DNA of 64,000 nucleotides, taken from assembly GCA_030649025.1 (NCBI GenBank), contig JAUSGO010000031.1, positions 9,745 through 73,744 of the forward strand. The letters are read 5' to 3'. Of this stretch, positions 1 through 64,000 are shown piece after piece (the first letter of the stretch is position 1; the number at the start of each line of letters is the position of its first letter). A model generated the notes under the pieces. That model did not search any database. It was not told the DNA's origin and saw only the letters and a list, made by a program, of their open reading frames with translations. The translations under genes were made by a program, and so were the position numbers. Source of the DNA: a bacterium. GTDB taxonomy: Bacteria > Patescibacteriota > Minisyncoccia > JAUYLV01.

Positions 1-548
1 TTCGAAAGCGCTGTGTTGCTTTTCCGCGTCTTTGTCACCTTGCCATCGGCACCGGGAATAATCTCGTCGTACTCATAGCGGACGGCAAGGGGCGGCACAG
101 CATAGGCGCCAAGCGGAAGGTTTCCCAGAAGTCGCAGGACAACGGTGAACTCTTGCGCCGTCACTCCTTCCGCACCGGGAAGCGTTATGCGATTTCCCAC
201 TGCGATTGAGACTACCGAGAAAGGCGCTAGGTCCTGACCGGCATCAACTTCGACGCGAACGCCGGCAAGAGATCTTACAACATAATGGAATTTCACGGGC
301 TCGTCTCCGACAAACACTTCCCGCTCCGCCAAAACACTAACAAGCACGGGTGGCCGACGGGGCGGCGCGGTCTTTCCTTCCTCGGGAGAAGGCTTGGGCA
401 CCGGAGCCTCCGCAGCTGCGGGAGGTTGAGCGGATTGTCCAAATTCGTTGGAAAATCCACCATCTTGAGCCGTTGCATAACCCTGAAAAAGGCAACCGAA
501 GAGCAGCACAAACGGCGCAAAACGGAACTTTCTTGACAAGTATTTCAT
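1..548 (-). CDS. Partial secreted hypothetical protein. It starts at ATG 548 and the 3' end runs off the window edge.
   Basis: Manual translation of the minus strand from 548 gives MKYLSRKFRFAPFVLLFGCLFQGYATAQDGG... with no stop before position 1. The N-terminus has a signal peptide. It is co-oriented with the DUF58 and MoxR genes. Confidence 0.45.
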   Translation of the reverse strand, partial: MKYLSRKFRFAPFVLLFGCLFQGYATAQDGGFSNEFGQSAQPPAAAEAPVPKPSPEEGKTAPPRRPPVLVSVLAEREVFVGDEPVKFHYVVRSLAGVRVEVDAGQDLAPFSVVSIAVGNRITLPGAEGVTAQEFTVVLRLLGNLPLGAYAVPPLAVRYEYDEIIPGADGKVTKTRKSNTALS

Positions 549-802
549 GATCCACCTCTCTAAAAGCGTATTGAGTTTTAAAATAACTTACAGAATCGTA
601 CTTTGTAGCGTACCGAAGAGATTGGGGAAAGTCAAACTCCTATATTAAGGGAGCCCATATGTGGAACGGATAACCGGATCAATAAAGAATAGCGAGGTAT
701 TGCCTAACAAATAATGACATCCTCCCCGGACTCTAAGGCCCAGATTCATGTGAGGTCCCCCGGTAAAAAGAAAAAGCCATGGGACGTACCCATGGCTTCA
801 TG

Positions 803-1639
803 TTAAATCTCTTCCCGCCGAGTTTCAAAAAAATCGGAGAGTTTTTCGTAGTGCTCCACGTCGGACTCCGATGTCCGGAGCAGGCAGGCGTCTATGCCAA
901 CGCGCTCAAGACCTGGCAGAGGATCGTAATCGCCGACTGACGATGCCCAGGATGTTGCTCCCGTTTCCGCATCGCGCAGCATGACCCCCCCTGCAAACGG
1001 CGGCAGCGATTCTTCGAGCGGATCACGCAGCGCCACTGCGATGACATCGCAGGCATCGGCAAGCATCTCCAGGTCTGTCGTATCCGTATTCGGAAAAAGA
1101 AAGTCCGATACGATACAAATAAGATCTGCGGGATCTTGCGGACGCATCGCGACGTCCCATGCGCGATTGAGGGCAGAAGAGGGGTCGGTCTTCTTTTCGG
1201 TAAGCGCGAGAACTTCGATCTGGGCAATAACGCTTTCGAGGGCATGCATGCTACGGATGGGATGGGACTCGAATTCGACGCGAGTCGTAAAAGCGAAAAC
1301 AACAATAGTGAAGTTTCTCGCGAGACATGCGGTTGCAAGACCGCGCATGACATCGAGCGATGCGGCGTGTTTCAAGCGCGCAGAGCCAAGAAATTCTGAG
1401 GCGGAAACATCCACAAGAAAAAGTACGAGGGCGTTCCGGTCGGGATGTTTTTCGACAACGACCATTTGTCCCGTCCGAAGATAGTCGCGGACGCTCAAGG
1501 CACGAGGCGGGTCATCGGGTGAGAACTCGCGCATACCCTGAGGCTCAAAGCCATCCTCATCCACAAGAGAACTTGCGAGACAATCCCCTTCACGCTGGCG
1601 GACGCGCTTTTTGATGATTAGGGGAAGGTTTTCCCACAT
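803..1639 (-). CDS. DUF58 / vWA-like protein, partner of MoxR.
   Basis: The FLVDVSASE motif is typical of the DUF58 family. It sits immediately downstream of MoxR with a 2-nt gap. Confidence 0.7.
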   Translation of the reverse strand: MWENLPLIIKKRVRQREGDCLASSLVDEDGFEPQGMREFSPDDPPRALSVRDYLRTGQMVVVEKHPDRNALVLFLVDVSASEFLGSARLKHAASLDVMRGLATACLARNFTIVVFAFTTRVEFESHPIRSMHALESVIAQIEVLALTEKKTDPSSALNRAWDVAMRPQDPADLICIVSDFLFPNTDTTDLEMLADACDVIAVALRDPLEESLPPFAGGVMLRDAETGATSWASSVGDYDPLPGLERVGIDACLLRTSESDVEHYEKLSDFFETRREEI

Positions 1640-1641
1640 GG

Positions 1642-2703
1642 CTACACCCCCTTCCCGCCTATCGGAACACTGCGCAACACTTCCTCGATGACCTGATTGT
1701 TCGAAGTGATTCCATATTTTCTGGAGAGCCGGGGATCGCGAGAGAATTTGAAACGCAGTACGGGCCGCGCTAATGCCCGGATATCGCCAAATTCGATGCG
1801 GTCGCGTCCGTTCAGGAATGCGCGCGCAGCGGCTGCACGCAGCATGTCTTCACCGGCGCGGATGCCGGGCGCCCATCCTTCGGCGCCGGTCTTGGGACTG
1901 CGAACAACGGCGTGATTGAAGATGGCATCAATAATGCTATCGCTGTAGCGCACAATGACATCATCGTGATCGTGGCTCCGCACGTACTGGTCGAAAACAG
2001 CATTTCCCACTTCAACGAAATCCTTGACGTCGAAGACGAGTTGTACGTCATTCATGAGCTCCTCGGCGTTGTGCACATCGACACGGCACCGAAGCTCCGG
2101 AGAAGGGTACGGAACGAGTATGTTGAGCATAAACCGCTCCATAAGCGCTTCGGGAAGCTGATTCGTGGACTGGGAAGATTCGACACGATTCTGTGTTGCG
2201 GCGCACACATAAAACTCGCCGAGACTCACCGTCTCGTTCTCGAAAGTGATCTGCTGTTCTTCCAGAACTTCCAGAAATACCGAGCAGGTCTTGGGAGCCA
2301 GCCGGTTGATCTCGTCCGCAAGCAAGAATTGCGTAAAAAGCGCGCCGCGGCCAAGGCGCATGTCCTGCAGTTTTCCGCCGCCGTCCTTGTCCCCAAACCC
2401 GGCCAATCTGTAGAGTATCTCCGCGGGCTTAAGGTCCGGCGTACACTGAATGCGGCTTCTTTGTGCGTTAATAGTCCGCCCAACGGCATTTGCGAGAAGG
2501 GTTTTCCCTACGCCCGGGTCGCCTTCCAAAATCACATGTCCCTTTGCAAGGATACCAATGTATAAAAGCTCAACCTGCTCGTCCAGGGCAATAACGGGTT
2601 TGTGCACTTCTTTGAGGGCACGCCCATATTTCTCAAGGAACGCTCGCCCCATGTCATTATGGGGAAGCTTGTCTTTCCCGAGTAATTCGGTATCTTTGTC
2701 CAT
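1642..2703 (-). CDS. MoxR-family AAA+ ATPase.
   Basis: Walker A GDPGVGKT, plus the conserved MoxR N-terminal and C-terminal regions. Confidence 0.9.
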   Translation of the reverse strand: MDKDTELLGKDKLPHNDMGRAFLEKYGRALKEVHKPVIALDEQVELLYIGILAKGHVILEGDPGVGKTLLANAVGRTINAQRSRIQCTPDLKPAEILYRLAGFGDKDGGGKLQDMRLGRGALFTQFLLADEINRLAPKTCSVFLEVLEEQQITFENETVSLGEFYVCAATQNRVESSQSTNQLPEALMERFMLNILVPYPSPELRCRVDVHNAEELMNDVQLVFDVKDFVEVGNAVFDQYVRSHDHDDVIVRYSDSIIDAIFNHAVVRSPKTGAEGWAPGIRAGEDMLRAAAARAFLNGRDRIEFGDIRALARPVLRFKFSRDPRLSRKYGITSNNQVIEEVLRSVPIGGKGV

Positions 2704-2784
2704 TTTTCTGCCTGCCTCTCTAAAAAAATTGAATGTATGTCAAGGAACCCTGTACTTCTTGAGTACATGTTATAGTATAAAATA

Positions 2785-4158
2785 ATGTTCCCGTTGTCAA
2801 AATATAACATCCCGATTAAACTGCTTCTGAAAAATTTTTCCGCGGCCCCAAAAAATACCGGGGTTTATTTCTTTTTGTCCCGCGCAGGAAAAGCCCTTTA
2901 CATCGGCAAGGCTATCGATATTAGAACGCGTCTTCGGTCACACTTTGCAAATGCGGATACGGCTAATCCTGCCAAGGCAAAGCTTCTTAAAGAAACGTGC
3001 GCGGTCCGGTGGGAGCTGTGCGATTCGGAGCCGGAAGCGCTCATTCGCGAGGCCGAACTCATTAAAAAACTGAAACCCAGATTCAATATCCTCCTGCGGG
3101 ACGACAAAAACTATTTTTTTGTCGCTATTACCAAAGAGCCTTTCCCAAAAGTATTTTTGACACACCAGCCTTCCACGCCCTTAAAATCCATAAGTTACGG
3201 ACAAGAAGCCAAATACATCGGGCCTTTTACGGACGGGGGCTCACTCAAACAGACATTAAAACATCTGCGGAAAATTTTTCCTTACTGTATCTGCAAAACA
3301 CCGCATAGACGGCCCTGCCTTGCTGCCCTTCTTGGAAGATGCGCCGGCGCCTGTTGCCTTAAAGAGGCAAGGTTAAAATTAAAAAACTACGGAGAAATTA
3401 AGCGCCGATACCGGCAGGGAATCTTATCGCTCGCGGAAACTCTTGGCGGAAAACGTTATGCGCTAGGCGCCAGGCTTTTGCGCGAAATGAAAATTTCTGC
3501 CCGAAAAAATGAATTTGAAAAAGCAGCGCTCCTGCGCGATCAACTTCGGGCGCTTGAGACAGTTTTTAGACATCGTGCAGTCGTGGCAAACCGGGACATC
3601 AAAGAGGAGCGCGAAAAGGCCTTGAGTCACCTGCAAAAGTTATTAGATCTGCCAAAAGCGCCGCGCCGCATTGAGATGTACGATATGTCGAATATCCAGG
3701 GAACATGGGCTGTCGGATCCATGGTTGTATTCACCGATGGCTTGCCCGACAAAAGCCAATACCGCAAGTTCCGCATAAAAACTGTTCGCGGCATCGACGA
3801 TACGGCCATGATGCAAGAAGTCATCTGGCGCCGCCTGCGGCACAATGAATGGCCGATAGCCGATATACTTGCGGTGGACGGAGGAAAAGGACAAATGAGC
3901 GCAACGCTTACAGCGTTGTACAATACCCAATATCCAATACCCAATATCCAATACATGCCAATCCTAGGATTGGCAAAGGGAAAGGACGAATTACATTACA
4001 TGACATTTGAGGCTAAAAGCTATGAGCTAAAAGCTATAAGCTCTATGCCCCGCTCCCGCCTCCCCCGCCCGCTCCGGCATCTTCTGAACCATCTTCAAGC
4101 CGAAGCGCACCGATTCGCAATTACCTACCATCGGAAATTACGATCTTCCGGAACTTAG
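2785..4158 (+). CDS. uvrC: Excinuclease ABC subunit C (UvrC), C-terminally short and lacking the (HhH)2 domain.
   Basis: N-terminal GIY-YIG motif (GVYFF...YIGKA). RNase H-like endonuclease region (MYDMSNIQG, DGGKGQ, EAHRFAITYHRK). The ORF ends about 150 aa earlier than a typical UvrC. Confidence 0.8.
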   Translation: MFPLSKYNIPIKLLLKNFSAAPKNTGVYFFLSRAGKALYIGKAIDIRTRLRSHFANADTANPAKAKLLKETCAVRWELCDSEPEALIREAELIKKLKPRFNILLRDDKNYFFVAITKEPFPKVFLTHQPSTPLKSISYGQEAKYIGPFTDGGSLKQTLKHLRKIFPYCICKTPHRRPCLAALLGRCAGACCLKEARLKLKNYGEIKRRYRQGILSLAETLGGKRYALGARLLREMKISARKNEFEKAALLRDQLRALETVFRHRAVVANRDIKEEREKALSHLQKLLDLPKAPRRIEMYDMSNIQGTWAVGSMVVFTDGLPDKSQYRKFRIKTVRGIDDTAMMQEVIWRRLRHNEWPIADILAVDGGKGQMSATLTALYNTQYPIPNIQYMPILGLAKGKDELHYMTFEAKSYELKAISSMPRSRLPRPLRHLLNHLQAEAHRFAITYHRKLRSSGT

Positions 4159-4175
4159 ACATGCGTCACAGAAAC

Positions 4176-4202
4176 AGAGAAAATTAAATCCCGCGTAACT
4201 GG
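4176..4202. terminator. Bidirectional rho-independent terminator between uvrC (+) and rplU (-).
   Basis: Perfect 10-bp stem AAATCCCGCG/CGCGGGATTT with an A/T-rich tract on each side. Confidence 0.55.
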
Positions 4203-4210
4203 CGCGGGAT

Positions 4211-4540
4211 TTATGATGTGATGCTTTCTATTTCAACTTCGGTAAACGACTGGCGATGACCGATACGTCTGCGATAGCGTTTCTTGGGCTTGTATTTAAG
4301 CATTTTTATTTTTCGTGCTCTGCCTTCCCCAACAATAACTTTCGCCGCAACGCGCGCCGATGGCAGATAGGGTTTCCCGACCGTAACGCTTTCGCCGTTT
4401 GCGTTGCCAATCAAAAGCACCTCTCCAAAGTAAAAATTTTCTCCGGTGTTTTTCCCCAGTTTCTCCACTTTTAGCCGTTTTCCCGGAGAAACAATGTATT
4501 GTTTCCCTCCGGTTTTTATAATTGCCAGCTTGTCGGACAT
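4211..4540 (-). CDS. rplU: 50S ribosomal protein L21.
   Basis: IIKTGGKQY... signature over the full length. No rpmA follows. Confidence 0.9.
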   Translation of the reverse strand: MSDKLAIIKTGGKQYIVSPGKRLKVEKLGKNTGENFYFGEVLLIGNANGESVTVGKPYLPSARVAAKVIVGEGRARKIKMLKYKPKKRYRRRIGHRQSFTEVEIESITS

Positions 4541-4608
4541 AGATGTTCTTTTACGCTAACTCAACGCCTTGAACGTAGTGTATCCTGTCGGAACCAAAAA
4601 GACAAGCC

Positions 4609-5895
4609 CTATGCAGGAGGAAGCTTCAACTCTTTCTCGATGTCTCCCGCAAGCTCCAAAATGCTATCGGCATAGAAAGCGAAGGCGGGATTATCCCAAT
4701 TTTCTCCGGCAAAATATATAAGCGCGGCCTTGCGCTCTGTAGCCTCGGTTTTTTCGCTTGCTCCGGCCTGGGCAAGTTTTAAAGCCGTTCCGGCAAACGC
4801 ATCATCAATATTCCATGGGGAAGGCAGCGCGTGACCTGTCAATTCTTTGATACCGTCTTCGTACCCAAGCCAGGTAAGAGGAAGGAACTGAGCCGGTCCC
4901 ATCGCGCCTCCCCATCCATAGGAAGGTTTTTTGGATACCGGGACCGTATCGGGATTAAGTCCGAGCTTCTGCACGATGATAAGAAATCCGGGCCATTGGG
5001 ATGGCTCCATGTCATCTTTCCAGTTCCCGGAGCCCTGTGAGGCGCCAAAACGTGATTCCTGCGCGACAAGCGCCAGCAAGAATGCCGGCCGTATGTTAAC
5101 TCGGCGCGTGAGAGTCTCGGCATGCGCATATGCCTCGGCCAAAGAAAGTTCCCTTCCTACCCCTTCTCGATCGAAAAACTCCTGCTGTAAAGAAACTGAC
5201 GCCAGCTCCGCCCGACGTAACAGATCCTGATAAAGCACCCCTCGTTTTTGCGTATACGCGCCGATTGCCTTTTTCCGGATGTCTTCCTGAAAAAGGGCGG
5301 ATTCCTGGCGAAGCTCGAGTTCATGCAAAAGAATAAGTTCGTGGCTCTGTTTTTGCAGGCTTCTTTTTTGACGATCGAGATTTCGCTGTTCTTCCCGGAT
5401 AAGCCCCACGCTTTCCCGAACCGCACGGTGCACAAGTTCGGTACTATGCACAGTATCGAAAAAACTCGAAAAGTTCGAAGCGGAAAGCACGAGATGTACC
5501 CGGCGTTTTTGCGACGTATCGATATCCCGTAGGAGCTCGGCGAGCATGCCGCGCTCCCTGGCGATGCGCTTCATGTATTCGGAGATCTTTCGATCAATAT
5601 CCGCGGAACGCTGGCCTGTATCGGCTATAGAAAATTGCGTAAGGGATTTTTCGAGCGAGAGTTTTTTCTTGCGAGTCTCAATAAGCAAGACGGCATCCTG
5701 AAGGGACCTCACCTCTTGAGAACTTTCTTCGATACGGGTTTTATAGCCCTGGATCTGCGAGCGAAGTTCAAAAAGAGAATCATGAAGCGTCTGGTCGGCA
5801 TATGCGTCTCGACACAATAAAAAAACGCATACAATGATGCATCCTGAAGCACAAATTCGAAGAGAGTCCCTGTAAAAATTTGAAAGTAGTAGCAT
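4609..5895 (-). CDS. Secreted coiled-coil protein with a C-terminal MltB-like lytic transglycosylase domain.
   Basis: N-terminal signal or anchor, a long coiled coil, then LLALVAQESRFG and GAMGPAQFLPLTW motifs. Confidence 0.55.
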   Translation of the reverse strand: MLLLSNFYRDSLRICASGCIIVCVFLLCRDAYADQTLHDSLFELRSQIQGYKTRIEESSQEVRSLQDAVLLIETRKKKLSLEKSLTQFSIADTGQRSADIDRKISEYMKRIARERGMLAELLRDIDTSQKRRVHLVLSASNFSSFFDTVHSTELVHRAVRESVGLIREEQRNLDRQKRSLQKQSHELILLHELELRQESALFQEDIRKKAIGAYTQKRGVLYQDLLRRAELASVSLQQEFFDREGVGRELSLAEAYAHAETLTRRVNIRPAFLLALVAQESRFGASQGSGNWKDDMEPSQWPGFLIIVQKLGLNPDTVPVSKKPSYGWGGAMGPAQFLPLTWLGYEDGIKELTGHALPSPWNIDDAFAGTALKLAQAGASEKTEATERKAALIYFAGENWDNPAFAFYADSILELAGDIEKELKLPPA

Positions 5896-5918
5896 TTAGA
5901 GACTACCCAAGAAGTCTC

Positions 5919-6641
5919 TTAGGCCTTAGCCTGCTTTCCGGCAGACGGAGATTTTAAATTTTCTTCTTTTTGGACAGCTTCTTCTTTCTTCTTATTACGC
6001 TCTTCCTCGCCAACCACCTTTATCTGACTAATCGCGGCCTGTTCCTCGGGAGCCTCACTAAGCTTCTCAAGCTCGCTTTCGGTGCGGGGCTCTTCGACAA
6101 GCGCAATAACCACATCCAAATTCGCCTCCACGGAAACTCCTTTGGGAAGTTTTATATCTTTGACGCGGACCATGTCATGGAATTTCTTAAGAAGCGAGAT
6201 ATCTACTTCCAGTTCTCTCGGCAAGTCCTGCGGAAGACATTCTACCTCTATATCCTGCATCGCGCGCACAAGCATGCCGCCTTCGTTCTTTACCGCAGAA
6301 GACTCTCCCACATACACCAGCGGGACTTTTGCCTTCAGCTTCTCGTCCATGCGCACTTCATAAAAATCAATATGCAAAAAACGATTCGTAAGCGCGTGAC
6401 GCGTCATATCGTGCACCAGCACCTTCCGAATATCGTCCTGGCCGATCTGGAGTGAAACAAGGGAGCTTACACCCGCTTCTTTATATACCTTCAAAAAATC
6501 CTTCTCCCCAACTAAAATAGGCACGGCGCCCTTATGTTTTCCACCGTAAAGTACCGCGGGAATAAAACCATCCTTGCGGTATCTTTTTACTTTTTTACCA
6601 AGAACGGTTCTTGGTTTTCCGACAAGTTTATGCGTCTGCAT
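5919..6641 (-). CDS. rplY: 50S ribosomal protein L25 / general stress protein Ctc.
   Basis: L25/Ctc N-terminal domain followed by an acidic, Lys-rich C-terminal tail. Confidence 0.85.
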   Translation of the reverse strand: MQTHKLVGKPRTVLGKKVKRYRKDGFIPAVLYGGKHKGAVPILVGEKDFLKVYKEAGVSSLVSLQIGQDDIRKVLVHDMTRHALTNRFLHIDFYEVRMDEKLKAKVPLVYVGESSAVKNEGGMLVRAMQDIEVECLPQDLPRELEVDISLLKKFHDMVRVKDIKLPKGVSVEANLDVVIALVEEPRTESELEKLSEAPEEQAAISQIKVVGEEERNKKKEEAVQKEENLKSPSAGKQAKA

Positions 6642-7017
6642 AGTTTAGTGATTTACTGGTGCCGTGCCCGCTCTGTAGCACGCCTTCCTCTGCCGTCCGC
6701 GACACGCGCTTTTCTAAAAATACGTGGACGTTGAGCACATCATCGGAAGTGATTTCCGAGGCATTCCAAAAACGTTCGATGTCGGCTCTTGCCAGATCCG
6801 AGAGCATGCCCATGGTCGTCACCATTCCCAGCATCCCGGAAAGGATCGTGAGGATCGCCGAACTGCGGCACCGGGAACATTCGGCATGCACTACCGTAAA
6901 ACGCTCGCCCTTTCGCAACATCTCGATACAACCCGAATCGTAGCCAAGACCGCACATCGGGCAGTGTCCAAAAACATGATGCTGGTGTTTTTTATGTCTC
7001 ATGTGCGTACTCAACAA
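6628..7017 (-). CDS. Cys/His-rich zinc-finger membrane protein with a ZAS-like HxxxCxxC motif.
   Basis: HCPMCG and HAECSRC motifs followed by a hydrophobic segment. No ECF sigma factor is adjacent. Confidence 0.3.
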   Translation of the reverse strand: MLSTHMRHKKHQHHVFGHCPMCGLGYDSGCIEMLRKGERFTVVHAECSRCRSSAILTILSGMLGMVTTMGMLSDLARADIERFWNASEITSDDVLNVHVFLEKRVSRTAEEGVLQSGHGTSKSLNYADA

Positions 7018-7071
7018 TCACTTAAGATACTACCGGCTCCTCAAAACGTCAACCCCCGCCCCATCTTATCT

Positions 7072-8034
7072 TTACGGGATAAGATTCGGGGGCGTGCGGC
7101 CTTCAAAAACTGCAATAATATTCTCGGCGGCAAGGCGTGCCATGGCTGACCTGGTCTCATGCGTTGCTGAAGCGGTGTGCGGCGTCAAAACCACGTTCGG
7201 AAGCTCCGCAAGTCCGGATGCAAGGGAGGGCTCATTCTCAAACACATCCAGGGCCGCGCCTCTGATCCATTCTTCTTTGAGAGCCCGTACCAATACCGCC
7301 TCATCCACAATAGGTCCCCGAGACGTATTGATGAGATAGGAGGATTTTTTCATTCCCCGCAATTCCTTTTCCCCAAAAAGATGGCGCGTGGTTTCGAGCA
7401 AAGGCACGTGAATACTCACGAAATCCGCTTCGCGCAGAAGCTCGGGAAGAGCGCGATACTGTGCCGAAAATTCCTTTTCAAATTCACTATTCGGCTTCAC
7501 GTCGTGATAGAGCACCTTCATGCCGAATCCTTTCACCGCTTTCTGGGCGAGCGCGCTTCCGATCCGTCCAAGTCCAACGATGCCCAAGGTCTTGCCGTGC
7601 ACTTCGCTCCCCAGTAGCAACATGGGCGCCCATCCGATATATTTTCCCGCACGAGTGAACGCGTCACTTTCTGGAATGCGGCGCGCTATGGCCATAAGAA
7701 GCGCAAAGGCGTGTTCCGCGACGGCTTCGGTGAGCACTCCCGGGGTATTAGTGACTGCGATGTGGCGTTCCTTAGCCGCAGCGATATCTATGTTGTCGAA
7801 TCCCACCGCGTAATTCGCGATGATTTTAAGCTGGACGCCAATGCTATCCATAACCTCCGCATTGATCTTGTCGGTTAAAAGCGAGATAAGCCCGTCGCAT
7901 CCTTTTGCGCTCTCTAAAATTTCTTCTTTTGTAAGAACCCGATCGTAAGGATTTACCGAAACGTCAAATCCCTTCTCTTTTAGTAAAGAGAGGGCGGGCT
8001 CGGGAATTCCACGAGTGATAAAGACTTTTGCCAT
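7072..8034 (-). CDS. D-isomer-specific 2-hydroxyacid dehydrogenase (glyoxylate/hydroxypyruvate reductase-like).
   Basis: NAD-binding GIVGLGRIG motif and catalytic-domain conservation. Confidence 0.85.
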   Translation of the reverse strand: MAKVFITRGIPEPALSLLKEKGFDVSVNPYDRVLTKEEILESAKGCDGLISLLTDKINAEVMDSIGVQLKIIANYAVGFDNIDIAAAKERHIAVTNTPGVLTEAVAEHAFALLMAIARRIPESDAFTRAGKYIGWAPMLLLGSEVHGKTLGIVGLGRIGSALAQKAVKGFGMKVLYHDVKPNSEFEKEFSAQYRALPELLREADFVSIHVPLLETTRHLFGEKELRGMKKSSYLINTSRGPIVDEAVLVRALKEEWIRGAALDVFENEPSLASGLAELPNVVLTPHTASATHETRSAMARLAAENIIAVFEGRTPPNLIP

Positions 8035-8035
8035 G

Positions 8036-8260
8036 TTAATTAGAACCGGAACGGGGAAAATCCCGCGAACGTTTAATTTCTATTGCTCCGAGAGTATTTT
8101 CATCAATGACCCTAAGCGTATCAAGCCAATACGTGATGGTCGTAACTAAAAACACAACCACGACCATGGCAATAACTCCCCAATAGAGCATGCCTCCGCG
8201 GTAGCTTTCGCCTCCTATGACAATGCTGGTAGCCGCCGATTTTTGTTCCGTCATGACCAT
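8036..8260 (-). CDS. Small single-TM protein.
   Basis: ORF packed tightly within the operon, with a hydrophobic core. Confidence 0.3.
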   Translation of the reverse strand: MVMTEQKSAATSIVIGGESYRGGMLYWGVIAMVVVVFLVTTITYWLDTLRVIDENTLGAIEIKRSRDFPRSGSN

Positions 8261-8279
8261 ACGCTTTGCGTGTTAAAAA

Positions 8280-9539
8280 TCACAAAGAAATGACTTGGCC
8301 TTCAAAATGCTCTATGAGCAATTTTTCCAACACCTCCTCGCCACCCATGTATTCCATAAATATCTTATTCCACAAGGCCTCTTGCTGGTGATAGAGGTAT
8401 TTTATCATGTGTTTTTCCATAACAAGCGCCATGATGTTGTCCAGGAGGTCGAAACTGATAAGGCGTTCCGACCCATCTTGCTCGCTTTTGAAGATATCCC
8501 CCACAAAATCAAGGTTATACCAGAACCCCACGTTCGTAAACGCAAAACGGTCGTTAAGCCGCGCAATGTCCCGTTCGGTCCTCCTCCAATGGAGCGCTTC
8601 GGGATTGACATGCGGGGTAAAAAGAAGCGGATGCCGTTCGTCTTCTTTCGCAAGATACCGCTGTACGATGAGCCAACGCGCTCCTTCGCCCAGAGCCTGG
8701 TCGGGTCTGGGTACGTCTCCCCGGAAAAGCGAGATGAGGCGCAGGGCAAAATCCGGACGTTGCGCATAGCGACGCATGAGCTTGGCATAAAAACTTACCT
8801 CGTGCAGATAATGGTTCAAAAGGCCATAGAGGCGGAGCGTCTCTCCCGGCGTATCTATGCGGTCTGGTATCACGAAGATAACACCAAGCTCTTTCAGGTG
8901 GCTCACGTTATGATATTTCTTTTTTTGGAATTTTTTTGCAATTTCAAGCCACTTGCCCCCAAGCACCGTCATGACAATGGGCCGCTCTTCAAAATCAGCG
9001 GGTGTCAACGCTTCATAGGCTTTGAAAAATACCGTATTGAGCCATTCCGAGCCTTCCACAATGCGCAGCGCGGCAAATACTTCATAAAAGTTCTCTTTGG
9101 CCAGAAGTTCCTGAACCGAAGCGTAGCCTAGCGCTGAAAGGATTTTCTGGGGAGGATATTGATAGAGAAATTCTTTTGCTTTTTTTTCCTTGAGAAAAAA
9201 CCCCTTCGGCGGGTACACAAATTCATACGCGAAGTTAAAAAGCGAGTGCAGTCCTTCAAGCGTTGTGCCATCCGGCTTGCGAAAAAGCTCGTAGAGTTCC
9301 GCGTCCGATTGGCGGAGCGCATCCAGCAACACTCCGTATGCCTGTTCGGCTGACGCGTTTTTATGCAGGCCGAACATATTGCGGATCAACAGCACGCGCT
9401 TCGCGTTCTCCGCGGCGATATTTTCAATGACCGTCGTCTTTCCGGTCGCCTTGGCCATTTTTGCTTCCAACGCATAAAGATCCCCGATGGGGATGCGCAG
9501 GATGGCCGCTATTTTATTGAACGATTCTTCCCGTTCCAT
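8280..9539 (-). CDS. Conserved hypothetical protein of unknown family.
   Basis: 419-aa ORF in a compact operon with the PfkB kinase. I recognise no family from the sequence. Confidence 0.5.
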   Translation of the reverse strand: MEREESFNKIAAILRIPIGDLYALEAKMAKATGKTTVIENIAAENAKRVLLIRNMFGLHKNASAEQAYGVLLDALRQSDAELYELFRKPDGTTLEGLHSLFNFAYEFVYPPKGFFLKEKKAKEFLYQYPPQKILSALGYASVQELLAKENFYEVFAALRIVEGSEWLNTVFFKAYEALTPADFEERPIVMTVLGGKWLEIAKKFQKKKYHNVSHLKELGVIFVIPDRIDTPGETLRLYGLLNHYLHEVSFYAKLMRRYAQRPDFALRLISLFRGDVPRPDQALGEGARWLIVQRYLAKEDERHPLLFTPHVNPEALHWRRTERDIARLNDRFAFTNVGFWYNLDFVGDIFKSEQDGSERLISFDLLDNIMALVMEKHMIKYLYHQQEALWNKIFMEYMGGEEVLEKLLIEHFEGQVISL

Positions 9540-9568
9540 ATCCGCAAAGTTTAATCCGCTTTGCCAAT

Positions 9569-10624
9569 TCAGATTCGGCTTCGGCTAACCGCAAAGTTGC
9601 GCCATCTGGGGCTTGTGAATTCGCGCCTGCCAAGAATCCCCGCCTTAGCTCCGAAATGCTCCACAACCGAGGTTGCGTTCGCCGAGCCCAGGCGCATAGC
9701 ATATTTAATGACATCCGGCGGGTATATATCGCACACCGCCGCCTTTTTCTTTCTTGCTCCTTGCTCCTTGTTCCTTGTTCCTTGAATCAGCCCCGCCACA
9801 AAACCGGACCCGAAGGCATCCCCAGCTCCCGTACGATTGACCAATTGCTTCTCGCGGAAAACCCCGGCAGTATAGAGATTTGCGCCGTCGGAAACCATAG
9901 CTCCATGCGCTCCATCCGTAAGTACCGCAAGACACGGCATCCATTCATCAATTTTCTTAAAAATGGCCTCGTGTTTCCGATATGGAATACCGGTGATCAT
10001 GCTTGCCTCCTCGCGGTTCATAATAAGCACGTCCACCTGCCGAAGCATGCTTCTAAAATACGCCGCGCCGCGCTTAAGCATGGGAAGCGAAGGATTCAGC
10101 GCCGTGCGGATGCCGTGCGCCCTGGCATACCGCAATGCTTTCTCGCACGTCTTGAATGCACCGCCAGGAAACAGAAAAAACCATCGCGTCTTCAGCTCTT
10201 CCCATGCGATATCTTCCGGAAGAAGGCGTTCGCTCGCTCCCCGATATACTAAAATAGTGCGCTCGCCCCCGGATAGCAGAAGCAGGGAATAGGCCGTGGA
10301 ATATTTTTTTGTTTTCAATAAAAAGCGCGCATCAACATGCTCGCCCAAAAGCCCGCTTCTCACCTCTTCGCCCGACACGTCGCTTCCCACTTTTGCAATG
10401 CATGCGGTTTTCAGTCCCTGCCGGGCAAAGGTCACTGCAGCATTCGTCGCGCCGCCTCCGGTGGTAAAAATTATCCTTGAGACGTCTATCTTTGCTCCTG
10501 CGGGCATAGAGAGCGCCTGTCCGGTCGAAAATTTTCTCTCTTTTCTCAAAACAAACGAGGGGCTTTCTATGAAAGCGTCGCGCGTCGCAGTTCCAATGGT
10601 GATAATGTCGTACACAGGCAACAA
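9569..10624 (-). CDS. PfkB-family carbohydrate kinase (ribokinase-like).
   Basis: TGAGDAF and GG motifs. It carries a low-complexity insert encoded by a ccttgtt tandem repeat at 9740-9790. Confidence 0.8.
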   Translation of the reverse strand: MLPVYDIITIGTATRDAFIESPSFVLRKERKFSTGQALSMPAGAKIDVSRIIFTTGGGATNAAVTFARQGLKTACIAKVGSDVSGEEVRSGLLGEHVDARFLLKTKKYSTAYSLLLLSGGERTILVYRGASERLLPEDIAWEELKTRWFFLFPGGAFKTCEKALRYARAHGIRTALNPSLPMLKRGAAYFRSMLRQVDVLIMNREEASMITGIPYRKHEAIFKKIDEWMPCLAVLTDGAHGAMVSDGANLYTAGVFREKQLVNRTGAGDAFGSGFVAGLIQGTRNKEQGARKKKAAVCDIYPPDVIKYAMRLGSANATSVVEHFGAKAGILGRREFTSPRWRNFAVSRSRI

Positions 10625-10694
10625 AGTGATTGAGTGACCGAGTCACGAAGTGATCGGCATAGGTCTCAACTAGGCTTGAACGATAACAATAATT

Positions 10695-11474
10695 CTATAA
10701 CGGCACTCCTCTTACCGGCATTTCTATAAGCCGAACATGCGGGTCCTCCGTAAGCTGTAAGAGCTTTTCAACACGAACTAGAGCTTGCACGATATTATCC
10801 GTTCCTTTTTGCTTAACACCGATATCGTCCGACATGACATAGTCATTATAGGTTATGTTTTGTATATAGATATAGACCTTAATGGAACCGCTCGTAATCT
10901 GCAGCCCATTTTTTCTAGCGAATTCCTCATAGTTGGAGGATTGTGTAAGTCCAAAGAGAACGCCTGAAAGCTTGGAAGTGTCTTGAGTTGACGCATCCCT
11001 TTCTTCAATCACTTTTTGTGAAGCATTAATGGCGTTTTGAATTCCTAATTTTGCCGGCTCTGGAACTTTTAAAAGAATGACCTGGAGCACCTGGAGATGT
11101 TTAGTAATAGCTTGCTCGAAACGCGTGGAGAGATCGGTCTCGTTTTTTCCCGATTTTTTTATCTCGCTGATCTTATCAAGTGCCTGCTGGAGCTGATTCT
11201 TATATTTCTCAAGGGTTTTCTCTGCAATATCTGTTTTCTCTTTTTCAATCAATTTCTGGTACTCGGCCATACGCACGTCCGCCAAGTGAAGATATTGTTT
11301 GGCCTTGTTTTCCGCCCCGAAGGTAAAGAAGGTCTGGATATTTTCCTTCCAGGTTTTCAAAAAATAAAAATGGCTGTCGGGCGTGATTCCCGAGTCTGGT
11401 AATCCTTCGGCTTTGGCGAAAACCAAACCAGAAAAAAGCAATGACAAAGCAATTAAAGAGATGGTGTATTTCAT
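10695..11474 (-). CDS. Secreted hypothetical protein. It is AT-rich relative to its surroundings.
   Basis: Signal peptide MKYTISLIALSLLFSGLVFAKA, coiled-coil-rich, compositionally distinct. Confidence 0.5.
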   Translation of the reverse strand: MKYTISLIALSLLFSGLVFAKAEGLPDSGITPDSHFYFLKTWKENIQTFFTFGAENKAKQYLHLADVRMAEYQKLIEKEKTDIAEKTLEKYKNQLQQALDKISEIKKSGKNETDLSTRFEQAITKHLQVLQVILLKVPEPAKLGIQNAINASQKVIEERDASTQDTSKLSGVLFGLTQSSNYEEFARKNGLQITSGSIKVYIYIQNITYNDYVMSDDIGVKQKGTDNIVQALVRVEKLLQLTEDPHVRLIEMPVRGVPL

Positions 11475-11601
11475 ATCTCTAAAAATAACAGATTTCGTAC
11501 TTTTAAAAAATATTTTTCTGGAGATCCGCCGGCTGGTGGAGAGTTAGCCCGCTTCGCCAAAGTTTCAGCGAGGCGAGGAAGTTTTTCTTTCGCGCTGCCA
11601 C

Positions 11602-12591
11602 TCATGACTTTCTCTTAAGTACTTTCTTTATCGCTTCCTTGATAGACCCCACGCCCATGCCGAAGGCTTCAATGAGCTCGTTGGGTTCACCCGATTCGCC
11701 GAAACGGTCGTGAACTCCAACAAATTCCATAGGAACAGGATGGTGCTGTACTAAAATTTCAGCGACGCGCGACCCCATGCCTCCCATAATTTGATGTTCT
11801 TCGACCGTGACCACCGCCCCGCAGGTCTTGGCCGCATTCGTTATTACTTCCTCATCCATCGGCTTTATGGAAGCATTATTCACCACCATACAAGAAATGC
11901 CCTCCTGCTCCAGGTCCCGTGCCGCAAGAAGCGCGTTATAGACGAGGGGACCACAGGCAATAATCGCAACATCTTTCCCTTCCCAAAAAACCTGCGCTTT
12001 GCCGATTTGGAAGGGGGTCTCCTCCGTAGTGAACACCGGCGTTTTTTCCCGCTGGAAACGGAAAAACGCGGGTTTTCCCGTATCGGCTATGGTCATGGTC
12101 ACTTTCCGATTCTCGATAGAATCACATGCAGAAAAAACCTGCATATTGGGCAGAGTGCGCATGATAGCGATATCTTCTATTGCCTGATGCGTCGCGCCAT
12201 CGGGTCCTACGGAAACTCCTGCATGGGCGCCTGCGATTTTCACCGGCTGGTCATTATAGCAGATAGTGGTGCGCACCTGCTCCCAGGCCCTTCCCGGACA
12301 GAACATCGTGTAGGAGGCAACGTAAGGAATCTTCCCCGCTGCGGCCATGCCGGATGCCACGGTAACAAGATTCTGCTCCGCCACACCCATCTGCACAAAT
12401 CTGTCCGGATACGAATCGGCAAACTTTTTTGTCTGCGTCGAGCCCGTAAGATCCGCGCAAAGCGCCACCACATTAGGATTTTTATCCCCGAGTAATTTCA
12501 AACCTTCGCCATACCCCATACGGGTCGGCTCCTGCTTGATCGCAGGATCGAACAGATTCTCAACAAGTTTTGCTTTTGGATTTACGGGCAT
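11602..12591 (-). CDS. Transketolase, C-terminal (pyrimidine-binding) subunit.
   Basis: Matches the transketolase Pyr and C-terminal domains. This is the split-subunit arrangement. Confidence 0.9.
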   Translation of the reverse strand: MPVNPKAKLVENLFDPAIKQEPTRMGYGEGLKLLGDKNPNVVALCADLTGSTQTKKFADSYPDRFVQMGVAEQNLVTVASGMAAAGKIPYVASYTMFCPGRAWEQVRTTICYNDQPVKIAGAHAGVSVGPDGATHQAIEDIAIMRTLPNMQVFSACDSIENRKVTMTIADTGKPAFFRFQREKTPVFTTEETPFQIGKAQVFWEGKDVAIIACGPLVYNALLAARDLEQEGISCMVVNNASIKPMDEEVITNAAKTCGAVVTVEEHQIMGGMGSRVAEILVQHHPVPMEFVGVHDRFGESGEPNELIEAFGMGVGSIKEAIKKVLKRKS

Positions 12592-12766
12592 GTGCGAGCT
12601 ATTAGGTTTATAGCTGATAACTTATAAGTTTTATAATAAGACGTGGCGGGTGGGGAGTCGTCCGCCAGCAGACGGATGGGGCAGCCGACATATTCCATGT
12701 CTATACCATCCCCTCTTTTTATGTTTTTGTTGCGGCGCGCTTAAGACAATTTTTCGAAGACAAAAA

Positions 12767-13249
12767 CTAGTTCGCCACCGTTACGCTCTGCTGTGTAATC
12801 GTTGAATATCCTATCGCGTCCGTCGCAAGCACCGCGATAATATGTTCGCCATTTTTTGCGCCGGCCGTATCCCATGCGAAGACATAAGGCTCCGCTGAAA
12901 AAACGGCAATCTCCGCGCCGTCCAAAAGGAACTTCACCGCCGATGCGTTCTTGTCCGATACCGCGCTTATCTGGATCTTGCCGCTTACGCTAGCATTTTT
13001 TGCCGGAGTAAGGATGCGGACACCGTCCTTCTGCATCATGCTTCCGCGCTTGATTTGCGTCATCATACGGTCTGAAAAATCAAAAAAAGACGTTTGCGTG
13101 CGGTTTGCCCGCGAAATTTCCACAACGGCAAGCAAAAACGCGAAAAACACGAACGCAAACCCCACTATGGTCCCTATCCAGAATGGATACCACTTGGAAA
13201 TCTCGGAACCATTACCCTTCACTAAACGAAAAGAAACATTATCGGGCAT
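12767..13249 (-). CDS. Membrane-anchored hypothetical protein with an Ig-like domain.
   Basis: One TM segment followed by a beta-rich extracellular domain. It lies between the two transketolase subunit genes. Confidence 0.4.
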   Translation of the reverse strand: MPDNVSFRLVKGNGSEISKWYPFWIGTIVGFAFVFFAFLLAVVEISRANRTQTSFFDFSDRMMTQIKRGSMMQKDGVRILTPAKNASVSGKIQISAVSDKNASAVKFLLDGAEIAVFSAEPYVFAWDTAGAKNGEHIIAVLATDAIGYSTITQQSVTVAN

Positions 13250-13305
13250 ACTGCTTGAGCTTCTAGCTTTCGGTTAATAGCTTTTAGAAATATCCATCCC
13301 CAAAA

Positions 13306-13347
13306 GGAGGGTTTCCTATAAGCTACAATCTATGAGCTATAAGCTGA
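13306..13347. repeat. AGCT-rich palindromic intercistronic repeat (TATAAGCT family).
   Basis: Sequence ctataagctacaatctatgagctataagctg. Related copies occur at 24696-24791, 50427-50511, 59466-59537 and 60022-60109. Confidence 0.5.
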
Positions 13348-14211
13348 TTACTCATGTTCGCTTTTTATTTTTCCTCCGAGCGTGCGCAGTTGGTTAAGAA
13401 AATCCTCCGCTTGCTTCTGGTCCTTGGGGGGGATGCCGTGCCATGCGTAATCGAATTCAATGGATTCCACGCCTTTGCCAGGAATATTGTGGGAAATAAT
13501 GCACACGGGTTTTTCATACACCGCGCGCGCCGTTTCATACGCATTTACGATCTCTTCGAAATTATGCCCATTAATGTCGATAACGTGCCAGTTGAACGCC
13601 TCGAATTTTGCGCGTAGGGGTTCGAGCGGCATAATGTCCTCCGTCATGCCGTCGATCTGTATGTTATTGCGGTCAATGAGCACCGTAAGATTGTCGAGCT
13701 TCAGTTTCCCTGCAAGCATGAAGGCTTCCCAGTTATTTCCCGCATCCAACTCTCCGTCGCCGACCAAACAGTGTACCTGCCATTTTTTCTTATCCATGCG
13801 CGCGGCAATGGCCATGCCAACCCCTTGCGACGTTCCGCTGCCCAGTGGCCCCGACGAAGTTTCAATGCCGGGCAATTTCTCGCGGTGCGGATGACCTTGC
13901 AGACGCGAGCCGAATTTTCTGAGCGTTTTTAATTCCTCTTTGGGGAAGTATCCCGCCTCGGCAAGCGTTGCGTAAAGCACGGGGCAGATGTGGCCGTTGG
14001 AGAGAATGATGCGGTCCCGTTCTTCCCAGCCGGGGTTTTTTGGGTCGTGCTTGACAATATGAAAGTAGAGCGCGGTAAACACATCGGCCATGCCCAAGGG
14101 GCCCGCCGTGTGTCCCGAACCTGCCGCAAGCAGCATGGGAATGAGATCTTCCCGTATCGCCTGGGCCTTCGCTTCCAAAAATTTAACTTTGTCGTCGTGA
14201 AGATGGGACAT
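13348..14211 (-). CDS. Transketolase, N-terminal (TPP-binding) subunit.
   Basis: SGHTAGPLGMADV and GDG motifs. Confidence 0.9.
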   Translation of the reverse strand: MSHLHDDKVKFLEAKAQAIREDLIPMLLAAGSGHTAGPLGMADVFTALYFHIVKHDPKNPGWEERDRIILSNGHICPVLYATLAEAGYFPKEELKTLRKFGSRLQGHPHREKLPGIETSSGPLGSGTSQGVGMAIAARMDKKKWQVHCLVGDGELDAGNNWEAFMLAGKLKLDNLTVLIDRNNIQIDGMTEDIMPLEPLRAKFEAFNWHVIDINGHNFEEIVNAYETARAVYEKPVCIISHNIPGKGVESIEFDYAWHGIPPKDQKQAEDFLNQLRTLGGKIKSEHE

Positions 14212-14388
14212 ACTAAAATTGTTTTACGAACCCCGCACTTATTTCAGAGCAAACGTGTGGTGATACGGTTGTTCATCGCGCGGTAGCGGCTTACGCCTCA
14301 CCTCATCTTAAGATAATGATTCTTGCAAGAATAAGTATGGGGTTTTGTTTTGTTTCCAAAAATTTCCAAGAAGTTTTTTGACAAAACA

Positions 14389-15042
14389 TCAAAAAAAACC
14401 TTTCTTTTTCTCAAAGAATCTATGCAAGAACGCCGCACCCAGCGCTCCAAGAACCGGCCCTATCCAATATATGAAGTGTCCCGACCATGAGCCGCTCACC
14501 AAAGCGGGTCCCAGAGCGCGCGCCGGGTTCATTGCAGCACCCGTGAACGGTCCTCCCAAAAGAATATCCATTGCAATGGTAAGCCCAATGATAAGTCCCG
14601 CCAGATTCTTTGCGCCGCTTCCTTCGTCAGTAACGGCGAACACAACAAAAACGAGCAGGAACGTTAAAAGAGCCTCTATCATCATGCCCTGTACCAACGA
14701 GGTTTCGGCTCCAGGAACCGGCGTACCGCCGCCTCCGGCTATGAACGCAACAGGAGCAAGTATGCGCAAAAAAATAGCCGCAACAATCGCGCCGCCTAAT
14801 TGTGCTCCTATGTAAATCCCTATCAGGTCCCTGCCAAGCTTCTTTCTTGCCCACATCGCGATAGACACTGCGGGATTCATGTGCGCCCCGGAAACATGCC
14901 CTACCGCATATACCATCGCGGCGATCGCAAACCCGTGAGCAAGCGCAATGGCCACAAGACCCCCGCCGGCAAGAACGCTGCCTGCACCGATAAAAATAAG
15001 CGCGAATGTGCCGATAAATTCGGCGAGAACGACTTTGAGCAT
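14389..15042 (-). CDS. Aquaporin / MIP-family channel.
   Basis: Two NPA boxes (HMNPAVS, AMNPARA) and six TM segments. Confidence 0.9.
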   Translation of the reverse strand: MLKVVLAEFIGTFALIFIGAGSVLAGGGLVAIALAHGFAIAAMVYAVGHVSGAHMNPAVSIAMWARKKLGRDLIGIYIGAQLGGAIVAAIFLRILAPVAFIAGGGGTPVPGAETSLVQGMMIEALLTFLLVFVVFAVTDEGSGAKNLAGLIIGLTIAMDILLGGPFTGAAMNPARALGPALVSGSWSGHFIYWIGPVLGALGAAFLHRFFEKKKGFF

Positions 15043-15056
15043 AGAATTTACAGATC

Positions 15057-15692
15057 TTAGAGATTCCTAAATTGTTCTACGGTGTGCGCGATGTCCGAAC
15101 TTGAGAAGATCTCGAAACCCGAACAAAGAGCGTTGGCGCCGGCTCCAGCCGCCGCTTTAGCCGTGCCGAGAGCCAAGCTGACGCCACCGTCAACTTCTAT
15201 TATACAAGAAGGGAATTGCCTACGTAAACGCACAACTTTGTCGATAATATCCGACCGCATGGTCTGCCCCGAAGGACCCGGCGTGACGCCCAGCACCAAC
15301 ACATAAGGTGTCAGAGGAGCATGCGGCGCGTAGGCGCCTTCGGGGGTCTCGGGACACAATGCCACTCCGATCTCCCGGCTCTCTTTATCCAGTCGCTCTT
15401 TGATCATAGAAAAATTTGTCGTGGATTCAACGTGCACCAAAAACCTCTTTGCTCCCGTCTTCAGCCATTCGGCAAGATGCTCCTCGGGCCTATCTATCAT
15501 AAGATGCAGCTCGATATTAAGAGGCGTTTTGAAATCATAGAGCGCGGCCGGGTCATTGAATATCTTAACGGACGAAAAAACACCATCGCTCACATCCACG
15601 TGAACCCAATGCACATACGGTTCCACGAGGCGAATACGACGGCGGATCTCTTCAGGATCTTTATGATTGATGGATGGTATAACCTCTATCAT
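15057..15692 (-). CDS. rpe: Ribulose-phosphate 3-epimerase.
   Basis: Rpe TIM-barrel motifs (VHVDVSDG, VDGG). Confidence 0.85.
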   Translation of the reverse strand: MIEVIPSINHKDPEEIRRRIRLVEPYVHWVHVDVSDGVFSSVKIFNDPAALYDFKTPLNIELHLMIDRPEEHLAEWLKTGAKRFLVHVESTTNFSMIKERLDKESREIGVALCPETPEGAYAPHAPLTPYVLVLGVTPGPSGQTMRSDIIDKVVRLRRQFPSCIIEVDGGVSLALGTAKAAAGAGANALCSGFEIFSSSDIAHTVEQFRNL

Positions 15693-16150
15693 GCAGACTT
15701 TTGGGCCGCCTTCTCTATTTCATCAAGTTTTTTCAGCCGGCGCATGTGCCGTTCCTCTCCGGAAAAAGGCGTCTGAAGCCACGTCTTCACTAAATGAAAA
15801 GTTTCTCTTTCGGTAAGATAATCCGCGGCAAGCGACAGAACGTTGGCATTATCATGCAGGCGCGAGAAACGCGCCATCTCGTCCGTTGCGATCAGGGAAC
15901 TGCGCACATTAGGATATTTGTTCGCCGCCACATCCACGCCGACCCCGGACCGGCAAAGCAGAATGCCGCGGTCTTGATCGGGGTTTTTTGAGACGGCCTC
16001 TGCCACTTTGCGCGCAAAATCCGGATAGTCGTCATCCGGGTCGTAGACGGCATTCCCCACATCCGTAAATTCAACACCCATCTCTTGCAGGAGTTTTTTT
16101 ATTTCCTCTTTTTTTTGAAACCCTCCGTGGTCGGAGCCGATGTAAAGCAT
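15689..16150 (-). CDS. rpiB: Ribose-5-phosphate isomerase B.
   Basis: GSDHGG and CGSGVG-type motifs of the RpiB/LacAB family. Confidence 0.9.
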   Translation of the reverse strand: MLYIGSDHGGFQKKEEIKKLLQEMGVEFTDVGNAVYDPDDDYPDFARKVAEAVSKNPDQDRGILLCRSGVGVDVAANKYPNVRSSLIATDEMARFSRLHDNANVLSLAADYLTERETFHLVKTWLQTPFSGEERHMRRLKKLDEIEKAAQKSA

Positions 16151-16151
16151 A

Positions 16152-16262
16152 GCAAAAATTTAAAATGCAAAAGTCAAAATGGAAAATTTAGGAATATCGT
16201 GGAAGTTTTTCTTGCAAGAAAAACTTCCACTCCTTAATTTTGATTTTTGATATTTGATTTTT
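16152..16262. repeat. Family-1 palindromic intergenic element: caaaat-repeat arms flanking a perfect hairpin, MITE/REP-like.
   Basis: Core hairpin GTGGAAGTTTTTCTTGCAAGAAAAACTTCCAC at 16209-16240, flanked by (caaaaNN)n on the left and (ttttgaN)n on the right. It is about 90% identical to the copy at 55926-56040. Confidence 0.7.
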
Positions 16263-16267
16263 TATTT

Positions 16268-16708
16268 TTAGGTGCGGAGCAGTTTAAGGCCCAGGCCGAA
16301 AAACAACAACAAAGACACAAGAATAATCCCAAGCACGATGATGCCCAATACGGTAGAAGCGATCATGAGCAGTCCGTAATGAAATCCGTAGCGCTTCCAT
16401 GACCAGTACGCGGGAAGCACTGTAAAGAGCAATACCGCAATGCCCGCGAGCCACGCCACAAGTAATATCAACGGGCCGGACTCCACTCCGCGCGACACCA
16501 CAAGCCAGCGCACCAAAGAAAGCGATGCGCCCAGCGTTGCCACAGTTACAACCGAGGTAAGTGCGGCATTGAGCAGCACTTCATCGGCATGCTCGCTTGC
16601 GTTATGCGGAGCGTTTTCAAGTTTTTTTATGGCAAGTGAAAGCATCGCGGAAGGAAGAATGCCGACGAGAATATATTTTGCAAAAAATTTAAGAAATTTT
16701 TTAAGCAT
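16268..16708 (-). CDS. Polytopic membrane protein, hypothetical.
   Basis: Multiple hydrophobic segments. Confidence 0.4.
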   Translation of the reverse strand: MLKKFLKFFAKYILVGILPSAMLSLAIKKLENAPHNASEHADEVLLNAALTSVVTVATLGASLSLVRWLVVSRGVESGPLILLVAWLAGIAVLLFTVLPAYWSWKRYGFHYGLLMIASTVLGIIVLGIILVSLLLFFGLGLKLLRT

Positions 16709-16716
16709 ATCCGGTT

Positions 16717-17742
16717 CTATAATAGTTTTCCGGCTTTAATAACATGCTGCAGAAGCGTTGCGGCATACCCCCATTCGTTGTCATACCAGGCAAGCACTTT
16801 CACCAGATCTCCGTCAATAACCTTGGTGAAGGATGTATCGACGATGGACCCGTGCGGATTTCCTATAATGTCGGATGAGACGAGTTGTTCATCGGTTAAG
16901 GCCAATATCCCCTTCCAACGCGGCTCGGCGGCCGCTTTGCGGAAAATATCGTTTATTTCTTCAACCGAGGTTCTTCGAGAAGCTACAAACGTAAAGTCAA
17001 CCAATGACCCCGTCGAGACGGGCACGCGGATCGCGATGCCATCAAACTTCCCGTCAAGTTCCGGCAAGGCTTTTCCGACGGAAATGGCCGCACCCGTGGT
17101 TGAGGGTACGATGTTTTGCGCGCCTGCGCGTCCCCTTCTCCAATCTTTTGCATCGGGACTATCCACGATTTTCTGGGTTGCCGTGTAGGCGTGTACCGTG
17201 GACAGCATGGCTTTTTTAACGCCGGGATTTGCCATCATAACAGCCGCAACCGGGCTTGCGGCGTTAGTGGTGCAGGAAGCATTGGAAGTTACCGCGCATC
17301 CTACCATACGGTCTTCGTTCAGCCCCATAAGCACCGTGACCCCCGCCTCTCCTTCTTTGCCCTTGCCGGGAGCCGAAATAATCACACGCTTGGCGCCTGC
17401 CGTGACATGGGCTGATGCTTTTTCGTAATCTTCAAAAAATCCCGTGCTTTCTATGACTACATCGATCTCCGACTCTTTCCACGGTAATTTTGCCGGGTCT
17501 TTTTCTTGCAGAAATTGGATTTCCTTTCCGTCTACCACAAGCTTGCCCTGTTTTTTATCGCTTCCCACCTGTCTCTCGTATTTTCCGTATACGGTGTCGT
17601 ACTTCAAGAGATAGGCGAGATTCTCAACATCACCCAAATCGTTTACCGCAACGATATCAATGCCGCCATAGTCGAATGCTTGGCGAAAAAATACCCGCCC
17701 TATCCTGCCAAAACCGTTAATGGCTATGCGAAGCTTTTTCAT
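16717..17742 (-). CDS. gap: Glyceraldehyde-3-phosphate dehydrogenase.
   Basis: INGFGRIGR NAD-binding motif and the catalytic ASCTTN region. Confidence 0.92.
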   Translation of the reverse strand: MKKLRIAINGFGRIGRVFFRQAFDYGGIDIVAVNDLGDVENLAYLLKYDTVYGKYERQVGSDKKQGKLVVDGKEIQFLQEKDPAKLPWKESEIDVVIESTGFFEDYEKASAHVTAGAKRVIISAPGKGKEGEAGVTVLMGLNEDRMVGCAVTSNASCTTNAASPVAAVMMANPGVKKAMLSTVHAYTATQKIVDSPDAKDWRRGRAGAQNIVPSTTGAAISVGKALPELDGKFDGIAIRVPVSTGSLVDFTFVASRRTSVEEINDIFRKAAAEPRWKGILALTDEQLVSSDIIGNPHGSIVDTSFTKVIDGDLVKVLAWYDNEWGYAATLLQHVIKAGKLL

Positions 17743-17807
17743 AATGCATGTGCTTGATGCTTATCTATCAGATAATTATATCACGGTATGGTAAAAACAC
17801 GAAGGTA

Positions 17808-19616
17808 TTATTGTATCCGCACGTAGAAATCCGGTTCCGCGACGGTTGAGCCGGAGCTTGAAACAAGACCGAACGGATAATCCCCCTCCGGCGCGTCGGC
17901 GTTTGCCGTGATGGTGTAGACGCCGATGCCGGATATCGTTTCCGTGTTGGTATTTGCAAAGAGGACTTCGCAAATTTTATCATCCGCAATATTCCGTACA
18001 CCGATAGAATTCTGCTCGCCCTTGGCATTACAGCCGAACGGATAACTCATGGGAATATATCCAAGCCCCGCAGCGCCGATACTCATCTTTGGGGGCTCGG
18101 CCGGACCCGCTCCATAAACGATAGTGCCGTCAAGAATATAGGAGTCTCCTCGATTGAGGCAAATAACGTTTAGACCGCTAAGTGAACCGCATTTTTTATC
18201 GCCGACGCTCGAGAAGACGGAAAATACGGCGTCAGCGGTAAAACTGTTTATACTTACTTTCTTAACCCATGACCCGGCAAGTCTCGGCACCCAAGCATAC
18301 CCCGCACCGGTCCAATTTCCGGAGGCATCCGTGACGTGTCCATAAAACGTATTTTGTTCTCCCGTCGGCACACCGTCTTTCCAGCTTGACCAGAGAATAT
18401 CGGAATTGGGCGCACCTCCGGTTATGGTATAGATGGGAACTTCTCCTGCTCCATAGCTAGCCTTATCGAGCGCCAGAAGAATCGCGCCTGGGCACGAAGC
18501 ACCGCTTGCCGTGCATGCATTTTGATTTGCACAAATGCCGGCGGTGTTCGGAACGGCAATGCATGCGCCCGATACGCATTCAAAATGCGTTCCCGGAGCA
18601 AGGCACGAATTCGTAGTAACCGAAATCCTGTTTGAGATCATGGCGCCACGAGAATCTTTGCCGGCACCGTCGTATCGCGCCTTGACCTCAAATTTATATA
18701 GCGTCCCCTTGGAAAGGCCGCTAATGTCGTAGGCTAAAACAGAACCCGGGATCAAAAGATCGGGAGTTCTTCCTATCTCAATATCGCTTGCGTTATACCA
18801 TATCACCGTATACTGGGAGGCTTTGCGGTCATCCCAATTCAATCGGACCGTAACCGTGTTGTTCGCCTGACACGCGCCTTGAGGAGCGGCCGCTTCAATC
18901 CGAAGCGTCGGAGCCGGAACGGGCGGAACGCTCACGCACCCCAGCATAATGGCCTGCGCACTCGCGTCACTGGAAATTGAAAGCATAAGACCGTTAACAA
19001 TCTGCCATGGCCGAGCTCCGTTTCCGTCAATCCTGCTTACCGCTTTCAAATTCCCTTCGGATGAATACCCGGCCTCTTCGCAGTTTCCGTCATTCGGCGC
19101 GTTGTATCCGGCGCTTCCACCCTTCCGAAGATTCGTTTTGGGATCAAGTTGCTGGTAATCCTGATAGACGCAGACCTGTGAGGGATTTGAGGTGCTGCCA
19201 CACCGATTCGGCACACCTCCTCCGTCCGTAGTCGAGAAAGTATATCCCCACCAATTAACAACTTGGTTCGCCGGACAAAAACTTTTAGGCAGACTTCCTC
19301 CCTGTCCTCCGCTTCCGCAAAAACCAGCTGTGGCCCATGGACCTTGGCAGGTATCGGTCGTCCCATCAACGTTCAGTTCGCACCTGAAGTCATAGAGCCA
19401 GGCCTCGCTGTCATCCGAACCATACCCGTATCCCGTCAGCACATTCATGTTGCCGCTTGCCGGATCGAATACCGGTGCCGGCCCGGGAAAGGCACTGGTC
19501 GCGTGCGCAATATTCTCCGCGCCAACAAACATTGCCAACGAAAAAAGAAGAAAGCTCGCTTCCTTGAAAAGAACGACGTACGCGCTTCTCTTTTTTTCTG
19601 AAAACTTGTCTCTCAT
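17808..19616 (-). CDS. Large secreted Cys-rich protein with a fibronectin-III-like domain.
   Basis: Signal peptide, many paired Cys residues, FN3-like segment (TLYKFEVKARYDGAG). Confidence 0.5.
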   Translation of the reverse strand: MRDKFSEKKRSAYVVLFKEASFLLFSLAMFVGAENIAHATSAFPGPAPVFDPASGNMNVLTGYGYGSDDSEAWLYDFRCELNVDGTTDTCQGPWATAGFCGSGGQGGSLPKSFCPANQVVNWWGYTFSTTDGGGVPNRCGSTSNPSQVCVYQDYQQLDPKTNLRKGGSAGYNAPNDGNCEEAGYSSEGNLKAVSRIDGNGARPWQIVNGLMLSISSDASAQAIMLGCVSVPPVPAPTLRIEAAAPQGACQANNTVTVRLNWDDRKASQYTVIWYNASDIEIGRTPDLLIPGSVLAYDISGLSKGTLYKFEVKARYDGAGKDSRGAMISNRISVTTNSCLAPGTHFECVSGACIAVPNTAGICANQNACTASGASCPGAILLALDKASYGAGEVPIYTITGGAPNSDILWSSWKDGVPTGEQNTFYGHVTDASGNWTGAGYAWVPRLAGSWVKKVSINSFTADAVFSVFSSVGDKKCGSLSGLNVICLNRGDSYILDGTIVYGAGPAEPPKMSIGAAGLGYIPMSYPFGCNAKGEQNSIGVRNIADDKICEVLFANTNTETISGIGVYTITANADAPEGDYPFGLVSSSGSTVAEPDFYVRIQ

Positions 19617-19626
19617 ATCATCTTAT

Positions 19627-20199
19627 TCATCGTTGTTCAATGGTCTGTCTGCCATTTTGCCTATACGAGACCTGGATACCAACTTCTCCCGTAGGAATTT
19701 GCACCATCGCGATGCGCACGCCGTCCTCTCCCTTTACCGCATCAAGCCTCCCCTCGTTGGCATCGGCCTGGGTCATGGCATTCTGGATGAACTCCCAGCC
19801 CCGTTTTGCGAAATAGTCAGAAAAATATTCTTTATGCTCCTCCAAAGATCGTTTCGAAACATATTCAACTAAAAGATAGGCGTACTGCTCTCCCGGATGT
19901 TCCTGTCTCCAGCTTTGTTTAAAAATAATATCTCTTTCGATAATAAGGTCTTGCGGAAATCCGTGGGGAAGCGCTCCGGGCTTGGAAAAAACGGGCGGCA
20001 GTTCAATCGGCATGCCGGGTGCGGGAATTTGCGAGATCTGCGGCCCGTAATTACGCCCGGGATCGCTGACAAGATATGTAACAGGACTGTTTATGGAAAA
20101 AAATCGTTGCAGCACCCCGTATCTCCAAATGACGAGTGCCATGATAAACGAAGCGATGATTATTGAAATCAAAAGAATTTTTTTTGATCGAGATGCCAT
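19627..20199 (-). CDS. Membrane-anchored hypothetical protein.
   Basis: N-terminal TM helix. It is packed between two secreted-protein genes. Confidence 0.4.
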   Translation of the reverse strand: MASRSKKILLISIIIASFIMALVIWRYGVLQRFFSINSPVTYLVSDPGRNYGPQISQIPAPGMPIELPPVFSKPGALPHGFPQDLIIERDIIFKQSWRQEHPGEQYAYLLVEYVSKRSLEEHKEYFSDYFAKRGWEFIQNAMTQADANEGRLDAVKGEDGVRIAMVQIPTGEVGIQVSYRQNGRQTIEQR

Positions 20200-20305
20200 G
20201 GCTATAATTTTACACTAACCTCGGGATTCAAAAAAGCTTTAAAATTCTCCGCCATTCCCAAAATAAGGACGGCTCGGGCGTTAAACACACATGCGCAAAG
20301 TACGT

Positions 20306-22438
20306 TCACAAAGCTGTGCCACCGCCGCACGAGCCATCGCATTGTATGCTCATATTCTCAATACAAATGTTCGTATTGCATGCGCTGCCCTTGTTTGGGA
20401 CACAACAGGTAGTATTGTCTGGCTGGCAGACGGCCTGCACCCCGGTGCAGGTATTATTGCACGTCCCGCCGCATCCATTATCTCCTCCACATTTTACCGG
20501 CGGACCGGAGCAATTGGGAACACATGCGGCATCGGCAGGGGCAAGGGTAACAACGACGCCCGGCGAGACGCTGCTGTTCCCCGCCGCGTCATACGCTTTT
20601 GCCTGCAAGCGATAGGAACCGTCGTTAATGCTTGAAATATCCCAGTCAAACTCGAAAGATTTAAGATCGTCCCCTCGCCTGCCTGCTCCGATAAGCGCAT
20701 CATTTGCGAGGAAATCAACCCTGACCGCCCCTACATTGTCGCTTGTTACCGCCCAGATAGCGAAATTGTCCTTGAGCGCCGTTACGGGGTTGGTTTGCTT
20801 GGGACTCGTGATATTCACCGTTGGCTTCTGTGTGTCGGCGCCGGGGAAAGGCGCTATGCCAACTTTGGCAAGGCGCTTTTGCAACAATACCCTGCTTAAA
20901 GCGTTGTACCCGAAAGGGTCGGAAAGCGAACGCATGAGAGAGCTTGGAGACGATCGGTAATAAACCGTTTTGCCCGCGCATCCGGCGATACAGGCTGTAA
21001 TATTATATGTGGCGTTATCCCAAAGCGGGCAGGTTTGCGACCCATCGCAGTTTCTTCCCGAAAAGTATGGCGTTGGCTTGTTGTGGTATTCGTCAAGCAG
21101 ACTGCCGAAGGAGTGGCTGAACTCATGTACCGCGGTTCTGGCTACAAAATTCCTTTTCCCCCCAACCGTTGTAACAAATGCCTGTCCTCCAACGCCAAGG
21201 TCCATCTCATTATGGTTTCGATCGTAAGACGATATGCTGGTATCGAAATACGCGCAGCCGGTAGGAGCATCCAACGTACCCGAGCGAACAAATGTTAAGA
21301 CCGTATCGTACGGCCCTTGAGAATTCGTAAGGGCTGTTACGGCGCTTTGATTGCAGGAATAGGCGGGAGCGCATTCGTTCTGGGAACAGTTAAGACGCGT
21401 ATCGGAAAGCGGGAGAAAGCCGACCGGTTCAATGCTGATGGCCGAAGCGAATGCGGCATATGGCTCAAGAGAAAGGAGAAGATCCCTGAACGCCTGCCAG
21501 TCTCCGTCAAACTCCTCCTGGCTCGGATAATTCACGCCGAGCACCGCAATACGCAGCATTCCGCCTGCCGCGCGCGCGGTATTCGGAGCGAACTTGAACG
21601 TCATTTCGGATGCGATGCCGGAGGAACCGTGCCGAAGCGCGAATTTTCTGTGTGATTCTTGGATCGCACTTGCAACAGTCTGTTGGGTAATGAAATTTCC
21701 AATCGCATCGGTAATGACAAGCGTTTTGGCTCCGGTAATTGCCGGCAAAACCATGCCGGCGTTCAATGATCCGATATCCCCCCCGACAAGCTGCGCGGGG
21801 TCAATATTGCCAGATGCATCCAGGACCTCTCCGATCACGGTATTGGGAGCATTGAACGGATGCACAAAAAGCGTCTCACCGTTCACATCCAGAAGTTTTG
21901 CGATATATTCTCCACTGTCGAGCGTCGGTGGCGTATAAAATCCGTCGAATGGCGCTCCGGCTGCAGAAATAACGCTCCCTTCGCCATCGCCGGAGATGTT
22001 CATGTCAACAAAGATCATTGGCGCAGATGCCGGACCGCCTTCTTCTCCGTTACTACCGGTAACTCCGGCCGGGCTTCCCGTGCCGACGAAAGTGCCTACT
22101 ACCTGCACAAAGACCCTTGCGAGAATAAGTATGGTAAACCCTATGACGGCCCACAGCAGGATTTCCTTCGCTTTTCGATATCGTTCTTCGTTGCCAAATG
22201 AGAGCATCATGCGCACACCGGCATACACAATAAGAAAGGCCGCTGCAATGATGCCGATAAAGACGAGAAAATTAACAAGATTGGTGATAAGTTCTTTAAC
22301 AGATCTTGCATTCAAAAAATTCGGTATGGACGCACTGCCGAAAACCACTTGCGCATGCGCTAGCGCCGGTACGGCAAGTGCCAAAACTATAAGAACCAAA
22401 AAAACCAAAGAGATTTTTTTCATATTTTTCCGCATCAA
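20306..22438 (-). CDS. Secreted zinc metallopeptidase (HEFSH...DEY, M64-like) with an N-terminal VirB2/TrbC-like two-helix pilin module and a C-terminal Ig-like Cys-rich region.
   Basis: HEFSHSFGSLLDEY motif. The N-terminus (signal peptide, then helix-SFGNEERYRKAKE-helix) is homologous to the stand-alone pilin-like gene at 43858-44253. Confidence 0.5.
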   Translation of the reverse strand: MMRKNMKKISLVFLVLIVLALAVPALAHAQVVFGSASIPNFLNARSVKELITNLVNFLVFIGIIAAAFLIVYAGVRMMLSFGNEERYRKAKEILLWAVIGFTILILARVFVQVVGTFVGTGSPAGVTGSNGEEGGPASAPMIFVDMNISGDGEGSVISAAGAPFDGFYTPPTLDSGEYIAKLLDVNGETLFVHPFNAPNTVIGEVLDASGNIDPAQLVGGDIGSLNAGMVLPAITGAKTLVITDAIGNFITQQTVASAIQESHRKFALRHGSSGIASEMTFKFAPNTARAAGGMLRIAVLGVNYPSQEEFDGDWQAFRDLLLSLEPYAAFASAISIEPVGFLPLSDTRLNCSQNECAPAYSCNQSAVTALTNSQGPYDTVLTFVRSGTLDAPTGCAYFDTSISSYDRNHNEMDLGVGGQAFVTTVGGKRNFVARTAVHEFSHSFGSLLDEYHNKPTPYFSGRNCDGSQTCPLWDNATYNITACIAGCAGKTVYYRSSPSSLMRSLSDPFGYNALSRVLLQKRLAKVGIAPFPGADTQKPTVNITSPKQTNPVTALKDNFAIWAVTSDNVGAVRVDFLANDALIGAGRRGDDLKSFEFDWDISSINDGSYRLQAKAYDAAGNSSVSPGVVVTLAPADAACVPNCSGPPVKCGGDNGCGGTCNNTCTGVQAVCQPDNTTCCVPNKGSACNTNICIENMSIQCDGSCGGGTAL

Positions 22439-23675
22439 TTTATGCTTCTTGTTCCCCGGAGCACAGAGGCCCGCTCAAGACGCCGCAGCGCAACGGCATA
22501 TGCCGCGTATTTCAATGATGTACGGGAAGATTTTTTTTCCTGAAGCACCGCTTTTAGCCCTTCCGTCATAAGTTTGCGGAGTTTTTCGTGCACTTCTTGC
22601 TTCTCCCAGTAATACCCCGTGCGGTTCTGCACCCATTCCAGGTAACTTACGGCGACTCCGCCGCTATTTGCAAGAATGTCGGGGATTACGGAAATGCGGC
22701 GTTTTTCCAGCAATGCATCCGCCTCCGGAGTTGTCGGGCCGTTAGCAAGCTCCAGGATCAGCTTTGCTTTGACGCGTTTGGCGTTTTCTTTTGTCAGCTG
22801 GCTCTCAAGAGCCGCTGGAACCAGAACGTCAACCGGAAGCTCGAGAAGTTCGGCGTTGGTCAAGTTATATTTCGGCAATTTTTTTCCATTCTTCTTTAAA
22901 GAAAGAAGTTTTTTTACGGCAAGCCCCTGCGCGTTAAACCAGGCGCCTTTTGAATCGGATATCGCAACGATCGTATGTCCCCGCTCCTGAAGTAGCTGCG
23001 CCGCAATTCCTCCGACGTTCCCCATGCCTTGTATGGCAATGGCAAGTTTTGAATTTTGAATTTTGAATTTTGCTTGAGGTACTCCTCAAGTGTATAGATG
23101 CCGCCGAGCGCCGTCGCCTCTTCCCGGCCCTGGGAACCGCCAAGCTCCGCGGGCTTTCCCGTAAATGCTCCCCATGCGGATACGCCCATAAGGCGCGAGT
23201 ACTCGTCGGCCATCCACGCCATGATGCGCGCATCGCTCCCTACGTCCGGCGCGGGTACATCTATATCCGGACCAATGCTGCGCCAGAAGGCCCTTACCCA
23301 TGCGCGCGAGAGTCTTTCCAGCTCCTTGGGCGAAAGTGCTTTTGGGTCAACGCCGATGCCACCTTTGCCGCCGCCCATGGGGATGCCTATAACGGCACAT
23401 TTAAGCGTCATGCCAAGCGCCAATCCCTTTACCTCTTCCGAATCGACATCTGGATGAAACCGGATACCGCCTTTGTAAGGACCGCGGAGATTATTGTGCT
23501 GTATCCGATATGCGTCAAAAACCGCGGGCTTGCCATTGTCTAGCTTGATGTGCAACTTCTTGCGCAAAATCCTATCCGGGTTTTTGAGAACGTTAAGAAC
23601 AGAAGGCTTAATATGCGCCTTCTTTCCGGCCCGCCACAGACCGCGCATCATGTTTTCGAAAAGTGAAGCGCTCAT
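22435..23675 (-). pseudogene. gdh: Glutamate dehydrogenase split by a frameshift at a (caaaatt)3 heptanucleotide repeat. It may be a sequencing error.
   Basis: ORF 22914-23675 carries KGGIRF, GGGKGG and GREEAT. ORF 22435-23025 carries GNVGG onward. The second frame read upstream gives KLAIAIQGMGNVGG. A fourth heptamer copy would restore one continuous frame. Confidence 0.7.
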
Positions 23676-23755
23676 TTAAATTATGCCTCGATTATTAACT
23701 TCCGCGGAGCTCCGGAGCGCAACATCCAATGCAGCGGCACAACAAGAACATGAGA

Positions 23756-24694
23756 TTATTTTTGAGACATCAGCCACTGGTGAGCTGCCAGCGTTGCCTT
23801 CGCCGCCTCCCCAGAGGCAATGATCGCCTGTTTGTAGGGAATGTCGGTAACATCGCCGGCCGCGAAGATCCCCGGATGCGATGTCATATTGGTTTTGGAG
23901 TCTACCACAATTTCTCCGAACCGATTAACTTCCACGAGGTCCTTCACCAAAGCGGAGTTCGGAGAAAATCCGACAGCAATAAAAACTCCGTCAAGGGCAA
24001 GTTCAAAAACTTCCTCACTCTTTGCGTCTTTGTAGCGCAGTCCCGTGACCCATCCGTCTTTTCCGAGAATTTCTGTGGTGATGGCGTTATAAATAACCGT
24101 GATCTGCTCTCCGGCGGCTTTTATATTCTCTTTCGTCACTTCGTCGGCTTTCAGCGTTTCTCCCCGGTGCAAGAGATACACCTTCGTCGCGTATTTCGTA
24201 AGAAGTAAGGCGGCTTCCGTTCCCGTATTTCCTCCCCCGATAACCGCAGTGCGTTTCCCAACAAAAAGAGGCGCGTCGCACGTCGCGCAATACGTTACGC
24301 CCTTATTCGTATGCATCTGCTCTCCGGGAACTTGCAAGAACTTCGGTTTGCCCCCGGTAGCGACCAGAATGGCCCGCGTTTCTATCACCTCCCCTTTCGC
24401 GCTCACTGCCTGGAATATCTCGCGCCCCTCTTCTCTGCGGCTGATAATTTTCTCGACCAGCCACGGCTCCTTCAAATCAACCTCCAGTCCGGAAACCTGC
24501 TGTTTCATGTTTTGCACCAATTTGTATCCATCAACATCAATGTACCCGGGATAATTATGAAACTCGGGCTGCAGCGCCGCCTGTCCCCCTATCTCGCCTG
24601 CCGTCATCGCCACTTTCATTTTTTTTCTTCCGGCATAGATACCCGCGGTCATCGCCGCAGCTCCGCCGCCCACGATTACCAAGTCATAGACCAT
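23756..24694 (-). CDS. trxB: Thioredoxin-disulfide reductase.
   Basis: Two FAD/NAD GxGxxG motifs and the CATCD redox motif. Confidence 0.9.
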   Translation of the reverse strand: MVYDLVIVGGGAAAMTAGIYAGRKKMKVAMTAGEIGGQAALQPEFHNYPGYIDVDGYKLVQNMKQQVSGLEVDLKEPWLVEKIISRREEGREIFQAVSAKGEVIETRAILVATGGKPKFLQVPGEQMHTNKGVTYCATCDAPLFVGKRTAVIGGGNTGTEAALLLTKYATKVYLLHRGETLKADEVTKENIKAAGEQITVIYNAITTEILGKDGWVTGLRYKDAKSEEVFELALDGVFIAVGFSPNSALVKDLVEVNRFGEIVVDSKTNMTSHPGIFAAGDVTDIPYKQAIIASGEAAKATLAAHQWLMSQK

Positions 24695-24695
24695 G

Positions 24696-24791
24696 AAATA
24701 AGATTAGCTTACCAGCTTGTTAGCTTATTAGCCCAAAAAGTTCGAAATTTCCTAGAAAGCTAGTCAGCTAGAAAGCTAGTCAGCTAGAAAG
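24696..24791. repeat. AGCT-rich intercistronic repeat (tandem agctagtcagctagaaagct units).
   Basis: Located between the ROK kinase stop and the trxB start. Confidence 0.5.
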
Positions 24792-25688
24792 CTAAAAGCT
24801 CTCAAATAGCATTGCCGCTCCCAGCGCTCCGGCATCATCAATATTTTTTGCTGGCATGATGGGAAGGCGTTTTGCGCGCCCAGATATGATGTGCGCAAAC
24901 GCCACCTTCCGCGCGACACGAAGAAAAAGTTTATGTGCATTTGCTATGCCTCCCCCAAGTACTACTGCGTCAGGGTCCAGAGTATTGGCGATATTCGCAA
25001 TACCAATTCCAAGATTATAGCCAAAATCCTCGTAAATCTTTTTTGCCTTGCGGTTTCCGGAAAAAGCCGACTCTCCCAGCTCCTTCGGTTCTTTCCCTCC
25101 GACCCGCATGATAAACTTACGCGACGCATACATCTCGAGACACCCTCTCTGACCGCACACGCATCGCTCTCCCTTTGGCATTATAACGGTATGTCCGATC
25201 TCTCCGGCCATATCATGGGCTCCCGCCCAGATCTTTTTACCGACCAGAACTCCCCCTCCCAGACCCGTACCAATGGTCAGCCCAACAATAATCGGTGCAC
25301 CCAGACGGCCCCTCGAACGAACCGGAAAAGACGCCTTGGCCCCTTTTACAAAACATCTCGCATCGTTCTCGAGCCTTATGGGAATATGTGAACGACGTTG
25401 AAGCCATGAGGAAAGACCCAGGCCTCTTAGTGCCGGGAAATTCGGAGCGGAAAGAAGCGTTCCTCTTTTTTCGTCAAGGTCGGAAGGGACCCCAATGCCG
25501 ATCCCGTCTATTTTTTCTCCCACGGCAAATTGTTGCAGAGTCTCCACAGTTCGCAAAATTACCTCAAGCACCGCTTCACGCGTCCTTTTTTTGTGCAGAA
25601 CATGCACGCGCTCAATAATACGGCCTCCTTTCATCAGGATGCCGTGTATTTTCGTTCCTCCGATATCAATACCGATAATGTAGGCCAC
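24792..25688 (-). CDS. ROK-family glucokinase or transcriptional-regulator-like sugar kinase.
   Basis: IGIDIGGTK N-terminus and the ROK Cys/His zinc motif (CVCGQRGC). Confidence 0.8.
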   Translation of the reverse strand: MAYIIGIDIGGTKIHGILMKGGRIIERVHVLHKKRTREAVLEVILRTVETLQQFAVGEKIDGIGIGVPSDLDEKRGTLLSAPNFPALRGLGLSSWLQRRSHIPIRLENDARCFVKGAKASFPVRSRGRLGAPIIVGLTIGTGLGGGVLVGKKIWAGAHDMAGEIGHTVIMPKGERCVCGQRGCLEMYASRKFIMRVGGKEPKELGESAFSGNRKAKKIYEDFGYNLGIGIANIANTLDPDAVVLGGGIANAHKLFLRVARKVAFAHIISGRAKRLPIMPAKNIDDAGALGAAMLFESF

Positions 25689-25756
25689 GATCAGACGTAA
25701 TCACGCATTGCGGACTTCGGATTGAGATAATCCGTGATCCGTAATCCGTGATTCGC

Positions 25757-25996
25757 TCAATTTTTTATTCCTAAAAGCTCCATAAGGCGCGCCTTATCAA
25801 ATCCCACGATAAGTTGGCCGTCTACATCAATGACCGGCACGCCCATCTGTCCCGAGCGCTGGATCATTTCGTCCCGGTAAGAAGCGTCTTGGGCTACGTT
25901 GTGATCCGTGTAGAGAATCTTATGCTGATCAAAAAATTCCTTTGCCATGCGGCAATAGACGCAGGTGGGCGTTGAATAGATATTTATTGTTGGCAT
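25757..25996 (-). CDS. Glutaredoxin-like protein (NrdH/Grx).
   Basis: CVYC active site. Start moved to MPTINIY; the ORF-track N-terminal extension was rejected. Confidence 0.7.
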   Translation of the reverse strand: MPTINIYSTPTCVYCRMAKEFFDQHKILYTDHNVAQDASYRDEMIQRSGQMGVPVIDVDGQLIVGFDKARLMELLGIKN

Positions 25997-26076
25997 ACGG
26001 TAATGGGTTAACAAGCTAATGAGTTGGCGAGTTCGCAACCCGCTAACCCGTTAACTGGATAATCATGATTAAAAAA

Positions 26077-26451
26077 CTACACGAGCAACGAATGTATATA
26101 ACGTTTAAGCTGTTCTTTCTCCGGCACCATCCCCTGACTATACACCTTCCCATCAATTTCGAGAATGGGAGGACGGGAAGCTCCTTTGCATAGAGGGAAA
26201 AACCACCAGAATATCCACGAGCGAACGCGAAATCTGACCGCCCGCTCCACCCCAAGCTCGCGTATGATCCCCGCCACAAGATCGGCAAGGACGTCCTCTC
26301 TGTCCGCGCGGCGGTATACAATAATAGAAAGCGTACGGCGAGCCGGCCAGGTTTTTTCTATCATGCGGGCAACCGGCTCCATGACGTGGCCTGAGGAGCC
26401 GACTACCGCACTTGTCGTTGATTGCAGTGATGCCTCATTCGTTGTGGGCAT
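26077..26451 (-). CDS. Thioredoxin-fold-like hypothetical protein.
   Basis: C-terminal region ILEIDGKVYSQG has a Grx-like fold. No CxxC motif. Confidence 0.3.
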   Translation of the reverse strand: MPTTNEASLQSTTSAVVGSSGHVMEPVARMIEKTWPARRTLSIIVYRRADREDVLADLVAGIIRELGVERAVRFRVRSWIFWWFFPLCKGASRPPILEIDGKVYSQGMVPEKEQLKRYIHSLLV

Positions 26452-26626
26452 AGCGCTCTTTAATTTCCTTCACTTCATTTTCAACTTCCTCCAGCCTCTC
26501 TTTGCACGAATGCACCAATTGCAGCCCCTCCGCGTATTTTTTCATCGCCTCTTCAACGTCGGCCTCATCGCCTTCAAGTTCCAAGACAATACGCTCGAGC
26601 CGTTCGAACGCTTCTTTGAATTTCAT
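26435..26626 (-). CDS. xseB: Exodeoxyribonuclease VII small subunit.
   Basis: MKFKEAFERLERIV... is 63 aa of coiled coil typical of XseB. The longer ORF-track start was rejected. Confidence 0.8.
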   Translation of the reverse strand: MKFKEAFERLERIVLELEGDEADVEEAMKKYAEGLQLVHSCKERLEEVENEVKEIKERYAHNE

Positions 26627-26669
26627 TGGCTTACTTTTTGGAGTTGTTGATCTTTTTATCGGCATATAT

Positions 26670-26990
26670 TTAATCCCTTGAAAACACCAAAATAGCGAAT
26701 GCACCGTATGCAAGAGAAAATCCGTTAAGTACGAGGGAGGCGATGCCGAGTCCTTCGGCGCGGCCAATTCTTTTTATGCGCAATAACGTCAGCACAAGAC
26801 TTAGCGCAATCGGCGCGAAAAATAGCACCGCCGAGAGTGTAGTTGCCTCAACCGCATTGGCGGCCTGGGACGGAGGAGTTCCTTGGCTCTGTACGGGAAT
26901 CATGCCCGCGCCATACAAGAGATGGGTTATTATACTCATCGCCGAGAGCACCGAGGACCAAAGCGAAAGGGAAAATGAAAGATAGGGCAT
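26670..26990 (-). CDS. Small two-TM membrane protein.
   Basis: Two hydrophobic helices separated by a basic loop. Confidence 0.35.
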   Translation of the reverse strand: MPYLSFSLSLWSSVLSAMSIITHLLYGAGMIPVQSQGTPPSQAANAVEATTLSAVLFFAPIALSLVLTLLRIKRIGRAEGLGIASLVLNGFSLAYGAFAILVFSRD

Positions 26991-27026
26991 GATATAAAAA
27001 TCCTAATATTCCTTTTGTAGAACCTG

Positions 27027-28283
27027 CTATTCTTTCACTATGGATACGAACTTCCCTTTCGCAAGGAGCGTCTCGACCTCTTCATGCGCACTAAGCTCTA
27101 AAGCATCTTTTATCACTCTACCATTTTTCCTGGTGATGGAGTAGCCCCGGGCTAAAATTCCGCGGGGATTGAGCGTTTTGAGCAGATCGGAAATGCGCCG
27201 TATTTCCTGACGATACTTTTCCATGCGCCCCGAAAAAGCGGTCTGCAATCTTGAAGAAAGCATTCTTCCTTTTTCTATCTTTTCAAGAAGCGGCCGCGCA
27301 AGCCGCCTCATCGCCTCCCCAAGGCGTTCGGATGCCAAACGTGCGTGCCGTTGTATTAAGCTTCCGAGTTCGACTTCCCACGTATCCAATTCGAATTGAA
27401 CTCCCTCGCGAGAAGGTGTTACAACCTCGGCGGCATTTGAGGGCGTAGACGCCCGCAGATCGCAAGCAAGATCCGCCAAAGTAATGTCCCGCTCGTGCCC
27501 GACGCCAACCACCACCGGGATTTTTGAAGCGAAGATCGCCCGCGCAACGCTCTCGGTGTTAAATGCCGCAAGGTCCTCTAGCGACCCTCCCCCGCGTACC
27601 ACAACCAAAACATCGGGTACGGGCATGTGATCGTTAAAATACTGTACCGCACGGACAACCTCTTCCTCGGCTTTAGCACCCTGCACATGCACGTTCATGA
27701 ACGATATTTCAATGCCGCCCCAGCGGTTGTTGAGAATTCTCAGAAAATCAGAATACGCCGCCGCCTCACGCGAGGTGATAAGTCCGATCCGCTCCGGAAA
27801 GCGAGGCAGGGTTTTTTTACGCTCGGGCAAAAATAACCCCTCCGCTTCAAGCTTCCGCCGCATAATTTCAAAAGCGCGCTTAAGCGCCCCTTCACCGACC
27901 GGCTCAATGGATTTTACGCGGAACGTGTATTTTCCGTAGGGAACATAGAGACCCGGAGAACCGGTTACGAGAACTTCCATGCCGTCTTCCAATTCCGTAC
28001 GCAACTGGAATGCCATGATAAAACAATTCATGCGCGCCGCCTCATCCTTGAGATCGAAGTAGATGAACTTTCCGTTCTGCGAGCGTTTGAAGTCGCAAAC
28101 CTCTCCCCGAACTCGCACCATCACTTCAGAAAGTTCCGCATTCACAAAGTTGCTAAGCTCGGCTACCGTATAGATTTTTTGATCATCAAGCAGCATAAGA
28201 TTCCTAAAAACATCATACCATATTTGGGAACTTGACCCCCACACCTTTAGTGCGTTGACGGCGCAAAGCGCCGCGAACAGCAT
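27027..28283 (-). CDS. xseA: Exodeoxyribonuclease VII large subunit.
   Basis: N-terminal OB fold plus the catalytic domain. Confidence 0.9.
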   Translation of the reverse strand: MLFAALCAVNALKVWGSSSQIWYDVFRNLMLLDDQKIYTVAELSNFVNAELSEVMVRVRGEVCDFKRSQNGKFIYFDLKDEAARMNCFIMAFQLRTELEDGMEVLVTGSPGLYVPYGKYTFRVKSIEPVGEGALKRAFEIMRRKLEAEGLFLPERKKTLPRFPERIGLITSREAAAYSDFLRILNNRWGGIEISFMNVHVQGAKAEEEVVRAVQYFNDHMPVPDVLVVVRGGGSLEDLAAFNTESVARAIFASKIPVVVGVGHERDITLADLACDLRASTPSNAAEVVTPSREGVQFELDTWEVELGSLIQRHARLASERLGEAMRRLARPLLEKIEKGRMLSSRLQTAFSGRMEKYRQEIRRISDLLKTLNPRGILARGYSITRKNGRVIKDALELSAHEEVETLLAKGKFVSIVKE

Positions 28284-28372
28284 CTAAAGCAGGAGAAGAA
28301 TTTTCTTGGAAATACACTTCTTGCTATATGCCCACGCGTACCATATACGCACTAAAGGTGAGGGGGTTGACA

Positions 28373-28400
28373 AAATTTAAAGAGATAGTATAATGGACAT
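28373..28400 (+). promoter_or_regulatory. Consensus sigma70-type promoter: TTGACA, 16-nt spacer, TATAAT.
   Basis: Exact -35 (28373-28378) and -10 (28395-28400) hexamers. No protein gene lies downstream on the plus strand. Confidence 0.5.
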
Positions 28401-28404
28401 CGTG

Positions 28405-28823
28405 AGGCTGAGTTCTTTTATGCCCCGACTAAAAGCGGCTGATTCGAGGAAGTATTGGCCTCCCCAATTTTTGTGAGGGGGGATAACGCTGAATTCCAGC
28501 TCCGGAACTGGGAACGCCGTGAAATCCAGTATAACCTCGCTTGATGATTGCGCGCATGCCGCCTCCTGTGGGGGCCATCACAAGGGGAAGAATCGCCCAC
28601 CATCTCTTTTTTTTACAGAGGGCGCTATCCCCGGTAAATTCGCGGAGAGTATCCCGTTTATCCTTTTGTCATTTGGAGTGCTACTCCCGACTCGGCCTTT
28701 TTGAAGCGCCCGACGGGACGGGGAAAGAAACCCCCGTCCTCCGGGCCAAACCCCGCCTTGCGGCGGATTGTTGGGTAAAAAACCCGGCGTGGTCTTCATG
28801 ACACGCCGGGTATAAATTTTTTT
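28405..28823 (+). ncRNA. Candidate structured ncRNA of about 400 nt, identity unknown, driven by the consensus promoter and ending at a terminator hairpin.
   Basis: No credible ORF. Many GC-rich helices, for example GACGGGG-AAAGAAAC-CCCCGUC and CCGCC-UUGC-GGCGG. The hairpin 28783-28810 is followed by a T-tract. RNase P, tmRNA and SRP signatures were not found by eye. Confidence 0.35.
28777..28823. terminator. Bidirectional rho-independent terminator: clpB on the minus strand, candidate ncRNA on the plus strand.
   Basis: Stem CCCGGCGTG...CACGCCGGG with an A-tract upstream and a T-tract downstream. Confidence 0.6.
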
Positions 28824-28879
28824 ACGCAAAAAAGGCCTGGAGACAATCCGGGCTTTTTAAAAAAACTCTCGTGCCGACC

Positions 28880-31501
28880 CTATTTCTTGGACACAATCAC
28901 CACTTTACCGCCTATCAGGTCGGCCTCTACCGTGTCCCCTTCCTTCACTTTGCCTTCTATGATCTCGCGCGCCATGGGGTCCATAATGACCGTTTGCATA
29001 ACGCGCTTTAACGGACGCGCGCCATACGACGGATCATAGCCCATACCCGCAAGAAATTTCCTTGCTGCCGTGGAAACTTCGAGTTTTACCTGTTTATCCT
29101 GTAGACGCTCGTTAAGCCTTTTCACCTGCACGTCCACGATCTTCTCTATCACGCGGGGTGTGAGGTTGTTGAATATCACGACTTCATCGATGCGATTTAA
29201 AAACTCCGGGCGGAAATGCTTTGTAAGTTCCCGTCCGACCTCCTCCTTGATCTCGTCTTTGGCAACACCCTCCATGAAAAGATTTTGCGCAAGGTTTGAG
29301 GTCATGATAATAATGGTATTTTTGAAATTCACCGCTCTGCCTTTGGCATCGGTGAGTTTTCCGTTGTCGAGCACCTGCAGGAGAATGTTAAAAATTTCCG
29401 GGTGCGCTTTCTCGATCTCATCAAATAGTACTACGCTGTAGGGCCTGCGGCGCACCGCTTCGGTCAATTGTCCCCCTTCCTCAAATCCGACGTAGCCCGG
29501 AGGAGAGCCGATGAGGCGCGATACGGCATGCTGTTCCATATATTCGGACATATCAAGCCGTATTAAAGCTTTTTCATCATTGAATAAGAACTCCGCCAGG
29601 GCACGAGCAAGCTCGGTCTTTCCCACGCCGGTAGGCCCCAGGAAAATAAACGATGCGGTCGGCCGCGTGGCCTCGGCAAGGCCCGCCCGGCTTCTGCGAA
29701 TGGCGTCCGCGATGCTCCGCACCGCATCATCCTGTCCGATAACGCGTTTCCCAAGGATCTCTTCCATGAGCGAGAGTTTCATGGATTCGGTTTCTCGGAG
29801 TTTGGTGACCGGGATCCCGGTCCATTGCGCCACCACGCGGGCAATATCCTCCTCATCGACCTCTTCTTTCAAAAAGCGGTGTTTTTTTTCAAGATCAAAA
29901 AGTTTTTTATCGAGGTCTTTTAGCTTATTTTCGACATTGGGCAGGCGGCCATAGCGGATCTCCGCAACCTTCTCCAGGTTCCCTTCCCGCTCATGACGTT
30001 CGGCTTCGGCACGAAGCCTTTCGCGTTCCTCCTTGGCTTTCCGGATCTCGGCTATCATATTCTTTTCCTTATGCCACTGCGCTTCAAGGATTTTGACCTT
30101 CTCTCTCGTATCGGCAATTTCCTTCTCGACTTTCTCAAGCCGTTCCTGTATGCGTTTGTCTTTTTTCCGTCCAAGAAGTTTTTGCTCGTTTTTTAACGCC
30201 TCGCGCTCGATCTCAAGCGTCGTAATGCGCCGAGAAGCCGTATCGAGTTCCTGCGGCATTGAGTCAATTTCCAGCCGAATGAATGAAGCAGCCTCATCCA
30301 TCAAATCAACGGCTTTATCTGGAAGGAATCGTTCGGCTATGTAGCGGTGCGAGAGTTCCGAGGCCGCGATAAGCGCCCGGTCGGTAATACGCACGCCATG
30401 ATGCACCTCGTAGCGTTCCTTGAGTCCCCGCAAGATCGCTATCGTATCTTCCACCGAAGGCTCTTTAACCAAAACCGGCTGGAAGCGTCGCTCCAGCGCC
30501 GCGTCTTTTTCAATATGGCGCTGGTATTCTTTGATGGTGGTTGCCCCGATGGCATGCAGTTCCCCGCGTGCAAGCGCCGGCTTAAGGAGATTTGAAGCGT
30601 CAATGGAGCCTTCGGCTGCGCCTGCGCCGATAAGCATGTGCAATTCATCTATAAAAAGGATGATCTTCCCTTCATTGGCCGTGACCTCCTTCACCACGGC
30701 TTTCAGCCGCTCTTCGAATTCCCCGCGGAACTTCGTGCCGGCAACCAGACTTCCCAGATCAAGCGCAACAAGCTCTTTGCGCTTCAAGCTCTCGGGAACA
30801 TCGCCCGCGACAATACGTTGCGCCAGACCTTCCACAATTGCGGTTTTTCCGACGCCCGCCTCTCCGATAAGCACGGGATTATTTTTCGTACGGCGTGCCA
30901 ACACCTGCATGACGCGGCGAATCTCTCCGTCTCTCCCGATAACCGGATCCAACTTCCCTTCCCGCGCGAGCTTTGTAAGATTCCGCGCATACTTCTCCAG
31001 TATCTGATATTTTGATTCCGGTTCATGCGATTCCACGCGCTGCGACCCCCGAAGGGATTTAAGCGCCTTAAGGGTCGCTTCCTCCGAAACATTGGCTTCT
31101 TCAAGAACCTTCAGGGCAAGGGATTTCTGGCGCAGGAGACCAAGGAGCAGATGCTCGGTAGAAACGTAATCGTCGTGCATTGTCTGTCGCGCACGATCGG
31201 CTTCGGCAAATACACCGGCAAGTTCCTGGGTCAGATACATCTGATTGCCGGCGTTCTCCTGAACATTGCGTGTCCGCGGAAGCTGGGATAGCGCTTCATC
31301 GGTACGGGCAAGTATCATTTTTGCGTCAATGCCTATTTTAGAAAATATCTGCGGAATAAAACCATCGGCGTCCGAAGCCAATGAAAAAAGAAGGTGCAGG
31401 GCGTCAATGCTCTGCTGCCCCCGGGCGCGCGCAACATGCGCGGCTTGTTCAACCGCCTGCTGGGCTTTGTTCGTGAAACTGTTCGGGTCCATGACGGGCA
31501 T
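28880..31501 (-). CDS. clpB: ATP-dependent chaperone ClpB.
   Basis: Two AAA+ modules with Walker A GEAGVGKT and GPTGVGKT, a middle coiled coil, and the N-terminal Clp_N domain. Confidence 0.95.
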
Positions 31502-31645
31502 ATACTGAAAATTTCTAATGTCTAATGCCTAAATAGAGCTTGGGATGGATTTTTTTAATAATCTGCTTTGTTGGTATTTCGGAAAAAATGCTTGGTTGGT
31601 AAGTATGATGTAAAATAATGGCTCAATAATGGGTTTTTTTAATGC

Positions 31646-31678
31646 CATTATATCGAATTTTTGAAAAATTCGATATAA
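31646..31678. promoter_or_regulatory. Perfect 33-bp palindrome (16-bp arms), candidate operator in the clpB/helicase divergent region.
   Basis: ATTATATCGAATTTTT-G-AAAAATTCGATATAAT. It does not match CIRCE or CtsR consensus. Confidence 0.4.
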
Positions 31679-31764
31679 TTCCGGCGCTCCAAGAAAGCGT
31701 AAGCAAGCTTCCGCCTTGCTTCTCGCTTGGAATTATAGCATATCCTTTAGTACTTGACAAGAGC

Positions 31765-31792
31765 ATAAGATAATTATACAATTTATATTCGT
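31765..31792 (+). promoter_or_regulatory. Candidate promoter for the helicase gene: TTGACA, 16 nt, TACAAT.
   Basis: Near-consensus hexamers about 150 nt upstream of ATG 31944. Confidence 0.4.
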
Positions 31793-31943
31793 AGCTTTTT
31801 TACAATCTCGTGCTAACTCGTACTGACAAAGACCATGGGCGGCCTTGCCCTACAAAGCCTCTTATTCGAGGAAGTGCACGCAGTGCGCGCAAGTAGACAA
31901 GGCGGTCGCTTTCGCGATCTATGTCTGCCTGTGGGAGAAAAGA

Positions 31944-34244
31944 ATGCAATTACCAATTCTGGAATCGCGCGGTAAGATCATCGAAACAGTTTTCCAAAAC
32001 CAGGTCACCATCGTTGTCGGCGAAACCGGGAGCGGCAAGACGACGCAGATCCCGCAGTATTTGTACCACGCGGGGTTTGCCAAAGATGGCATCATCGGCA
32101 TTACGGAACCGCGGCGCATCGCTGCGATCTCCACCGCCGAGTTTGTTGCCAAGCAACTCAAAATGCCGCTTGGCGGTCTTGTCGGATACCAAGTCCGTTT
32201 CGACGACACGTCCTGCGACGGCACCCAGCTCAAGTTTATGACTGACGGAATTCTCCTTCGGGAATTCCAGTCGGACCCGGACTTGAGAAAGTATGCCATC
32301 ATTGTTGTGGATGAGGCTCACGAGCGGAGCCAGAACATCGATTTTGCTCTCGGCCTCTTGAAAAATCTTCTGAAGCGGAGAAAAGACCTGAAGGTCGTTG
32401 TGGCTTCTGCCACGATCGACGAAGGTAAGTTCTCGCGCTACTTCGACAACGCTCCCGTCATCAACGTTTCCGGCCGGATGTTTCCCGTAACCACCGCGTG
32501 GTCAGAGAAAAACATCCCGGAAGAAAAGATGGTGGATGCCGTTGTTGGAAAAGTAAGGGAGATCCACGAACAGGAAAGTCTTGGAGACATTCTGGTCTTC
32601 ATGACCGGACAGGACACCATTCATGCGGTCATCGAAGGCTTGGAAGAGCTTCATCTTTCGGATCTCGTGACCATCCCCGTCTACGCCGCCCTCTCCCAAG
32701 AGGAGCAGCAGAAAATCTTTGCTGCCTACCCCGGGAAACGCAAGGTGGTGGTTGCGACGAACATCGCGGAGACATCGATAACCATCGATGGCATCGTATG
32801 TGTAGTCGACTCGGGACTCGTCAAACAGTCCAACTTTCACCCCGAAAGCGGCATCGAAAGCCTCGACGTCGTGGAACATTCACAAGCCGGATGCGAGCAG
32901 CGCAAAGGCAGAGCCGGAAGAACGCAGGCGGGTATCTGCTACCGTATGTACACCCAGGAAAACTTTCAGGCGCGGACAAAGTTTACCGAACCTGAAATCC
33001 GCAGAACCAGCCTTGCAAGCGTGGTTCTGGCCATGGAGGACATTGGCATCAAGGATATCCGGGAATTCGATTTCATTGATCCGCCGGAGAAAGAGGCCTT
33101 TTTTGAAGCGTACGAGACCTTAATTGCACTCGGAGCAATTCTCCGGGAGAAGAAAGGTCTTACCGAGACGGGAAAATCCATGGCGCGTCTTCCCCTGGAA
33201 CCGCGCATTGCCCGCATGCTTCTTGAAGCGGCCAAGCACAACTGCGTCAAGGACGTCTCTACAATCGCGGCGTTTCTGTCGGTACGGAGCATCTTTGTCC
33301 GACCAAAGGAAAAGGAAGTTGAAGCCGATGCCGCGCATTACCGACTGAAGGTACCAAGTTCCGACGCACTCACGTTCCTGAAAGTCTGGCGAGCTTACGA
33401 GCAAGCTGGATTTTCCAGTTCCTGGTGCTTCGGTAACTTTCTGAACGCAAAAGCCTTGCAGGAGGTGGTGAAGATCCGAACCCAGCTTTTCGAGATCCTT
33501 TCCCGCGAGGGGATGGAACTTACGGAAAGCAAGGATCAGGACGCCATTGCCAAAGCGGTATCGGTAGGGTTGGCTTACAACCTTTTCGAACACCGGTCTC
33601 GGCAATGGTACAGAGGCGTGCTTCGTACAAACAGCGAGGTGGCAATTCATCCAAGCTCAGCCGTATTCGGCAACATGGGGCTGCATTGGGTGGTGGCTTG
33701 CGAAATCGTGCGCACAACTAAGGTTTGGGCACGAGGTTGCACGGCAGTGAAACCGGAGTGGCTGCCGGATATCGCACCCCCGCTTTACAAGTTCGGCGAA
33801 CCTATACTCGATTCCTACACCTCTGGTGAGGATTGGGTGGTGGCGAAAAAGCCGGTTCTCTTTCGCGACCAGATCGTGGGATACGCGAAAAGCAAAATCA
33901 CCATACCTGAAGCTGCTCGGATTCAGCAAGAACGGATACGGGAAGCTACTGCCAAGGGGATGATTGCCCTTACGTTCAAAAAGGCACCCGGCTTATTTGG
34001 CTCCCTCGACAACATGGTTGCCGAACTGAACGGCGTCTCTTACAAGACCTGGTCTCACTACGATGTTGAGGAAGAACAGACCTACTACTGTACTACCGAG
34101 GACTTTATCGGTAGAAAGTACGCGAGGACGGCGTTCAAGGTCTTCAATCTTCCTGAACACGAAGGAGAAAAAGCGACAGCTGCGAGTATACAACCAAGCG
34201 CTCTGGACAATCTTGCTAGACACTGGGGCGCGCGGTTGAAGTAA
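31944..34244 (+). CDS. ATP-dependent DEAH-box helicase, HrpB/HrpA-like.
   Basis: GETGSGKTTQ, DEAHERS and HA2/OB C-terminal domains. Start set at ATG 31944 with a GGGAGA RBS; the TTG start at 31845 was rejected. Confidence 0.85.
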   Translation: MQLPILESRGKIIETVFQNQVTIVVGETGSGKTTQIPQYLYHAGFAKDGIIGITEPRRIAAISTAEFVAKQLKMPLGGLVGYQVRFDDTSCDGTQLKFMTDGILLREFQSDPDLRKYAIIVVDEAHERSQNIDFALGLLKNLLKRRKDLKVVVASATIDEGKFSRYFDNAPVINVSGRMFPVTTAWSEKNIPEEKMVDAVVGKVREIHEQESLGDILVFMTGQDTIHAVIEGLEELHLSDLVTIPVYAALSQEEQQKIFAAYPGKRKVVVATNIAETSITIDGIVCVVDSGLVKQSNFHPESGIESLDVVEHSQAGCEQRKGRAGRTQAGICYRMYTQENFQARTKFTEPEIRRTSLASVVLAMEDIGIKDIREFDFIDPPEKEAFFEAYETLIALGAILREKKGLTETGKSMARLPLEPRIARMLLEAAKHNCVKDVSTIAAFLSVRSIFVRPKEKEVEADAAHYRLKVPSSDALTFLKVWRAYEQAGFSSSWCFGNFLNAKALQEVVKIRTQLFEILSREGMELTESKDQDAIAKAVSVGLAYNLFEHRSRQWYRGVLRTNSEVAIHPSSAVFGNMGLHWVVACEIVRTTKVWARGCTAVKPEWLPDIAPPLYKFGEPILDSYTSGEDWVVAKKPVLFRDQIVGYAKSKITIPEAARIQQERIREATAKGMIALTFKKAPGLFGSLDNMVAELNGVSYKTWSHYDVEEEQTYYCTTEDFIGRKYARTAFKVFNLPEHEGEKATAASIQPSALDNLARHWGARLK

Positions 34245-34253
34245 GTAAGCATC

Positions 34254-34290
34254 ATCGGCTCGGAAAACATCCCGAGCCGATTATTTTTAT
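34254..34290 (+). terminator. Rho-independent terminator of the helicase gene.
   Basis: ATCGGCTCGG-loop-CCGAGCCGAT followed by TTATTTTTAT. Confidence 0.7.
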
Positions 34291-34446
34291 TGGCACAGAG
34301 GGGCATACCCCGCACTAAAACTCGAATAACGTCCGCGAACAGATATTTATATGAGTCTCGGAATCCGCCTTCGGCTCTGGACATCACTTGCAAATGTCTG
34401 AAGAAAAGCTTAGTGCGGGGTTTCATTTTGTACCCCCGCCTTGGCG

Positions 34447-34487
34447 GGGAAAAAATATCAAAAAACACCTTAACTCAAGCGAGTTGG
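34447..34487 (-). terminator. Rho-independent terminator of ispH.
   Basis: On the minus strand: CACCAACTCGCTTGAGTTAAGGTG followed by TTTTTTGATATTTTTT. Confidence 0.65.
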
Positions 34488-34497
34488 TGTTTTAGTG

Positions 34498-35412
34498 TTA
34501 AGATCGGACATCCCAGGAGTCGTTACGCGCGAAGCCGAAAACTTCGAGTTTCCGCAATACGCTCTCTATGGAGGATGACGGCGTTGAGGCGCCGGCAGTG
34601 ACAAAGATGTGCTCCGCCCCGTCAAGATCTTCTTTCAGAAGTTCTTCATCGCGCAGAATAAAAAGCGTATGCCTTTGCAGTTCATTCGAGGAAATTTCCG
34701 CAAGATGCGTCGAGTTTGCGCTTCGCGGGTCTCCTATCACGATGACCGCGTCAAACGCTCTTCCCCGTTCGCGGAGCTCTGCTTGTTTTTTTGAGATATC
34801 GTCGCACATGGTTGGAATGTATCTCACATTCACAAACCGTGCGTGGAGCGCTTCAAGGATACGGTCAATTTCTTTGGCATTGAACGTCGTCTGGTTTACT
34901 ACGCCTATCGGTTCGCGTGCTTCATATGGAAGAGATGTAACTTCATCCGGAAACTGAACAACATGTACCTCGCCCTCAAGAACGCCGATAACTCCGGCAA
35001 CCTCCGGATGATGGCGCGAACGGATGCCGATAAGCACCATCTTCCTTCCCTCATTCTTGAGCTCAAGCGCCATCGCATGAAGATTTTTAACGATAGGGCA
35101 GGTCATATCAATAACCTGTTTATCGCCGAGTAGATCCCTGGCCTGCTCAATATCTTTCGGATTGCGGCCGTGCGCAGTAATAAAAAGCGTGCTTCCCTTC
35201 GCTTCTTCCATATGTTCTGTCACGCGTATGCCCTTTTGCTCAAGGTCTTCGACGGCAACCGCGTTATGCACAAGGTTCCCAAGAACAAAAAAGTTCTGGC
35301 CGTCTTTTCCCCGTATGTCTTTGGCTCCTCTTGCGCCATCTATGGCGCGCTCAACCCCCCAGCAAAACCCCGCGGTCCGGGCAAGCGTAACAGTACGCAA
35401 TAAGTGGGTCAT
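34498..35412 (-). CDS. ispH: 4-hydroxy-3-methylbut-2-enyl diphosphate reductase.
   Basis: LytB/IspH conserved Cys and His motifs over the full length. Confidence 0.9.
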   Translation of the reverse strand: MTHLLRTVTLARTAGFCWGVERAIDGARGAKDIRGKDGQNFFVLGNLVHNAVAVEDLEQKGIRVTEHMEEAKGSTLFITAHGRNPKDIEQARDLLGDKQVIDMTCPIVKNLHAMALELKNEGRKMVLIGIRSRHHPEVAGVIGVLEGEVHVVQFPDEVTSLPYEAREPIGVVNQTTFNAKEIDRILEALHARFVNVRYIPTMCDDISKKQAELRERGRAFDAVIVIGDPRSANSTHLAEISSNELQRHTLFILRDEELLKEDLDGAEHIFVTAGASTPSSSIESVLRKLEVFGFARNDSWDVRS

Positions 35413-35966
35413 CAGCGCCTCCTCTCAACCACAATACTTATCTCTCTTCCGGGATGATGGGGTGCCGCGTCAAAGTCCACGAAAAGCAGGACGGATTGGT
35501 ACGTTCCCAGGTCCAGCAAATTTTTATGGACGTTCAAATGCAAAGAGCCGTCTTTCACTTCGCCGGGCACCGAGCAGGGAAAGGTTCTGGCCAAGAGATG
35601 GCTCAACGCATTGCGCGGCTCCGTGCCGCCAAGAGACTGTATCCGTTCTTCCCGATCATGAACGAAATTCCGACCCTCGCCCCATGCAAAAATTTTTCGC
35701 ATGAAATCCAGAGCAAACTCCGGCAGATCATGCCGTACAAGGCCTTCTTCATTTTCCTGCACACAAAGCATCGGCAGAAAACCGGCCGTGGTGTGCTTCA
35801 CTTGGATGTTAACAATGCCATTCTGGATTTCAAGATGCTTAATCACGCCGTTCAGATGAGGGGTCAGGTCAATGAATTTGATGTGCTCAAACTCCGTTGG
35901 TAAAAGTTCATGTAGCCCGACATTAAGCGTCATGTGGCCCGTTTCCCGCTTCTGGCGAGTCGGCAT
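35412..35966 (-). CDS. YjbQ/UPF0047-like protein (secondary thiamine-phosphate synthase family).
   Basis: Weak family resemblance (GTYQSV, HLNVHK). It is longer than typical YjbQ proteins. Confidence 0.4.
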   Translation of the reverse strand: MPTRQKRETGHMTLNVGLHELLPTEFEHIKFIDLTPHLNGVIKHLEIQNGIVNIQVKHTTAGFLPMLCVQENEEGLVRHDLPEFALDFMRKIFAWGEGRNFVHDREERIQSLGGTEPRNALSHLLARTFPCSVPGEVKDGSLHLNVHKNLLDLGTYQSVLLFVDFDAAPHHPGREISIVVERRR

Positions 35967-36309
35967 ATCTTTTCCTCCTGTGATTTATGATGTAAATGTG
36001 CGTAAGGTATGAAAAGCTTATGATAAAAAATGCCGGAAGTCAACCCCGTTAGAGATCCGATACCTATTGCATTGGCACCCCCCCACCTCGGCTCTTAACA
36101 AAACTCTTGCTGGACAAAGAGGAGTTTTTTTGATATGAGGAACCCGAAAAGTTATGAGCGGAGCACCCTCCGCTCTTTTTCGTTGCCGTTGCGCGCTTGC
36201 AAAAAAAGGTGGCAGCGTGCTACAGTGTCCTTTCGGGCGCACAAATTCAAAAGGCTTGCCGTATGCGCCGCAGAAGGTCTTTTACAAATTCTTCCGGAGG
36301 AGACATTCA

Positions 36310-36744
36310 ATGATAAGAGCAGTTTTCGGCTTGATCACAATGGTTTTGCTTGCCGCCTTTCTCTTTATATGGGGAATGTACGGTTTCGTTGCGCCACTAC
36401 TCACCCACTCGGTCACATACGAAGATGGGGCTGTGTCTGAAATCAGGGCACCGGGGCCTTTCCTGCATGGCCGGATAAGCACCGTTCGGTACCAACGAAC
36501 TCAATATACCGAAGAAGCTTCATTGTTTCTGATGCCATTGCCGTTTTCTGACCCAGGGTCCATTTCCGTCTTGGCAGAGTTTGAACCGGATGGTTCCAGT
36601 CAAATCAAGCGAGTGATCATCGGCGACCATGCCTACACGGAGCAAACGCTGCACAATCACCCCGATGTGCTCGAAAAAGCCACAAGGGTGCTCAAACTTG
36701 GTCGCGTGAAATATGCGGAAATTACATTAACTCCGGAACGCTGA
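36310..36744 (+). CDS. Membrane-anchored hypothetical protein.
   Basis: ATG 36310 with a GGAGGA RBS and one TM segment. The upstream ORF-track extension was rejected. Confidence 0.4.
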   Translation: MIRAVFGLITMVLLAAFLFIWGMYGFVAPLLTHSVTYEDGAVSEIRAPGPFLHGRISTVRYQRTQYTEEASLFLMPLPFSDPGSISVLAEFEPDGSSQIKRVIIGDHAYTEQTLHNHPDVLEKATRVLKLGRVKYAEITLTPER

Positions 36745-36873
36745 TACGTTCTTTTCTGGGCAACACTGCCCAGATTTTTTTAATTTCCAGATCCGCACAC
36801 ACGGGTAACATAAAGCGCCCCCAGTGGGGCGCTTTTCTTCTTCCGATAGCCAAAGGGATGCGAGAATCTGTTT

Positions 36874-37128
36874 CTAGGAAAGATGTTTGGAGACGAGTTT
36901 TGTCATCTCAAACATATCAACCGTCGCCTTTCCGCCGAATACTACCTTCAGAGCCGCATCAGCATTGATATTGCGTTTCTTGGCAGGGTCCTGGAGGTTT
37001 TTGCTTTTAATATACACCCAGAGCTTTTTAACAACTTCCGATCTGGGCATTGGCCCCTCGCCGACTACGACGGCCAACTCCTTACTGACACTCATCGGCT
37101 TCATGAACGCTGAATTTTTTTGCGCCAT
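36874..37128 (-). CDS. SWIB/MDM2-domain protein.
   Basis: LAVVVGEGPMPRSEVVKKLWVYIKSKNLQDPAKKRNINADAALKVVFGG... matches the SWIB domain. Confidence 0.7.
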   Translation of the reverse strand: MAQKNSAFMKPMSVSKELAVVVGEGPMPRSEVVKKLWVYIKSKNLQDPAKKRNINADAALKVVFGGKATVDMFEMTKLVSKHLS

Positions 37129-37282
37129 ATATTGATATTACTTAATAATTATTAATTATCTGTGAGTTCATTATACCTGATTACACTTAAATTTACCATG
37201 GCACTTCGGTGGAAGAGAATTAGGCATGTTTGTACAACGCTGTGCTCCGGCGGCAGGATTCGAACCTGCGACCAAGGGATTA

Positions 37283-37818
37283 CACGTGATCCTCTGCTTT
37301 CGTAGAGGCGCGGACTATATCTTCACCATGATCCGACTATAACCGGACTTTAGGTGCTCTGGTATCTAGTCTCTACGGCGCCCCACCTAAGTCTTGCTTT
37401 GCAAAATTGAGGCAGGTTCCCACGGTATTACCCGTTCTTGCGAACAAGGGCTTCACCGTTATCCCAGAGAGTTCATTCCTAAGTTTCCTTAGGAAGCTGC
37501 GTAAAGCTGGCTTCGATTTCTCGATGGCAATTCGCACACACCAATATACATTTATCTAGCTCCCGCTTAATAGCGTCCCATGAGCGCGTATAACCTTTGT
37601 CACCGATTGCAAACTCTTTAGAAGCTGGGTTGCGGTGATGTAGATCAAGTGCCCAGATGCATTTTTTATATCCGCATACTTGGCATTTTCCTCCTTTGTA
37701 CTCCACCGCAAGCATCTTGAGTTTCCTTCTGCGCTTTGCAACCGCTTTCTTCAGGTATTCCGCACGATCACGGTATGTGCGTTTTTCGACCTTTGCCATA
37801 TAAAGCCAGCCAATAGCC
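37283..37818 (-). mobile_element. Group I intron (IC3-like core) in the tRNA-Asn anticodon loop, between U35 and U36, carrying an HNH homing endonuclease gene.
   Basis: The 3' core reads GUAGAGACUAGAUACC...CACCUAAAG...UAUAGUCGG with an omega-G before exon 2. It matches my recollection of the Azoarcus tRNA-Ile intron P7-P9 (GUAGAGACUAGACGGCACCCACCUAAGG). The exon-1 end is U and the exon-2 start is UAA. Confidence 0.7.
37479..37799 (-). CDS. HNH homing endonuclease encoded inside the group I intron.
   Basis: CQVCGY...LDLHHRNP...CANCH is an HNH motif flanked by Cys pairs. Start set at MAKVEK, because the longer ORF-track N-terminus overlaps tRNA exon 1. Confidence 0.65.
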   Translation of the reverse strand: MAKVEKRTYRDRAEYLKKAVAKRRRKLKMLAVEYKGGKCQVCGYKKCIWALDLHHRNPASKEFAIGDKGYTRSWDAIKRELDKCILVCANCHREIEASFTQLPKET

Positions 37819-37880
37819 ACAGTCCCCTGCGCTACCGCTGCGCTACGCCGGAGCATAGCGTTGTACATAATTTTTAACAC

Positions 37881-39065
37881 CTAATATCCGCCCAATTTAC
37901 GCAGACTTACGTGCTGGCGGATTTTTTCAATGGCCTTTGCTTCAATTTGCCGTATACGCTCTCTCGTTACGCCAAATTCTTTTCCAACCTCTTCCAGGGT
38001 GTGTGTGATGCCGTCTTCAAGCCCAAAGCGCATCTGCAGGATCTTTTGCTCTCTGGGCGTTAAATCCTTGACGATGATGTTGAGGTGATCTTTAAGAAGC
38101 TTCCGTGCCGCCTGTTGAACGGGTGAGGTCTCCTTTTCATCTTCAATAAACTCCACCAGCGTCGAATCCTCCTCTCCTTCTCCGACCGGCGCTTCCAAAG
38201 ATACCACATCCTGGGAAATTTTTCTAATCTGGCGGATCTTTTCAAGCGCCATTCCCATCTCGCTCGATAATTCCTCGTCGAGCGGCTCTCTTCCCAGATC
38301 CTGCAGAAGCCGCCGTTTGACCTGCGTATATTTGGAAATGGTTTCTACCATGTGCACAGGGATGCGGATGGTGCGCGCCTGGTCGGCAAGGGCGCGGGTG
38401 ATCGCCTGCCTTATCCACCAGGTGGCATACGTGGAAAACTTGTATCCGCGCCGGTAATCGAATTTTTCCACGGCCTTAAAAAGGCCAATATTGCCTTCCT
38501 GTATGAGGTCCAGGAGCGTAAGATTCTGGCTTCTTCCCACATAGCGCTTGGCGATGGATACCACCAGACGCAAATTTGCCTGGGTGAGTTTCTGCCGGGC
38601 CGCTTCTTCGTTTTTTTCAATGAGTTTTGCAAGCTCCACCTCTTCAGCTCCTTTCAGCAAGGGCACGCGCCCAATCTCCCGCAAATACATCTGCACGGAA
38701 TCGTGCGCAGCTCCCTCCGCTTCCCCGGCGTCCCGTTTTTTTCCCTTCGGAACGGCACCTTCTTTGCCCTTCTTCGGCAATGTATCAAAAAATCCCCTTG
38801 TCTCCTTAATAACAATGTTCTGCGTCTCAAGTTCCCGATACAGTTTTTCAATATCCTCGACGTTTTCTTCGGCATTCGGCACGAAATGGAGGACTTCCAG
38901 TTCCGTAACAAATCCTCTCTCGCGGCCGCGGCGCAGCAACTCCTCAATATGCGTCCGGTCAAGGCTTATGCGTGCCTCGCGTTTTTTCGCGCTACGGCGT
39001 TTTTGAGAACGGCGCGTCGCATGCGCCTTTCGGCTCCGTATGATCTTTTTTTGCTTCTTTTTCAT
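37881..39065 (-). CDS. rpoD: RNA polymerase primary sigma factor.
   Basis: Sigma70 regions 1.2 to 4 ([13 protein letters not shown] and the region 4.2 helix-turn-helix). Confidence 0.9.
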
Positions 39066-39090
39066 ATGTTGTTGAAATTTTCGAAAGAGA

Positions 39091-40887
39091 TTACCGGGGG
39101 GCGGCTATCATACTCTGTTTTTCGCGTTTTTGCAACTCGCCGGATACCCGGGTGAATTCTTCAAGGATCACGGAGCGCAGCGAGACATTCGCGGATTTGA
39201 CCTCCTGGCCCAACGTTCTCAGGCGCTCACGAAGCTTGCGTAGCGAAAGTTCATGGATGAACGCCTCCATTTCTTTTACGGGATTGATCTTCGGAAGCGT
39301 CTCGGTATAACGGTCCGCCTTAAGCAAAAGTTGGTCCAGATGCATCTGGAATTCTTCCGAAACAACATCCGGCGCTTCCTTGGAAGAATCGGTTTGTATG
39401 CTGGGTATAATATGAAGGAAGAGCGAGCGCGTATGTTCCGAAGAAAAAAGGTCCTGCGTGAGGTGCTGGGCAAGAAGGCGGCCCGCATCGGGATACTTCA
39501 CAAGGAACGCAATAAGAAATTCCTCTATGTCCGACCATCGGCTTCGGACAATTTGAGCAGGAACGGAAGAAGTTTGAGATGGCTCGCTTCGATGTTCTTG
39601 GGGAATCTTTTGCATCGCCTCGTGTAAAAAACGCTCTTCAACGCCGATGGATCCTGCCAGTTTTGCCAAATAATGGCCCTGCATGACGGGGTTGGGGAAA
39701 ATGCGGATAAAAGGAAGAAGATCGTCGGTAATTCTGCGCTTGCCTTCCGGCGTTTTGGTATCGCTTACAAAAGAAGCTTTCTGCAGGTAATAATCCATTG
39801 CGGGCATTGCCTCTTCAACCGCACGAAGCCAGCTTGATGCATCCTGCAAAACCAGATCGGCAGGATCCTTTCCCCCTTCGATGCGGATAATGCAGACCGC
39901 GATATCGCAAGACAAAAGAAGCATGACGGAGCGCTTGGTTGCCAAGATCCCTGCTTCGTCGCTGTCGAAAGCCGTCGAAACATTTGAAGCGTACCGCTTA
40001 AGGAGTCTGGCGTGCTCCTGGGTAAGCGCGGTACCGGATGTCGCAACCGTGTGCAGGATGCCGGCCTGATGGGACAAGAGAAGATCGAACTGACCTTCCA
40101 CAAGCACCGCATGGTCTTTTTCCCGGATAGCCTGTTTAGCCCTGTCCAGACCGTAAAGAAGCCTGCTTTTGCTATATATGAGTGTTTCCGGGGTATTTAC
40201 ATACTTTGCCGGCGTCATGGAAGACCCTGCCGGATGGCGAGACTCGTAGTGCCGTCCGGAAAACCCGACCGCATTTCCCTGAATATCAAAAAGCGGAAAC
40301 ATGATGCGGTTATGAAAACGGTCTCTCCAGTCTCCCCGTTCCGTCCGTATGGCAAGCCCCGCGTGTTCTATCTCCTCCGGCCGGAACCCTTTGAATTTAA
40401 GATGACGCAAAAGACCGTCCCATGAAGCGCTCGGCGCATATCCAAGCCTGAAGTTCTCGGAGGTATCGGTGGCTACTCCCCGACCTATAAGATATTCTCG
40501 TATCTCGCGCTCCGTCTCCTTAGCCAATGTTTCCTGGTAGAACGCAACGGCGGCTTTAAGAGTGTCGTACATGCGCGCGCGCTCGCTCCGCACCCGTGGA
40601 TCCTCCTGCCTAAGGACAACGCCGGCTCGATCGGCCAAGATACGCAGAGCATCGGGGAATTCAACGCCGTCCATTTTCATCACGAACGAGAACATGTCTC
40701 CCCCGAGGCCGCATCCGAAGCAGTGCCATATCTGCTTGTCTTTCGAAACATAAAACGATGGGGTTTTTTCATGGTGAAAGGGGCAGAGCCCTTTTAGGTT
40801 TGCTCCGACCTGATTTAGTTTCATGTAGCCCCCGATGACATCGGCCACATCAAGGCGATTTTTTACTTCTTCGGATGGGGAAAGCAT
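39091..40887 (-). CDS. dnaG: DNA primase.
   Basis: CHC2 zinc finger [11 protein letters not shown]...CFGCG, TOPRIM domain, and a C-terminal helicase-binding region. Confidence 0.9.
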
Positions 40888-40904
40888 ACTCGTGAGTAAA
40901 ACTC

Positions 40905-40990
40905 AAAAGATAAAAGTCAAAACTACAACTTAAAAATCAAAATTTTCTTCCAGAAAATTCTTGTAATCAAAAAATTCTCATTTTACGTTC
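40905..40990. repeat. Partial family-1 element: left caaaa-repeat arm plus a small hairpin.
   Basis: aaaactcaaaagataaaagtcaaaactacaacttaaaaatcaaaattttcttccagaaaatt. Confidence 0.4.
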
Positions 40991-40991
40991 A

Positions 40992-41480
40992 CTACCGGGC
41001 ATACACAACGCTCACTTTCGTTTCATTTTGCGAAAGGGCAAAAAGAACCACATGGACCGATGCAAGCCCTTTGGTGCCCCGAAGCGTCGTATATCCTTCC
41101 CCGGATGTTCTGAAACCAAGCGTCCAGCCCTGTGTCCTAAAAACTTCAAGATAAAAAGTTTCCAGTTTTTCAAGCGGCAGGGAGGCGCGATATGCGACGC
41201 TTTGCTGGAGTGCTCCGGTAAAAGCGGTCGTCTCTTCCGCCGAAAACCCCCGCTGGGCTGAAGGCGCAATAAATATCCGGGGGAAGGCTTCGGGAAGGGT
41301 GCCAAGCCGAAGAATATCCTTTCCTGCTTTTGGCAGGGTAAAGCCCGATAAATCTGCCGGATCCGATTCCTTTCTGCTACCTATAAAATCCCTGTACAAC
41401 CCAAAAAATATGGGGTGCGTGTAATATATAACACCCGTAAGTACAATGCCGCAAATAATGGGAATAGCGCTTCGACGCAT
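40992..41480 (-). CDS. Membrane-anchored hypothetical protein.
   Basis: N-terminal TM segment. Confidence 0.4.
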   Translation of the reverse strand: MRRSAIPIICGIVLTGVIYYTHPIFFGLYRDFIGSRKESDPADLSGFTLPKAGKDILRLGTLPEAFPRIFIAPSAQRGFSAEETTAFTGALQQSVAYRASLPLEKLETFYLEVFRTQGWTLGFRTSGEGYTTLRGTKGLASVHVVLFALSQNETKVSVVYAR

Positions 41481-41510
41481 AACTGAATTTGTTTTTCAAC
41501 TTAACAGCTT

Positions 41511-43838
41511 CTAAGGAACTAATTGTCCGCACACATATACCTGAAATCCCAGGAACGTCATCATTGAGACAAAAACAGGCTTTGCAAGGAGCAGCACCAA
41601 AAGCCCCAAGACTCCCGCCCCAAGCGCCTGTTTGCCCTTTTGAACCCGCGCGGGATTTCCAAGCGAAAGGAAAAGGGAGAATCCCGCAAGCACGATAAGA
41701 ATGGCAAATGAGGGAATACCGTACCGGACGAGCACCTTATACACTTCGCAGAGCGAGTAATCGGGAACGCCGCTGACGGGAGGCGCTGTGGGTCCCACAA
41801 TATCTTCCACCGTAAGCGTGCAGGAAGCCGTATTGGCTTTCTGGGGACTGGAACTGTCCGTAACATCAACCGTTGCGTTGTAAATACCGGGATCCGGAAA
41901 TGTTTGGTTAAAGGCGCATGTGCTTTTGCCGTCAATGAGGGGGCTGTCCGAATGCCATGCGCACGAATAAGGCTCCGTGCCGTTTGAAACGTTAATGCTG
42001 AAATCTGCCGTTCCGTCTTCGCTGATAAGGCTTGGAGACATGCGGCATGAGGCATCAAGTATTGATACGCATCTGCCTTCTGCCGTGCATACCTCGCCCT
42101 CTCCAGAACAGGTGCCGCAATCCAGGCATCCGGTCTGGTTATCCGGATTTGGATCGCCGGGAATACAGGCATCACAGCCGTTGGACCACGCACCGCACTG
42201 GGCTCCACCGCTAGCGACCGTGCTACAGGTCTTCGGAATACAAGGGATTTTGGTAAACTCTATAAGAAATTCTGTGGGACGCACCGCATCCAGAGTCCCA
42301 TTAAGTAGTTCGGTGCACGGCTTCTCATCTGTGATATCAACGAGTCCGGGAGTGCCCGCAGAAGAGTTTGGATCAGTGGTTCCCCCCGGCGTAAAATTCG
42401 GGTCATAGGTTCCCCCCGGAGAATAGGTCGGATAATAGCCCCCTCCCTGCGCAAAACTTTGGTTTACGATTCCCGGCGCAAAGCCTTGAGCAATAGTATC
42501 TTGTCCCATATCAAAGCTCTGGTCGATAAGGCGCAATTTGCAGGTGTAATTGGCAAAAAGCGATTCGGTGCCCGGCGGCACGCTCAACGTGTAGGAACCA
42601 AGTTCCATCTTATCATCGTCAAAGGCCAAGGCGGGGGTTGTTGTTGCTGTACCCGGAGCTCCCGCGGTGCTCTCTTTGCGCTCATACGGCGAGGGGCCCT
42701 GGAGAATGAAGGGAAGCCCCAGCTCCGTATCCGGAGCCTCGGCCTTTACGGAACGCACGATGATGCGTCCCGTCACGTTGTAGGCAAGACATAATCCATC
42801 TATTCCCGCATCATCGTCAATTGAGAATTTAATTCCGTAAATGATCCGCCGGGAAGGAGGCAGATTGGGATCGGTAATATCCACTACCGGCGCGGAGTAT
42901 TGGCACTCATTGTACCATCCGCTGTTGCTTCCCGATGCTTTACATCTATTACTCTCGCTCCGCGCATTCTTGTTGGGATCGGGCAGGTCGCTTACAAGCC
43001 GCACGGTTTTGAGATCCATGCCGCCTCTATAGTCACGTTCATCACAGGTACCGTTGTAATCAGCCGGGCTAAGATTATCCAATCCCCTGCCGCTCCAGCC
43101 AAGCAAGGGCCCTATAAGCGTGCCCGATGCCTTATCAACCTTCCGGAATATCTGAAAATAGCAGGGAAGTGTAGGAGACCCATCATCCATATCATCTATA
43201 TCATAACCCCTGCCGCCGCTCGTGCGCGAAGGAGTGAAGCGCCATCCGACGGCATATTTGTCTCTTGGCACAAAAACTTCATAGTCCTTCCTGTCGGGCA
43301 AGTCTCCTGAATTGCACATTCTGGCATGTTGTGCTCCGAGTTGTCCCAATCCCGTAGGGTTATATTTTATCGCGCCACCGGGCTGCAATTCTCCTTCATA
43401 GACATTGGTCATGCATTCTTTATCGTCCGACCCGAAACCGAAGCCGACCATGGCGTATCCTTGTGGACCTACAGTAAGGGCGCCGGGTCCTTCAAGCGGC
43501 GTTCTATTATTTAAATACCAGCTGATGAGTTTGTAGGTAACGAATATGGTAGTAAGAACTATGCCTACAATCGGTATAACATTCGAGCTTAAAATACTGG
43601 AGCCTCCTCCGCCACCTAACGATACCTCTTTTATGGGTTCGAGAAGAATACTGACAGCATTCGCGTCTTGAACGGGATTGAGCGGATCTGCTCTTGCTTC
43701 TAGTGCAGTACTCCCTTCACAGACCGCGGCGATATCCTGGGCTAGAGCTTCCTTGGGTGCGTGCGCCAAAAGCACGCTTAAAAGAATTGCGCCGGCTATT
43801 AAAATTCTTTTATTGTAGAGCATACCAAGAAACATCAT
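41511..43838 (-). CDS. Giant surface protein with a PKD-like Cys-rich extracellular region and a C-terminal VirB2/TrbC-like two-helix pilin module.
   Basis: Signal peptide. C-terminus ...FAILIVLAGFSLFLSLGNPARVQKGKQALGAGVLGLLVLLLAKPVF is homologous to the adjacent 131-aa pilin-like protein (ARRRTAKTTLEAAVIGLLVLLFAKSII). Confidence 0.5.
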   Translation of the reverse strand: MMFLGMLYNKRILIAGAILLSVLLAHAPKEALAQDIAAVCEGSTALEARADPLNPVQDANAVSILLEPIKEVSLGGGGGSSILSSNVIPIVGIVLTTIFVTYKLISWYLNNRTPLEGPGALTVGPQGYAMVGFGFGSDDKECMTNVYEGELQPGGAIKYNPTGLGQLGAQHARMCNSGDLPDRKDYEVFVPRDKYAVGWRFTPSRTSGGRGYDIDDMDDGSPTLPCYFQIFRKVDKASGTLIGPLLGWSGRGLDNLSPADYNGTCDERDYRGGMDLKTVRLVSDLPDPNKNARSESNRCKASGSNSGWYNECQYSAPVVDITDPNLPPSRRIIYGIKFSIDDDAGIDGLCLAYNVTGRIIVRSVKAEAPDTELGLPFILQGPSPYERKESTAGAPGTATTTPALAFDDDKMELGSYTLSVPPGTESLFANYTCKLRLIDQSFDMGQDTIAQGFAPGIVNQSFAQGGGYYPTYSPGGTYDPNFTPGGTTDPNSSAGTPGLVDITDEKPCTELLNGTLDAVRPTEFLIEFTKIPCIPKTCSTVASGGAQCGAWSNGCDACIPGDPNPDNQTGCLDCGTCSGEGEVCTAEGRCVSILDASCRMSPSLISEDGTADFSINVSNGTEPYSCAWHSDSPLIDGKSTCAFNQTFPDPGIYNATVDVTDSSSPQKANTASCTLTVEDIVGPTAPPVSGVPDYSLCEVYKVLVRYGIPSFAILIVLAGFSLFLSLGNPARVQKGKQALGAGVLGLLVLLLAKPVFVSMMTFLGFQVYVCGQLVP

Positions 43839-43857
43839 AACTCAATATACTATATCA

Positions 43858-44253
43858 TCAACACGTCATGGACGTAAGCCGTAAGCCGATGAAATGCAGG
43901 AAGATAATGATAATGCTTTTTGCAAAAAGAAGTACAAGGAGCCCTATGACAGCTGCTTCAAGCGTGGTTTTTGCCGTGCGCCTTCTTGCCTCGTCCCCCT
44001 GCGAGGTCAAAAACCTTATGCCCGCAATGCCGATAATGATGACAACCACAATAAGTCCGAGGGTAACGAGCCAATTTGCCGCAGTACAAAAAATACTATA
44101 GAAAGAAAGAGATGGCAGAGGGTTTTTGGTGGTGAGGTCGTAGATCTCTTCTGCAAGAGCGCCCCTCGCCCTAAAAAAAACAATGCCGGCTAAAATAAAA
44201 AAGGCGGCAGGAAGCGTAGACAATTCGATATTAAACTTTTTAAAAGGATTCAT
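43858..44253 (-). CDS. VirB2/TrbC-like pilin, about 100-aa mature protein with helix-loop-helix topology.
   Basis: Signal peptide cleaved near ARGALA/EE, then two hydrophobic helices separated by the RFLTSQGDEARRRTAKTT loop. Confidence 0.45.
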   Translation of the reverse strand: MNPFKKFNIELSTLPAAFFILAGIVFFRARGALAEEIYDLTTKNPLPSLSFYSIFCTAANWLVTLGLIVVVIIIGIAGIRFLTSQGDEARRRTAKTTLEAAVIGLLVLLFAKSIIIIFLHFIGLRLTSMTC

Positions 44254-44410
44254 GGGTGGATGCCGTATGCCCGGCGGAGGGTGCGGGGTTCGAACTCGCG
44301 GTTCCTGGATAGCTTTTCACTCATTGAAGACATTGTAGCTACCCGCGAAAAGCCAAGACTTTGGCTTTTCGCCCCTTGCGGGTCGCACGCTTTCTGTTGA
44401 AAAACCTAGC

Positions 44411-44498
44411 TGGCGGAGGCGAGAGGATTCGAACCTCTGATACCTTGCGGTATACTCGCTTTCCAAGCGAGCGCACTCGACCGCTATGCGACGCCTCC
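44411..44498 (-). tRNA. tRNA-Ser(GGA) with a long variable arm and encoded CCA.
   Basis: GGAGGCG...CUCGC-UUGGAAA-GCGAG...long variable arm...AGAGG-UUCGAAU-CCUCU-CGCCUCC-G-CCA. Confidence 0.85.
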
Positions 44499-44671
44499 TT
44501 AATGTGAAAATAAGCGCACTAGTTCCTGGGTCGCCTCTCATCCATTAGAAACAAAGTAGCAACCCGCGGAATCTGAAAACCTTCAGATTCCGCCCATTAT
44601 GAGAACCCTCCGTCCCCTCGTCTTACAACCATTACCCAAAAGACTTCCCCACTCTCCAAGGGGGTCCTTTG

Positions 44672-45304
44672 CTACTGCGGTGTCAGCTGGTACATCGCCC
44701 GAGAGCCGGGGTTCTGGCCGAATGCGATTGTGTAGCCTGCAAGCGCCTGCTGGCTGTTTCGCTCATCAATATCGAAAATGACTTCTCCTTTTTTTGTGGC
44801 ACCGGCACCAACTCCATAATTCAGGAATTCGCTCGACCATCCCGCGGGCGGCATAATGGACCCATCGGGGGTGATGAGGCGCATATCGGCATTCGTGAAA
44901 GGACCCGAGGGCCCTTTTCCGACATTAAGGATCTCGAAGCTCACTACGACAAATTTTCTTCCCGGAGCAATCGGCTTTTGATCATTATAGGTATCGCGGT
45001 ACTCTACCTTCAATACATCAAGCTTTAATTCCGCTCCTCCCGCAACGGTGTAGGCGACATTTTCGGGACCTTTCACGGGAGCGAATTTGTCTTTCTCCGG
45101 GCTTAGCCGATTGATGAGCCCCACCACCGCAAAACCGAGGCCAAGAATGATGACGGCAACCAAAATAATGCTTGCGACAGGGAAGATCTTGCTTTTTTGG
45201 AATTGCTTCCACATGTCCCCCAGCGAGGAACCGGGAGAGGACGGGGATGAAGACGGTAAAGGAGGACGAAAATTCTGTTGTGGAGGATTGATGTCCATAT
45301 CCAT
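44672..45304 (-). CDS. Membrane-anchored DUF4352-like protein.
   Basis: Pro/Ser-rich N-terminus, one TM segment and a beta-sandwich domain. Confidence 0.45.
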   Translation of the reverse strand: MDMDINPPQQNFRPPLPSSSPSSPGSSLGDMWKQFQKSKIFPVASIILVAVIILGLGFAVVGLINRLSPEKDKFAPVKGPENVAYTVAGGAELKLDVLKVEYRDTYNDQKPIAPGRKFVVVSFEILNVGKGPSGPFTNADMRLITPDGSIMPPAGWSSEFLNYGVGAGATKKGEVIFDIDERNSQQALAGYTIAFGQNPGSRAMYQLTPQ

Positions 45305-45330
45305 TGAGATTAGTGAAATAAATTAGAGAT

Positions 45331-46239
45331 TTAAATTTTTATTCCTCGTAATGCCGCAATACGCTCTTCGATGGGCGGATGCGTCATGAAAAGTTTTGCG
45401 AACCAGCTTACGCGCCCATCGCGCCCTGCCAAGGGAGAAGCGATATAGAGGTGCGCGGTGGCGTTGGACGCCATCTCGAGTTTCGGCGCGTAAGATATTT
45501 TTTCAAGCGCTCGCGCAAGTCCTTCCGGATACCGCGTGACCAAGGCTCCCGCAGCATCGGCCAAAAATTCCCTCCTGCGCGATACCGCAAACTGTATCAT
45601 CTGTGCCGCAAGCGGGGCCAAAAGCGCAAAAAGAATTCCAAGCGCCAGGAAAATAATGCCGGCACTGCCCCCTCCTTCCCTGTCACGTCGTCCTCTTCCT
45701 CCAAAGAAAGAAAACCGGAAGAACCAATCGGCAAGCAGAACCACCAGTCCGGCCAATATCGCCACAACGGTAGACACAAGCGTGTCGCGATTGCCAATGT
45801 GACTCATCTCATGCGCCAACACGCCCTCAAGCTCGCTTTTTTCAAGCGTCCGCATAATACCTTCCGTCACCGCTACCACCCCATGCGCCGGATCTCGCCC
45901 AGTTGCAAAGGCGTTCAGAGCGTGGCTCGGGAGCATAAAGAGCCGTGGCATGGGAAGCCCCATCGTCAGGGCAAGATTTTCAACAATACGGTAAAACTCC
46001 GGGTTGTCCTTCTTTTCGATGGGACGCGCCTGATGAAGCGCTAAGACAATTCTATCAGACCACCAGTAAGATGCAATGCTCATCGCGGAACTGAACATGA
46101 CCGCGAAAAATAATATTTCCGGGCTTCCGTACACCCGAGAGAACAGCCACCCGAGCATAATGACAAAACCAAAAAAAAGGCTTATGAGAAGCCAGGTTTT
46201 ATGGATATTCGATTCGGCTTGTTGGTAAAGAGTCGGCAT
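45331..46239 (-). CDS. htpX: Zinc metalloprotease HtpX (M48).
   Basis: HEMSHIGNRD HExxH motif and four TM segments. Confidence 0.9.
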   Translation of the reverse strand: MPTLYQQAESNIHKTWLLISLFFGFVIMLGWLFSRVYGSPEILFFAVMFSSAMSIASYWWSDRIVLALHQARPIEKKDNPEFYRIVENLALTMGLPMPRLFMLPSHALNAFATGRDPAHGVVAVTEGIMRTLEKSELEGVLAHEMSHIGNRDTLVSTVVAILAGLVVLLADWFFRFSFFGGRGRRDREGGGSAGIIFLALGILFALLAPLAAQMIQFAVSRRREFLADAAGALVTRYPEGLARALEKISYAPKLEMASNATAHLYIASPLAGRDGRVSWFAKLFMTHPPIEERIAALRGIKI

Positions 46240-46245
46240 GCTTTT

Positions 46246-46545
46246 CTAAAGAAAACTTCCATACCTTCCGCCTAACGCCTTTTGTAATTCCACATCAAGC
46301 GTCTTCAGCATACCTCGGTATGACCTATCGATGACCGGCGTAACATTTCCCAGGAACTGCTTCAGTTCTTTCTCGTCCATGCCCCGGAATTGCCCATGTT
46401 CATTCAGATACCCGGCCGCCATAGCCCGTATTTTCTGAAATTCCTCATGAGGAACACCGCGATGCTTGCGGGAGACCGCACTTAGCACCTTCTCGAATTC
46501 TTCTTCCGAAACAACGCGAGACGGCGGATTGTTGAATAGACCCAT
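46246..46545 (-). CDS. Hypothetical protein.
   Basis: Lies between lemA and htpX. Confidence 0.4.
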   Translation of the reverse strand: MGLFNNPPSRVVSEEEFEKVLSAVSRKHRGVPHEEFQKIRAMAAGYLNEHGQFRGMDEKELKQFLGNVTPVIDRSYRGMLKTLDVELQKALGGRYGSFL

Positions 46546-46560
46546 AAGCGCTTCGCTTAA

Positions 46561-46667
46561 ATTTAAAACTCAAAAGTCAAAAATCAAAATTTTGGAGTCT
46601 TGTGAAGGTTTTACGCGTAAAACCTTCATGCCTCAACAATTTTACATTTTGAGATTTACATTTTGCA
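46561..46667. repeat. Family-1 palindromic element, diverged copy.
   Basis: caaaa repeats, hairpin GTGAAGGTTTTACGCGTAAAACCTTCAT, then ttttga-type repeats. Confidence 0.5.
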
Positions 46668-47228
46668 TTAGAATTTCACTTTCACCGGCTCTTTGGCTGC
46701 GGGATTATCAAGATCAAAAAATTCTTTTTTGGCAAACCCAAACCATCCGGCGACGATATTCGAAGGAAAGGATTCCACTTTGGTGTTCAGCTCCATGACC
46801 ACGGAGTTAAAAAATCTCCGCGCGGCCTGGATCTTATCCTCCGTATCGGTCAGTTCGCGCTGCAACTCCAAAAAATTCTGATTGGCTTTCAGGTCCGGAT
46901 AATTTTCGGAGACCGCAAAGAGGGTCTTTAGGGCTCCGGAGAGCATGTTCTCGGCCTGCAAGTGCTCTTTGTTTTGCGTACCGCCGCTCTGCATCGCCCG
47001 CGTCCGCGCTTCCGTCACTTTCTCAAAAACCCCCTTTTCGTGACCGGCGTATCCCTTCACCGTCTCCAATAAATTCGGGATAAGATCGTACCGGCGTTTT
47101 TGCTGTACTTCGATGTCGGACTCGGCTTCCTGTGTTCGCTGGCGCAAGCGAATAAAGCCGTTATACATGGCAATAAACCAAAGTAGGAGAACAACGATAA
47201 GCGCAATGAGTATGTACCAGATATTCAT
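46668..47228 (-). CDS. LemA-family protein.
   Basis: N-terminal TM segment followed by the LemA domain. Confidence 0.85.
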   Translation of the reverse strand: MNIWYILIALIVVLLLWFIAMYNGFIRLRQRTQEAESDIEVQQKRRYDLIPNLLETVKGYAGHEKGVFEKVTEARTRAMQSGGTQNKEHLQAENMLSGALKTLFAVSENYPDLKANQNFLELQRELTDTEDKIQAARRFFNSVVMELNTKVESFPSNIVAGWFGFAKKEFFDLDNPAAKEPVKVKF

Positions 47229-47365
47229 ATATTTTTAACTATGTTAATGCTGTAAAATACCCCAACATCAGTATACCAAATGGAAGAAAGTCTAGCAAAA
47301 AAGCCTCAACAGAGGCGCACCTTGAGACTCCGGGCTAGATTTAAATGCTCTCCGGCTTTACCGCC

Positions 47366-47896
47366 CTATGGAACTTGCCCGGTGCTTCCTGCTTTTTGGT
47401 GATATAAAATAATGTCCTTGACGCGTTCAGGGTGCGGAATGGTTTTGAAGGTAAAGGCGGGGCCTTCGCCGGCGGTTCCCACGACCAGGTCTCCGAATTT
47501 CAATGTCGTAGCCAGGGCTCCTTTAATTTCTACCCGCACATCCTGTACGCGCGAAATGAGAAATTCCGATATTTCACGGTGAAAAATATCATGCTGATCG
47601 ATCTTCACGATCCGTTCCGTGGTGATAATGGCAACATCGAACCAGTATTTAGACCATGAAAGAAAGGTAAAGGCCCAGACGGCATACAGCCAAAGCGCAG
47701 CCAGAAGCCACAGGATGTCTTGCGCCGCTCCTTCTAAAATCTGCGGAATTGATATGTTCAGAAGCAGCAAGGCTAGCGGCACGGCAAGCACCAGGATAAA
47801 CGAAGTTCCTGCCGACCCCAAAAACACAATCCAGTGCGGCCGGGTTACCGCAATGATCGTTTCCTTTTCGTGTTGGCCGAGAAAATGCTTGAACAA
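47366..47896 (-). CDS. Bacterial PH-domain (YdbT/DUF304-like) membrane protein.
   Basis: Two TM segments followed by a bPH domain. Confidence 0.5.
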   Translation of the reverse strand: MFKHFLGQHEKETIIAVTRPHWIVFLGSAGTSFILVLAVPLALLLLNISIPQILEGAAQDILWLLAALWLYAVWAFTFLSWSKYWFDVAIITTERIVKIDQHDIFHREISEFLISRVQDVRVEIKGALATTLKFGDLVVGTAGEGPAFTFKTIPHPERVKDIILYHQKAGSTGQVP

Positions 47897-47906
47897 ATAA
47901 AATATT

Positions 47907-48158
47907 TTAACGGAAAATATTGTTCAGTTGGACCGTAAGATCATCCGCGATGCTTGAGGCGGCATCGTTCCATGAAACGCGCAGAAAGAGCAGTATAATG
48001 ACGGCCACGAACACCGCATTGCCGCCGGTGAAAACGGCGATCATGCTGTGATGCACGCGATCATCTTCCACGATATATTTTTTTAAATACCAAAGAATAA
48101 CCGCATTCCACGAGAGAATCGCAAGAAATGCGACAAGAAAAAAAACGACAATAATCAT
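47907..48158 (-). CDS. Small two-TM membrane protein.
   Basis: Overlaps the exonuclease gene by 4 nt. Confidence 0.3.
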   Translation of the reverse strand: MIIVVFFLVAFLAILSWNAVILWYLKKYIVEDDRVHHSMIAVFTGGNAVFVAVIILLFLRVSWNDAASSIADDLTVQLNNIFR

Positions 48159-48727
48159 AGTTGCAGTCTTAGTGGCGCTTCATGCGCCGGGGTCTTCTTC
48201 CAGGAAACCGACGCCTCGCGGGCCTCGCCAAAACGATCTTCAAATAAAAGCTTTCCGTGCCGAGCCCCATATTCATACACCATGCGGGTAAGCTTCACGT
48301 CCTGCAGACAATACTCCGCAAGCTCTTTCAACTTTCCTTCTTTATAAAGCCGCAATGCTTTGAGGCCGTCTCCGGTCTTTCGTTCTCCCAGGGTTTTGGA
48401 AGCGATGCTGTCCAAACTTACGCGGTGACCAAGATTTTTTGCGACTTCTTCAAGAATATCCAGCGTCGGCAAAGCTTTGAGATTGATAGAGACGTGGGGC
48501 TGAAGCACCGCGTAATCAAAATTCTTTATGTTAAACCCGATGACGCGGTCTGCTCGCCGGAGCATTTCTTCAAGATCCTTAAGCTCATTTTCGAGAAATG
48601 ACCTGTAGGCATCTTTTGCATAATCGTAGATACCCACCAAAGAGACTTCAAGCAAGTGAAAGTTGGTTCTTCCTCCCACGTCATCAAATGATTTTTTTGT
48701 CTCAAGATCCAGAACAAGTTCGGCCAT
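48155..48727 (-). CDS. DEDD-type 3'-5' exonuclease (RNase H-like fold).
   Basis: LDLET, FNIKNFD and YCLQDV motifs. Confidence 0.5.
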   Translation of the reverse strand: MAELVLDLETKKSFDDVGGRTNFHLLEVSLVGIYDYAKDAYRSFLENELKDLEEMLRRADRVIGFNIKNFDYAVLQPHVSINLKALPTLDILEEVAKNLGHRVSLDSIASKTLGERKTGDGLKALRLYKEGKLKELAEYCLQDVKLTRMVYEYGARHGKLLFEDRFGEAREASVSWKKTPAHEAPLRLQL

Positions 48728-48788
48728 GCCAATGTGATCTAAATTTTAAGCCGAGCTCGATGCGAGGCGTGAAAATTTAGCCATCACA

Positions 48789-49105
48789 TTGAGCACCCCG
48801 CCCTCTAAGCGTTTAGAGGATGATTCTTTTTCTGAGAGCTCGCCACGCACTCCCATAGTGCTTCAGTTTTCTTTCGCGCTCTCGGGCCACTTTCTCTGCC
48901 TGATAGGCTTCATAGTATATGAGTTCGCAGGGCCACTCTTTCTGATGCTCCGCAAGACGCCTGGGCAAATTGTTTGTATACCCAATGTACCACTCACCCT
49001 TTTTGCGATGTAGCACGTACGTGTAGTGCATAGAGGGCGGGGTAAAGAGCTTGTTGCTGAAATTCGTTCGCGACAAGGCGCTCCGAATTTCAGACAAGCT
49101 TATAC
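48789..49105 (-). mobile_element. GIY-YIG mini-element, copy A: IR-L, GIY-YIG ORF, IR-R, then a 17-bp conserved covarying hairpin.
   Basis: IR CACCCCGCCCTCT (48794-48806) pairs with AGAGGGCGGGG (49032-49042). Hairpin AGCTTGTCTGAAATTCG...CGAATTTCAGCAACAAGCT on the minus strand. Confidence 0.6.
48813..49031 (-). CDS. GIY-YIG nuclease family protein (YhbQ/UPF0213-like), 72 aa.
   Basis: MHYTYVLHRKKGEWYIGYTNNLPRRLAEH... is a GIY-YIG core. Paralog of the gene at 54412-54672. Confidence 0.75.
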   Translation of the reverse strand: MHYTYVLHRKKGEWYIGYTNNLPRRLAEHQKEWPCELIYYEAYQAEKVARERERKLKHYGSAWRALRKRIIL

Positions 49106-49600
49106 GTGCTTATCCGCAACCGAGGAGGCTGCATAGGATTCCGGCTTGATCTTGACCGCAAAGCCGTTGCCTAAAATCATGCCTACGACTTCTTTGATCA
49201 TGTCTCGCGTAGCGCCGAACTGGCCAATATCCACATGCACTTCAAGCTGGCAGACGCCGCTTGTGAGATACCCGTTCAATGATTCTCCAACGCCCTGGGT
49301 AAGTTCTTGAGCCAAAGCCAGCGAAAGCGATGCTTCGTGATAGATGCGCTGCCGAAGCGAGGGCATACGATTCTGGCGCGTTCTTATCCAAAAATATCTG
49401 GCGCGCGCGCCAATGCGATGTACCACGATGACGCTTACAAAATCCGTCTCCTCGCGCGCTTCGGAGGAATCCGTTCCCACAATAAGTTTGTAGGCACGGG
49501 ACGGTTCTTCCTCAATAAACTCCGACACCTCTCTAATAACGCCCGGAAACGCCAGCTCTCCTTTGGTGGGACTTGTGAACACTGAAAGATCGGAAAACAT
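49100..49600 (-). CDS. DUF458/YkuK-like RNase H-fold protein.
   Basis: Weak family resemblance. The stop codon is embedded in the hairpin of the GIY-YIG element. Confidence 0.4.
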   Translation of the reverse strand: MFSDLSVFTSPTKGELAFPGVIREVSEFIEEEPSRAYKLIVGTDSSEAREETDFVSVIVVHRIGARARYFWIRTRQNRMPSLRQRIYHEASLSLALAQELTQGVGESLNGYLTSGVCQLEVHVDIGQFGATRDMIKEVVGMILGNGFAVKIKPESYAASSVADKHV

Positions 49601-49643
49601 GGCATTAGTATAGTGGAATGGGGATGATTAGACAAGATGGTCT

Positions 49644-50426
49644 TTAGGTGCGCCGGCGCGTAAAAAGCGACAAGATAAAAATCGCGACAAGCGTAATAAC
49701 CACCGCGGGGCCCGGTAGAACCTCAAAACGTTCCGCAAAGACAAGTCCTCCGATCATGGAGAGCACCGAGACGGTGGAAGCGCCAAGGAACATGATGCGC
49801 AGATTTGGCGTGAAATTTTTTGCGATCGCCGCAGGGAGCACGAGCACCGCCCCCATCAGCAGTACCCCCATAAATTGAATGCCCAGAGCTACCGCAATGG
49901 CAATGATAAGAAAAAACAGCAAGCGCGTACGCTCAAGCGCAATGCCACTCGCGTGCGCCAGCTCCGCAGAGAGCGTAAGGAGCGCAAACTTCCGCGCCAA
50001 AAGCCATGTTGCAATCGTGACGAGTATGCCTCCGCAAAGGGATAATAGAGCGGATGAGCGCGTGAGCTTCGTGATATCTCCAAAAAGGGATTCGAGAAGA
50101 TGCTCTTCCGGAATGAGCAAGAGCCCTACTGCCAGCGCAACCATGAAAATAACACCCAGCGCGGTTTCCGGAGCTATGTTGTGGCGGGTTTCGAGCCTGA
50201 CAATAAGCAGAACCCCGAGTATAAGCATGAGGAGCCCGCCGAGCGAAGGGGAAACGCCGAACAGAAGCCCCAGCGCAATGCCCGGGAGGGCCACATGCGA
50301 AAATGCGTCCGCCACAAGCGCCATGCGCCGCAAAATCATAAAAACACCAAGAAACGAGGCGCCCACGGCGACCGAAATCGCGGCGGCAAGAACCAATGGT
50401 GAGGTTGGAGGAAGAAATTCTGGCAC
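49644..50426 (-). CDS. Metal (Zn/Mn) ABC transporter permease, ABC-3 family.
   Basis: Eight TM segments typical of ZnuB/MntB. Confidence 0.85.
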   Translation of the reverse strand: MPEFLPPTSPLVLAAAISVAVGASFLGVFMILRRMALVADAFSHVALPGIALGLLFGVSPSLGGLLMLILGVLLIVRLETRHNIAPETALGVIFMVALAVGLLLIPEEHLLESLFGDITKLTRSSALLSLCGGILVTIATWLLARKFALLTLSAELAHASGIALERTRLLFFLIIAIAVALGIQFMGVLLMGAVLVLPAAIAKNFTPNLRIMFLGASTVSVLSMIGGLVFAERFEVLPGPAVVITLVAIFILSLFTRRRT

Positions 50427-50511
50427 GCATAAAGCTTATAGCTGATAGCTTATAGCTTATAGAGATTTTGATGGCACCTATAAGCTATAACCTAAAAACT
50501 AAAAGCTGTGC
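50427..50511. repeat. AGCT-rich palindromic intercistronic repeat.
   Basis: aagcttatagctgatagcttatagcttatag...ctataagctataacc, with inverted arms. Confidence 0.5.
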
Positions 50512-51219
50512 TTAGTGTTTATGCTCATACAGCTGTATGTTTTGTCCGTACAGGCGCTTCAACTGGTCTTCGGTAAGCACGTCTTTTGGAGCTCCGGAAC
50601 ACAGGAGATTCCGGTTAAGGCACAGCACGTGATCCACAAACGTATAAAGAATATTGATATCATGTGAAATAAAAAATACCGACAGGTGGTATTCCTGGGC
50701 AAGATGTTTTACGAGATTATAGATGGTCGCTTCGCCGGCAAGATCAATGCCGCTGGTCGGCTCGTCAAAAAGCAGAACCTCCGGTTTTCCCATGAGCGCA
50801 TAAGCGATAAGGAGGCGCTGAAGTTCACCTCCGGACATCTCGCCGATGCTCCGGTTTTCCAGATGCCCAGCCTGCACATGTGCGAGCATGTCTTTGATGT
50901 CCCGAGAAAGTTCCTCCGACGGAAACCAAAAACCCTTCGAACCGCGCAATAAAAGAAGCTCTTTTCCCGTTAAGGGAAGCGATTTGTCGAAATCCAGTCT
51001 TTGGGGCACATAACCGATGCGCGCCTTTTTGTGCCATATGATCTCTCCTCTGTATGGGATGAGCCCGAGTATCGCGCGAAAAAGCGTCGTCTTGCCGGCG
51101 CCATTCGGACCGATGATGCCGAACACCTCTCCCTCCTCAACCGAAAAAGAGATATTCTCCAAAACCGTTTCTTTGCCGAATCGGACGGAGAGATTTTTTA
51201 CTTCAAGAATGATGGACAT
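50512..51219 (-). CDS. Metal ABC transporter ATP-binding protein (ZnuC-like).
   Basis: Walker A GPNGAGKTT, the LSGGE signature, and Walker B. Confidence 0.9.
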   Translation of the reverse strand: MSIILEVKNLSVRFGKETVLENISFSVEEGEVFGIIGPNGAGKTTLFRAILGLIPYRGEIIWHKKARIGYVPQRLDFDKSLPLTGKELLLLRGSKGFWFPSEELSRDIKDMLAHVQAGHLENRSIGEMSGGELQRLLIAYALMGKPEVLLFDEPTSGIDLAGEATIYNLVKHLAQEYHLSVFFISHDINILYTFVDHVLCLNRNLLCSGAPKDVLTEDQLKRLYGQNIQLYEHKH

Positions 51220-51237
51220 GTCTGGAGTATACCATTA

Positions 51238-51345
51238 CTCATGCAAAAATTAAAATTCAAAAATCAAAGTTAAGGAGTGAAAGTTTTTCTTGTAAAAAAA
51301 CTCTCACGATATTCAAAAATTTTGCATTTTGAGTTTTGCATTTTG
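51238..51345. repeat. Family-1 palindromic element in inverted orientation.
   Basis: Hairpin GTGAAAGTTTTTCTTGTAAAAAAACTCTCAC flanked by caaaa and ttttg repeats. Confidence 0.6.
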
Positions 51346-51348
51346 AAT

Positions 51349-52626
51349 TTACCCTGGGAGACTGTTCGTACGAGCAATCTCTGCGTACACATCCGCCGAT
51401 GGCCGTTTTTTGCGCTCAAGGGTTTTACGGTCCACTTCAAAAAGCCCGAACCTCGGCCAAAATCCCTTGTCCCATTCGAAATTATCCAGAAGCGACCAGT
51501 AAAAATATCCCCGTACATCCACGCCTTCTTGAATGGCTTTGTGCACCCACTCCAGATGCTCTCTAATGAACCGTGCGCGCTTTTTATCTCCGGCATCGGC
51601 AATACCATTCTCGGTAATATAGACGGGCTTATGAGGGGCGCTAAGCTTTTTAAGAAGATGATATATGCCTTCGGGATAAATTTCCCATCCCATGTCCGAA
51701 ACAGCACGATTCTCATTGCGCACCGAGAAAGGAAATTTTACCCTTGAATGAAAATAGTAGTGGAGATCTAGAAAATCATGCGTATCCCCCGTAAGGCCAA
51801 AAAAATAGTCGTTTGACCAAAATCCAAAAAACCGCGCCGCCGCACGGTCAAGAAGCGAGGTGCTGTGCGGCTCCGTATATATAAGTATATTCCCAAAACC
51901 AACGCGAACGGACGGAAAAAGCCCATGCAGTATATTATAGGCTTCCCGGTGCGCGCGTGCGAGATTTTTTGCGGCACGATACGCCGCCACAACACTACGC
52001 TTTTGCGGCGGCCAAACCCCCCTAAGGTAGCCGTTCAAAAGTACGGATGTCGGCTCGTTCAATGTTATCCAGAATTGAACAAGATCTCCCAGAGATCCTC
52101 CAACCTTCTTTGCATATCGGGCGAAGTATTCCGGAAACCTATCATCCTCAACGCCGCCACGCCGGGAAATCCATACGGGCAGAGTCCAGTGCCACAAGGT
52201 GGTAAGTGGCTCCAGTCCGCGCTGGCGAAGCGCCCTTAATACCTTTCGATAATGTTCTATCTCTTTTTCGTCAAACACGCCCTCGCTCGGCTCAATGCGA
52301 GACCATTCGATAGAAAAGCGATGCGCGTTATGGCCCAGGGATTTAGCCAAGTCAAAATCCTCGGCATACCGCTCATAGTGACCGCAGGATGAACCGGACA
52401 CATAATTCTCGGCAGAAAACGCCTCCGGGGGAAGAGAAATCGCCGGGAGTCCGGAGGCGAGCCCCGCTTCCCGCACCGCACGCTTTTCGGCCTCGCGAGC
52501 AAGACGTCCGCCGTTCTTTTTCTCCCATTCCGTCCAATCGTTATGCATGCCACCCTCCACCTGATGAGCGCTGGTTGTGGCACCCCATAAGAAATTTTTT
52601 GGAAATTCTTTCGGAAACATGTACAC
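51349..52626 (-). CDS. GH1 beta-glucosidase.
   Basis: NEP and ITENG catalytic glutamate motifs. Confidence 0.9.
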   Translation of the reverse strand: MYMFPKEFPKNFLWGATTSAHQVEGGMHNDWTEWEKKNGGRLAREAEKRAVREAGLASGLPAISLPPEAFSAENYVSGSSCGHYERYAEDFDLAKSLGHNAHRFSIEWSRIEPSEGVFDEKEIEHYRKVLRALRQRGLEPLTTLWHWTLPVWISRRGGVEDDRFPEYFARYAKKVGGSLGDLVQFWITLNEPTSVLLNGYLRGVWPPQKRSVVAAYRAAKNLARAHREAYNILHGLFPSVRVGFGNILIYTEPHSTSLLDRAAARFFGFWSNDYFFGLTGDTHDFLDLHYYFHSRVKFPFSVRNENRAVSDMGWEIYPEGIYHLLKKLSAPHKPVYITENGIADAGDKKRARFIREHLEWVHKAIQEGVDVRGYFYWSLLDNFEWDKGFWPRFGLFEVDRKTLERKKRPSADVYAEIARTNSLPG

Positions 52627-52647
52627 AAGTATAGCATCCTATCTGCA

Positions 52648-52771
52648 AATCCGCATCACCCCGTTAGAAGTCGCAAACGCTCTTGCCCCGCTAGAGATAA
52701 TCCCGCCTTTGGCGGATGCCGGTTCCCCCGGAATCGGATCTCTAACGGGGTGAATCAGCGTCCTACTTCTA
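52648..52771. repeat. Nested inverted-repeat element with CCCCGTTAGAG-type termini (family 3).
   Basis: Outer IR caccccgttagaagt / acttctaacggggt. Inner IR ccccgctagagat / atctctaacgggg. Confidence 0.55.
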
Positions 52772-52826
52772 ACGGGGTCATACAAAAATGCCCCTTGCAG
52801 CATTGCAAGGGGCATTTTTCTCTAAA

Positions 52827-53429
52827 TCAAGAACGGATGCAATAGATCGTATCATTGGCAGCGCTTCCGCAATCGCGCGTCGGACAAGAATAGGTTGACG
52901 GCGCGCTGAACGTGCAGGTGACGGATGAAGCTCCCCCTATCCATCCTCCCCCGCCCTGCGAGCCGATGTTTCCGTCCTCGTCATTTACAAACCCCGCTTT
53001 CATGCTTGACGGCAATTCGAAAAATGACGTACGCAACAGCCATTGCTTGGGTTGAAGAGGCAATTCGGTATAGTATTCGTAACGCGAAGAGGCGGAACAG
53101 GATGCTCCCGCATCCTGCGGATCGCGAGGAAGCTGGGCAAGATAGCCGGAAAGTTGAGCCGCAAGGCCGCAGTATCCTTGAGGATCGGAATTCGGATAAC
53201 GCTTCTTGTCCTTGAAATATTGCTCAAGGGAAATGCGCACCTGATTAAGGTCGGCGAGCCTTCGTGCGTCTCTGGCCCTTTGGCGCGCCGAGAATATTGC
53301 TACCGTAACGATAGAAAGCAGAAGCGCCATAATGCCAACTACCACGAGCATTTCGACGAGCGTAAACCCCCTCACTAATCGGGGATTGGCGCAAAGTTTT
53401 TTGATGACATTAATTCTTCCCTTCATCAT
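52827..53429 (-). CDS. Type IV pilin / pseudopilin.
   Basis: Prepilin cleavage and methylation motif GFTLVEMLVV. Confidence 0.8.
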   Translation of the reverse strand: MMKGRINVIKKLCANPRLVRGFTLVEMLVVVGIMALLLSIVTVAIFSARQRARDARRLADLNQVRISLEQYFKDKKRYPNSDPQGYCGLAAQLSGYLAQLPRDPQDAGASCSASSRYEYYTELPLQPKQWLLRTSFFELPSSMKAGFVNDEDGNIGSQGGGGWIGGASSVTCTFSAPSTYSCPTRDCGSAANDTIYCIRS

Positions 53430-53620
53430 ATTTTAGCGAGTTTCGGAAAATTTGTGAGATCTAGCGCCGAAGGCACAATCCCCGATTAGTGTGGGGGTGA
53501 ATCCTTTTTTGATCTGCTGTATGCGCAACATCATAACATTACCGACCCCATCTCTTCTTTTAAAATTTCAAGAGTGGGGTCGGAATGAACGAAACAAGAA
53601 TTTTTGGTTCTTTCTGGGAC

Positions 53621-54196
53621 CTAGGCACCTACGCAATAGGCAATGCCGTTGGCTCCGCCGGAATCCGTACAATCGTAACCATTGTTCGCCGCGTACCCGC
53701 CGGTTGCACTGTCATTGTCGTTGCCCAAAGATGCATTTGTGCTTTCTTCGATCGTTGCGGTCAGAATATAGTGAAGACATGTGTCCGCTGCTGCATCGCA
53801 ATTTAGCGGAGATGCCGCACTATCGCCTGGAATATAGCCATAGATATACGTTGCGCCTCCTGTTGGATCGCTCGGCAGTCCGCCTATATACGTGGGAACG
53901 AGAGCTCCGATGCCTGTCGATGCGGTTCCTATGAAAGCAGTATTTGCCTGTGCCTTTGTGTACAAAGCTCCTGATGCTTGCGCAAAGTATGGATACTCTT
54001 GACTGGCATCAAAATATAATTCCAGCGCAAGCTGTATCTGGCGAAGGTCGCCCACACGACGCGAGTCGCGGGCTTTGCGGCGCGCCGAGGACAGCGACAC
54101 CAGCACGATAGATGCGAGTAATCCGATAATAGCGATAACCACGAGGAGCTCAATAAGAGTGAACCCATGCATGGCTTTTCTGAATTTTTGTATCAT
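53621..54196 (-). CDS. Type IV pilin.
   Basis: GFTLIELLVVIAIIGLLASIV N-terminus. Confidence 0.8.
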   Translation of the reverse strand: MIQKFRKAMHGFTLIELLVVIAIIGLLASIVLVSLSSARRKARDSRRVGDLRQIQLALELYFDASQEYPYFAQASGALYTKAQANTAFIGTASTGIGALVPTYIGGLPSDPTGGATYIYGYIPGDSAASPLNCDAAADTCLHYILTATIEESTNASLGNDNDSATGGYAANNGYDCTDSGGANGIAYCVGA

Positions 54197-54394
54197 AGCG
54201 GCTTATTAACAAGTTAACGAATTTTTGGTTAACCGGTTAAAAAGAAATTAAAGCTAAATGTTAATATAATATAACAAAACTGACATTGCTCCGGAAGGCG
54301 TTAAGAGTAAATATTCGACCTTTTACCCTAAAGTCAGCCGAAACAGCATGTTTACATTATCTCACGTTTTTTTCTTAAGGAAAAGCGCGATTAT

Positions 54395-54711
54395 CCACAC
54401 CCCTACACCTTTTAAGCCCGGACGATGCTGCTTCGTATACGGCGTTTGAGCTGGCCCCAGGCTTTCCCATTGCGCTTCATCTGCTTCTCTCTTCGGGCAG
54501 CATCGTCCTGATCACCATATGCTTCGTAATATGCCAAAGTGAATGGTCTGCGAGGTTTTGTTGATTGCACAAGCCCGCGCTGATGTTCTGCAAATCTTTT
54601 CCGCAAATCACCGGTGAAGCCTAGATAGAGTTTATGATCGTGTTTACTTTTCAGAATATAGAAATAGTGCATGATTTGCAGAACATAGGCTTGAAAGGTG
54701 TGGGGGCACAG
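54395..54711 (-). mobile_element. GIY-YIG mini-element, copy 2: the ORF is bracketed by the 13-bp IR CACCCCTACACCTTT / AAAGGTGTGGGGG.
   Basis: The IR arms lie at 54397-54411 and 54695-54707 and flank the ORF. Same architecture as copy A but with different IR sequence. Confidence 0.5.
54412..54672 (-). CDS. GIY-YIG nuclease family protein, 86 aa.
   Basis: MHYFYILKSKHDHKLYLGFTGDLRKRFAEH... Paralog of the gene at 48813-49031. Confidence 0.75.
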   Translation of the reverse strand: MHYFYILKSKHDHKLYLGFTGDLRKRFAEHQRGLVQSTKPRRPFTLAYYEAYGDQDDAARREKQMKRNGKAWGQLKRRIRSSIVRA

Positions 54712-54716
54712 CCTAT

Positions 54717-55925
54717 CTAGCCGGCCGTTGAGACGCTGTTATAGATGGGGAGCAAAATGGACAAAACGAGCACCAAAACCCCGCCGCCCAGAACCAAGAT
54801 GACCAGCGGCTCGATGAGGGTAGTGAGATTCTCCGTCATGCTGTCAACTTCACGCGCGTAGAACCGCGAAAGGCTCGCCAGAATACTATCGAGCTTCCCC
54901 GACCGCTCTCCCACGGAGATCATCTGCGAAACCATAAGCGGCATGTGCGGCGACTTCTGGAACACCGAACTTATCGTATTGCCCGCTTTCACTTCCTCCA
55001 TGCTCTTTTTTATCAGCGCGACGTATACCTCGTTACCGACCACGCGGGAGGTGACGTCGAGCGCCTTGATAATGGGAAGCCCGCCTTTGATGAGCGTGGA
55101 GAGATTTTCTGAAATTCTCGAGATATAAAGTTTGGTGAACATGTCCCCCAAAACCGGAAATTTAAGAAGAAGCCTGTCCGTGATGGCTTTACCTTGCGGC
55201 GTTTGCACCACCCAGCGTCCTGCAAAAAATAGCGCTCCCGCGATAAGCGGAAGCGTGAACCACCAATGCTGAAAGAAGGAACTTGCGGCAATGAGTATTT
55301 TTGTGGGAAGGGGCAGCTCCGTTCCGAGCTCCGTCAGTACGGAGGTGAGCTTTGGGATAACGAAGATCATGAGGAAAATGGTTATCAGGATGAAAACAAT
55401 GATAATCACCGCAGGATACATGAGCGCCCCGCGGACCTTCTGCATGAGCGCATATTCCTTCTCTTCGTGATTGGCGAGATAATCAAGGGATTCCTGCAGT
55501 CTTCCCGACACTTCTCCGGATTCCACCATGCTCACATAATACTTGGAGAAGATCTTCGGATACTTGGCAAGCGTCTGGGAGAAAGCAGTTCCGGCATCCA
55601 CTTCTTCGGCCATCGCGCCCAGCACGCTTCGGAAGTATTCATTATCCGTCTGCACCCCGAGCGTCCGCAGACTTTCCACCAAGGGAACGGTTGCTTCAAA
55701 AAGCGTGGCAAGCTGCCGCGAAAAGATAACGATATCCTTGTTTTTGACACTCTGAAAAAGCTTCGAGAGCGAACTCAAGAATTTGGAGTGCTGTACCTGC
55801 TCCAGGGAGACAACTACCAGATTATTGCGATGAAGCAGGTCTAGCGCGGCATCCTGCGTTGCGGCTTCAACCATGCCGTTTTGCGTCTCTCCGTTTTTTG
55901 TTCTGGCGGTATAACTGAACTGCAT
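54717..55925 (-). CDS. pilC: Type IV pilus assembly platform protein PilC (GspF family).
   Basis: Two GspF repeats and three TM segments. Confidence 0.9.
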   Translation of the reverse strand: MQFSYTARTKNGETQNGMVEAATQDAALDLLHRNNLVVVSLEQVQHSKFLSSLSKLFQSVKNKDIVIFSRQLATLFEATVPLVESLRTLGVQTDNEYFRSVLGAMAEEVDAGTAFSQTLAKYPKIFSKYYVSMVESGEVSGRLQESLDYLANHEEKEYALMQKVRGALMYPAVIIIVFILITIFLMIFVIPKLTSVLTELGTELPLPTKILIAASSFFQHWWFTLPLIAGALFFAGRWVVQTPQGKAITDRLLLKFPVLGDMFTKLYISRISENLSTLIKGGLPIIKALDVTSRVVGNEVYVALIKKSMEEVKAGNTISSVFQKSPHMPLMVSQMISVGERSGKLDSILASLSRFYAREVDSMTENLTTLIEPLVILVLGGGVLVLVLSILLPIYNSVSTAG

Positions 55926-56040
55926 TAAAGAAATTCAAAATGCAAAACTCAAAATGCAAAATTTAGGAATATCGTGAAAGTTTTTCTTCAAAAAACTTTC
56001 ACTCCAAAATTTTGATTTTTGATTTTTGATTTTGCTTAAA
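55926..56040. repeat. Family-1 palindromic element.
   Basis: caaaatgcaaaactcaaaatgcaaaatttaggaatatcGTGAAAGTTTTTCTTCAAAAAACTTTCACtccaaaattttgatttttgatttttgattttg. Confidence 0.7.
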
Positions 56041-56043
56041 TCA

Positions 56044-57120
56044 TCATTTCAACGATGATTTGAGCATCATATGAAGCTCTTGCGGATTTTGGGAATACGC
56101 TTCGGCGTCTTCGAAGGCAATGGCGCCCGTGTGCACCAGCGTTGACAAAGACTTGTTAAGCGAGATCATGCCTTCGTCGGCGCTCGTCTCAATGACCAGA
56201 TCAAGCTGATGGGTCTTTCCCTCGCGGATGAGCGTGCGTATCGCCGAATTTGCCACCATAAGCTCGACCGCGGGTATCACTCCCCCTCCGATACGGGGAA
56301 TGAGGCGCTGGGAAATAATGCCCAGCAAAGAACTGGAAAGCTGTGACTTTATCTGTCCTTGGGCTTGCGGCGGAAACGAGTCGATGATGCGGTCAATGGT
56401 TTGCGCCGCGGAATTCGTATGGAGGGTGGAAAAAATGAGATGCCCTGTTTCGGCAGCCGTGACCGCGGCCGCGATGGTTTCGGGGTCCCGCATTTCTCCT
56501 ATCATCACCACGTCGGCGTCCTGGCGGAACACACTGCGCAACGCCCGGTGAAATGACAGCGAATCGTGATAAACTTCGCGCTGGTCAATAATCGCCCTAT
56601 CGGGAGAAAAAATGTACTCTATGGGATCCTCGATGGTAATGATGTGGTCTGCCCGCGTATGGTTTATTTCATCTATAATAGCCGCCAGCGTCGTGGATTT
56701 GCCATGTCCGGTGGGACCGGCCACCAGCACGAATCCCTGAGAAGGTTTTACGAATTCACGCACGATGGGAGGAAGCGACAGCTCCTCCATGGTCCGAATC
56801 TTCGTGGGAATAAGCCGCATGGCTACCGACAAAAACCCGCGCTGAAAAAAAACATTCACGCGGAAGCGCGCCTTTTCTTTGTAGTCGAACGACATGTCCA
56901 TTTCCTTGTCGCGCGCAAGCTGTTCCGACTGCTCTTTGGAGAGCATGATGCCTACAATACCGCGCGTGTACTCGGCGGTTGAAAAATCTTTCTTGCTGAT
57001 GGCATACAACACCCCGTCGATACGAAGCGAGGGGTGGCGGCCCACCGTCAAATGCAGATCCGATGCATTCTGTTTTATCACGGTGCTTAGAAGATCGTCG
57101 AGTTCAAGTTCGTAGTTCAT
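56044..57120 (-). CDS. pilT: Twitching motility ATPase PilT.
   Basis: GPTGHGKSTT Walker A plus the PilT Asp and His boxes. Confidence 0.9.
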   Translation of the reverse strand: MNYELELDDLLSTVIKQNASDLHLTVGRHPSLRIDGVLYAISKKDFSTAEYTRGIVGIMLSKEQSEQLARDKEMDMSFDYKEKARFRVNVFFQRGFLSVAMRLIPTKIRTMEELSLPPIVREFVKPSQGFVLVAGPTGHGKSTTLAAIIDEINHTRADHIITIEDPIEYIFSPDRAIIDQREVYHDSLSFHRALRSVFRQDADVVMIGEMRDPETIAAAVTAAETGHLIFSTLHTNSAAQTIDRIIDSFPPQAQGQIKSQLSSSLLGIISQRLIPRIGGGVIPAVELMVANSAIRTLIREGKTHQLDLVIETSADEGMISLNKSLSTLVHTGAIAFEDAEAYSQNPQELHMMLKSSLK

Positions 57121-57224
57121 CCCGTTAGAGGCAGGTCGCGGTCTTCTGGGACCGAACTGCCTGATAAATAGTAAGAATTCATTAAAAAGTTTACTTCATT
57201 TAAATCCTCGCTAGCGACCGCGGC
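57121..57224. repeat. Family-3 inverted-repeat element abutting the pilT start codon.
   Basis: CCCGTTAGAGGCAGGTCGCGGTC ... GACCGCGGCCTCTAACGGG, about 20-bp arms. Confidence 0.55.
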
Positions 57225-57258
57225 CTCTAACGGGATTCGTACCATTGTTCATTTCAGC

Positions 57259-57630
57259 TTATCCCAGAATCGATTTAACTTTGTCCACCACTTCCTGCGG
57301 CGTAAAATGCGCTTTAACCACATAGGATACGGCGCCGAGCGCCTTCCCTTTTTCAATATCTTCTTTCTGTCCAAGATTGGTCAACATCATCACCGGCACT
57401 GCCGAGATTGTAGGATCCTTTTTGAGCGCGGCCAAAACCTCAAATCCGTCCATTTCCGGAATAAGTACGTCGAGCAAAACCACGTCGGGCATCCATTCTT
57501 TTGCTTTGGCAAGACCATCTTTGCCGGTCATGGCAACCTCGCAGGCATACCCCTGCTTTTCAAATTTGGTCACGTACATCTCGGAGATGAACGGATCATC
57601 TTCAACCAATAATATCTTTTTTTTATCCAT
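57259..57630 (-). CDS. CheY-like single-domain response regulator (PilH-like).
   Basis: Receiver domain with DD...D...K residues. Confidence 0.85.
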   Translation of the reverse strand: MDKKKILLVEDDPFISEMYVTKFEKQGYACEVAMTGKDGLAKAKEWMPDVVLLDVLIPEMDGFEVLAALKKDPTISAVPVMMLTNLGQKEDIEKGKALGAVSYVVKAHFTPQEVVDKVKSILG

Positions 57631-57681
57631 ATGGGTGCGTTACGCTTAGAAGTAAACTGGGTTCCGCATTTAAAAATTTTA

Positions 57682-59460
57682 TCACTCTTCCACTTCCGTT
57701 TCTACGGTCTGCAACACCTCCTCAAGCGTGGTAAATCCCTGCAGGACTTTTTGGAGACCATCTTGCTTCATGGTAACCATATTCTGACGCCTGGCTTCTT
57801 CCTGAAGTTTTTCTTCGGTAACGCCGGAAAGCACGATGCGCTCAAGCTGGGGGGTCATCGTGAGCATTTCATAAATAGCAATTCTCCCCTTCAACCCTTT
57901 ATTGCCGCATTTCTTGCAACCCTTAGCTTCCCATAGCTTAAGCGGGGGAACAAGGGATATGATGGATTTATTCTCTTCGGGCAGGCTCTGCAATTCTTTC
58001 AAGATAAGATCTTCTTTTTCTTTTGGAGCGGGAACCTGGATTCTGCAGTCCTGGCATAATTTTCGCACAAGCCGCTGTGCTACGGCAAGAAGTATGGAAG
58101 AAGGAAGCAGAAACGGCTGAACACCCATGTCAATGAGACGCGGAAAAACGCCCAGAGCATCGTTCGTGTGGAGCGTAGACAGCACGAGGTGTCCCGTAAG
58201 CGCGGCGTGCACCGCAAGTTCCGCCGTTTCGTTGTCTCGAATTTCGCCGACCATGATGATGTCGGGGTCCTGGCGCAAAATTGAACGGAGACCCGAGGCA
58301 AAAGTATAGTCCACTTCCGGCTGGATCTGCGACTGGTTGATGCCTTCGATAAAATACTCCACCGGATCCTCCAGCGAGATGATGTTCACGCCTTCTTCGT
58401 TGAGCGTGCTGAAAACCGAGTATAGCGTTGTCGTCTTGCCCGATCCGGTGGGACCCGTGATGAGCATCATGCCGAAAGGCTTGTCGATGGCCAGTTCCAG
58501 AAGCCGCAGATTCCTTCCCTGAAGACCCAATCCCTCAAAAGTCTTGATCCCCACGATAGGATCCAAAATACGCAGTACTGCCTTCTCGCCAGTTACCGTA
58601 GGCAGAATGGAGACGCGGAAATCGATCTTCCGGTTTTCCAGCCTGGTGTGGAAACGGCCGTCCTGGGGCTTTCGCGTTTCGTCTATTTTGAGATTCGAGA
58701 GGATTTTGATGCGCGCGGTTACCGCCGCATGCACCTGCTTGGGAAGAATGATGGACGTATGCAACACGCCGTCCACCCGGAACCGCACGCGCACTTCTTT
58801 CTCTATGGGCTCTATGTGAATATCGGACGCCCTCCCTTCAATGGCATGCTTCAAAATTACGGCCACCATTTTGGTGATAGGAGCCTCTTCACCAAGCTCT
58901 TCTTCTCCTTTTTTCTTGGAAGCCGCCAATGCCGCCCCTCCGGCATCTTTCTCCTTTCCGGATGCGATTTCATGCTGTAACTCCTCGAGCGCTTTTTCAA
59001 CTTCGCCCTTAAGCGTTCTGTATTGTTTCAGGATGTCCAGAAAATCCTGCGGGCTCACCAAAAATATCTTGGCGACAAGCCCGAGCCGCAGAGCTATGAA
59101 TTGCAGAGCCTCCTGCGCCACGACATCTTCCGGCGACAGCATGCCTACTTCAAGGATACGCGCGGCCTTATCGACTTTGATGGGAAAGAACCGGTAGTGT
59201 TTCGCCGCCTCTTCGGGAATCTCGCGCAATGTTTCATAATTTGCCTGAAAACCGGCAAGATCCCGATACGGAAATCCTGAAAATTTTGATTTTGCTTCCA
59301 GGAGTTTTTTTTCGTCAATAAGCCGCCGCGCATAGATGATCTCCATCGCGTCTTTATCTTCATCTTTTTCCGCTTTTATAATTTCTTTGCAGACATCCTC
59401 ATCGAGCAGTTTCTCTGCAACCAGGTATTCAAGAAAAGTTTTTTGAGAATCGGAAACCAC
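57682..59460 (-). CDS. pilB: Type IV pilus assembly ATPase PilB (GspE family).
   Basis: GSPII_E N-terminal domain, GPTGSGKTTT, and a C-terminal tetracysteine motif. Confidence 0.9.
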   Translation of the reverse strand: MVSDSQKTFLEYLVAEKLLDEDVCKEIIKAEKDEDKDAMEIIYARRLIDEKKLLEAKSKFSGFPYRDLAGFQANYETLREIPEEAAKHYRFFPIKVDKAARILEVGMLSPEDVVAQEALQFIALRLGLVAKIFLVSPQDFLDILKQYRTLKGEVEKALEELQHEIASGKEKDAGGAALAASKKKGEEELGEEAPITKMVAVILKHAIEGRASDIHIEPIEKEVRVRFRVDGVLHTSIILPKQVHAAVTARIKILSNLKIDETRKPQDGRFHTRLENRKIDFRVSILPTVTGEKAVLRILDPIVGIKTFEGLGLQGRNLRLLELAIDKPFGMMLITGPTGSGKTTTLYSVFSTLNEEGVNIISLEDPVEYFIEGINQSQIQPEVDYTFASGLRSILRQDPDIIMVGEIRDNETAELAVHAALTGHLVLSTLHTNDALGVFPRLIDMGVQPFLLPSSILLAVAQRLVRKLCQDCRIQVPAPKEKEDLILKELQSLPEENKSIISLVPPLKLWEAKGCKKCGNKGLKGRIAIYEMLTMTPQLERIVLSGVTEEKLQEEARRQNMVTMKQDGLQKVLQGFTTLEEVLQTVETEVEE

Positions 59461-59465
59461 ATGAA

Positions 59466-59537
59466 TAGCTTTTAGCTTATGGCTTATGGCTTTTAGGGAA
59501 TATCATTGTGCCCTATAAGCTATAAGCTGTAAGCTAT
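59466..59537. repeat. AGCT-rich palindromic intercistronic repeat.
   Basis: tagcttttagcttatggcttatggcttttaggg-loop-ccctataagctataagctgtaagcta. Confidence 0.55.
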
Positions 59538-59586
59538 GCGCTGTTTATTGCTCATAGCAATCCAAAATCAAAGATAGTCCGAAACT

Positions 59587-60021
59587 TCACAATGGCAATT
59601 CAAAAGACAAAGAGGGCTCCGGAGTAAAAGTCGGCGGAGAAGATGTAACTGAAAGAACGGGGGTCGCCAGTGATTGCTTCAAAAAAGGATTTGGGTTCCC
59701 TTTTTCCGGAACGGTTACGGGATTATCTTTTGAATATGTTCTCAATTCCTTAAACAGCTCGCTCTTCACCACCTCGGTATCGAGTTTTATGCGCCCAATG
59801 TCGAGAGCGGGAACGGTTCTCGAACCTCCGCGAGAAGTTTGGGATTGGGGAACAGCCTGGGTTTGAGAAGAAACTTCTTGGCTAGATAACAGGGCGGGAG
59901 AGTAAAAAAATACGCGATACACGATAATGCCGGCCACTATGAAGAATGTACCGGCAATAATAAGCAGGCGTTTTTGTTTCGGATCTTTTAATTGAGACTG
60001 GAAGTTTGTTTGAAAGGCCAC
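59587..60021 (-). CDS. Membrane-anchored hypothetical protein, possibly a PilP-like pilus assembly protein.
   Basis: One TM segment. Its position between pilO and pilB is the only functional evidence. Confidence 0.35.
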   Translation of the reverse strand: MAFQTNFQSQLKDPKQKRLLIIAGTFFIVAGIIVYRVFFYSPALLSSQEVSSQTQAVPQSQTSRGGSRTVPALDIGRIKLDTEVVKSELFKELRTYSKDNPVTVPEKGNPNPFLKQSLATPVLSVTSSPPTFTPEPSLSFELPL

Positions 60022-60109
60022 ACGAATAGCTTTTAGCTTTTAGCTTTTAGCTTTTAGGGGGACGGCGCGGTCAGTTCCTATAAGCTACGGGCTATGAGCT
60101 ATGAGCCGC
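60022..60109. repeat. AGCT-rich palindromic intercistronic repeat.
   Basis: (agctttt)4...cctataagctacgggctatgagctatgagc. Confidence 0.55.
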
Positions 60110-60670
60110 TTATGTTTGTAGACCGTAGTACATGCGCACACTTAGATTAAAAGTGAAGAGTTGTGATCCTTCCCCTGACGGAACCGAGAATTGCAGCGCC
60201 CACACGTCTATGATGCGAAGTTCTTTTTCAAGAGCTTTCAGGAACCCGTCCAACGCTTCATAACTTCCCGTCACGGAGATGCTTGCTTGCATCGTCTGAT
60301 ACGGGAGGGATCCTTGGGTCTTCGATCTCGTTGTTGCGTCCAATGCGGTCTCGCTGACATTAAAAGAGATGTCGTCAAGCGTCATGCCGTTTTGCGAGGC
60401 TATTTCCGGAATTTCGACAAGAAGATTCGGAATATCGGGCATTGGGGGGAAGATCTGCGCGACTTTTGATGCAACATCTTCCACTTCGCGATACTGGGCT
60501 TCAAGATTTTTAATCTTGGATACGAGAAGCTGTTTTTCCTGCAACGCCTCTTCGGCCTGGGTGCGCGCGACCTTCGCTTCTCCGAGACCTCGGTATTCGG
60601 GCAATACCAACCACACTACCACTGCAATGGTACCGAGGGACAGGAGAGCAATGAAGAGTTTTTTGAGCAT
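60110..60670 (-). CDS. PilO-like pilus assembly protein.
   Basis: TM segment, coiled coil, then a ferredoxin-like domain. Operon position supports the call. Confidence 0.55.
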   Translation of the reverse strand: MLKKLFIALLSLGTIAVVVWLVLPEYRGLGEAKVARTQAEEALQEKQLLVSKIKNLEAQYREVEDVASKVAQIFPPMPDIPNLLVEIPEIASQNGMTLDDISFNVSETALDATTRSKTQGSLPYQTMQASISVTGSYEALDGFLKALEKELRIIDVWALQFSVPSGEGSQLFTFNLSVRMYYGLQT

Positions 60671-60764
60671 GTACGACGCATCGATACGAATATACGAATT
60701 ACTGATGATGCGGATGAAATCCCGTTCGTATAATCCGCATCATTGGTATATTGGCATCGATGCT

Positions 60765-61364
60765 CTATTGCGCTAATACCGCCTTCTTATCAAACGTGAG
60801 CGTTGCGCTGAATGTATTGCCACCATCTTCCTTTCCAATTTCGAATGACGACATGCCGCCGCTTTTAATTTTCGGATCGTGGCGATATATCACCATCTGC
60901 CGCGCAAGATCGAGAAGCGTCGGAGCGCTTCCTTGCAATTCTATGCGGACAATTTCATCCCCCGTTGCGCCAGATGCGCTTTCGGCTCCAAAAGAAACGT
61001 TCATGCTGTCATAAAATACCGTAGGAAGCGTCACTTCTCCCACCAAAGGAATAATTCTGGAGAGATATACGTGTGAGCGGAGAATCGTGGAGAGCGCATT
61101 GATGCGCTTTTCAAAAATAAAGATCTCTGATTCAAGTTTTTTGTTGCGCGTACGCTCCAGATCGTCCGTATGGCCATGGATCAATTCGGTATCCGAAGAG
61201 ATCTTCACGCGAAAAGAGAACAGCGCCGCATACACGACAAACGAGAGGCCGAACAGCGTAAGAAGTATAATAACGCCCGGACCGTACGCCGTCTGCCGTT
61301 CGGCAACGATAAAACCGCTGGAGGATGTTTCTTTTTTCGATTCGGATTGGAAGAGAAGAGGCAT
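60765..61364 (-). CDS. PilN-like pilus assembly protein.
   Basis: TM segment and coiled coil. Located between pilM and pilO. Confidence 0.5.
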   Translation of the reverse strand: MPLLFQSESKKETSSSGFIVAERQTAYGPGVIILLTLFGLSFVVYAALFSFRVKISSDTELIHGHTDDLERTRNKKLESEIFIFEKRINALSTILRSHVYLSRIIPLVGEVTLPTVFYDSMNVSFGAESASGATGDEIVRIELQGSAPTLLDLARQMVIYRHDPKIKSGGMSSFEIGKEDGGNTFSATLTFDKKAVLAQ

Positions 61365-61499
61365 GCCAATGTCGTCTAACCCAGCCGTCTAAGCTCTAAA
61401 AAATAGCTTCGGGCTGAATGATAGTACATTATTTTTCTTGATGATTTATTTTTCTTTTTATGTATAGACGGCTGGGTTAGCTACGACGTTGAGCACCCC

Positions 61500-61655
61500 G
61501 CCCTCTAAGCCATTTTAATATATTCTCGGAAATCTTTCTCGCCTTCTTGCCAAAGCGGCTCTTGTCTACACATCCCTATCGCATAGAGGGCGGGGTAAGG
61601 TTTTGTTCCTGCGTTTCGTTCGCAACAAAGCGCTTCGAAACGCAGACAAAGCCCT
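61500..61655 (-). repeat. ORF-less (MITE-like) derivative of the GIY-YIG element, copy B.
   Basis: Same IR (gagcaccccgccctctaag / atagagggcggggtaa) and a covarying 17-bp hairpin CTGCGTTTCG...CGAAACGCAG. Only a short ATGC remnant of the ORF start remains. Confidence 0.6.
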
Positions 61656-62869
61656 TATATTTCCTTCATTGCAAGCCCTGCGGCATTGGCAAGCTCGGGA
61701 CCGATAAGCCCGGAGACGGGAACAAGATCTTTAGGAAGCGAAATGTGGGAAAAAGGGCTAACCGTTTGCACGGACAGGCGAAGGCGGGATGCGAAATACT
61801 CATCAAGTCCCCTAAGTAGTGCGGTGTTTCCCGAAAGGATCAGGCGGGTTATCTGCCTGGAACTTGTTTTCCAATATGCAGACATCACCCGCTCGACTTC
61901 ACGCGCAAGAGCTTCAAGCAACGGCAAGTATGCGGTGACTATTTCTTTTTCTCCGCCGCTTGCATAAAGCCCGAAGGTCTGCTTGTAACTTTCCGCCCGC
62001 TCCATATCCGTTCCCAAAGCCCGGGAGCATGCCCGGGTAAAATCGCTCGATGCGATGCCGACATGATGGGCGATGCGCAAAGATCCTTCGTCAAAAACCG
62101 CAATACTCGAAGAAAATGCGCCCATATCGAGCAGGAGAACTGCCGTCTTTTCATCCAGAGCTCCGGCGCGCGCAAGAGCAAAAGATTCTATTTCAAGACC
62201 CATCAACGTAAGTTCCGACAATTGGGCGATGCGCACATATTTCTGCACCATGTCCCGCGGAGCTGCCATAAGTAAAACCTTGGTGCCTTGGTGCTTCGGG
62301 CTAAAAGACGGTGTTTCTTTTTGAGACTGTGTTGACGCGTTCTTTTCTTCCATTGTCATCGCGCCACCGACATTCTGCGTCCTTGGAGATTGGTCCGTAA
62401 GAGAATTGGGTAGAGCGGGTTCTGCCCGGGTAAGATCGGATTTTTTTGTTGTCTCTACGATCTTCCAATCAAGGACCACCTCGGAGATGGGAATGGGTAT
62501 ATACTCGCGCGCCTGGAGCGGAACTGCATTTGCCATCGCCTTCTCGTCAAGAATCGGCATTTCCATAATGGTCACGAACGTTGAAAAAATTGGCAGAGAC
62601 ATGACCGCGGTATCGGTTGTGAACCCGGATTCTTTTATGAGAAATTTTATGTACTGCGCTATTCGGGCTTCTTCCAGATCAAATAGAAGACCTCGGACAC
62701 TTTCATCTCCCGGCGAGCGTTTTGGAGCCAGCACCGCGTAATTTAAAAGATTGAAATGGCTATTGGATTCCCGCCGGAGCTCCACGATCTTAATTGATGA
62801 CGTGCCAATATCAATGCCGAGCACCGATGTAACGCGTTTCTTGAATATGAAATCAAGTGGATTGAACAT
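61655..62869 (-). CDS. pilM: Type IV pilus assembly protein PilM (actin-like ATPase fold).
   Basis: IGIDIGTSSIKIVEL N-terminus and the PilM/FtsA fold. Confidence 0.8.
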   Translation of the reverse strand: MFNPLDFIFKKRVTSVLGIDIGTSSIKIVELRRESNSHFNLLNYAVLAPKRSPGDESVRGLLFDLEEARIAQYIKFLIKESGFTTDTAVMSLPIFSTFVTIMEMPILDEKAMANAVPLQAREYIPIPISEVVLDWKIVETTKKSDLTRAEPALPNSLTDQSPRTQNVGGAMTMEEKNASTQSQKETPSFSPKHQGTKVLLMAAPRDMVQKYVRIAQLSELTLMGLEIESFALARAGALDEKTAVLLLDMGAFSSSIAVFDEGSLRIAHHVGIASSDFTRACSRALGTDMERAESYKQTFGLYASGGEKEIVTAYLPLLEALAREVERVMSAYWKTSSRQITRLILSGNTALLRGLDEYFASRLRLSVQTVSPFSHISLPKDLVPVSGLIGPELANAAGLAMKEI

Positions 62870-62921
62870 GCTAATGTCGTCTAAAATTATAAGCGGAGCT
62901 CATGGCGTAGCGCAATAATTT

Positions 62922-63118
62922 TATCTACGACATTGAGCACCCCCTCACTCATCCTTGCGAGAGTTTTTCGATATACAAAACCAGTGAGCCGCAGGCGGCT
63001 TCGCCTTTTCAGCTACATATAGCGAAAATGTCTTGCCGGGATGAGTGAGGGGGTAAAGAGCGTGTTGCTGAAATCCTTTCACGCAGAGGCGCTCGGGATT
63101 TCAGACACGCTTATACTA
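62922..63118 (-). repeat. ORF-less derivative of the GIY-YIG element, copy C, with compensatory IR changes.
   Basis: IR caccccctcactcatcc / ggatgagtgagggggta. Hairpin CTGAAATCC...GGATTTCAG. Outer AGCGTGT/ACACGCT covaries with AGCTTGT/ACAAGCT in copy A. Confidence 0.6.
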
Positions 63119-63253
63119 TACCACGAAAGACGGATATGAGACGACGGGCTATCCACATAGCCTATTGGCGTAGCAATACAATAAGAGTCTCAATAAGTCA
63201 AAATCCCGCAGAACATTGCGGGATTTCGGCTCATTGAACGAATTTCCAATAAT

Positions 63254-63943
63254 TTACTCCACTATATTTGGAAGAATGGATGTCCGTGTGCCCGTAGGCT
63301 CATCGGGAAAGGGAGTCGGGGTTTGAGCCGAACTGTCTTCTGCGGATTCATGAGAGGAGTCTGCCGACAGAATGTCGGAAGAAGACGGCGAGTCCTCCTG
63401 AAAAGTCTGGGAGGAGCCGGAAGAAACGCTTGAAGCGCTTTCCGGAATCAAAATCTCTTCCGCGGTCGATTGCGCCTCCATGGAAACGGCCTTTGCGTCC
63501 TCAAAAATCGGCAAGGACGAGCTTGCAGTGTCAAATGTTGAAAGAAGAACCGTATAGGCACGGGCGGTTTCATCAAGTTTTTCGGCCTTCTCCCGAGCAA
63601 GATCCTCGTTACCGCTCGCCTGCATCTGTTTGACCGCAAAAGAAGAATCACCCAAAGCCTTGGTGTAGCGTTGAAGCGTCTGAGCAATGAGCGCCGTCTG
63701 CCTCTCACTATGAGCTTCGATCGTGGCTTCCCGGGATAGCAACGTTAATTCTTGGATGCGTTCTTGCGCAACCGCTAAACCGTAATCGGCTTTTTGTTCC
63801 TCCGTAAACACCAGCGCTTCTTTTACCCTCTCCTTCGCCAATTTGATCGGATATAAGGCGCTCGAGGGTGAGATTTCGGACATACCGGCTCCCAGTACCA
63901 TGCCAATGCCTCCTACGAACAGTGCCAATAACAATCCCGCCAT
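63254..63943 (-). CDS. Membrane-anchored hypothetical protein with a coiled coil and an acidic Ser-rich tail.
   Basis: N-terminal TM segment. Confidence 0.4.
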   Translation of the reverse strand: MAGLLLALFVGGIGMVLGAGMSEISPSSALYPIKLAKERVKEALVFTEEQKADYGLAVAQERIQELTLLSREATIEAHSERQTALIAQTLQRYTKALGDSSFAVKQMQASGNEDLAREKAEKLDETARAYTVLLSTFDTASSSLPIFEDAKAVSMEAQSTAEEILIPESASSVSSGSSQTFQEDSPSSSDILSADSSHESAEDSSAQTPTPFPDEPTGTRTSILPNIVE

Positions 63944-64000
63944 GACGATTTGAGGCTTGGCGAGGCTTCGAAAGAGGGCTAAAACAGAGTATGCGGAATT

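Follow-up and report, generated by a model that had tools for sequence, protein, structure and literature searches.

The 64,000-nucleotide stretch of DNA analysed here (the window) contains four copies of a dispersed palindromic repeat, referred to below as family 1. We see about an even chance that these copies represent a non-coding extragenic repeat of Patescibacteria, quasi-palindromic and akin to REP elements and STRRs, that has been shaped in the DNA by 7-nt slippage and palindrome copying and is co-transcribed with its neighbors as a leader or intercistronic hairpin. The genome has further heptamer-palindrome families, which share the plan of family 1 and are built from other heptamers. 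Family 1 is neither a canonical terminator or promoter nor a classical MITE, and it corresponds to no Rfam family.

Anatomy of family 1 and of its sister repeats

A DNA profile built from 28 family members, the four window copies among them, detects exactly four full copies in the window, with E-values of 1e-16 to 1e-18:

16152..16269, plus strand: c1, family 1, profile E 2.9e-17; the whole spacer upstream of rpiB
55926..56040, plus strand: c2, family 1, profile E 3.5e-17; the whole pilT-pilC spacer
51232..51349, minus strand: c3, family 1, profile E 3.1e-16; between a GH1 gene and an ABC ATPase gene
46555..46670, minus strand: c4, family 1, diverged, profile E 6.2e-18; between LemA and a 99-aa ORF

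The elements are polar, since profile scores on the opposite strand are clearly weaker (E 1e-6 to 1e-9). In consensus orientation a (CAAAANN)n arm comes first, followed by an AAGGWAT half-site, the GT...AC hairpin, a ACTCCWWAATTTTG half-site and an (NNTTTTG)n arm, and an element spans the whole spacer, from stop codon to next start codon, in either orientation. Either arm has three to five tandem copies of its unit. The half-sites AAAATKAAGGWAT and ACTCCWWAATTTT are related to each other and lie on either side of the hairpin, which is genome-specific. The inverted heptamer repeats described in the initial annotation were confirmed: TRF reports period 7 in both arms of all four copies, and the pattern CAAAANNCAAAANNCAAAA, with at most one mismatch allowed, has 14 matches against 0.06 expected. 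The arms are imperfectly complementary: mismatches usually fall at both variable positions of a heptamer, so that there is no strong maintenance of arm pairing. A protein that recognizes direct repeats would explain this no less well than a role as a hairpin, which counts against the reading given above.

In c1, the A-arm (about 16154-16189; units AAAATGC AAAAGTC AAAATGG AAAATTT) is followed by the half-site AGGAATATC (16190-16198), a hairpin that is a perfect 32-nt palindrome, GTGGAAGTTTTTCTTGCAAGAAAAACTTCCAC (16199-16230), and the junction 21-mer ACTCCTTAATTTTGATTTTTG (16229-16249), with the T-arm running on to 16269. Its consensus orientation is on the plus strand and thus antisense to the flanking genes. 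The corresponding parts of c2 are an A-arm at 55933-55964, a hairpin with a 12-bp perfect stem, GTGAAAGTTTTT-CTTCA-AAAAACTTTCAC (55974-56002), the junction 21-mer at 56001-56021 and a T-arm reaching about 56036. For c3 the minus (coding) strand has the consensus orientation, and the hairpin of this copy (51277-51307) is imperfect, with seven perfect pairs and a longer stem only if a G-T pair or mismatch is accepted. After c3, on the coding strand, comes a separate -10-like box, TGGTATACT, 6 nt before the ATG of the ABC gene. The hairpin of c4 is a perfect 26-nt palindrome, TGAAGGTTTTACGCGTAAAACCTTCA (46603-46628), whose stem letters are unlike those of c1-c3 while the pairing is retained.

Over about 105 aligned nucleotides, c1 and c2 are 90% identical, the value first proposed; c3, recognized earlier as an inverted copy, is 86% identical to c1 and 89% to c2, and c4, recognized as diverged, is 71–76% identical to c1-c3. 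The 30-nt flanks of the four copies are unrelated (20–45% identity when aligned). A fifth, partial copy had been suggested at 40905-40990 and is not supported as a family member: it is 51–60% identical to the others, has a profile E-value of 1, folds no better than shuffled sequence (z −0.29) and is only a heptamer array. The statement that every copy has a 12–14-bp perfect hairpin therefore holds for three of the five (c1, c2 and c4), since c3 has seven perfect pairs and the heptamer array a weak 9-bp AT stem. The listed gene neighbors (rpiB, LemA, ABC ATPase/GH1, PilT/PilC and DnaG) are as given, with the exception of HtpX (Peptidase_M48), which is the second gene after LemA, the 99-aa ORF being the first. 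The copies do lie between co-directional genes, which is uninformative because almost every window gene is on the minus strand.

Repeats outside family 1 extend the same theme:

40898..40990, no strand assigned: arm-like heptamer array (the unsupported fifth copy), AAAACTC AAAAGAT AAAAGTC AAAACTA ...; upstream of dnaG
23047..23072, minus strand: family-1-type array, CAAAATT x3.7 on the coding strand; inside the glutamate dehydrogenase gene
13250..13347, no strand assigned: sister family 2 (AGCTTAT / ATAAGCT), fold −29.7, z −2.6; fills a gene spacer
50427..50511, no strand assigned: sister family 2 copy, fold −33.7, z −5.7
59461..59550, no strand assigned: sister family 2 copy, fold −29.4, z −6.1; upstream of pilB
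60022..60109, no strand assigned: sister family 2 copy, fold −28.8, z −3.2
24695..24791, no strand assigned: similar architecture with an 8-nt unit, CTTTCTAG CTGACTAG ... / ...TAAGCTAA; z −2.8, TRF period 8/16
25689..25756, no strand assigned: small palindrome, unit ATCACGG/ATTACGG; fills a gene spacer

The sister family 2 copy at 13250-13347 has inverted heptamer arrays round a non-conserved center. The array in gdh, which matches the profile in its arm part only (E 0.03), sits where the gdh reading frame switches; period-7 arrays also occur within uvrC, pfkB and this frame-shifted gdh. An exact-protein look-up returned no record for the N-terminal GDH ORF or for the ABC ATPase. Period 7 or 14 accounts for 28 of the 45 TRF rows, intergenic autocorrelation peaks at lags 7, 14 and 21 (z 3.8, 2.9 and 3.4), and about a third of the 43 window spacers, read by eye, are largely heptamer arrays or heptamer palindromes. 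Relatives have other repeat units, such as TAACCGC, AACATGA and GAAAAYT. The arms would lengthen and shorten in 7-nt steps by slipped-strand mispairing; near-identical metagenome locus pairs, inspected for 7-nt length variation, all had equal unit numbers.

Spread among genomes and the variable center

The junction 21-mer is present in 110 metagenome stretches and has no match in viral contigs. About 25 of these 110 come from a different repeat, at least about 420 nt long and located on contigs with large non-Patescibacteria-like proteins, which shares no more than the hairpin, ACTCC and T-arm half. About a dozen further matches are isolated, without arms or hairpin, and are probably chance or coding sequence. 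A MAFFT alignment of 28 copies shows a conserved left arm and left half-site, both of which lie outside the search pattern. The characterized hosts are Patescibacteria, one of them annotated as a Patescibacteria group bacterium. A search of the genome-contig collection with the hairpin pattern GAATATCGTGRRAGTTTTT gave 22 matches against roughly 17 expected by chance on our own estimate, and neither of the two that were inspected is an element. The window PilT is identical to a MAG protein, and its nearest named relatives are Parcubacteria-group taxa at 62–67% identity. When the proteins of window genes are compared with those encoded on element-bearing contigs, even the best pairs reach only 30–53% identity. 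Conservation of half-site and arm unit across hosts with less than 55% protein identity exceeds what neutral slippage would be expected to preserve; it counts against the reading given at the outset and argues for selection or horizontal spread.

At closer range the element is polymorphic. The orthologous pilT-pilC spacer was compared in relatives with 83–88% PilT identity, and the family-1 element is absent or different there: four loci have a different heptamer palindrome (L026-29), one a remnant plus other repeats (L024) and one nothing (L030). In L024 a diverged member of family 1 lies elsewhere, in the non-orthologous pilM-pilN spacer. A Logan short-read assembly that, judging by identical proteins, appears to represent the organism of the window has contig ends precisely at c1 and at c2; Logan contig L142 crosses c4 intact. 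The initial annotation had named this comparison beforehand as the one that could overturn it, the adverse outcome being that only these copies exist and are conserved at orthologous loci. Both orientations, the differing spacers of relatives, the L024 copy, the 110 stretches and the assembly breaks show otherwise. As had been claimed, family 1, with four copies in 64 kb, is therefore a dispersed, multi-copy quasi-palindromic extragenic repeat; it is not a locus-specific motif.

The central hairpin varies between genomes while the whole-element consensus is conserved. Around the stem this consensus reads WATTWC-GT[stem]...[stem]AC-TCC. Copies c1-c3 share a common hairpin type that was not seen elsewhere, and pairs of copies on one contig share a hairpin subtype (L115, L129, L058); the two copies in L115 differ solely by an inverted loop. 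Most metagenome copies have GC-rich stems, such as GTCCCGC...GCGGGAC, whereas the window hairpins are AT-rich. Of 11 tetraloops, 6 are self-complementary, which makes the hairpin a perfect palindrome (P = 2e-5), and of 21 triloops, 8 are GAA (P = 6e-10). Intrastrand template switching or inverted duplication of the DNA may thus create the palindromic center and keep it palindromic, and copies within a genome could be spread or homogenized by gene conversion or by a hairpin-recognizing HUH/RAYT-like enzyme.

The last possibility leads to a reading in which family 1 is a classical MITE or an enzyme-mobilized REP, with a transposase or RAYT-like HUH enzyme recognizing the hairpin together with the ACTCC/GGAGT half-sites or the subterminal heptamers. 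Multiple copies in both orientations, at non-orthologous positions in related genomes, are in keeping with it. So is the way in which a hairpin that differs between genomes is bordered by conserved motifs, among them an asymmetric, unpaired WATTWC; such an arrangement resembles the substrates of hairpin-binding HUH enzymes. The perfect palindromes and the GAA triloops hint at hairpins in single-stranded DNA, and Y1_Tnp (PF01797) domains are found in two Patescibacteria proteins (P0208, P0239). However, alignment of c1-c4 with their 30-nt flanks shows no target-site duplications at the borders, and in place of sharp termini or defined terminal inverted repeats the similarity decays through heptamer units to the neighboring stop and start codons; the strict MITE label is not supported. 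No transposase was seen beside any copy when the ORFs of the window and loci were looked over unsystematically, the compared loci yielded no empty-site/filled-site pair and no precise insertion, and a single enzyme would not explain sister families with the same architecture and other sequences. We regard mobilization of this kind as quite unlikely.

Folding, transcription and translation at the elements

On the coding strand, the whole-element folds of c1, c2, c3 and c4 have energies of −35.6, −33.7, −29.3 and −29.3 kcal/mol (z −7.7, −4.7, −4.1 and −2.9, respectively), all better than shuffled sequences. Across 37 elements the sense fold is the stabler in 24, an excess that is not significant (Wilcoxon p = 0.08) and that cannot be separated from element polarity; taken by themselves, the window elements favor neither sense nor antisense. 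In our preferred reading, a co-transcribed extragenic repeat, the element would be transcribed with its neighbors as an intercistronic spacer, 3' tail or 5' leader, and its RNA is predicted to fold into an interrupted hairpin of 40–45 pairs (−25 to −37 kcal/mol). Given this capacity, the likeliest effect would be generic and REP-like: structure at mRNA ends and junctions that modulates read-through, processing or stability, presumably with no ribosome-binding-site, canonical terminator or promoter action.

Gene context gives further indications. Among 40 classifiable intergenic copies, 7 lie between divergent genes, and two of these checked by eye (L093, L049) have -10 boxes upstream of the element; another copy lies between convergent genes (L100). 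With respect to the downstream gene, elements are found in one orientation 17 times and in the other 10 times. Boxes resembling a -10 element lie 4–19 nt upstream of the A-arm in L085 (TGTGGTATAAT), L093 (TGGTACAAT), L070, L102 and L137, and inspection of L075 by eye adds a sixth, GGGGTATAAT. Such boxes precede the A-arm in 7 of 17 cases in sense and 3 of 17 in the antisense control, an excess that is suggestive only. In the window, most arms adjoin the next start codon and leave no promoter room. A T-arm-internal promoter for leaderless starts was rejected as a general explanation, since the last TGAATT/TAAATT-like hexamer lies anywhere from 1 to 14 nt before the ATG and such hexamers match TATAAT poorly. 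A promoter and terminator scan of 40500-60400 called no element, and neither class was enriched. Rfam covariance models gave no element match, at gathering threshold or at E <= 1, in the window and six element-bearing loci.

The symmetric layout of A-rich arm, hairpin and T-rich arm raises the alternative that family 1 is a bidirectional intrinsic terminator, or a terminator-plus-leader cassette under selection in which the T-arm doubles as an AU-rich leader. Elements start directly after stop codons, the metagenome stems are mostly GC-rich, and a symmetric A5-stem-T5 form is likewise seen in the plain terminators of the window (AAAAATGCCCCTTGCA...TGCAAGGGGCATTTTT, 52627-52826); the independent -10 box after c3 and the copy between convergent genes point the same way. 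However, the U-run does not directly follow the stem, TCCATAA or GATATTCC lying between, and among the 8 nt that follow the stem (TCCTTAAT / GATATTCC) there are only 3–4 T, whereas the scan that called no element demands at least five. The window hairpins are AT-rich, and some copies lie in 5' leaders, between divergent genes or downstream of -10 boxes (L093, L049, L085 and, by eye, L075). Efficient termination would moreover silence rpiB, pilC and the 99-aa ORF, because there is no room for a promoter after the element at any of the three. Taken together, we consider a terminator role unlikely.

A different proposal concerns translation. An AAGGAG does lie upstream of the rpiB ATG, at about 80 nt, and had been offered as a distant Shine-Dalgarno hint; the remark is not meaningful because only 7 of 65 window genes have an SD-like motif (a tetramer at −20 to −4). 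The motif is one half of a symmetric pair, AAGGAGT / ACTCCTT; two copies have it on the coding strand and two on the opposite one. The genome being essentially SD-less, the elements could be cis-acting expression modules whose heptamers are candidate sites for a cold-shock-domain or S1-like protein with a footprint of about 7 nt; that protein would control translation of the SD-less genes, with the opposing arm masking its sites. Arrays end 1–15 nt before start codons, heptamer unit and half-sites are conserved across distant hosts, and the arms are conserved as direct repeats and not as perfect complements. A similar proposal has been made for the Beggiatoaceae TAACTGA heptamers upstream of RBS-less starts (PMC4679880). 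On the other hand, elements equally adjoin stop codons and also lie between convergent genes, they face the downstream gene in both orientations, sister families have unrelated heptamers, and arrays occur inside coding regions. Both the binding sites and the translational control seem very unlikely to us, and slightly more so the broader idea that family 1 and its sisters form a lineage-wide module of this kind, with ~7-nt sites for a CSD/S1-like protein, in SD-less and largely leaderless Patescibacteria. In consensus orientation, the A-arm unit CAAAATG gives ATG in three frames and the T-arm unit TTTTGAN gives TGA in three; ribosomes could therefore be loaded leaderlessly on a transcript that begins with the A-arm, and be released just upstream of an SD-less start, a few nucleotides away.

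Implications and comparison with known systems

Patescibacteria have tiny genomes with very short spacers. Conservation of family 1 across hosts with 30–53% protein identity is hard to square with pure junk and points to an unrecognized signal of gene expression or DNA metabolism in this uncultured superphylum, or to a compact selfish element without a recognizable transposase. Elements of this type also matter for MAG quality and annotation, because they break short-read assemblies and one disrupts gdh. A literature search returned nothing relevant on MITEs, leaderless or Shine-Dalgarno features in Patescibacteria, nor on the motif strings.

The REP/BIME elements of Enterobacteria and Pseudomonas are likewise short, multi-copy, imperfect palindromes in spacers, in both orientations, with species-specific sequence, assembly breaks and co-transcription with neighbors, which for family 1 is inferred. 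REP/BIME elements are associated with RAYT transposases. Unlike them, family 1 is about 110 nt long (REP 20–40 nt), has tandem-heptamer arms, occurs also in divergent-gene spacers and 5' leaders, and is hosted by Patescibacteria. Its consensus has no GTAG-type 5' tetranucleotide; the stem is GT...AC, followed by TCC. Of the two labels first proposed, REP-like is the better, as an analogy only.

MITEs such as Correia/NEMIS of Neisseria, RUP and ERIC resemble family 1 in size (about 100–150 nt), in being non-coding and dispersed with an inverted-repeat structure, and in their capacity for long RNA hairpins and co-transcription, the latter again presumed for family 1. Family 1 differs in lacking terminal inverted repeats with defined ends and target-site duplications, and we know of no related insertion sequence.

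Bidirectional terminators and the inverted uptake-sequence pairs of Neisseria and Pasteurellaceae, which also serve as terminators, share the symmetric A-rich/stem/T-rich plan after genes, and the latter also a conserved short motif arranged as an inverted pair. Unlike the terminators, family 1 has a T-run that is not adjacent to the stem, and it occurs in 5' leaders and divergent spacers. Its half-sites number about 7–8 in 64 kb, all in spacers, a density too low for DUS/USS uptake sequences, which are very dense in coding and non-coding DNA alike.

Described heptamer repeat units include CCCCAGT, TTGGTCA and CAACAGT; neither these nor TAACTGA and GGGAATC are a family-1 or sister unit. The heptameric repeats of cyanobacteria (Calothrix/Nostoc) and Xanthomonas (GGGAATC) and the TAACTGA repeats nevertheless share with family 1 a 7-nt unit in 2–6 copies, a strongly intergenic location often ending a few nucleotides before an RBS-less start, occasional ORF copies and inverted pairs, and, in the case of family 1 presumably, rapid strain-specific change. 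TAACTGA repeats are known in Beggiatoaceae, Cyanobacteria and Bacteroidetes and GGGAATC in Xanthomonas; TAACTGA sets are almost all direct and point towards the start codon, with one inverted set in 170 (PMC4692102, PMC4679880). In family 1, by contrast, the arrays are obligate inverted pairs round a conserved core and hairpin, and the whole unit of about 110 nt is a homologous dispersed element, with units CAAAANN, AGCTTAT and others in this genome. Family 1 can therefore be seen as a structured, palindromic case within the long-standing, unexplained excess of 7-nt repeats in bacteria.

Family 1 and other heptamer arrays in the window

The five stretches that the initial annotation had listed as copies of one ~110-nt palindromic element (family 1) are all present in the sequence. 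Each takes up the whole of a spacer, and the neighboring genes are co-directional, as had been proposed; the minus strand carries nearly all genes of the window.

Proposed family-1 stretches in the window
c1, 16152-16262, spacer upstream of rpiB
c2, 55926-56040, pilT-pilC spacer
c3, 51238-51345, spacer between GH1 glycosidase and ABC ATPase genes
c4, 46561-46667, spacer between lemA and a 99-aa ORF
c5, 40905-40990, spacer upstream of dnaG

In alignments over ~105 nt, identity is 90% for c1-c2, 86% for c1-c3, 89% for c2-c3 and 71–76% between c4 and these three; the flanks are 20–45% identical. A family DNA profile, built from a MAFFT alignment of 28 full copies that itself includes c1-c4, found exactly these four full copies in the window (E 1e-16 to 1e-18). 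Opposite-strand profile scores are much lower for each of them, and the palindrome is therefore imperfect and has polarity. On the coding strand they fold into long interrupted hairpins (−29 to −36 kcal/mol, z −2.9 to −7.7). The fifth proposed copy, c5, did not hold up: its profile E value is 1, it is 51–60% identical to the others, and its coding-strand fold (z −0.29) lacks a long hairpin of this type. The degenerate heptamer arms were borne out: CAAAANNCAAAANNCAAAA is matched 14 times, where chance predicts 0.06, and the tandem repeat caller TRF assigns period 7 to both arms of all four copies.

Inspection of all spacers on the coding strand revealed the same plan with other units, namely a short-unit tandem array, a short centre and an inverted array, as well as single arrays.

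Other arrays in the window
13250-13347, 50427-50511, 59461-59550, 60022-60109, family 2 (AGCTTAT/ATAAGCT units)
24695-24791, 8-nt-unit version of the inverted-array plan
25689-25756, ATCACGG-unit inverted-array element
10625-10694, 12592-12633, 31502-31532, 37129-37159, single arrays immediately 5' of start codons

Period 7 or 14 accounts for 28 of the window's 45 TRF rows. Autocorrelation of intergenic DNA peaks at lags 7, 14 and 21; the only period seen in coding DNA is 3. In-frame period-7 arrays occur in uvrC (3921-3954 and 4012-4042) and pfkB (9753-9784), with units CAATACC, GCTAWAA and CAAGGAR; those of UvrC lie inside the Pfam RNase H-like endonuclease domain match and hardly lengthen it. 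The glutamate dehydrogenase gene (22435-23675) is broken into an N-domain and a C-domain ORF at a (CAAAATT)3.7 array (23047-23072), the exact point of frame change, and a single ORF would be regained by +1 or −2 units. The gene may be a pseudogene or phase-variable, or the assembly may have collapsed here. In the family-1 consensus orientation, three successive CAAAATG units of the A-arm offer ATG in every frame, and TTTTGAN units of the T-arm offer TGA in all three; TAA, TAG or TGA also occurs within family-2 units and those of relatives. Such stop codons may partly reflect ascertainment, since stop-containing arrays cannot persist inside genes.

The spacers hold other features. An unrelated family of three copies (66–88% identity), GGGGTAAAGAGCTTGTTGCTGAAATTCG... 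and TTAGCYAYSACRTTGAGCACCCCGCCCTCTAAGC, lies within long spacers with small ORFs nearby (49039-49105, 61591-61657, 63050-63116; 48773-48810, 61473-61510, 62917-62943). Inverted pairs ACCCCGTTAGAG / CTCTAACGGGGT form a spacer repeat at 36043-36083, 52655-52781 and 57121-57258, and CCCGTTAGAGGC...GCCTCTAACGGG flank the spacer upstream of pilT. At 37291-37539 (minus strand), a sub-threshold Rfam group I catalytic intron match of full model length (37.6 bits, E 5e-6) lies in a 350-nt spacer with a tRNA-like T-arm and acceptor end (GGTTCGAATCCTGCCGCCGGAGCA). No ARAGORN tRNA call falls in this spacer, which may hold an intron-interrupted tRNA gene.

Occurrence in relatives and metagenomes

An NCBI MAG encodes a protein identical to the window PilT, which shares 62–67% identity with PilT of Sungbacteria, Jorgensenbacteria and other members of the Parcubacteria group. 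When species-representative genomes were scanned for a pattern peculiar to the window hairpin, matches stayed at chance level. In relatives with PilT 83–88% identical to the window's, the pilT-pilC spacer varies: L026-L029 have another heptamer palindrome there, (ATTTTCN)n...(GAAAAYT)n; in L024 it is 570 nt long, with other repeats and no more of family 1 than a T-arm remnant; and in L030 it is 65 nt of GC-rich sequence without any such element. L024 carries a diverged family-1 copy in its pilM-pilN spacer (profile E 7e-5) and its own AACATGA family, and L026 a TAACCGC family. Both have long repeat-packed spacers (L024 9046-9567, 11081-11650, 12857-13537 and 14809-15367; L026 6966-7320) with hairpin repeats TGTCATTCCCGCG..GCGGGAATC and GTCATTGCGAG...GCGGCAATCTC, which the window lacks. 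A Logan assembly has proteins identical to those of the window and apparently represents the same organism; it is interrupted at c1 and at c2 and spans the diverged c4.

The 21-mer ACTCCWWAAYTTTGATTTTTG, common to c1-c4, is carried by 110 metagenome stretches and by zero viral contigs. Removal of duplicates left 78–79 distinct matches: ~45 full elements, ~10 half elements (hairpin and T-arm), ~10 versions of a longer repeat that comes from another type of organism, and, for the remainder, isolated matches. The MAFFT consensus of the 28 full copies reads AAATCAAAATGCAAAACTCAAAATGCAAAATKAAGGWATTWC-GTCCCGC...GCGGGAC-TCCATAATTTTGATTTTTGATTTTTGA, recovering the left arm and left half-site though these lay outside the search pattern. 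When proteins of the window and of element-bearing contigs are compared, the top matches show 30–53% identity. One of the hosts, L093, carries the annotation Patescibacteria group bacterium.

We also observed ~25 metagenome matches in a repeat of at least ~420 nt, 87–99% identical between contigs (L032, L059, L060, L077, L080, L083, L089, L092, L107 and others), which includes GTCATTCCGAACCCCTTGCGGGTGAGGAATC and, after it, the family-1 right half GTCGGCCCTGCCGAC-TCC-TTAATTTTGATTTTTGCACTTTGATTTTTGAT; its contigs encode large proteins, unlike Patescibacteria. Type IV pilus genes (pilB, pilT, pilC) adjoin family-1 or sister elements in at least four unrelated genomes (L111 ~2140; L092 ~5750; L038/L118 ~4510; window 55926-56040 and 59461-60109), an adjacency that may exceed chance. 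Some Patescibacteria leucyl-tRNA synthetases (P0208, P0239) have a precomputed Pfam PF01797 match (Y1 transposase, IS200-like) as one of several extra C-terminal domains.

Gene context, translation signals and hairpin centre

Among distinct intergenic copies that were classifiable, flanking genes are co-directional in one orientation for 17 and in the other for 10, divergent for 7 and convergent for 6. Loci inspected by eye include divergent (L093, L049) and convergent (L100) neighbors, a T-arm upstream of rpsL (L091) and an element between two tRNA genes (L051). At L093 the element lies between TGGTACAAT and CATAAT boxes, and its T-rich arms each abut one start codon. Good −10 boxes precede the A-arm by 4–19 nt at L085, L093, L070, L102 and L137, and at L075 by visual inspection of the sequence; at these loci the element is a predicted 5' leader. 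Arm ends hold or touch the stop codons of inward genes and the start codons of outward genes, and the element fills whatever spacer holds it. Within the window, c3 alone has an independent −10 box after it; in c1, c2 and c4 the arm continues into the start codon with no such box between, so expression of the downstream genes would require transcription across the element. The element is not a canonical terminator, none of the copies being called in a terminator scan of 40500-60400. A selected bidirectional terminator-leader cassette is an unlikely account of it. Family 1 is no recognisable promoter either, and an Rfam search of the window and six element-bearing loci matched it to no family.

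GGAG, GAGG or AGGA lies at −20..−4 in only 7 of 65 window genes, so starts lacking a Shine-Dalgarno sequence are the rule. Many genes have a TGnTAtAcT/TATAAT-like box that precedes the ATG by 5–8 nt, a placement suggestive of leaderless mRNAs and of a largely leaderless, Shine-Dalgarno-independent organism. The AAGGAG of the element, for which a distant Shine-Dalgarno role had been hinted at, is half of a symmetric AAGGAGT/ACTCCTT pair, and just two of the four copies carry it on the coding strand; we reject that role. That the element is a protein-binding translation module appears very improbable.

For 37 of 79 distinct matches, the best perfect stem starts with GT and has the AC of ACTCC as its exact end. 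Its sequence differs among genomes (GTCCCGC, GTCGC, GTCCC, GTGGC, GTTGCCG; GTGRAAGTTTTT in the window), and is shared by the copies within each of contigs L115, L129 and L058, as by c1-c3. Tetraloops are self-complementary in 6 of 11 cases (P = 2e-5), so that the whole hairpin is perfectly palindromic as DNA. Among triloops, GAA accounts for 8 of 21 (P = 6e-10), often within GCGAAGC, an unusually stable DNA mini-hairpin. GNRA or UUCG loops number zero among the hairpins, an inverted loop is the sole difference between the two copies of L115, and the sense/antisense folding asymmetry of the elements is not significant. The loop features and the absence of a significant asymmetry both point to a centre shaped at the DNA level and not by selection on an RNA hairpin. 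The arms pair just in CAAAA/TTTTG blocks of 5 bp, with mismatches at most of the two variable positions, and thus are kept as direct repeats more than as complements.

Nature of the element and comparison with known repeats

As had been suggested, family 1 behaves like a REP-type extragenic palindrome, here with heptameric simple-sequence repeats as arms. It is not a MITE in the strict sense: target-site duplication and sharp ends are both absent. A MITE or REP mobilised by an enzyme is quite unlikely. We favor, with a probability of about 0.5, a selfish or structural DNA palindrome whose arms would lengthen by 7-nt slippage, with palindrome copying contributing to growth, and which would be co-transcribed to give a generic hairpin. 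This explanation copes worst with the cross-phylum conservation of the half-sites.

Heptamer repeats are known yet unexplained in several bacterial groups (PMC4692102, PMC4679880, PMC12721329). They occur in Xanthomonas and Nostoc, with polymerase slippage the proposed cause (PMC4692102); TAACTGA repeats end just 5' of RBS-less start codons in Beggiatoaceae, cyanobacteria and Bacteroidetes (PMC4679880); and in Haemophilus a 7-nt repeat acts via the 5' UTR (PMC12721329). We found no description of elements such as family 1 in the searchable literature. What is new is that the arrays come as obligate inverted pairs flanking a conserved core, that a single small genome holds several families of this kind, and that one family is conserved in sequence across distant Patescibacteria.

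Follow-up and report, generated by a model that had tools for sequence, protein, structure and literature searches.

To our knowledge, the regulatory RNAs of Patescibacteria (the candidate phyla radiation) are almost entirely uncharted. In genomes as compact as those of this group, 680 bp that hold no gene but a perfect promoter are conspicuous, and one such interval, between xseA and clpB in a 64,000-nt stretch of patescibacterial DNA (the window), is the subject of this work.

In the enterobacterial sRNAs RybB and OmrA/OmrB, the promoter and the 5′ end are the conserved parts. The RNA predicted here resembles them as a stand-alone, ORF-free gene that has a promoter and an intrinsic terminator to itself, and in that conservation is concentrated at the promoter and the initial ~10 nt while the remainder diverges fast. 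However, the enterobacterial RNAs are 70–110 nt long, as against ~460 nt for the window RNA and 120–340 nt for those of its relatives, and they keep a single-stranded 5′ seed, whereas the conserved 5′ end here would be base-paired according to the predicted fold; neither an Hfq-type module nor a target was identified at this locus, and the phylum is unrelated. Divergent noncoding transcripts reportedly also arise from closely spaced or bidirectional bacterial promoters. These likewise lie back-to-back with a gene start region, are unconserved in sequence and are stopped by a terminator; in contrast, the perfect −35/−10 pair here is on the noncoding side with none on the gene side, a covarying helix accompanies a conserved 5′ motif, and no symmetric overlapping −10 was found.

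Two kinds of larger RNA are also comparable. 6S RNA (RF00013) shares a strong housekeeping-type promoter, a 5′ end that pairs distally as a closing stem and poor conservation between lineages, but the present RNAs have no Rfam match, a multi-branched predicted interior and lengths of 120–460 nt. OLE, ROOL, GOLLD, HEARO and raiA are long ORF-free intergenic transcripts with GC-rich hairpins, as is predicted here, although the window RNA has no conserved multi-helix core and an ordinary folding energy. A further counterpart, which is not in Rfam, is an RNA divergent from xseB in the related loci L164, L165 and L173. It has the same promoter type, orientation relative to the ExoVII gene, GUGAGG start, closing helix and terminator; the body of the window RNA is unrelated to it in sequence and twice as long. 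As a whole, the locus is best explained as an independent plus-strand ncRNA unit that would be a local member of a loose group of xse-divergent RNAs, a reading to which we give roughly an even chance (about 0.5).

Results

An exact consensus promoter lies in a gene-free interval

The features of the interval are collected in Table 1. A preliminary description of this DNA, made from its letters alone, had placed an exact TTGACA-N16-TATAAT promoter on the plus strand at 28373–28400; the promoter is there as described, 6 nt further to the left. Transcription from it would start at ~28401. In the whole 64 kb, both strands included, only three sites match the consensus at 11/12 or better, and the remaining two, at 31754(+) and 31760(−), lie in the divergent promoter region of clpB and a 799-aa gene. 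By our own estimate, the chance expectation of a 12/12 promoter in 128 kb of strand is ~0.02. Since an exact consensus is so rare, and since promoters of this kind serve a genuine divergent region elsewhere in this genome, the site supports a noncoding plus-strand unit. The own promoter expected of a stand-alone ncRNA gene is present, and it looks constitutive.

Table 1. Features of the xseA–clpB interval (positions in the window)
Feature	Position	Strand	Remarks
xseA (exodeoxyribonuclease VII large subunit)	27027–28196	−	divergent from the promoter
Candidate extended −10 of xseA, TGgTATGAT	28212–28220	−	read from the sequence, ~16 nt upstream of the ATG at 28196
Imperfect palindrome, 133 bp	28235–28367		21-nt arms ACGCACTAAAGGTG[A/T]GGGGGT (20/21), flanked by TTGA direct repeats; z −7 to −8
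Sigma-70 type promoter, TTGACA-16 nt-TATAAT	28367–28394	+	12/12 consensus match
Predicted noncoding transcript, ~458 nt	28401–28858	+	ends placed from promoter and terminators
5′-terminal GUGAGG motif	28402–28407	+	common to relatives' transcripts
Candidate leaderless 24-aa peptide, GUG start	28402–28476	+	
Closing helix, 5′ strand GAGGCUGAGU	28404–28413	+	MFE structure, long-range; partner 28690–28699
Candidate 42-aa peptide	28557–28429	−	AGGAGG upstream
Candidate 29-aa ORF, TTG start	28455–28544		
Closing helix, 3′ strand ACUCGGCCUU, then UUUGAAGCGC	28690–28699	+	MFE structure
GC-rich hairpin GGGACGGGG-aaagaaa-CCCCCGUCC	28715–28739	+	inside a larger stem, 28708–28746
Hairpin T1	28782–28811		perfect 10-bp stem on both strands
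Hairpin T2, then UUUUU	28830–28858	+	terminator of the predicted plus-strand transcript
clpB	28880–31501	−	convergent with the predicted transcript

The gap from the xseA ATG to the clpB stop measures 683 bp (28197–28879) and is the widest of the compact window; most intergenic gaps in this genome are below 200 bp. A codon log-odds scan detects no gene-like codon usage in any frame of the interval, with a maximum of 0.12 bits/codon as against 0.2–0.48 for the flanking genes. The five longest ORFs of the interval have no Pfam match, an 86-aa ORF has no hit among 1.84 billion representative proteins, and a homologue search with a 50-aa minus-strand ORF is equally empty. As blastx of the interval against 11,204 ORFs from related loci also returns nothing, with no pseudogene trace, an origin from a pseudogene was rejected. 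The claim that the transcript is ORF-free is therefore borne out, and the interval appears to have no protein-coding capacity.

That it nevertheless encodes at least one very small protein is very unlikely. Candidate ORFs of 24, 29 and 42 aa do exist; the 42-aa ORF on the minus strand has the sole strong Shine-Dalgarno sequence and a faint codon signal (0.05–0.12 bits/codon), and in L171 a 94-aa ORF is called behind an equivalent promoter. However, the ORFs tested have no homologues, the minus strand has no promoter that reaches the scan threshold, and the peptides that would begin at the conserved GUG span 6–58 aa and are unrelated between relatives. Moreover, the homologous L164 and L173 RNAs differ by a 1-nt indel right after GUGAGGAUG that puts all frames out of register, and this speaks against a conserved peptide. 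The Shine-Dalgarno sequence itself is not diagnostic, given that most genes of this genome lack one. A type I toxin-antitoxin system was likewise rejected: the 42-aa ORF is basic, not hydrophobic, and has neither homologues nor a promoter.

Hairpins, terminators and folding energy

Two hairpins lie ahead of clpB. On the plus strand, the T-run of T1 (28816–28822) starts 5 nt after the stem, while on the minus strand a U6 run adjoins the stem directly. Because a directly adjacent U-run is found on the minus strand only, T1 is taken to be the clpB terminator. T2 has a stability of −17.3 kcal/mol (z −5.2) on the plus strand versus −8.4 kcal/mol (z −1.1) on the minus strand, where its G·U pairs turn into C·A mismatches. 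By these folding calculations T2 is the better plus-strand terminator and would supply the intrinsic same-strand terminator expected of a stand-alone ncRNA gene. The end hairpin and U-tract of the preliminary description (28783–28823) do exist, but they are those that we assign to clpB; a transcript ending at T1 would measure 423 nt.

The stem-loops pointed out earlier are all present, namely the GC-rich hairpin of Table 1, CCGCC/GGCGG at about 28754–28767 and CCUCCCC/GGGGGG at about 28460–28481. The GC-rich hairpin is not strand-specific, since the segment around it (28700–28775) folds with z −3.1 on the plus strand and −2.9 on the minus strand. The same cannot be said of the closing helix, which holds two G·U pairs and is therefore specific to the plus strand; in the window its duplex has −17.3 kcal/mol (p ~0.08 versus shuffled 5′ ends). 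The MFE structure as a whole is multi-branched.

The RNA had also been called highly structured, and this was not confirmed. With the terminator, the MFE z is −2.7 on the plus strand and −3.6 on the minus strand; without it, the values are −1.9 and −2.3. Given a background of −0.6 ± 1.4 (38 random 375-nt windows from the same sequence), the plus-strand body lies within about 1 SD of the genome background and does not have the fold energy beyond background that marks a structured RNA. Among the xse-divergent units described below, the window copy is the largest and the least structured.

The xseA side of the interval

The candidate extended −10 of xseA has no −35 match and was missed by the promoter scan. 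The 133-bp palindrome, a candidate MITE-like insertion or paired operator, separates the xseA promoter region from the −35 box of the plus-strand promoter. As a regulon motif its 21-nt arm finds no support: the window has no second copy, and relatives have none even when 5 mismatches are allowed.

The preliminary description had offered an alternative, a long xseA 5′ leader on the minus strand. In the form considered here it would be structured, and its transcription would either continue out of clpB or start at an internal promoter. The slightly better minus-strand z values fit this, and the palindrome would fold within such a leader. Nevertheless, two terminators follow clpB on that strand, T1 with its adjoining U6 run being one; no minus-strand promoter-like site reaches the scan threshold (≥9/12) in 27900–29200; the candidate extended −10 sits close to the xseA ATG; and the region upstream of xseA is short or missing in several relatives. 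We consider such a leader highly improbable.

Known RNA families

At the gathering threshold, the only Rfam match in the whole window is a tRNA-Ser elsewhere, which is also the sole find of ARAGORN, permuted tmRNA forms included. When the Rfam search is relaxed to E ≤ 10 over the interval 28100–28950 (851 nt, both strands), it returns terminator-like noise only. The Rfam comparison that had been proposed as a check thus yields no RNase P, tmRNA, 6S, OLE, ROOL, GOLLD, HEARO or raiA match, and the earlier report that RNase P, tmRNA and SRP motifs are absent is confirmed by both programs.

Each family was also considered separately. RNase P RNA, which would be recognised by the RNaseP_bact_a/b models and the conserved P4 strands (CR-I GAGGAAAGUCC..., CR-V ACAGAA..CGGCUUA), was rejected as these models are unmatched at E ≤ 10; tmRNA, which requires a tRNA-like acceptor and T-arm plus a tag reading frame, as both Rfam at E ≤ 10 and ARAGORN are empty. 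Rfam is empty at E ≤ 10 for 6S RNA, and where this family has a rod with a central bubble, the MFE structure here is multi-branched; SRP RNA (domain IV, helix 8) gives nothing at the same threshold. OLE, ROOL, GOLLD, HEARO and raiA are unmatched at either threshold.

Could a highly divergent RNase P RNA, tmRNA, 6S or SRP RNA have been missed by the models? A size of ~400 nt and a strong promoter are typical of such housekeeping genes, none of which is found in the window, and there is a 9-nt likeness, GGCUGAUUC, to the tmRNA 5′ end. However, even the permissive Rfam search over only 851 nt gave noise and ARAGORN gave nothing; no P4-, CR-I- or CR-V-like blocks, T-arm/ACCA end or tag frame are visible in the sequence; and although a housekeeping RNA should be conserved between genomes whose ClpB proteins are 80% identical, no alignment to relatives was obtained. 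This explanation is scarcely credible.

The body is an orphan, while the layout recurs in relatives

Searches of 174 related loci with the window body (nhmmer, blastn and covariance model) gave zero matches, and the conservation in relatives that had been named as a check on the candidate is not found there. In the closest relatives, neither orientation shows any similarity by nhmmer, blastn or Smith-Waterman with shuffles. Phage and plasmid collections leave the body unmatched, and exact-pattern scans of viral contigs are empty. A synteny search based on XseA, over GTDB representative genomes and JGI metagenomes, reaches 45% identity at best and finds nothing like the interval. Among the relatives compared, XseA is 60–63% and ClpB 78–82% identical; in those with ClpB of this identity, the interval is absent downstream of clpB, where another gene follows within 44–137 nt.

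One explanation for this pattern is DNA that has decayed or come from outside, for instance what is left of a lost gene or of mobile elements, with a promoter retained by chance and no present function. It would account for a non-syntenic neighbourhood, with another gene after clpB in relatives and short xseA upstream regions in several, and for a body that is an orphan in every collection searched; the palindrome with its TTGA direct repeats resembles an insertion, and a repeated palindromic element occurs in the same kinds of intergenic regions in relatives. However, there is no trace of a protein frame, a 12/12 promoter plus a strand-matched terminator is unlikely to persist unselected in a compact genome, and the same promoter position and 5′ motif are found in relatives. 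Overall, we regard this origin as unlikely.

The recurrence in relatives is as follows. In at least five related lineages (L162, L163, L164/L165, L169 and L173), a consensus promoter diverges from xseA or xseB and is followed by an ORF-free body (120–340 nt) that ends, on that strand, in a strand-specific terminator, the same layout as in the window. The pattern TTGACA-N15-19-TAnnnT-N3-16-GTGARG, scanned over 1.26 Mb of related loci, matches only the window site and xseA/xseB-divergent sites in L162, L164/L165 and L169; L163, with a GUGGGG start, and L173 are further examples. The 5′ motif of the relatives' RNAs varies among GUGAGG, GUGGGG and GUGAAG. Inspection across relatives revealed no conserved symmetric bidirectional −10. 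A protein-gene promoter in L168 also looks like the xse-divergent promoters.

Several of these RNAs have properties of their own. Homology links the L164 and L173 RNAs (E 1e-30), whose hairpins are kept via compensatory changes, and the L169 RNA folds with z −6.5 on the transcript strand versus −3.0 on the opposite strand. Pairing of the 5′ end with a distal complement, compared with shuffled 5′ ends, is significant in L163 (p.002), L164 (.009), L169 (<.001) and L173 (.004); the window copy is marginal on its own (.08), and L162 is not significant (.34). Covariation could be examined in the 5′ closing helix only, since no alignable homologue of the window body was found. In a motif-anchored alignment of this helix, 82% of cells pair versus 68% in shuffles (0/500), a result that leans towards the helix, the alignment having been fitted to the structure by hand; in the same hand-fitted alignment, 8 of 13 pairs change on both sides.

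The window shares with the group the promoter divergent from xseA and the GUGAGG at its 5′ end, and not the body of the L164/L173 RNA. A covariance model of that RNA, run on the window with filters off, finds terminator hairpins only (≤7.6 bits), and it has no meaningful match in L169; nhmmer with RNA of this type finds in the window the promoter plus the 5′ motif only (E 0.8). Two short resemblances were rejected as chance level: CGAGGAAGU..UGGC, common to the opposite strand of L169, and CUUUUUGAA(G/U)CGC, common to L164 (E 0.88).

Discussion

The novel ncRNA candidate of the preliminary description survives in part. A promoter-to-terminator, ORF-free unit of no known family is there; neither unusual structure nor conservation of the body found support. 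We conclude that this is a real noncoding unit, probably transcribed, with a lineage-specific body, and tentatively a member of a clade-specific group of xse-divergent RNAs. Taken by itself, the window copy is weak evidence, and the interest of the locus rests on recurrence across relatives.

If this reading is correct, the promoter would start an RNA at ~28401 that has GUGAGG at its 5′ end and carries no translatable gene, and that would end at T2, just before the convergent clpB. The features common to the group are a strong promoter that points away from the xseA or xseB gene, a GUGRGG 5′ end with a distal complement, and a terminator. Pairing with the complement would lock the 5′ end in a closing helix, and the body thus enclosed would turn over rapidly in sequence and length (120–460 nt). 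The product may be neither an mRNA nor a leader but a stable regulatory or sponge-type RNA with a 5′ end that the closing helix protects.

A different account assigns the function to the promoter and treats the RNA as a by-product. Placed back-to-back with, or overlapping, the start of xseA or xseB, a strong promoter would control ExoVII expression through competition for RNA polymerase, occlusion of a weak xse promoter or divergent supercoiling; the transcript would merely need to terminate before the next gene, so its sequence would drift. In L162, L163, L164 and L173 the −35 box and the xse start codon adjoin or share bases, and removal of the 133-bp palindrome would bring the window −35 box to 36 nt from the xseA ATG. 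The promoter position is kept while the bodies are unrelated and range over 120–460 nt, the structure of the window body is not unusual, and L173 has the module before both xseA and xseB. Nevertheless, this account would leave unexplained the conserved GUGRGG start with its covarying closing helix, the strong strand-specific structure of the L169 RNA, and the conservation of the L164/L173 RNA with compensatory changes. In addition, by our own reading there is no conserved −10-like hexamer on the xse strand at a fixed offset, and in the window the candidate extended −10 of xseA is about 150 bp from the plus-strand promoter. We hold the promoter-only account to be possible but doubtful.

The preferred reading, an independent ncRNA unit in a loose group, can be extended to the proposal that the window RNA is a diverged member of an undescribed, clade-wide Patescibacteria RNA family tied to ExoVII (xseA, xseB), with a strong promoter, GUGRGG in a covarying closing helix and a hypervariable interior, acting in the control of ExoVII or of the DNA-damage response. 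We advance this very tentatively and would not call it probable. Against the preferred reading, the orthologous Gmad2–xseA intergenic regions of L163 and L169 have no common body sequence, which suggests weak constraint on the product, and the similarity of the promoters among relatives may reflect only the clade's strong-promoter consensus.

Should the xse-divergent units prove a genuine RNA family, it would count among the first lineage-specific ncRNAs described for Patescibacteria, and would be instructive in preserving its promoter, 5′ end and closing helix around an interior that changes. Should only the promoter matter, the locus would be an example of a potentially harmful nuclease controlled by a strong promoter back-to-back with its gene.

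Promoter, terminators and the predicted transcript

The gene-free DNA between xseA and clpB (28197-28879) is the largest such interval of this compact window, and the XseA start bounding it is backed by the NCBI 389-aa protein and by homologue N-termini. An exact-consensus promoter had been reported in it at 28373-28400; its TTGACA and TATAAT boxes are real and match at 12 of 12 positions, although they actually lie at 28367-28394. We calculate that chance alone would yield about 0.02 such 12/12 matches per window, and sites with at least 11 of 12 matches number only three in all 64 kb on both strands. The other two (31754, plus; 31760, minus; both 11/12) overlap face-to-face upstream of clpB, in the 343-bp gap between it and a 799-aa gene, where promoters are expected. 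The local −35 consensus seems to be TTGACAA.

The transcript had been described as ending at a strong hairpin with a U-tract. Two hairpins are present, of which T1 is assigned to clpB as its terminator, since only on the minus strand does a U-run come directly after its stem, while T2 serves the plus strand. On the minus strand, T2 reaches only −8.4 kcal/mol (folding-energy z-score, z, −1.1); its G·U pairs turn into C·A mismatches there. A plus-only terminator with no plus-strand gene before it is sequence-level evidence that this strand is transcribed, and the predicted RNA would run from ~28401 to ~28858, roughly 458 nt. The alternative raised in the preliminary description, that the interval is a long minus-strand leader of xseA, is highly improbable: no upstream minus-strand site in 27900-29200 reaches the promoter-scan threshold of 9/12, the clpB terminator stands between, and xseA owns a proximal extended −10 candidate (without a −35 match), whose distance from the ATG implies a very short leader.

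Features of the interval and of related loci (window coordinates unless a locus is named)
Feature	Position	Strand	Remarks
xseA	ATG at 28196	minus	left flank of interval
Candidate extended −10 of xseA, TGgTATGAT	28212-28220	minus	~16 nt upstream of ATG
Imperfect palindrome, 133 bp	28235-28367		between xseA promoter region and −35 box; z −7 to −8
Sigma-70 type promoter, TTGACA-16 nt-TATAAT	28367-28394	plus	12/12 consensus
Closing helix	28404-28413 with 28690-28699	plus	predicted
Basic ORF, 42 aa	28429-28557	minus	AGGAGG 4 nt before; faint codon signal
Hairpin T1	28782-28811	both	equally stable on both strands; U-run abuts stem on minus only
Hairpin T2, then UUUUU	28830-28858	plus	−17.3 kcal/mol, z −5.2
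clpB	stop at 28880	minus	right flank of interval
L169 unit	1596-1969, JAUYLV010000087.1	minus	opposite to xseA; promoter, ORF-free RNA, terminator
xseB-divergent RNA	L164 6858-7179; L165 2309-2630; L173 1775-2103	minus	conserved, ~230-290 nt
Second L173 promoter, TTGACA-16-TACGCT	147-205	minus	−35 box within xseA codons 2-4
L171 called ORF	421-705	minus	94 aa
L168 promoter, TTGACA-18-TATAAT with TG, and following ORF	3217-3647	minus	12/12
Repeated palindromic element, ~125 bp	L169 2073-2200; L164 6729-6846; L165 2181-2297; L168 3677-3788		

Coding potential and known RNA families

The claim that the interval is free of plausible ORFs was borne out throughout. Codon-usage scoring, with the window's own genes as training set, gave no interval frame above 0.12 bits per codon (flanking genes, 0.2-0.48); Pfam gave no match for the five longest ORFs; no relative of an 86-aa ORF was found in 1.84 billion representative proteins; a homologue search with a 50-aa minus-strand ORF was empty; and a blastx comparison with all ORFs from the related loci yielded no pseudogene trace. 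The 42-aa minus-strand ORF has neither homologues nor a convincing promoter. A recognisable Shine-Dalgarno sequence is mostly missing from the start regions of 12 long window genes, and hence its presence or absence is uninformative for small ORFs here. That the interval encodes small peptides is very unlikely.

The interval has no Rfam match at gathering thresholds, only terminator-like noise appears at E ≤ 10 over 851 nt, and ARAGORN found no tmRNA. These results uphold the earlier failure to find RNase P, tmRNA and SRP motifs. As far as the models see, RNase P RNA, tmRNA, 6S, SRP and the large ncRNAs named in the preliminary description are excluded, and a divergent housekeeping RNA is hardly credible.

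Folding of the interval

The RNA had been called highly structured, yet it is no more so than its surroundings: the z of its body (28401-28775, without terminator) is −1.9 on the plus strand and −2.3 on the minus strand, against a mean of −0.6 (sd 1.4) for 38 windows of 375 nt taken at random from the same sequence. With the terminator, the values are −2.7 and −3.6. The truly exceptional fold is the 133-bp palindrome, yet it lies outside the transcript. Its 21-nt arms, ACGCACTAAAGGTG[A/T]GGGGGT, are complementary at 20 positions, have no further copy in the window and are absent from relatives. The right arm runs up to the −35 box, whose first T is its last base, TTGA direct repeats flank the element, and its subtraction leaves 36 nt between the −35 box and the xseA ATG. 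This arrangement suggests that the element inserted between xseA and the promoter; it is a candidate for a MITE-like insertion or, alternatively, for paired operator sites. Separately, a ~125-bp element with terminal inverted repeats (GTCATYGCGAG) and internal hairpins occupies several intergenic regions of related genomes, adjoining xseA, xseB and clpB; this is apparently a family of MITE/REP-like repeats within the clade.

xse-divergent units in related genomes

The organism is a Patescibacteria-like MAG, whose XseA and ClpB have matches in Saccharimonadales, Parcubacteria and similar groups. Among GTDB/JGI loci, XseA identity is at best 45%, Logan holds the window's own contig once, and the closest reachable relatives are 78-82% (ClpB) and 60-63% (XseA) identical. 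In the latter another gene lies 44-137 nt after clpB, so the clpB-xseA adjacency is not conserved. Conservation is divided: promoter position and 5′ motif recur in relatives, but the body has no match in the 174 fetched loci in either orientation (nhmmer, blastn, shuffled Smith-Waterman). Phage and plasmid collections likewise gave zero matches. Decayed or imported DNA is an unlikely account of the interval.

Of the relatives, L169 (GCA_030699565.1) is the closest. Upstream of its xseA, too, lies a long interval, of 658 bp, with a unit whose promoter, TTGACA-16-TATACT with an extended −10 (TG), matches at 11 of 12 positions. Its RNA, ~335 nt long, has a z of −6.5 versus −3.0 on the opposite strand, four hairpins inside a 14-bp closing helix, a terminator predicted to function on that strand alone, and no Rfam match. 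As an ncRNA candidate it surpasses the window copy, which by itself is weak, with an ordinary fold and an orphan sequence.

A pattern search of 1.26 Mb of loci for a consensus promoter plus GTGARG found only the window site, xseA-divergent sites (loci L162 and L169) and xseB-divergent sites (L164/L165). In L163 the promoter arrangement is the same, but the motif reads GUGGGG. L173 carries two such promoters, one before xseB (GUGAGG) and the other before xseA; for the latter, the spacer motif ATTGTAGGG recurs ~50 nt downstream and the contig stops short of the transcript end. L162, L163, L164 and L173 each have a −35 box that abuts or overlaps the xse start codon.

The xseB-divergent RNAs of L164/L165 and L173 are clearly homologous (nhmmer E 1e-30, ~230 nt aligned), preserve several hairpins via compensatory changes and are absent from Rfam; a 1-nt indel directly after GUGAGGAUG means that they cannot have a reading frame in common. 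A covariance model of this family gives its own members 249-352 bits and, even with filters off, detected only terminator hairpins (≤7.6 bits) in the window interval and L169, which does not place the window RNA in the family.

Two further loci carry similar promoters. In L171, the called ORF behind an equivalent xseA-divergent promoter (TTGACA-16-TATACT) has a hydrophobic stretch and no Pfam match. The GUGRGG start is missing there, and the ORF could be either a genuine small membrane protein or an over-call. The L168 promoter, a control strong promoter without a GUGRGG start, leads to an ORF that begins MAEIYGLSRWDYF and seems not to have been called; a called 147-aa gene lies downstream. 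A protein-gene promoter in L168 resembles the xse-divergent ones, and the likeness among loci may largely be the clade's strong-promoter consensus (TTGACAA ... TGCTATAAT).

The predicted 5′ closing helix

In the MFE structures of all six RNAs, the GUGRGG end is paired to a complementary segment farther along, which closes a 60-290-nt domain. Compared with 1000 shuffles of the 5′ 14-mer, the observed duplex gives p <0.001 for L169, 0.002 for L163, 0.004 for L173, 0.009 for L164, 0.08 for the window and 0.34 for L162. When the six 5′ ends were anchored on the motif with each complement set opposite, standard pairs filled 82% of cells versus 68% in shuffles (0/500), both sides had changed in 8 of 13 pairs, and sliding the partner reduced pairing to 32-46%, figures that overstate the case because the alignment was fitted by hand to structure. 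The window's GUG stands opposite UUU (two wobbles and one mismatch), where relatives have CAC.

Interpretation

Of the readings considered, the data agree best with an independent noncoding transcription unit that has the position of its promoter, its 5′ end and its closing helix in common with relatives but a lineage-specific body; we put the probability of this at about one in two. The main rival, which we find doubtful though likelier than the others considered, is that only the strong promoter matters: placed back-to-back with the start of the ExoVII genes, it would limit or shape their transcription, the RNA being a terminated by-product. This accounts for the unconstrained bodies and the −35/ATG overlap, but leaves unexplained the conserved 5′ motif with its covarying helix, the strand-specific structure in L169 and the L164/L173 conservation. 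As an independent unit, the interval would be an sRNA-type gene of a previously undescribed, clade-restricted group. Its product would most likely be a stable regulatory RNA, whose GUGRGG end, paired in the closing helix, would be protected. Noncoding RNAs of Patescibacteria are poorly known; this, together with the recurrence of such units beside xseA and xseB in relatives, is what gives the finding its interest.

Follow-up and report, generated by a model that had tools for sequence, protein, structure and literature searches.

Group I introns inserted between positions 35 and 36 of tRNA-Asn(GUU) have been described in Patescibacteria by Nakagawa, Amikura, Omae and Suzuki (bioRxiv, July 2025, 10.1101/2025.07.03.662931; mSystems, January 2026, PMC13011429). 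That paper surveyed 333 tRNA introns in complete genomes with a cut-off of E<1e-4 rather than the gathering score, and reported HNH genes of the PF01844 family in four tRNA-Asn introns. It also reported that such introns are invisible to standard tools, that ARAGORN miscalls them as tRNA-Thr(UGU) with the intron at 33/34, and that nearly all tRNA introns of Patescibacteria were placed in subgroup IA and none in IC. The tRNA-Asn intron of GCA_016700035.1 self-spliced in vitro in that study; the ligated tRNA was sequenced, and a terminal G-to-C mutant served as the control.

Other introns with an endonuclease gene looped out of a self-splicing group I core, the arrangement also seen at the present locus, are found in cyanobacterial tRNA genes (LAGLIDADG genes in tRNA-Arg(CCU) and PD-(D/E)XK genes in tRNA-fMet) and in phages (HNH or GIY-YIG genes). 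The present locus differs from them in that its endonuclease is a small (~105 aa) zinc-binding HNH protein, in that the ORF lies in the P1 loop and not in P6, P8 or P9, and in that the 3' end of the ORF overlaps the guide sequence and P2. The intron of the Azoarcus tRNA-Ile(CAU) gene and the compact bacterial tRNA introns like it, conventionally placed in subgroup IC3, are inserted in the anticodon loop and have a very short P1, as here. Azoarcus-type introns further share with our locus a small core that lacks peripheral extensions, GAAA as the L2 loop, a P8 motif of the CCUAA type and the 12-mer GUAGAGACUAGA, whereas the Azoarcus intron itself interrupts another tRNA at another position and has no ORF. 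The same 12-mer, which spans J6/7 and P7, also occurs in IC3 tRNA-Leu introns of Acidobacteriota listed in Table S5 of PMC13011429.

We analysed a window, meaning the whole 64-kb stretch of DNA, in which a tRNA-Asn(GUU) gene just downstream of dnaG-rpoD is very probably split at U35/U36 by a group I intron of 536 nt, whose P1 loop holds an HNH gene. This locus is a further member of the class described in PMC13011429, with which it shares the phylum, the tRNA, the insertion site, the guide sequence GCAG, the failure of the tools and the miscall; it comes from a MAG contig and lies outside the 95 complete genomes of that study. In Table S3 of the same paper, the ORF-less intron of GCA_030583765.1 has the compact core of the window intron (...GGGAUAACGGUGAAGCC...GCCGUAGAGACUAGAUACCAGA...GAAGAUAUAGUCC), and the intron of GCA_016699425.1 carries an HNH gene of the same family as that in the window. 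The intron of GCA_016700035.1 that was tested in vitro is 234 nt long, has no ORF, and contains extra hairpins between P7 and P3'; these hairpins, also present in the sister introns L057, L001 and L011, are absent from the core of the window intron. Up to the last part of its Results and Discussion, PMC13011429 describes neither an ORF placed in the P1 loop nor its overlap with the guide sequence and P2. The sequence-only reading of this DNA had called such introns poorly documented, a statement now outdated, since the class has been described together with HNH-bearing introns at 35/36 and the self-splicing of a relative (PMC13011429).

The features of the locus, in coordinates of the window, are as follows:

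37819-37852, minus strand: tRNA-Asn exon 1, 34 nt, an exact string match (positions 1-35, ending in ...CUGU with U35 as its last base)
37245-37282, minus strand: tRNA-Asn exon 2, 38 nt (U36 to G73; CCA not encoded)
37283-37818, minus strand: group I intron between anticodon positions 35 and 36, 536 nt (Rfam RF00028, covariation in P2-P9, same site in 75 related loci)
37800-37818, minus strand: 5' leader of the intron before the start codon of the ORF, 19 nt, on the 5' side of the P1 loop
37803-37811, minus strand: putative loop-closing helix, 5' strand GGCUGGCUU
37479-37799, minus strand: HNH endonuclease ORF in the P1 loop, 106 aa plus stop (MAKVEKRTY...TQLPKET), equal to the protein annotated by NCBI
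37505-37513, minus strand: putative loop-closing helix, 3' strand AAGCCAGCU (codons E-A-S), ending a few nt before the guide sequence
37497-37500, minus strand: internal guide sequence GCAG, pairing with the exon end CUGU to form P1 with a U.G wobble at the splice site; invariant in 75 loci
37478-37493, minus strand: P2 hairpin CCUAAG-GAAA-CUUAGG, containing the ORF stop UAG (compensatory changes in 5/6 pairs; GAAA loop invariant)
37464-37469, minus strand: P3 5' strand CUCUGG, pairing with 37362-37357 (compensatory changes in 4/6 pairs; 100% paired)
37377-37459, minus strand: P4-P5-P6 domain (P4 ACGGU/ACCGU, P5 GCCC/GGGU, P6 GG/CC, P6a CCUGCC/GGUGGG)
37365-37376, minus strand: J6/7 and P7 5' strand (GUAGAGACUAGA; P7 GACUA at 37371-37367), invariant in 12 homologues
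37357-37362, minus strand: P3 3' strand CCAGAG, the partner of CUCUGG
37324-37356, minus strand: P8 (CACC...GGUG) with an invariant CCUAA...GG motif and the decoy UAUAGUCGG (compensatory changes in 2/4 pairs)
37313-37323, minus strand: J8/7 (AAGAUA) and P7 3' strand (UAGUC), invariant
37291-37308, minus strand: P9 hairpin CCUCUAC-GAAA-GCAGAGG (compensatory changes in 5/7 pairs; one A.C mismatch in the window)
37283, minus strand: omega-G, the terminal G of the intron, which is G in 75/75 related loci

The exon strings and coordinates proposed by the sequence-only reading (37245-37852) were both exact on the minus strand. After the exons were joined in silico, ARAGORN called a canonical tRNA-Asn(GTT) of 73 nt, including one base beyond G73, and the ligated sequence gave a cloverleaf with the GUU anticodon, U1-A72 and G73. 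The last two are features of bacterial tRNA-Asn. Scanning metagenome contigs for the spliced junction, we found 29 uninterrupted tRNA-Asn genes, and those of six contigs (L098, L100, L101, L103, L105, and L112) were identical to the joined exons at 72/72 positions, a match far beyond chance, which bears out the tRNA-Asn(GUU) identity suggested earlier. Among 75 distinct related split genes, exon 1 ended with CUGU and exon 2 started with UAA in every case. When applied to the whole window, default ARAGORN reported tRNA-Ser(GGA) only and missed the split tRNA-Asn, and Rfam at gathering thresholds found the same tRNA-Ser only and nothing at the tRNA-Asn locus. Scanning 36800-38100 for promoters and terminators yielded no signal above that expected from shuffled sequence. 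The split gene is the only tRNA-Asn found within the window; since the genome extends beyond these 64 kb, this is a weak basis for the earlier argument that self-splicing must be required here.

The intron mode of ARAGORN (-i) recovered the split tRNA but labelled it tRNA-Thr(tgt) i(33,536) in the window and in most related loci, a 2-nt ambiguity which the sequence-only reading had missed. On this call, the gene would be tRNA-Thr(UGU) with the intron between 33 and 34, exon 1 ending in ...GGGGACU, the intron ending in ...AUCACG, and exon 2 starting with UGUAAUCCC. Both boundaries fit in the window because GU/GUG is repeated at both borders, and through this repeat ARAGORN places the intron two bases further 5'; the Thr boundary in the window also has a U before the 5' splice site and a G as the last base of the intron. 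However, the third-last intron base, which would be terminal in the Thr version, was G in just 50/75 related split genes, so that the intron would end in A or U in 25/75 homologues, whereas the last base was G in 75/75; a terminal G is kept throughout only with the junction at 35/36. The pairing partner of the guide sequence GCAG is CUGU and not GGACU. The tRNA body has the U1-A72 and G73 of tRNA-Asn, and the ligated Asn version matches real, uninterrupted tRNA-Asn(GTT) genes at 72/72 positions. In addition, the miscall is documented in PMC13011429, where the ligated product of a relative was sequenced as Asn 35/36. The Thr(UGU) assignment is thus very unlikely, and we treat it as a 2-nt boundary artefact that is refuted for practical purposes. 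These results settle the identity as tRNA-Asn(GUU) with an intron at 35/36.

To characterise the insert, we searched 901 nt with Rfam in its sensitive mode, and found that Intron_gpI (RF00028) matched 37539-37291 over the full model (1-253) with 37.6 bits and E=7.2e-8. The match is full-length, but its 37.6 bits fall below the gathering score of 50. Twelve introns that share the compact core of the window were then aligned, starting at the guide sequence and ending with the terminal G, and we drew the P2-P9 structure by hand. The results showed that 94% of the cells were paired across the 12 homologues and that compensatory changes occurred in 23/45 pairs, with several compensatory pairs in each of P2, P3, P6a, P8, and P9. 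In the controls, sliding the 3' partner by 1-3 columns reduced pairing to 31-50%, and 0/500 shuffles reached the observed pairing or covariation score. P7 (GACUA/UAGUC) was invariant, so its support comes from conservation only. The minimum free energy fold of the 221-nt core of the window alone recovered P2, P3, P4, P5, P6, P8, and P9 (z=-3.2). The covariation supports the conserved group I core, P3-P9 with the P3/P7 pseudoknot.

One part of the earlier description needed correction. The sequence which it presented as the P7-P9 signature does lie in the core, but its span is actually J6/7-P7-P3'-P8. The 3' strand of P7 had been read as UAUAGUCGG, which is the wrong copy of UAUAGUC: it lies at 37341-37333, where P8 is distal and variable. 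The invariant GAUAUAGUCC at 37321-37312 is the true J8/7-P7', and its five pairing bases UAGUC occupy 37317-37313. The CCUAA...GG motif in P8 resembles a GAAA-tetraloop receptor. The full-length RF00028 match, the covariation of the core helices and the invariant terminal G support the group I assignment, in agreement with the first reading of the insert, and the U before the 5' splice site and the omega-G that it had pointed out recur as the CUGU end and the terminal G in 75/75 related loci.

The same observations bear on whether a non-intron HNH mobile element might have integrated in the tRNA gene and merely disrupted it, as many genomic islands do. The same HNH gene does stand free beside the tRNA gene in three related loci (L042, L057, and L089), which could point that way. 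However, a group I core with covarying pairs forms in the 220 nt after the ORF, no tRNA end is duplicated in the insert, and the two halves of the gene complement each other exactly. In the three loci with a free-standing gene, moreover, the tRNA is still interrupted at the same site by a group I intron that lacks an ORF. We give such an element next to no credence, and with the catalytic core present it is already refuted; the insert is taken as a group I intron in what follows.

We next located P1. In the window, the guide sequence GCAG is 319 nt into the intron, after the body of the ORF, whereas in ORF-less relatives (L042, L057, L089, and GCA_016700035.1) it is 5-11 nt past the 5' splice site, from which it follows that the ORF sits in the P1 loop. 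P1 consists of just 4 bp and both of its strands are invariant, hence no covariation support is possible. No convincing guide pairing was found in the 19 nt of leader that follow the 5' splice site, and a search for a P10 helix and for a P1 reaching into the anticodon stem gave no consistent pairing across homologues. The 3' codons of the ORF, TTT ACG CAG CTT CCT AAG GAA ACT TAG, double as the guide sequence and P2: the last eight codons (FTQLPKET) overlap both, and the stop codon falls within the 3' strand of P2. Intron-borne proteins conserve TQLP(K/E)E at the C-terminus and free-standing copies lack it, which fits an ORF end overlapping the guide sequence and P2.

In the window, RNAduplex predicted a helix of 10 bp within the P1 loop, joining the leader to codons near the end of the ORF (-16.9 kcal/mol, z=-2.5; the coordinates given above cover 9 pairs). 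Helices of 10-12 bp in the same register, with different sequences, were predicted in L018, L019, L011, L025, and L039, and in the window and its nearest relatives the 3' strand ends 3-4 nt before the guide sequence. Among 72 ORF-bearing loci, however, the mean z was -0.27, indicating that the helix is not general and holds only in the clade of the window. By its position, this helix may serve to close the P1 loop around the ORF. Together with the ORF end that overlaps the guide sequence and P2, it would couple translation and splicing.

The intron-borne ORF of 106 aa reported by the sequence-only reading is the protein annotated by NCBI, and its N-terminal extension was rightly regarded as an artefact, as the 133-aa version of the ORF finder reads through exon 1. 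Pfam HNH (PF01844), the profile with which the ORF was to be checked, did match the window protein with E=0.0044, but the 17.6 bits were below the gathering cut-off of 21.4. Across the family, 19/25 members matched PF01844 at E<=0.01, with 7.3e-5 as the best value, and the family profile matched the HNH domain of a group II intron maturase (PDB 6me0_C, E=1.7e-4) as well as the catalytic end of McrA. None of the residues C39, C42, H54, H55, C88, N90, C91, and H92 varied among 25 homologues, and the window protein has them all; it keeps all 31 family-invariant residues, including those of CxxC, HH, N, and CxxCH; the HNH motif noted earlier is thus intact. We found 2705 homologues or protein clusters, the best 120 of them at 65-79% identity, and the gene shows strong conservation at the protein level. 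The product of the HNH gene is a predicted endonuclease that presumably cuts intron-less tRNA-Asn alleles and thereby drives homing.

With these elements, splicing would proceed as follows. In the primary transcript, P1 would form between the exon end CUGU and the guide sequence GCAG, placing the U.G wobble at the splice site, and the P2-P9 core would fold around it; in the clade of the window, the ~10-bp helix between the leader and the pre-guide segment would close the P1 loop round the ORF. Free guanosine would attack after U35, the terminal G (37283) would then replace the free guanosine, and ligation of the exons would give a 72-nt tRNA-Asn with the junction ...GGGGACUGU|UAAUCCC..., to which CCA would be added afterwards. 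The exon/intron boundaries, the covarying fold, the intact HNH motif and the empty syntenic sites in relatives are observed features of this locus and its family, and splicing of the window copy is inferred from them by analogy with the relative for which self-splicing at 35/36 has been established.

A decayed intron that no longer splices would leave the locus as a tRNA pseudogene, with a second intact tRNA-Asn elsewhere in the genome serving the cell. The Rfam score below gathering and the A.C mismatch in P9 are compatible with such a relic, and our view is limited to 64 kb of the genome. Against it, every core helix is intact, the sequences of P7, J6/7, and J8/7 are those invariant in the family, the full-length ORF keeps every invariant residue, and relatives have functional-looking genes identical to the exons. 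We therefore consider a relic unlikely, and a splicing-competent intron is the preferred reading.

To place the locus in its genomic context, we examined its neighbourhood. The gene order is dnaG (40887-39091), rpoD (39065-37881), tRNA-Asn, and then a SWIB-domain gene (37128-36874). The named relatives of RpoD, at 65-81% identity, all come from Patescibacteria, Parcubacteria or Portnoybacteria, and by this measure the host is a Patescibacteria (Parcubacteria-type) bacterium. In L101, L103, and L112, an uninterrupted tRNA-Asn is found just downstream of an rpoD 69-78% identical to that of the window, and the same holds after rpoD in L129 and L130 (RpoD 77%); the intron-less relatives which the earlier reading had suggested comparing therefore exist. 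Judged by gene order, these rpoD-linked uninterrupted genes are syntenic empty sites. At the same rpoD-linked locus, L074, L035, L077, L090, L096, and L059 have an ORF-bearing intron, and in L057 the intron lacks an ORF and the HNH gene stands free upstream. Such patchy presence at the rpoD-tRNA-Asn locus is the pattern that a mobile intron would be expected to leave. The closest RpoD relatives, L127 (95%, a partial protein) and L128 (81%), have no tRNA after rpoD and are uninformative on intron presence, and an exact look-up of the downstream SWIB protein for intron-less strain variants returned one 1.2-kb contig without the tRNA.

With the HNH protein, 16 loci were collected through exact look-up and 80 through a genome scan, and nearly all of them carry the HNH gene inside a split tRNA of the same kind. 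In the genome scan, at least 413 species genomes encoded a relative of the endonuclease.

The HNH gene is free-standing directly upstream (L042 and L057) or downstream (L089) of a tRNA-Asn with an ORF-less intron. Bonocora and Shub are said to have proposed 'collaborative homing' for phage introns, in which a free-standing endonuclease gene lies beside an ORF-less intron. The loci L042, L057, and L089, with the HNH gene just outside the tRNA, appear similar to that arrangement, whereas in the window the HNH gene is inside the intron. The three configurations, with the gene in the P1 loop, free-standing upstream or free-standing downstream, look like stages in the invasion of the intron by the endonuclease gene.

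One of the closest relatives of the endonuclease, at 75% identity, was found in a tRNA-Asn intron on the 312-kb contig JAJVIE010000001.1, which is labelled Omnitrophota. The RecR encoded beside this intron has Omnitrophica-named relatives and no Patescibacteria-named ones, and this combination would imply transfer across phyla.

Whether the HNH-bearing tRNA-Asn intron is actively mobile, and far commoner than the published survey of complete genomes suggests with its four HNH-bearing introns among 333, is a question on which we lean slightly towards no, although the balance is close. In favour of it stand the 413 or more species genomes and 2705 protein clusters, the three configurations of the gene, the Omnitrophota-labelled copy, and the overlapping ORF end with its loop-closing helix.

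For annotation, these results mean that standard tools miss the gene or label it as tRNA-Thr, so that the genome seems to be without tRNA-Asn and completeness estimates fall, a point already made in PMC13011429. What goes beyond the published account is the breadth of the HNH family, the free-standing copies beside ORF-less introns and the Omnitrophota-labelled copy, all of which concern the family and not this locus. That an essential tRNA, present in a single copy in a reduced genome, can contain a self-splicing intron is established for close relatives. The side observations on the family, together with the overlap of the ORF and the guide sequence, could extend the published picture of limited mobility.

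Sequence analysis of the window intron revealed that the 3' end of the HNH ORF, comprising its final eight codons and the stop codon, overlaps both the guide sequence (GCAG) and all of P2. Because of this overlap, P1/P2 formation and complete translation of the ORF should be mutually exclusive in this intron, judging from the sequence. The intron 5' leader is also predicted to pair with codons of the ORF in a helix (10-12 bp across the window and the five loci named below) that would shut the P1 loop around the ORF and whose 3' strand stops 3-4 nt short of the guide sequence.

37478-37503, minus strand: ORF/ribozyme overlap
37803-37811 with 37505-37513, minus strand: predicted helix closing the P1 loop

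A helix in the same register, with a sequence varying from locus to locus, was found in L018, L019, L011, L025 and L039, loci on other contigs that carry relatives of the window HNH protein, and was not found in most other ORF-bearing relatives.

Two different core architectures occur at one insertion site, with a common guide sequence and HNH genes of a single family. The compact core, with 43-54 nt separating the P7 strands, is present in the window (37313-37376) and 14 other loci. The longer core (63-107 nt) carries extra hairpins between P7 and P3' and was compared in L001, L011, L057 and GCA_016700035.1. It is the core of L018, L019 and L011, the closest HNH relatives of the window, which is itself compact. 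At a further locus, the intron length and P7 spacing suggest an additional insertion in the P7-P8 region.

L078, 1425-2209: tRNA-Asn intron of 712 nt, 206 nt separating the P7 strands

In the published survey (Nakagawa et al., PMC13011429), HNH-bearing 35/36 introns came from Patescibacteria only. We found such introns in tRNA-Asn on contigs labelled Omnitrophota, in L018, L021 and the following locus, where the endonuclease shows 72-75% identity to that of the window.

L019, JAJVIE010000001.1 (312-kb contig), 1445-2078: HNH-bearing tRNA-Asn 35/36 intron

The named relatives of the RecR adjoining the split tRNA of L019 are all Omnitrophica, save one Eisenbacteria.

The window tRNA-Asn has no encoded CCA (3' end 37245-37250; G73 is followed by CAC), and about 40% of related tRNA-Asn loci encode ...GGAGCCA. 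Directly downstream lies a SWIB/MDM2-domain gene, of which a 79% identical copy adjoins the tRNA-Asn of L035.

36874-37128, minus strand: SWIB/MDM2-domain protein, 84 aa (Pfam E=8.9e-30)

At three loci, the same HNH gene as in the window is free-standing beside a tRNA-Asn whose 35/36 intron lacks an ORF.

L042, 1501-2118: HNH gene directly upstream, intron 234 nt
L057, 1501-2161: HNH gene directly upstream, intron 230 nt
L089, 1178-1812: HNH gene directly downstream, intron 186 nt

These free-standing proteins lack the TQLP tail, and L057 shares with the window the position of tRNA-Asn just downstream of rpoD. The free-standing copies look like stages of intron invasion by the endonuclease gene.
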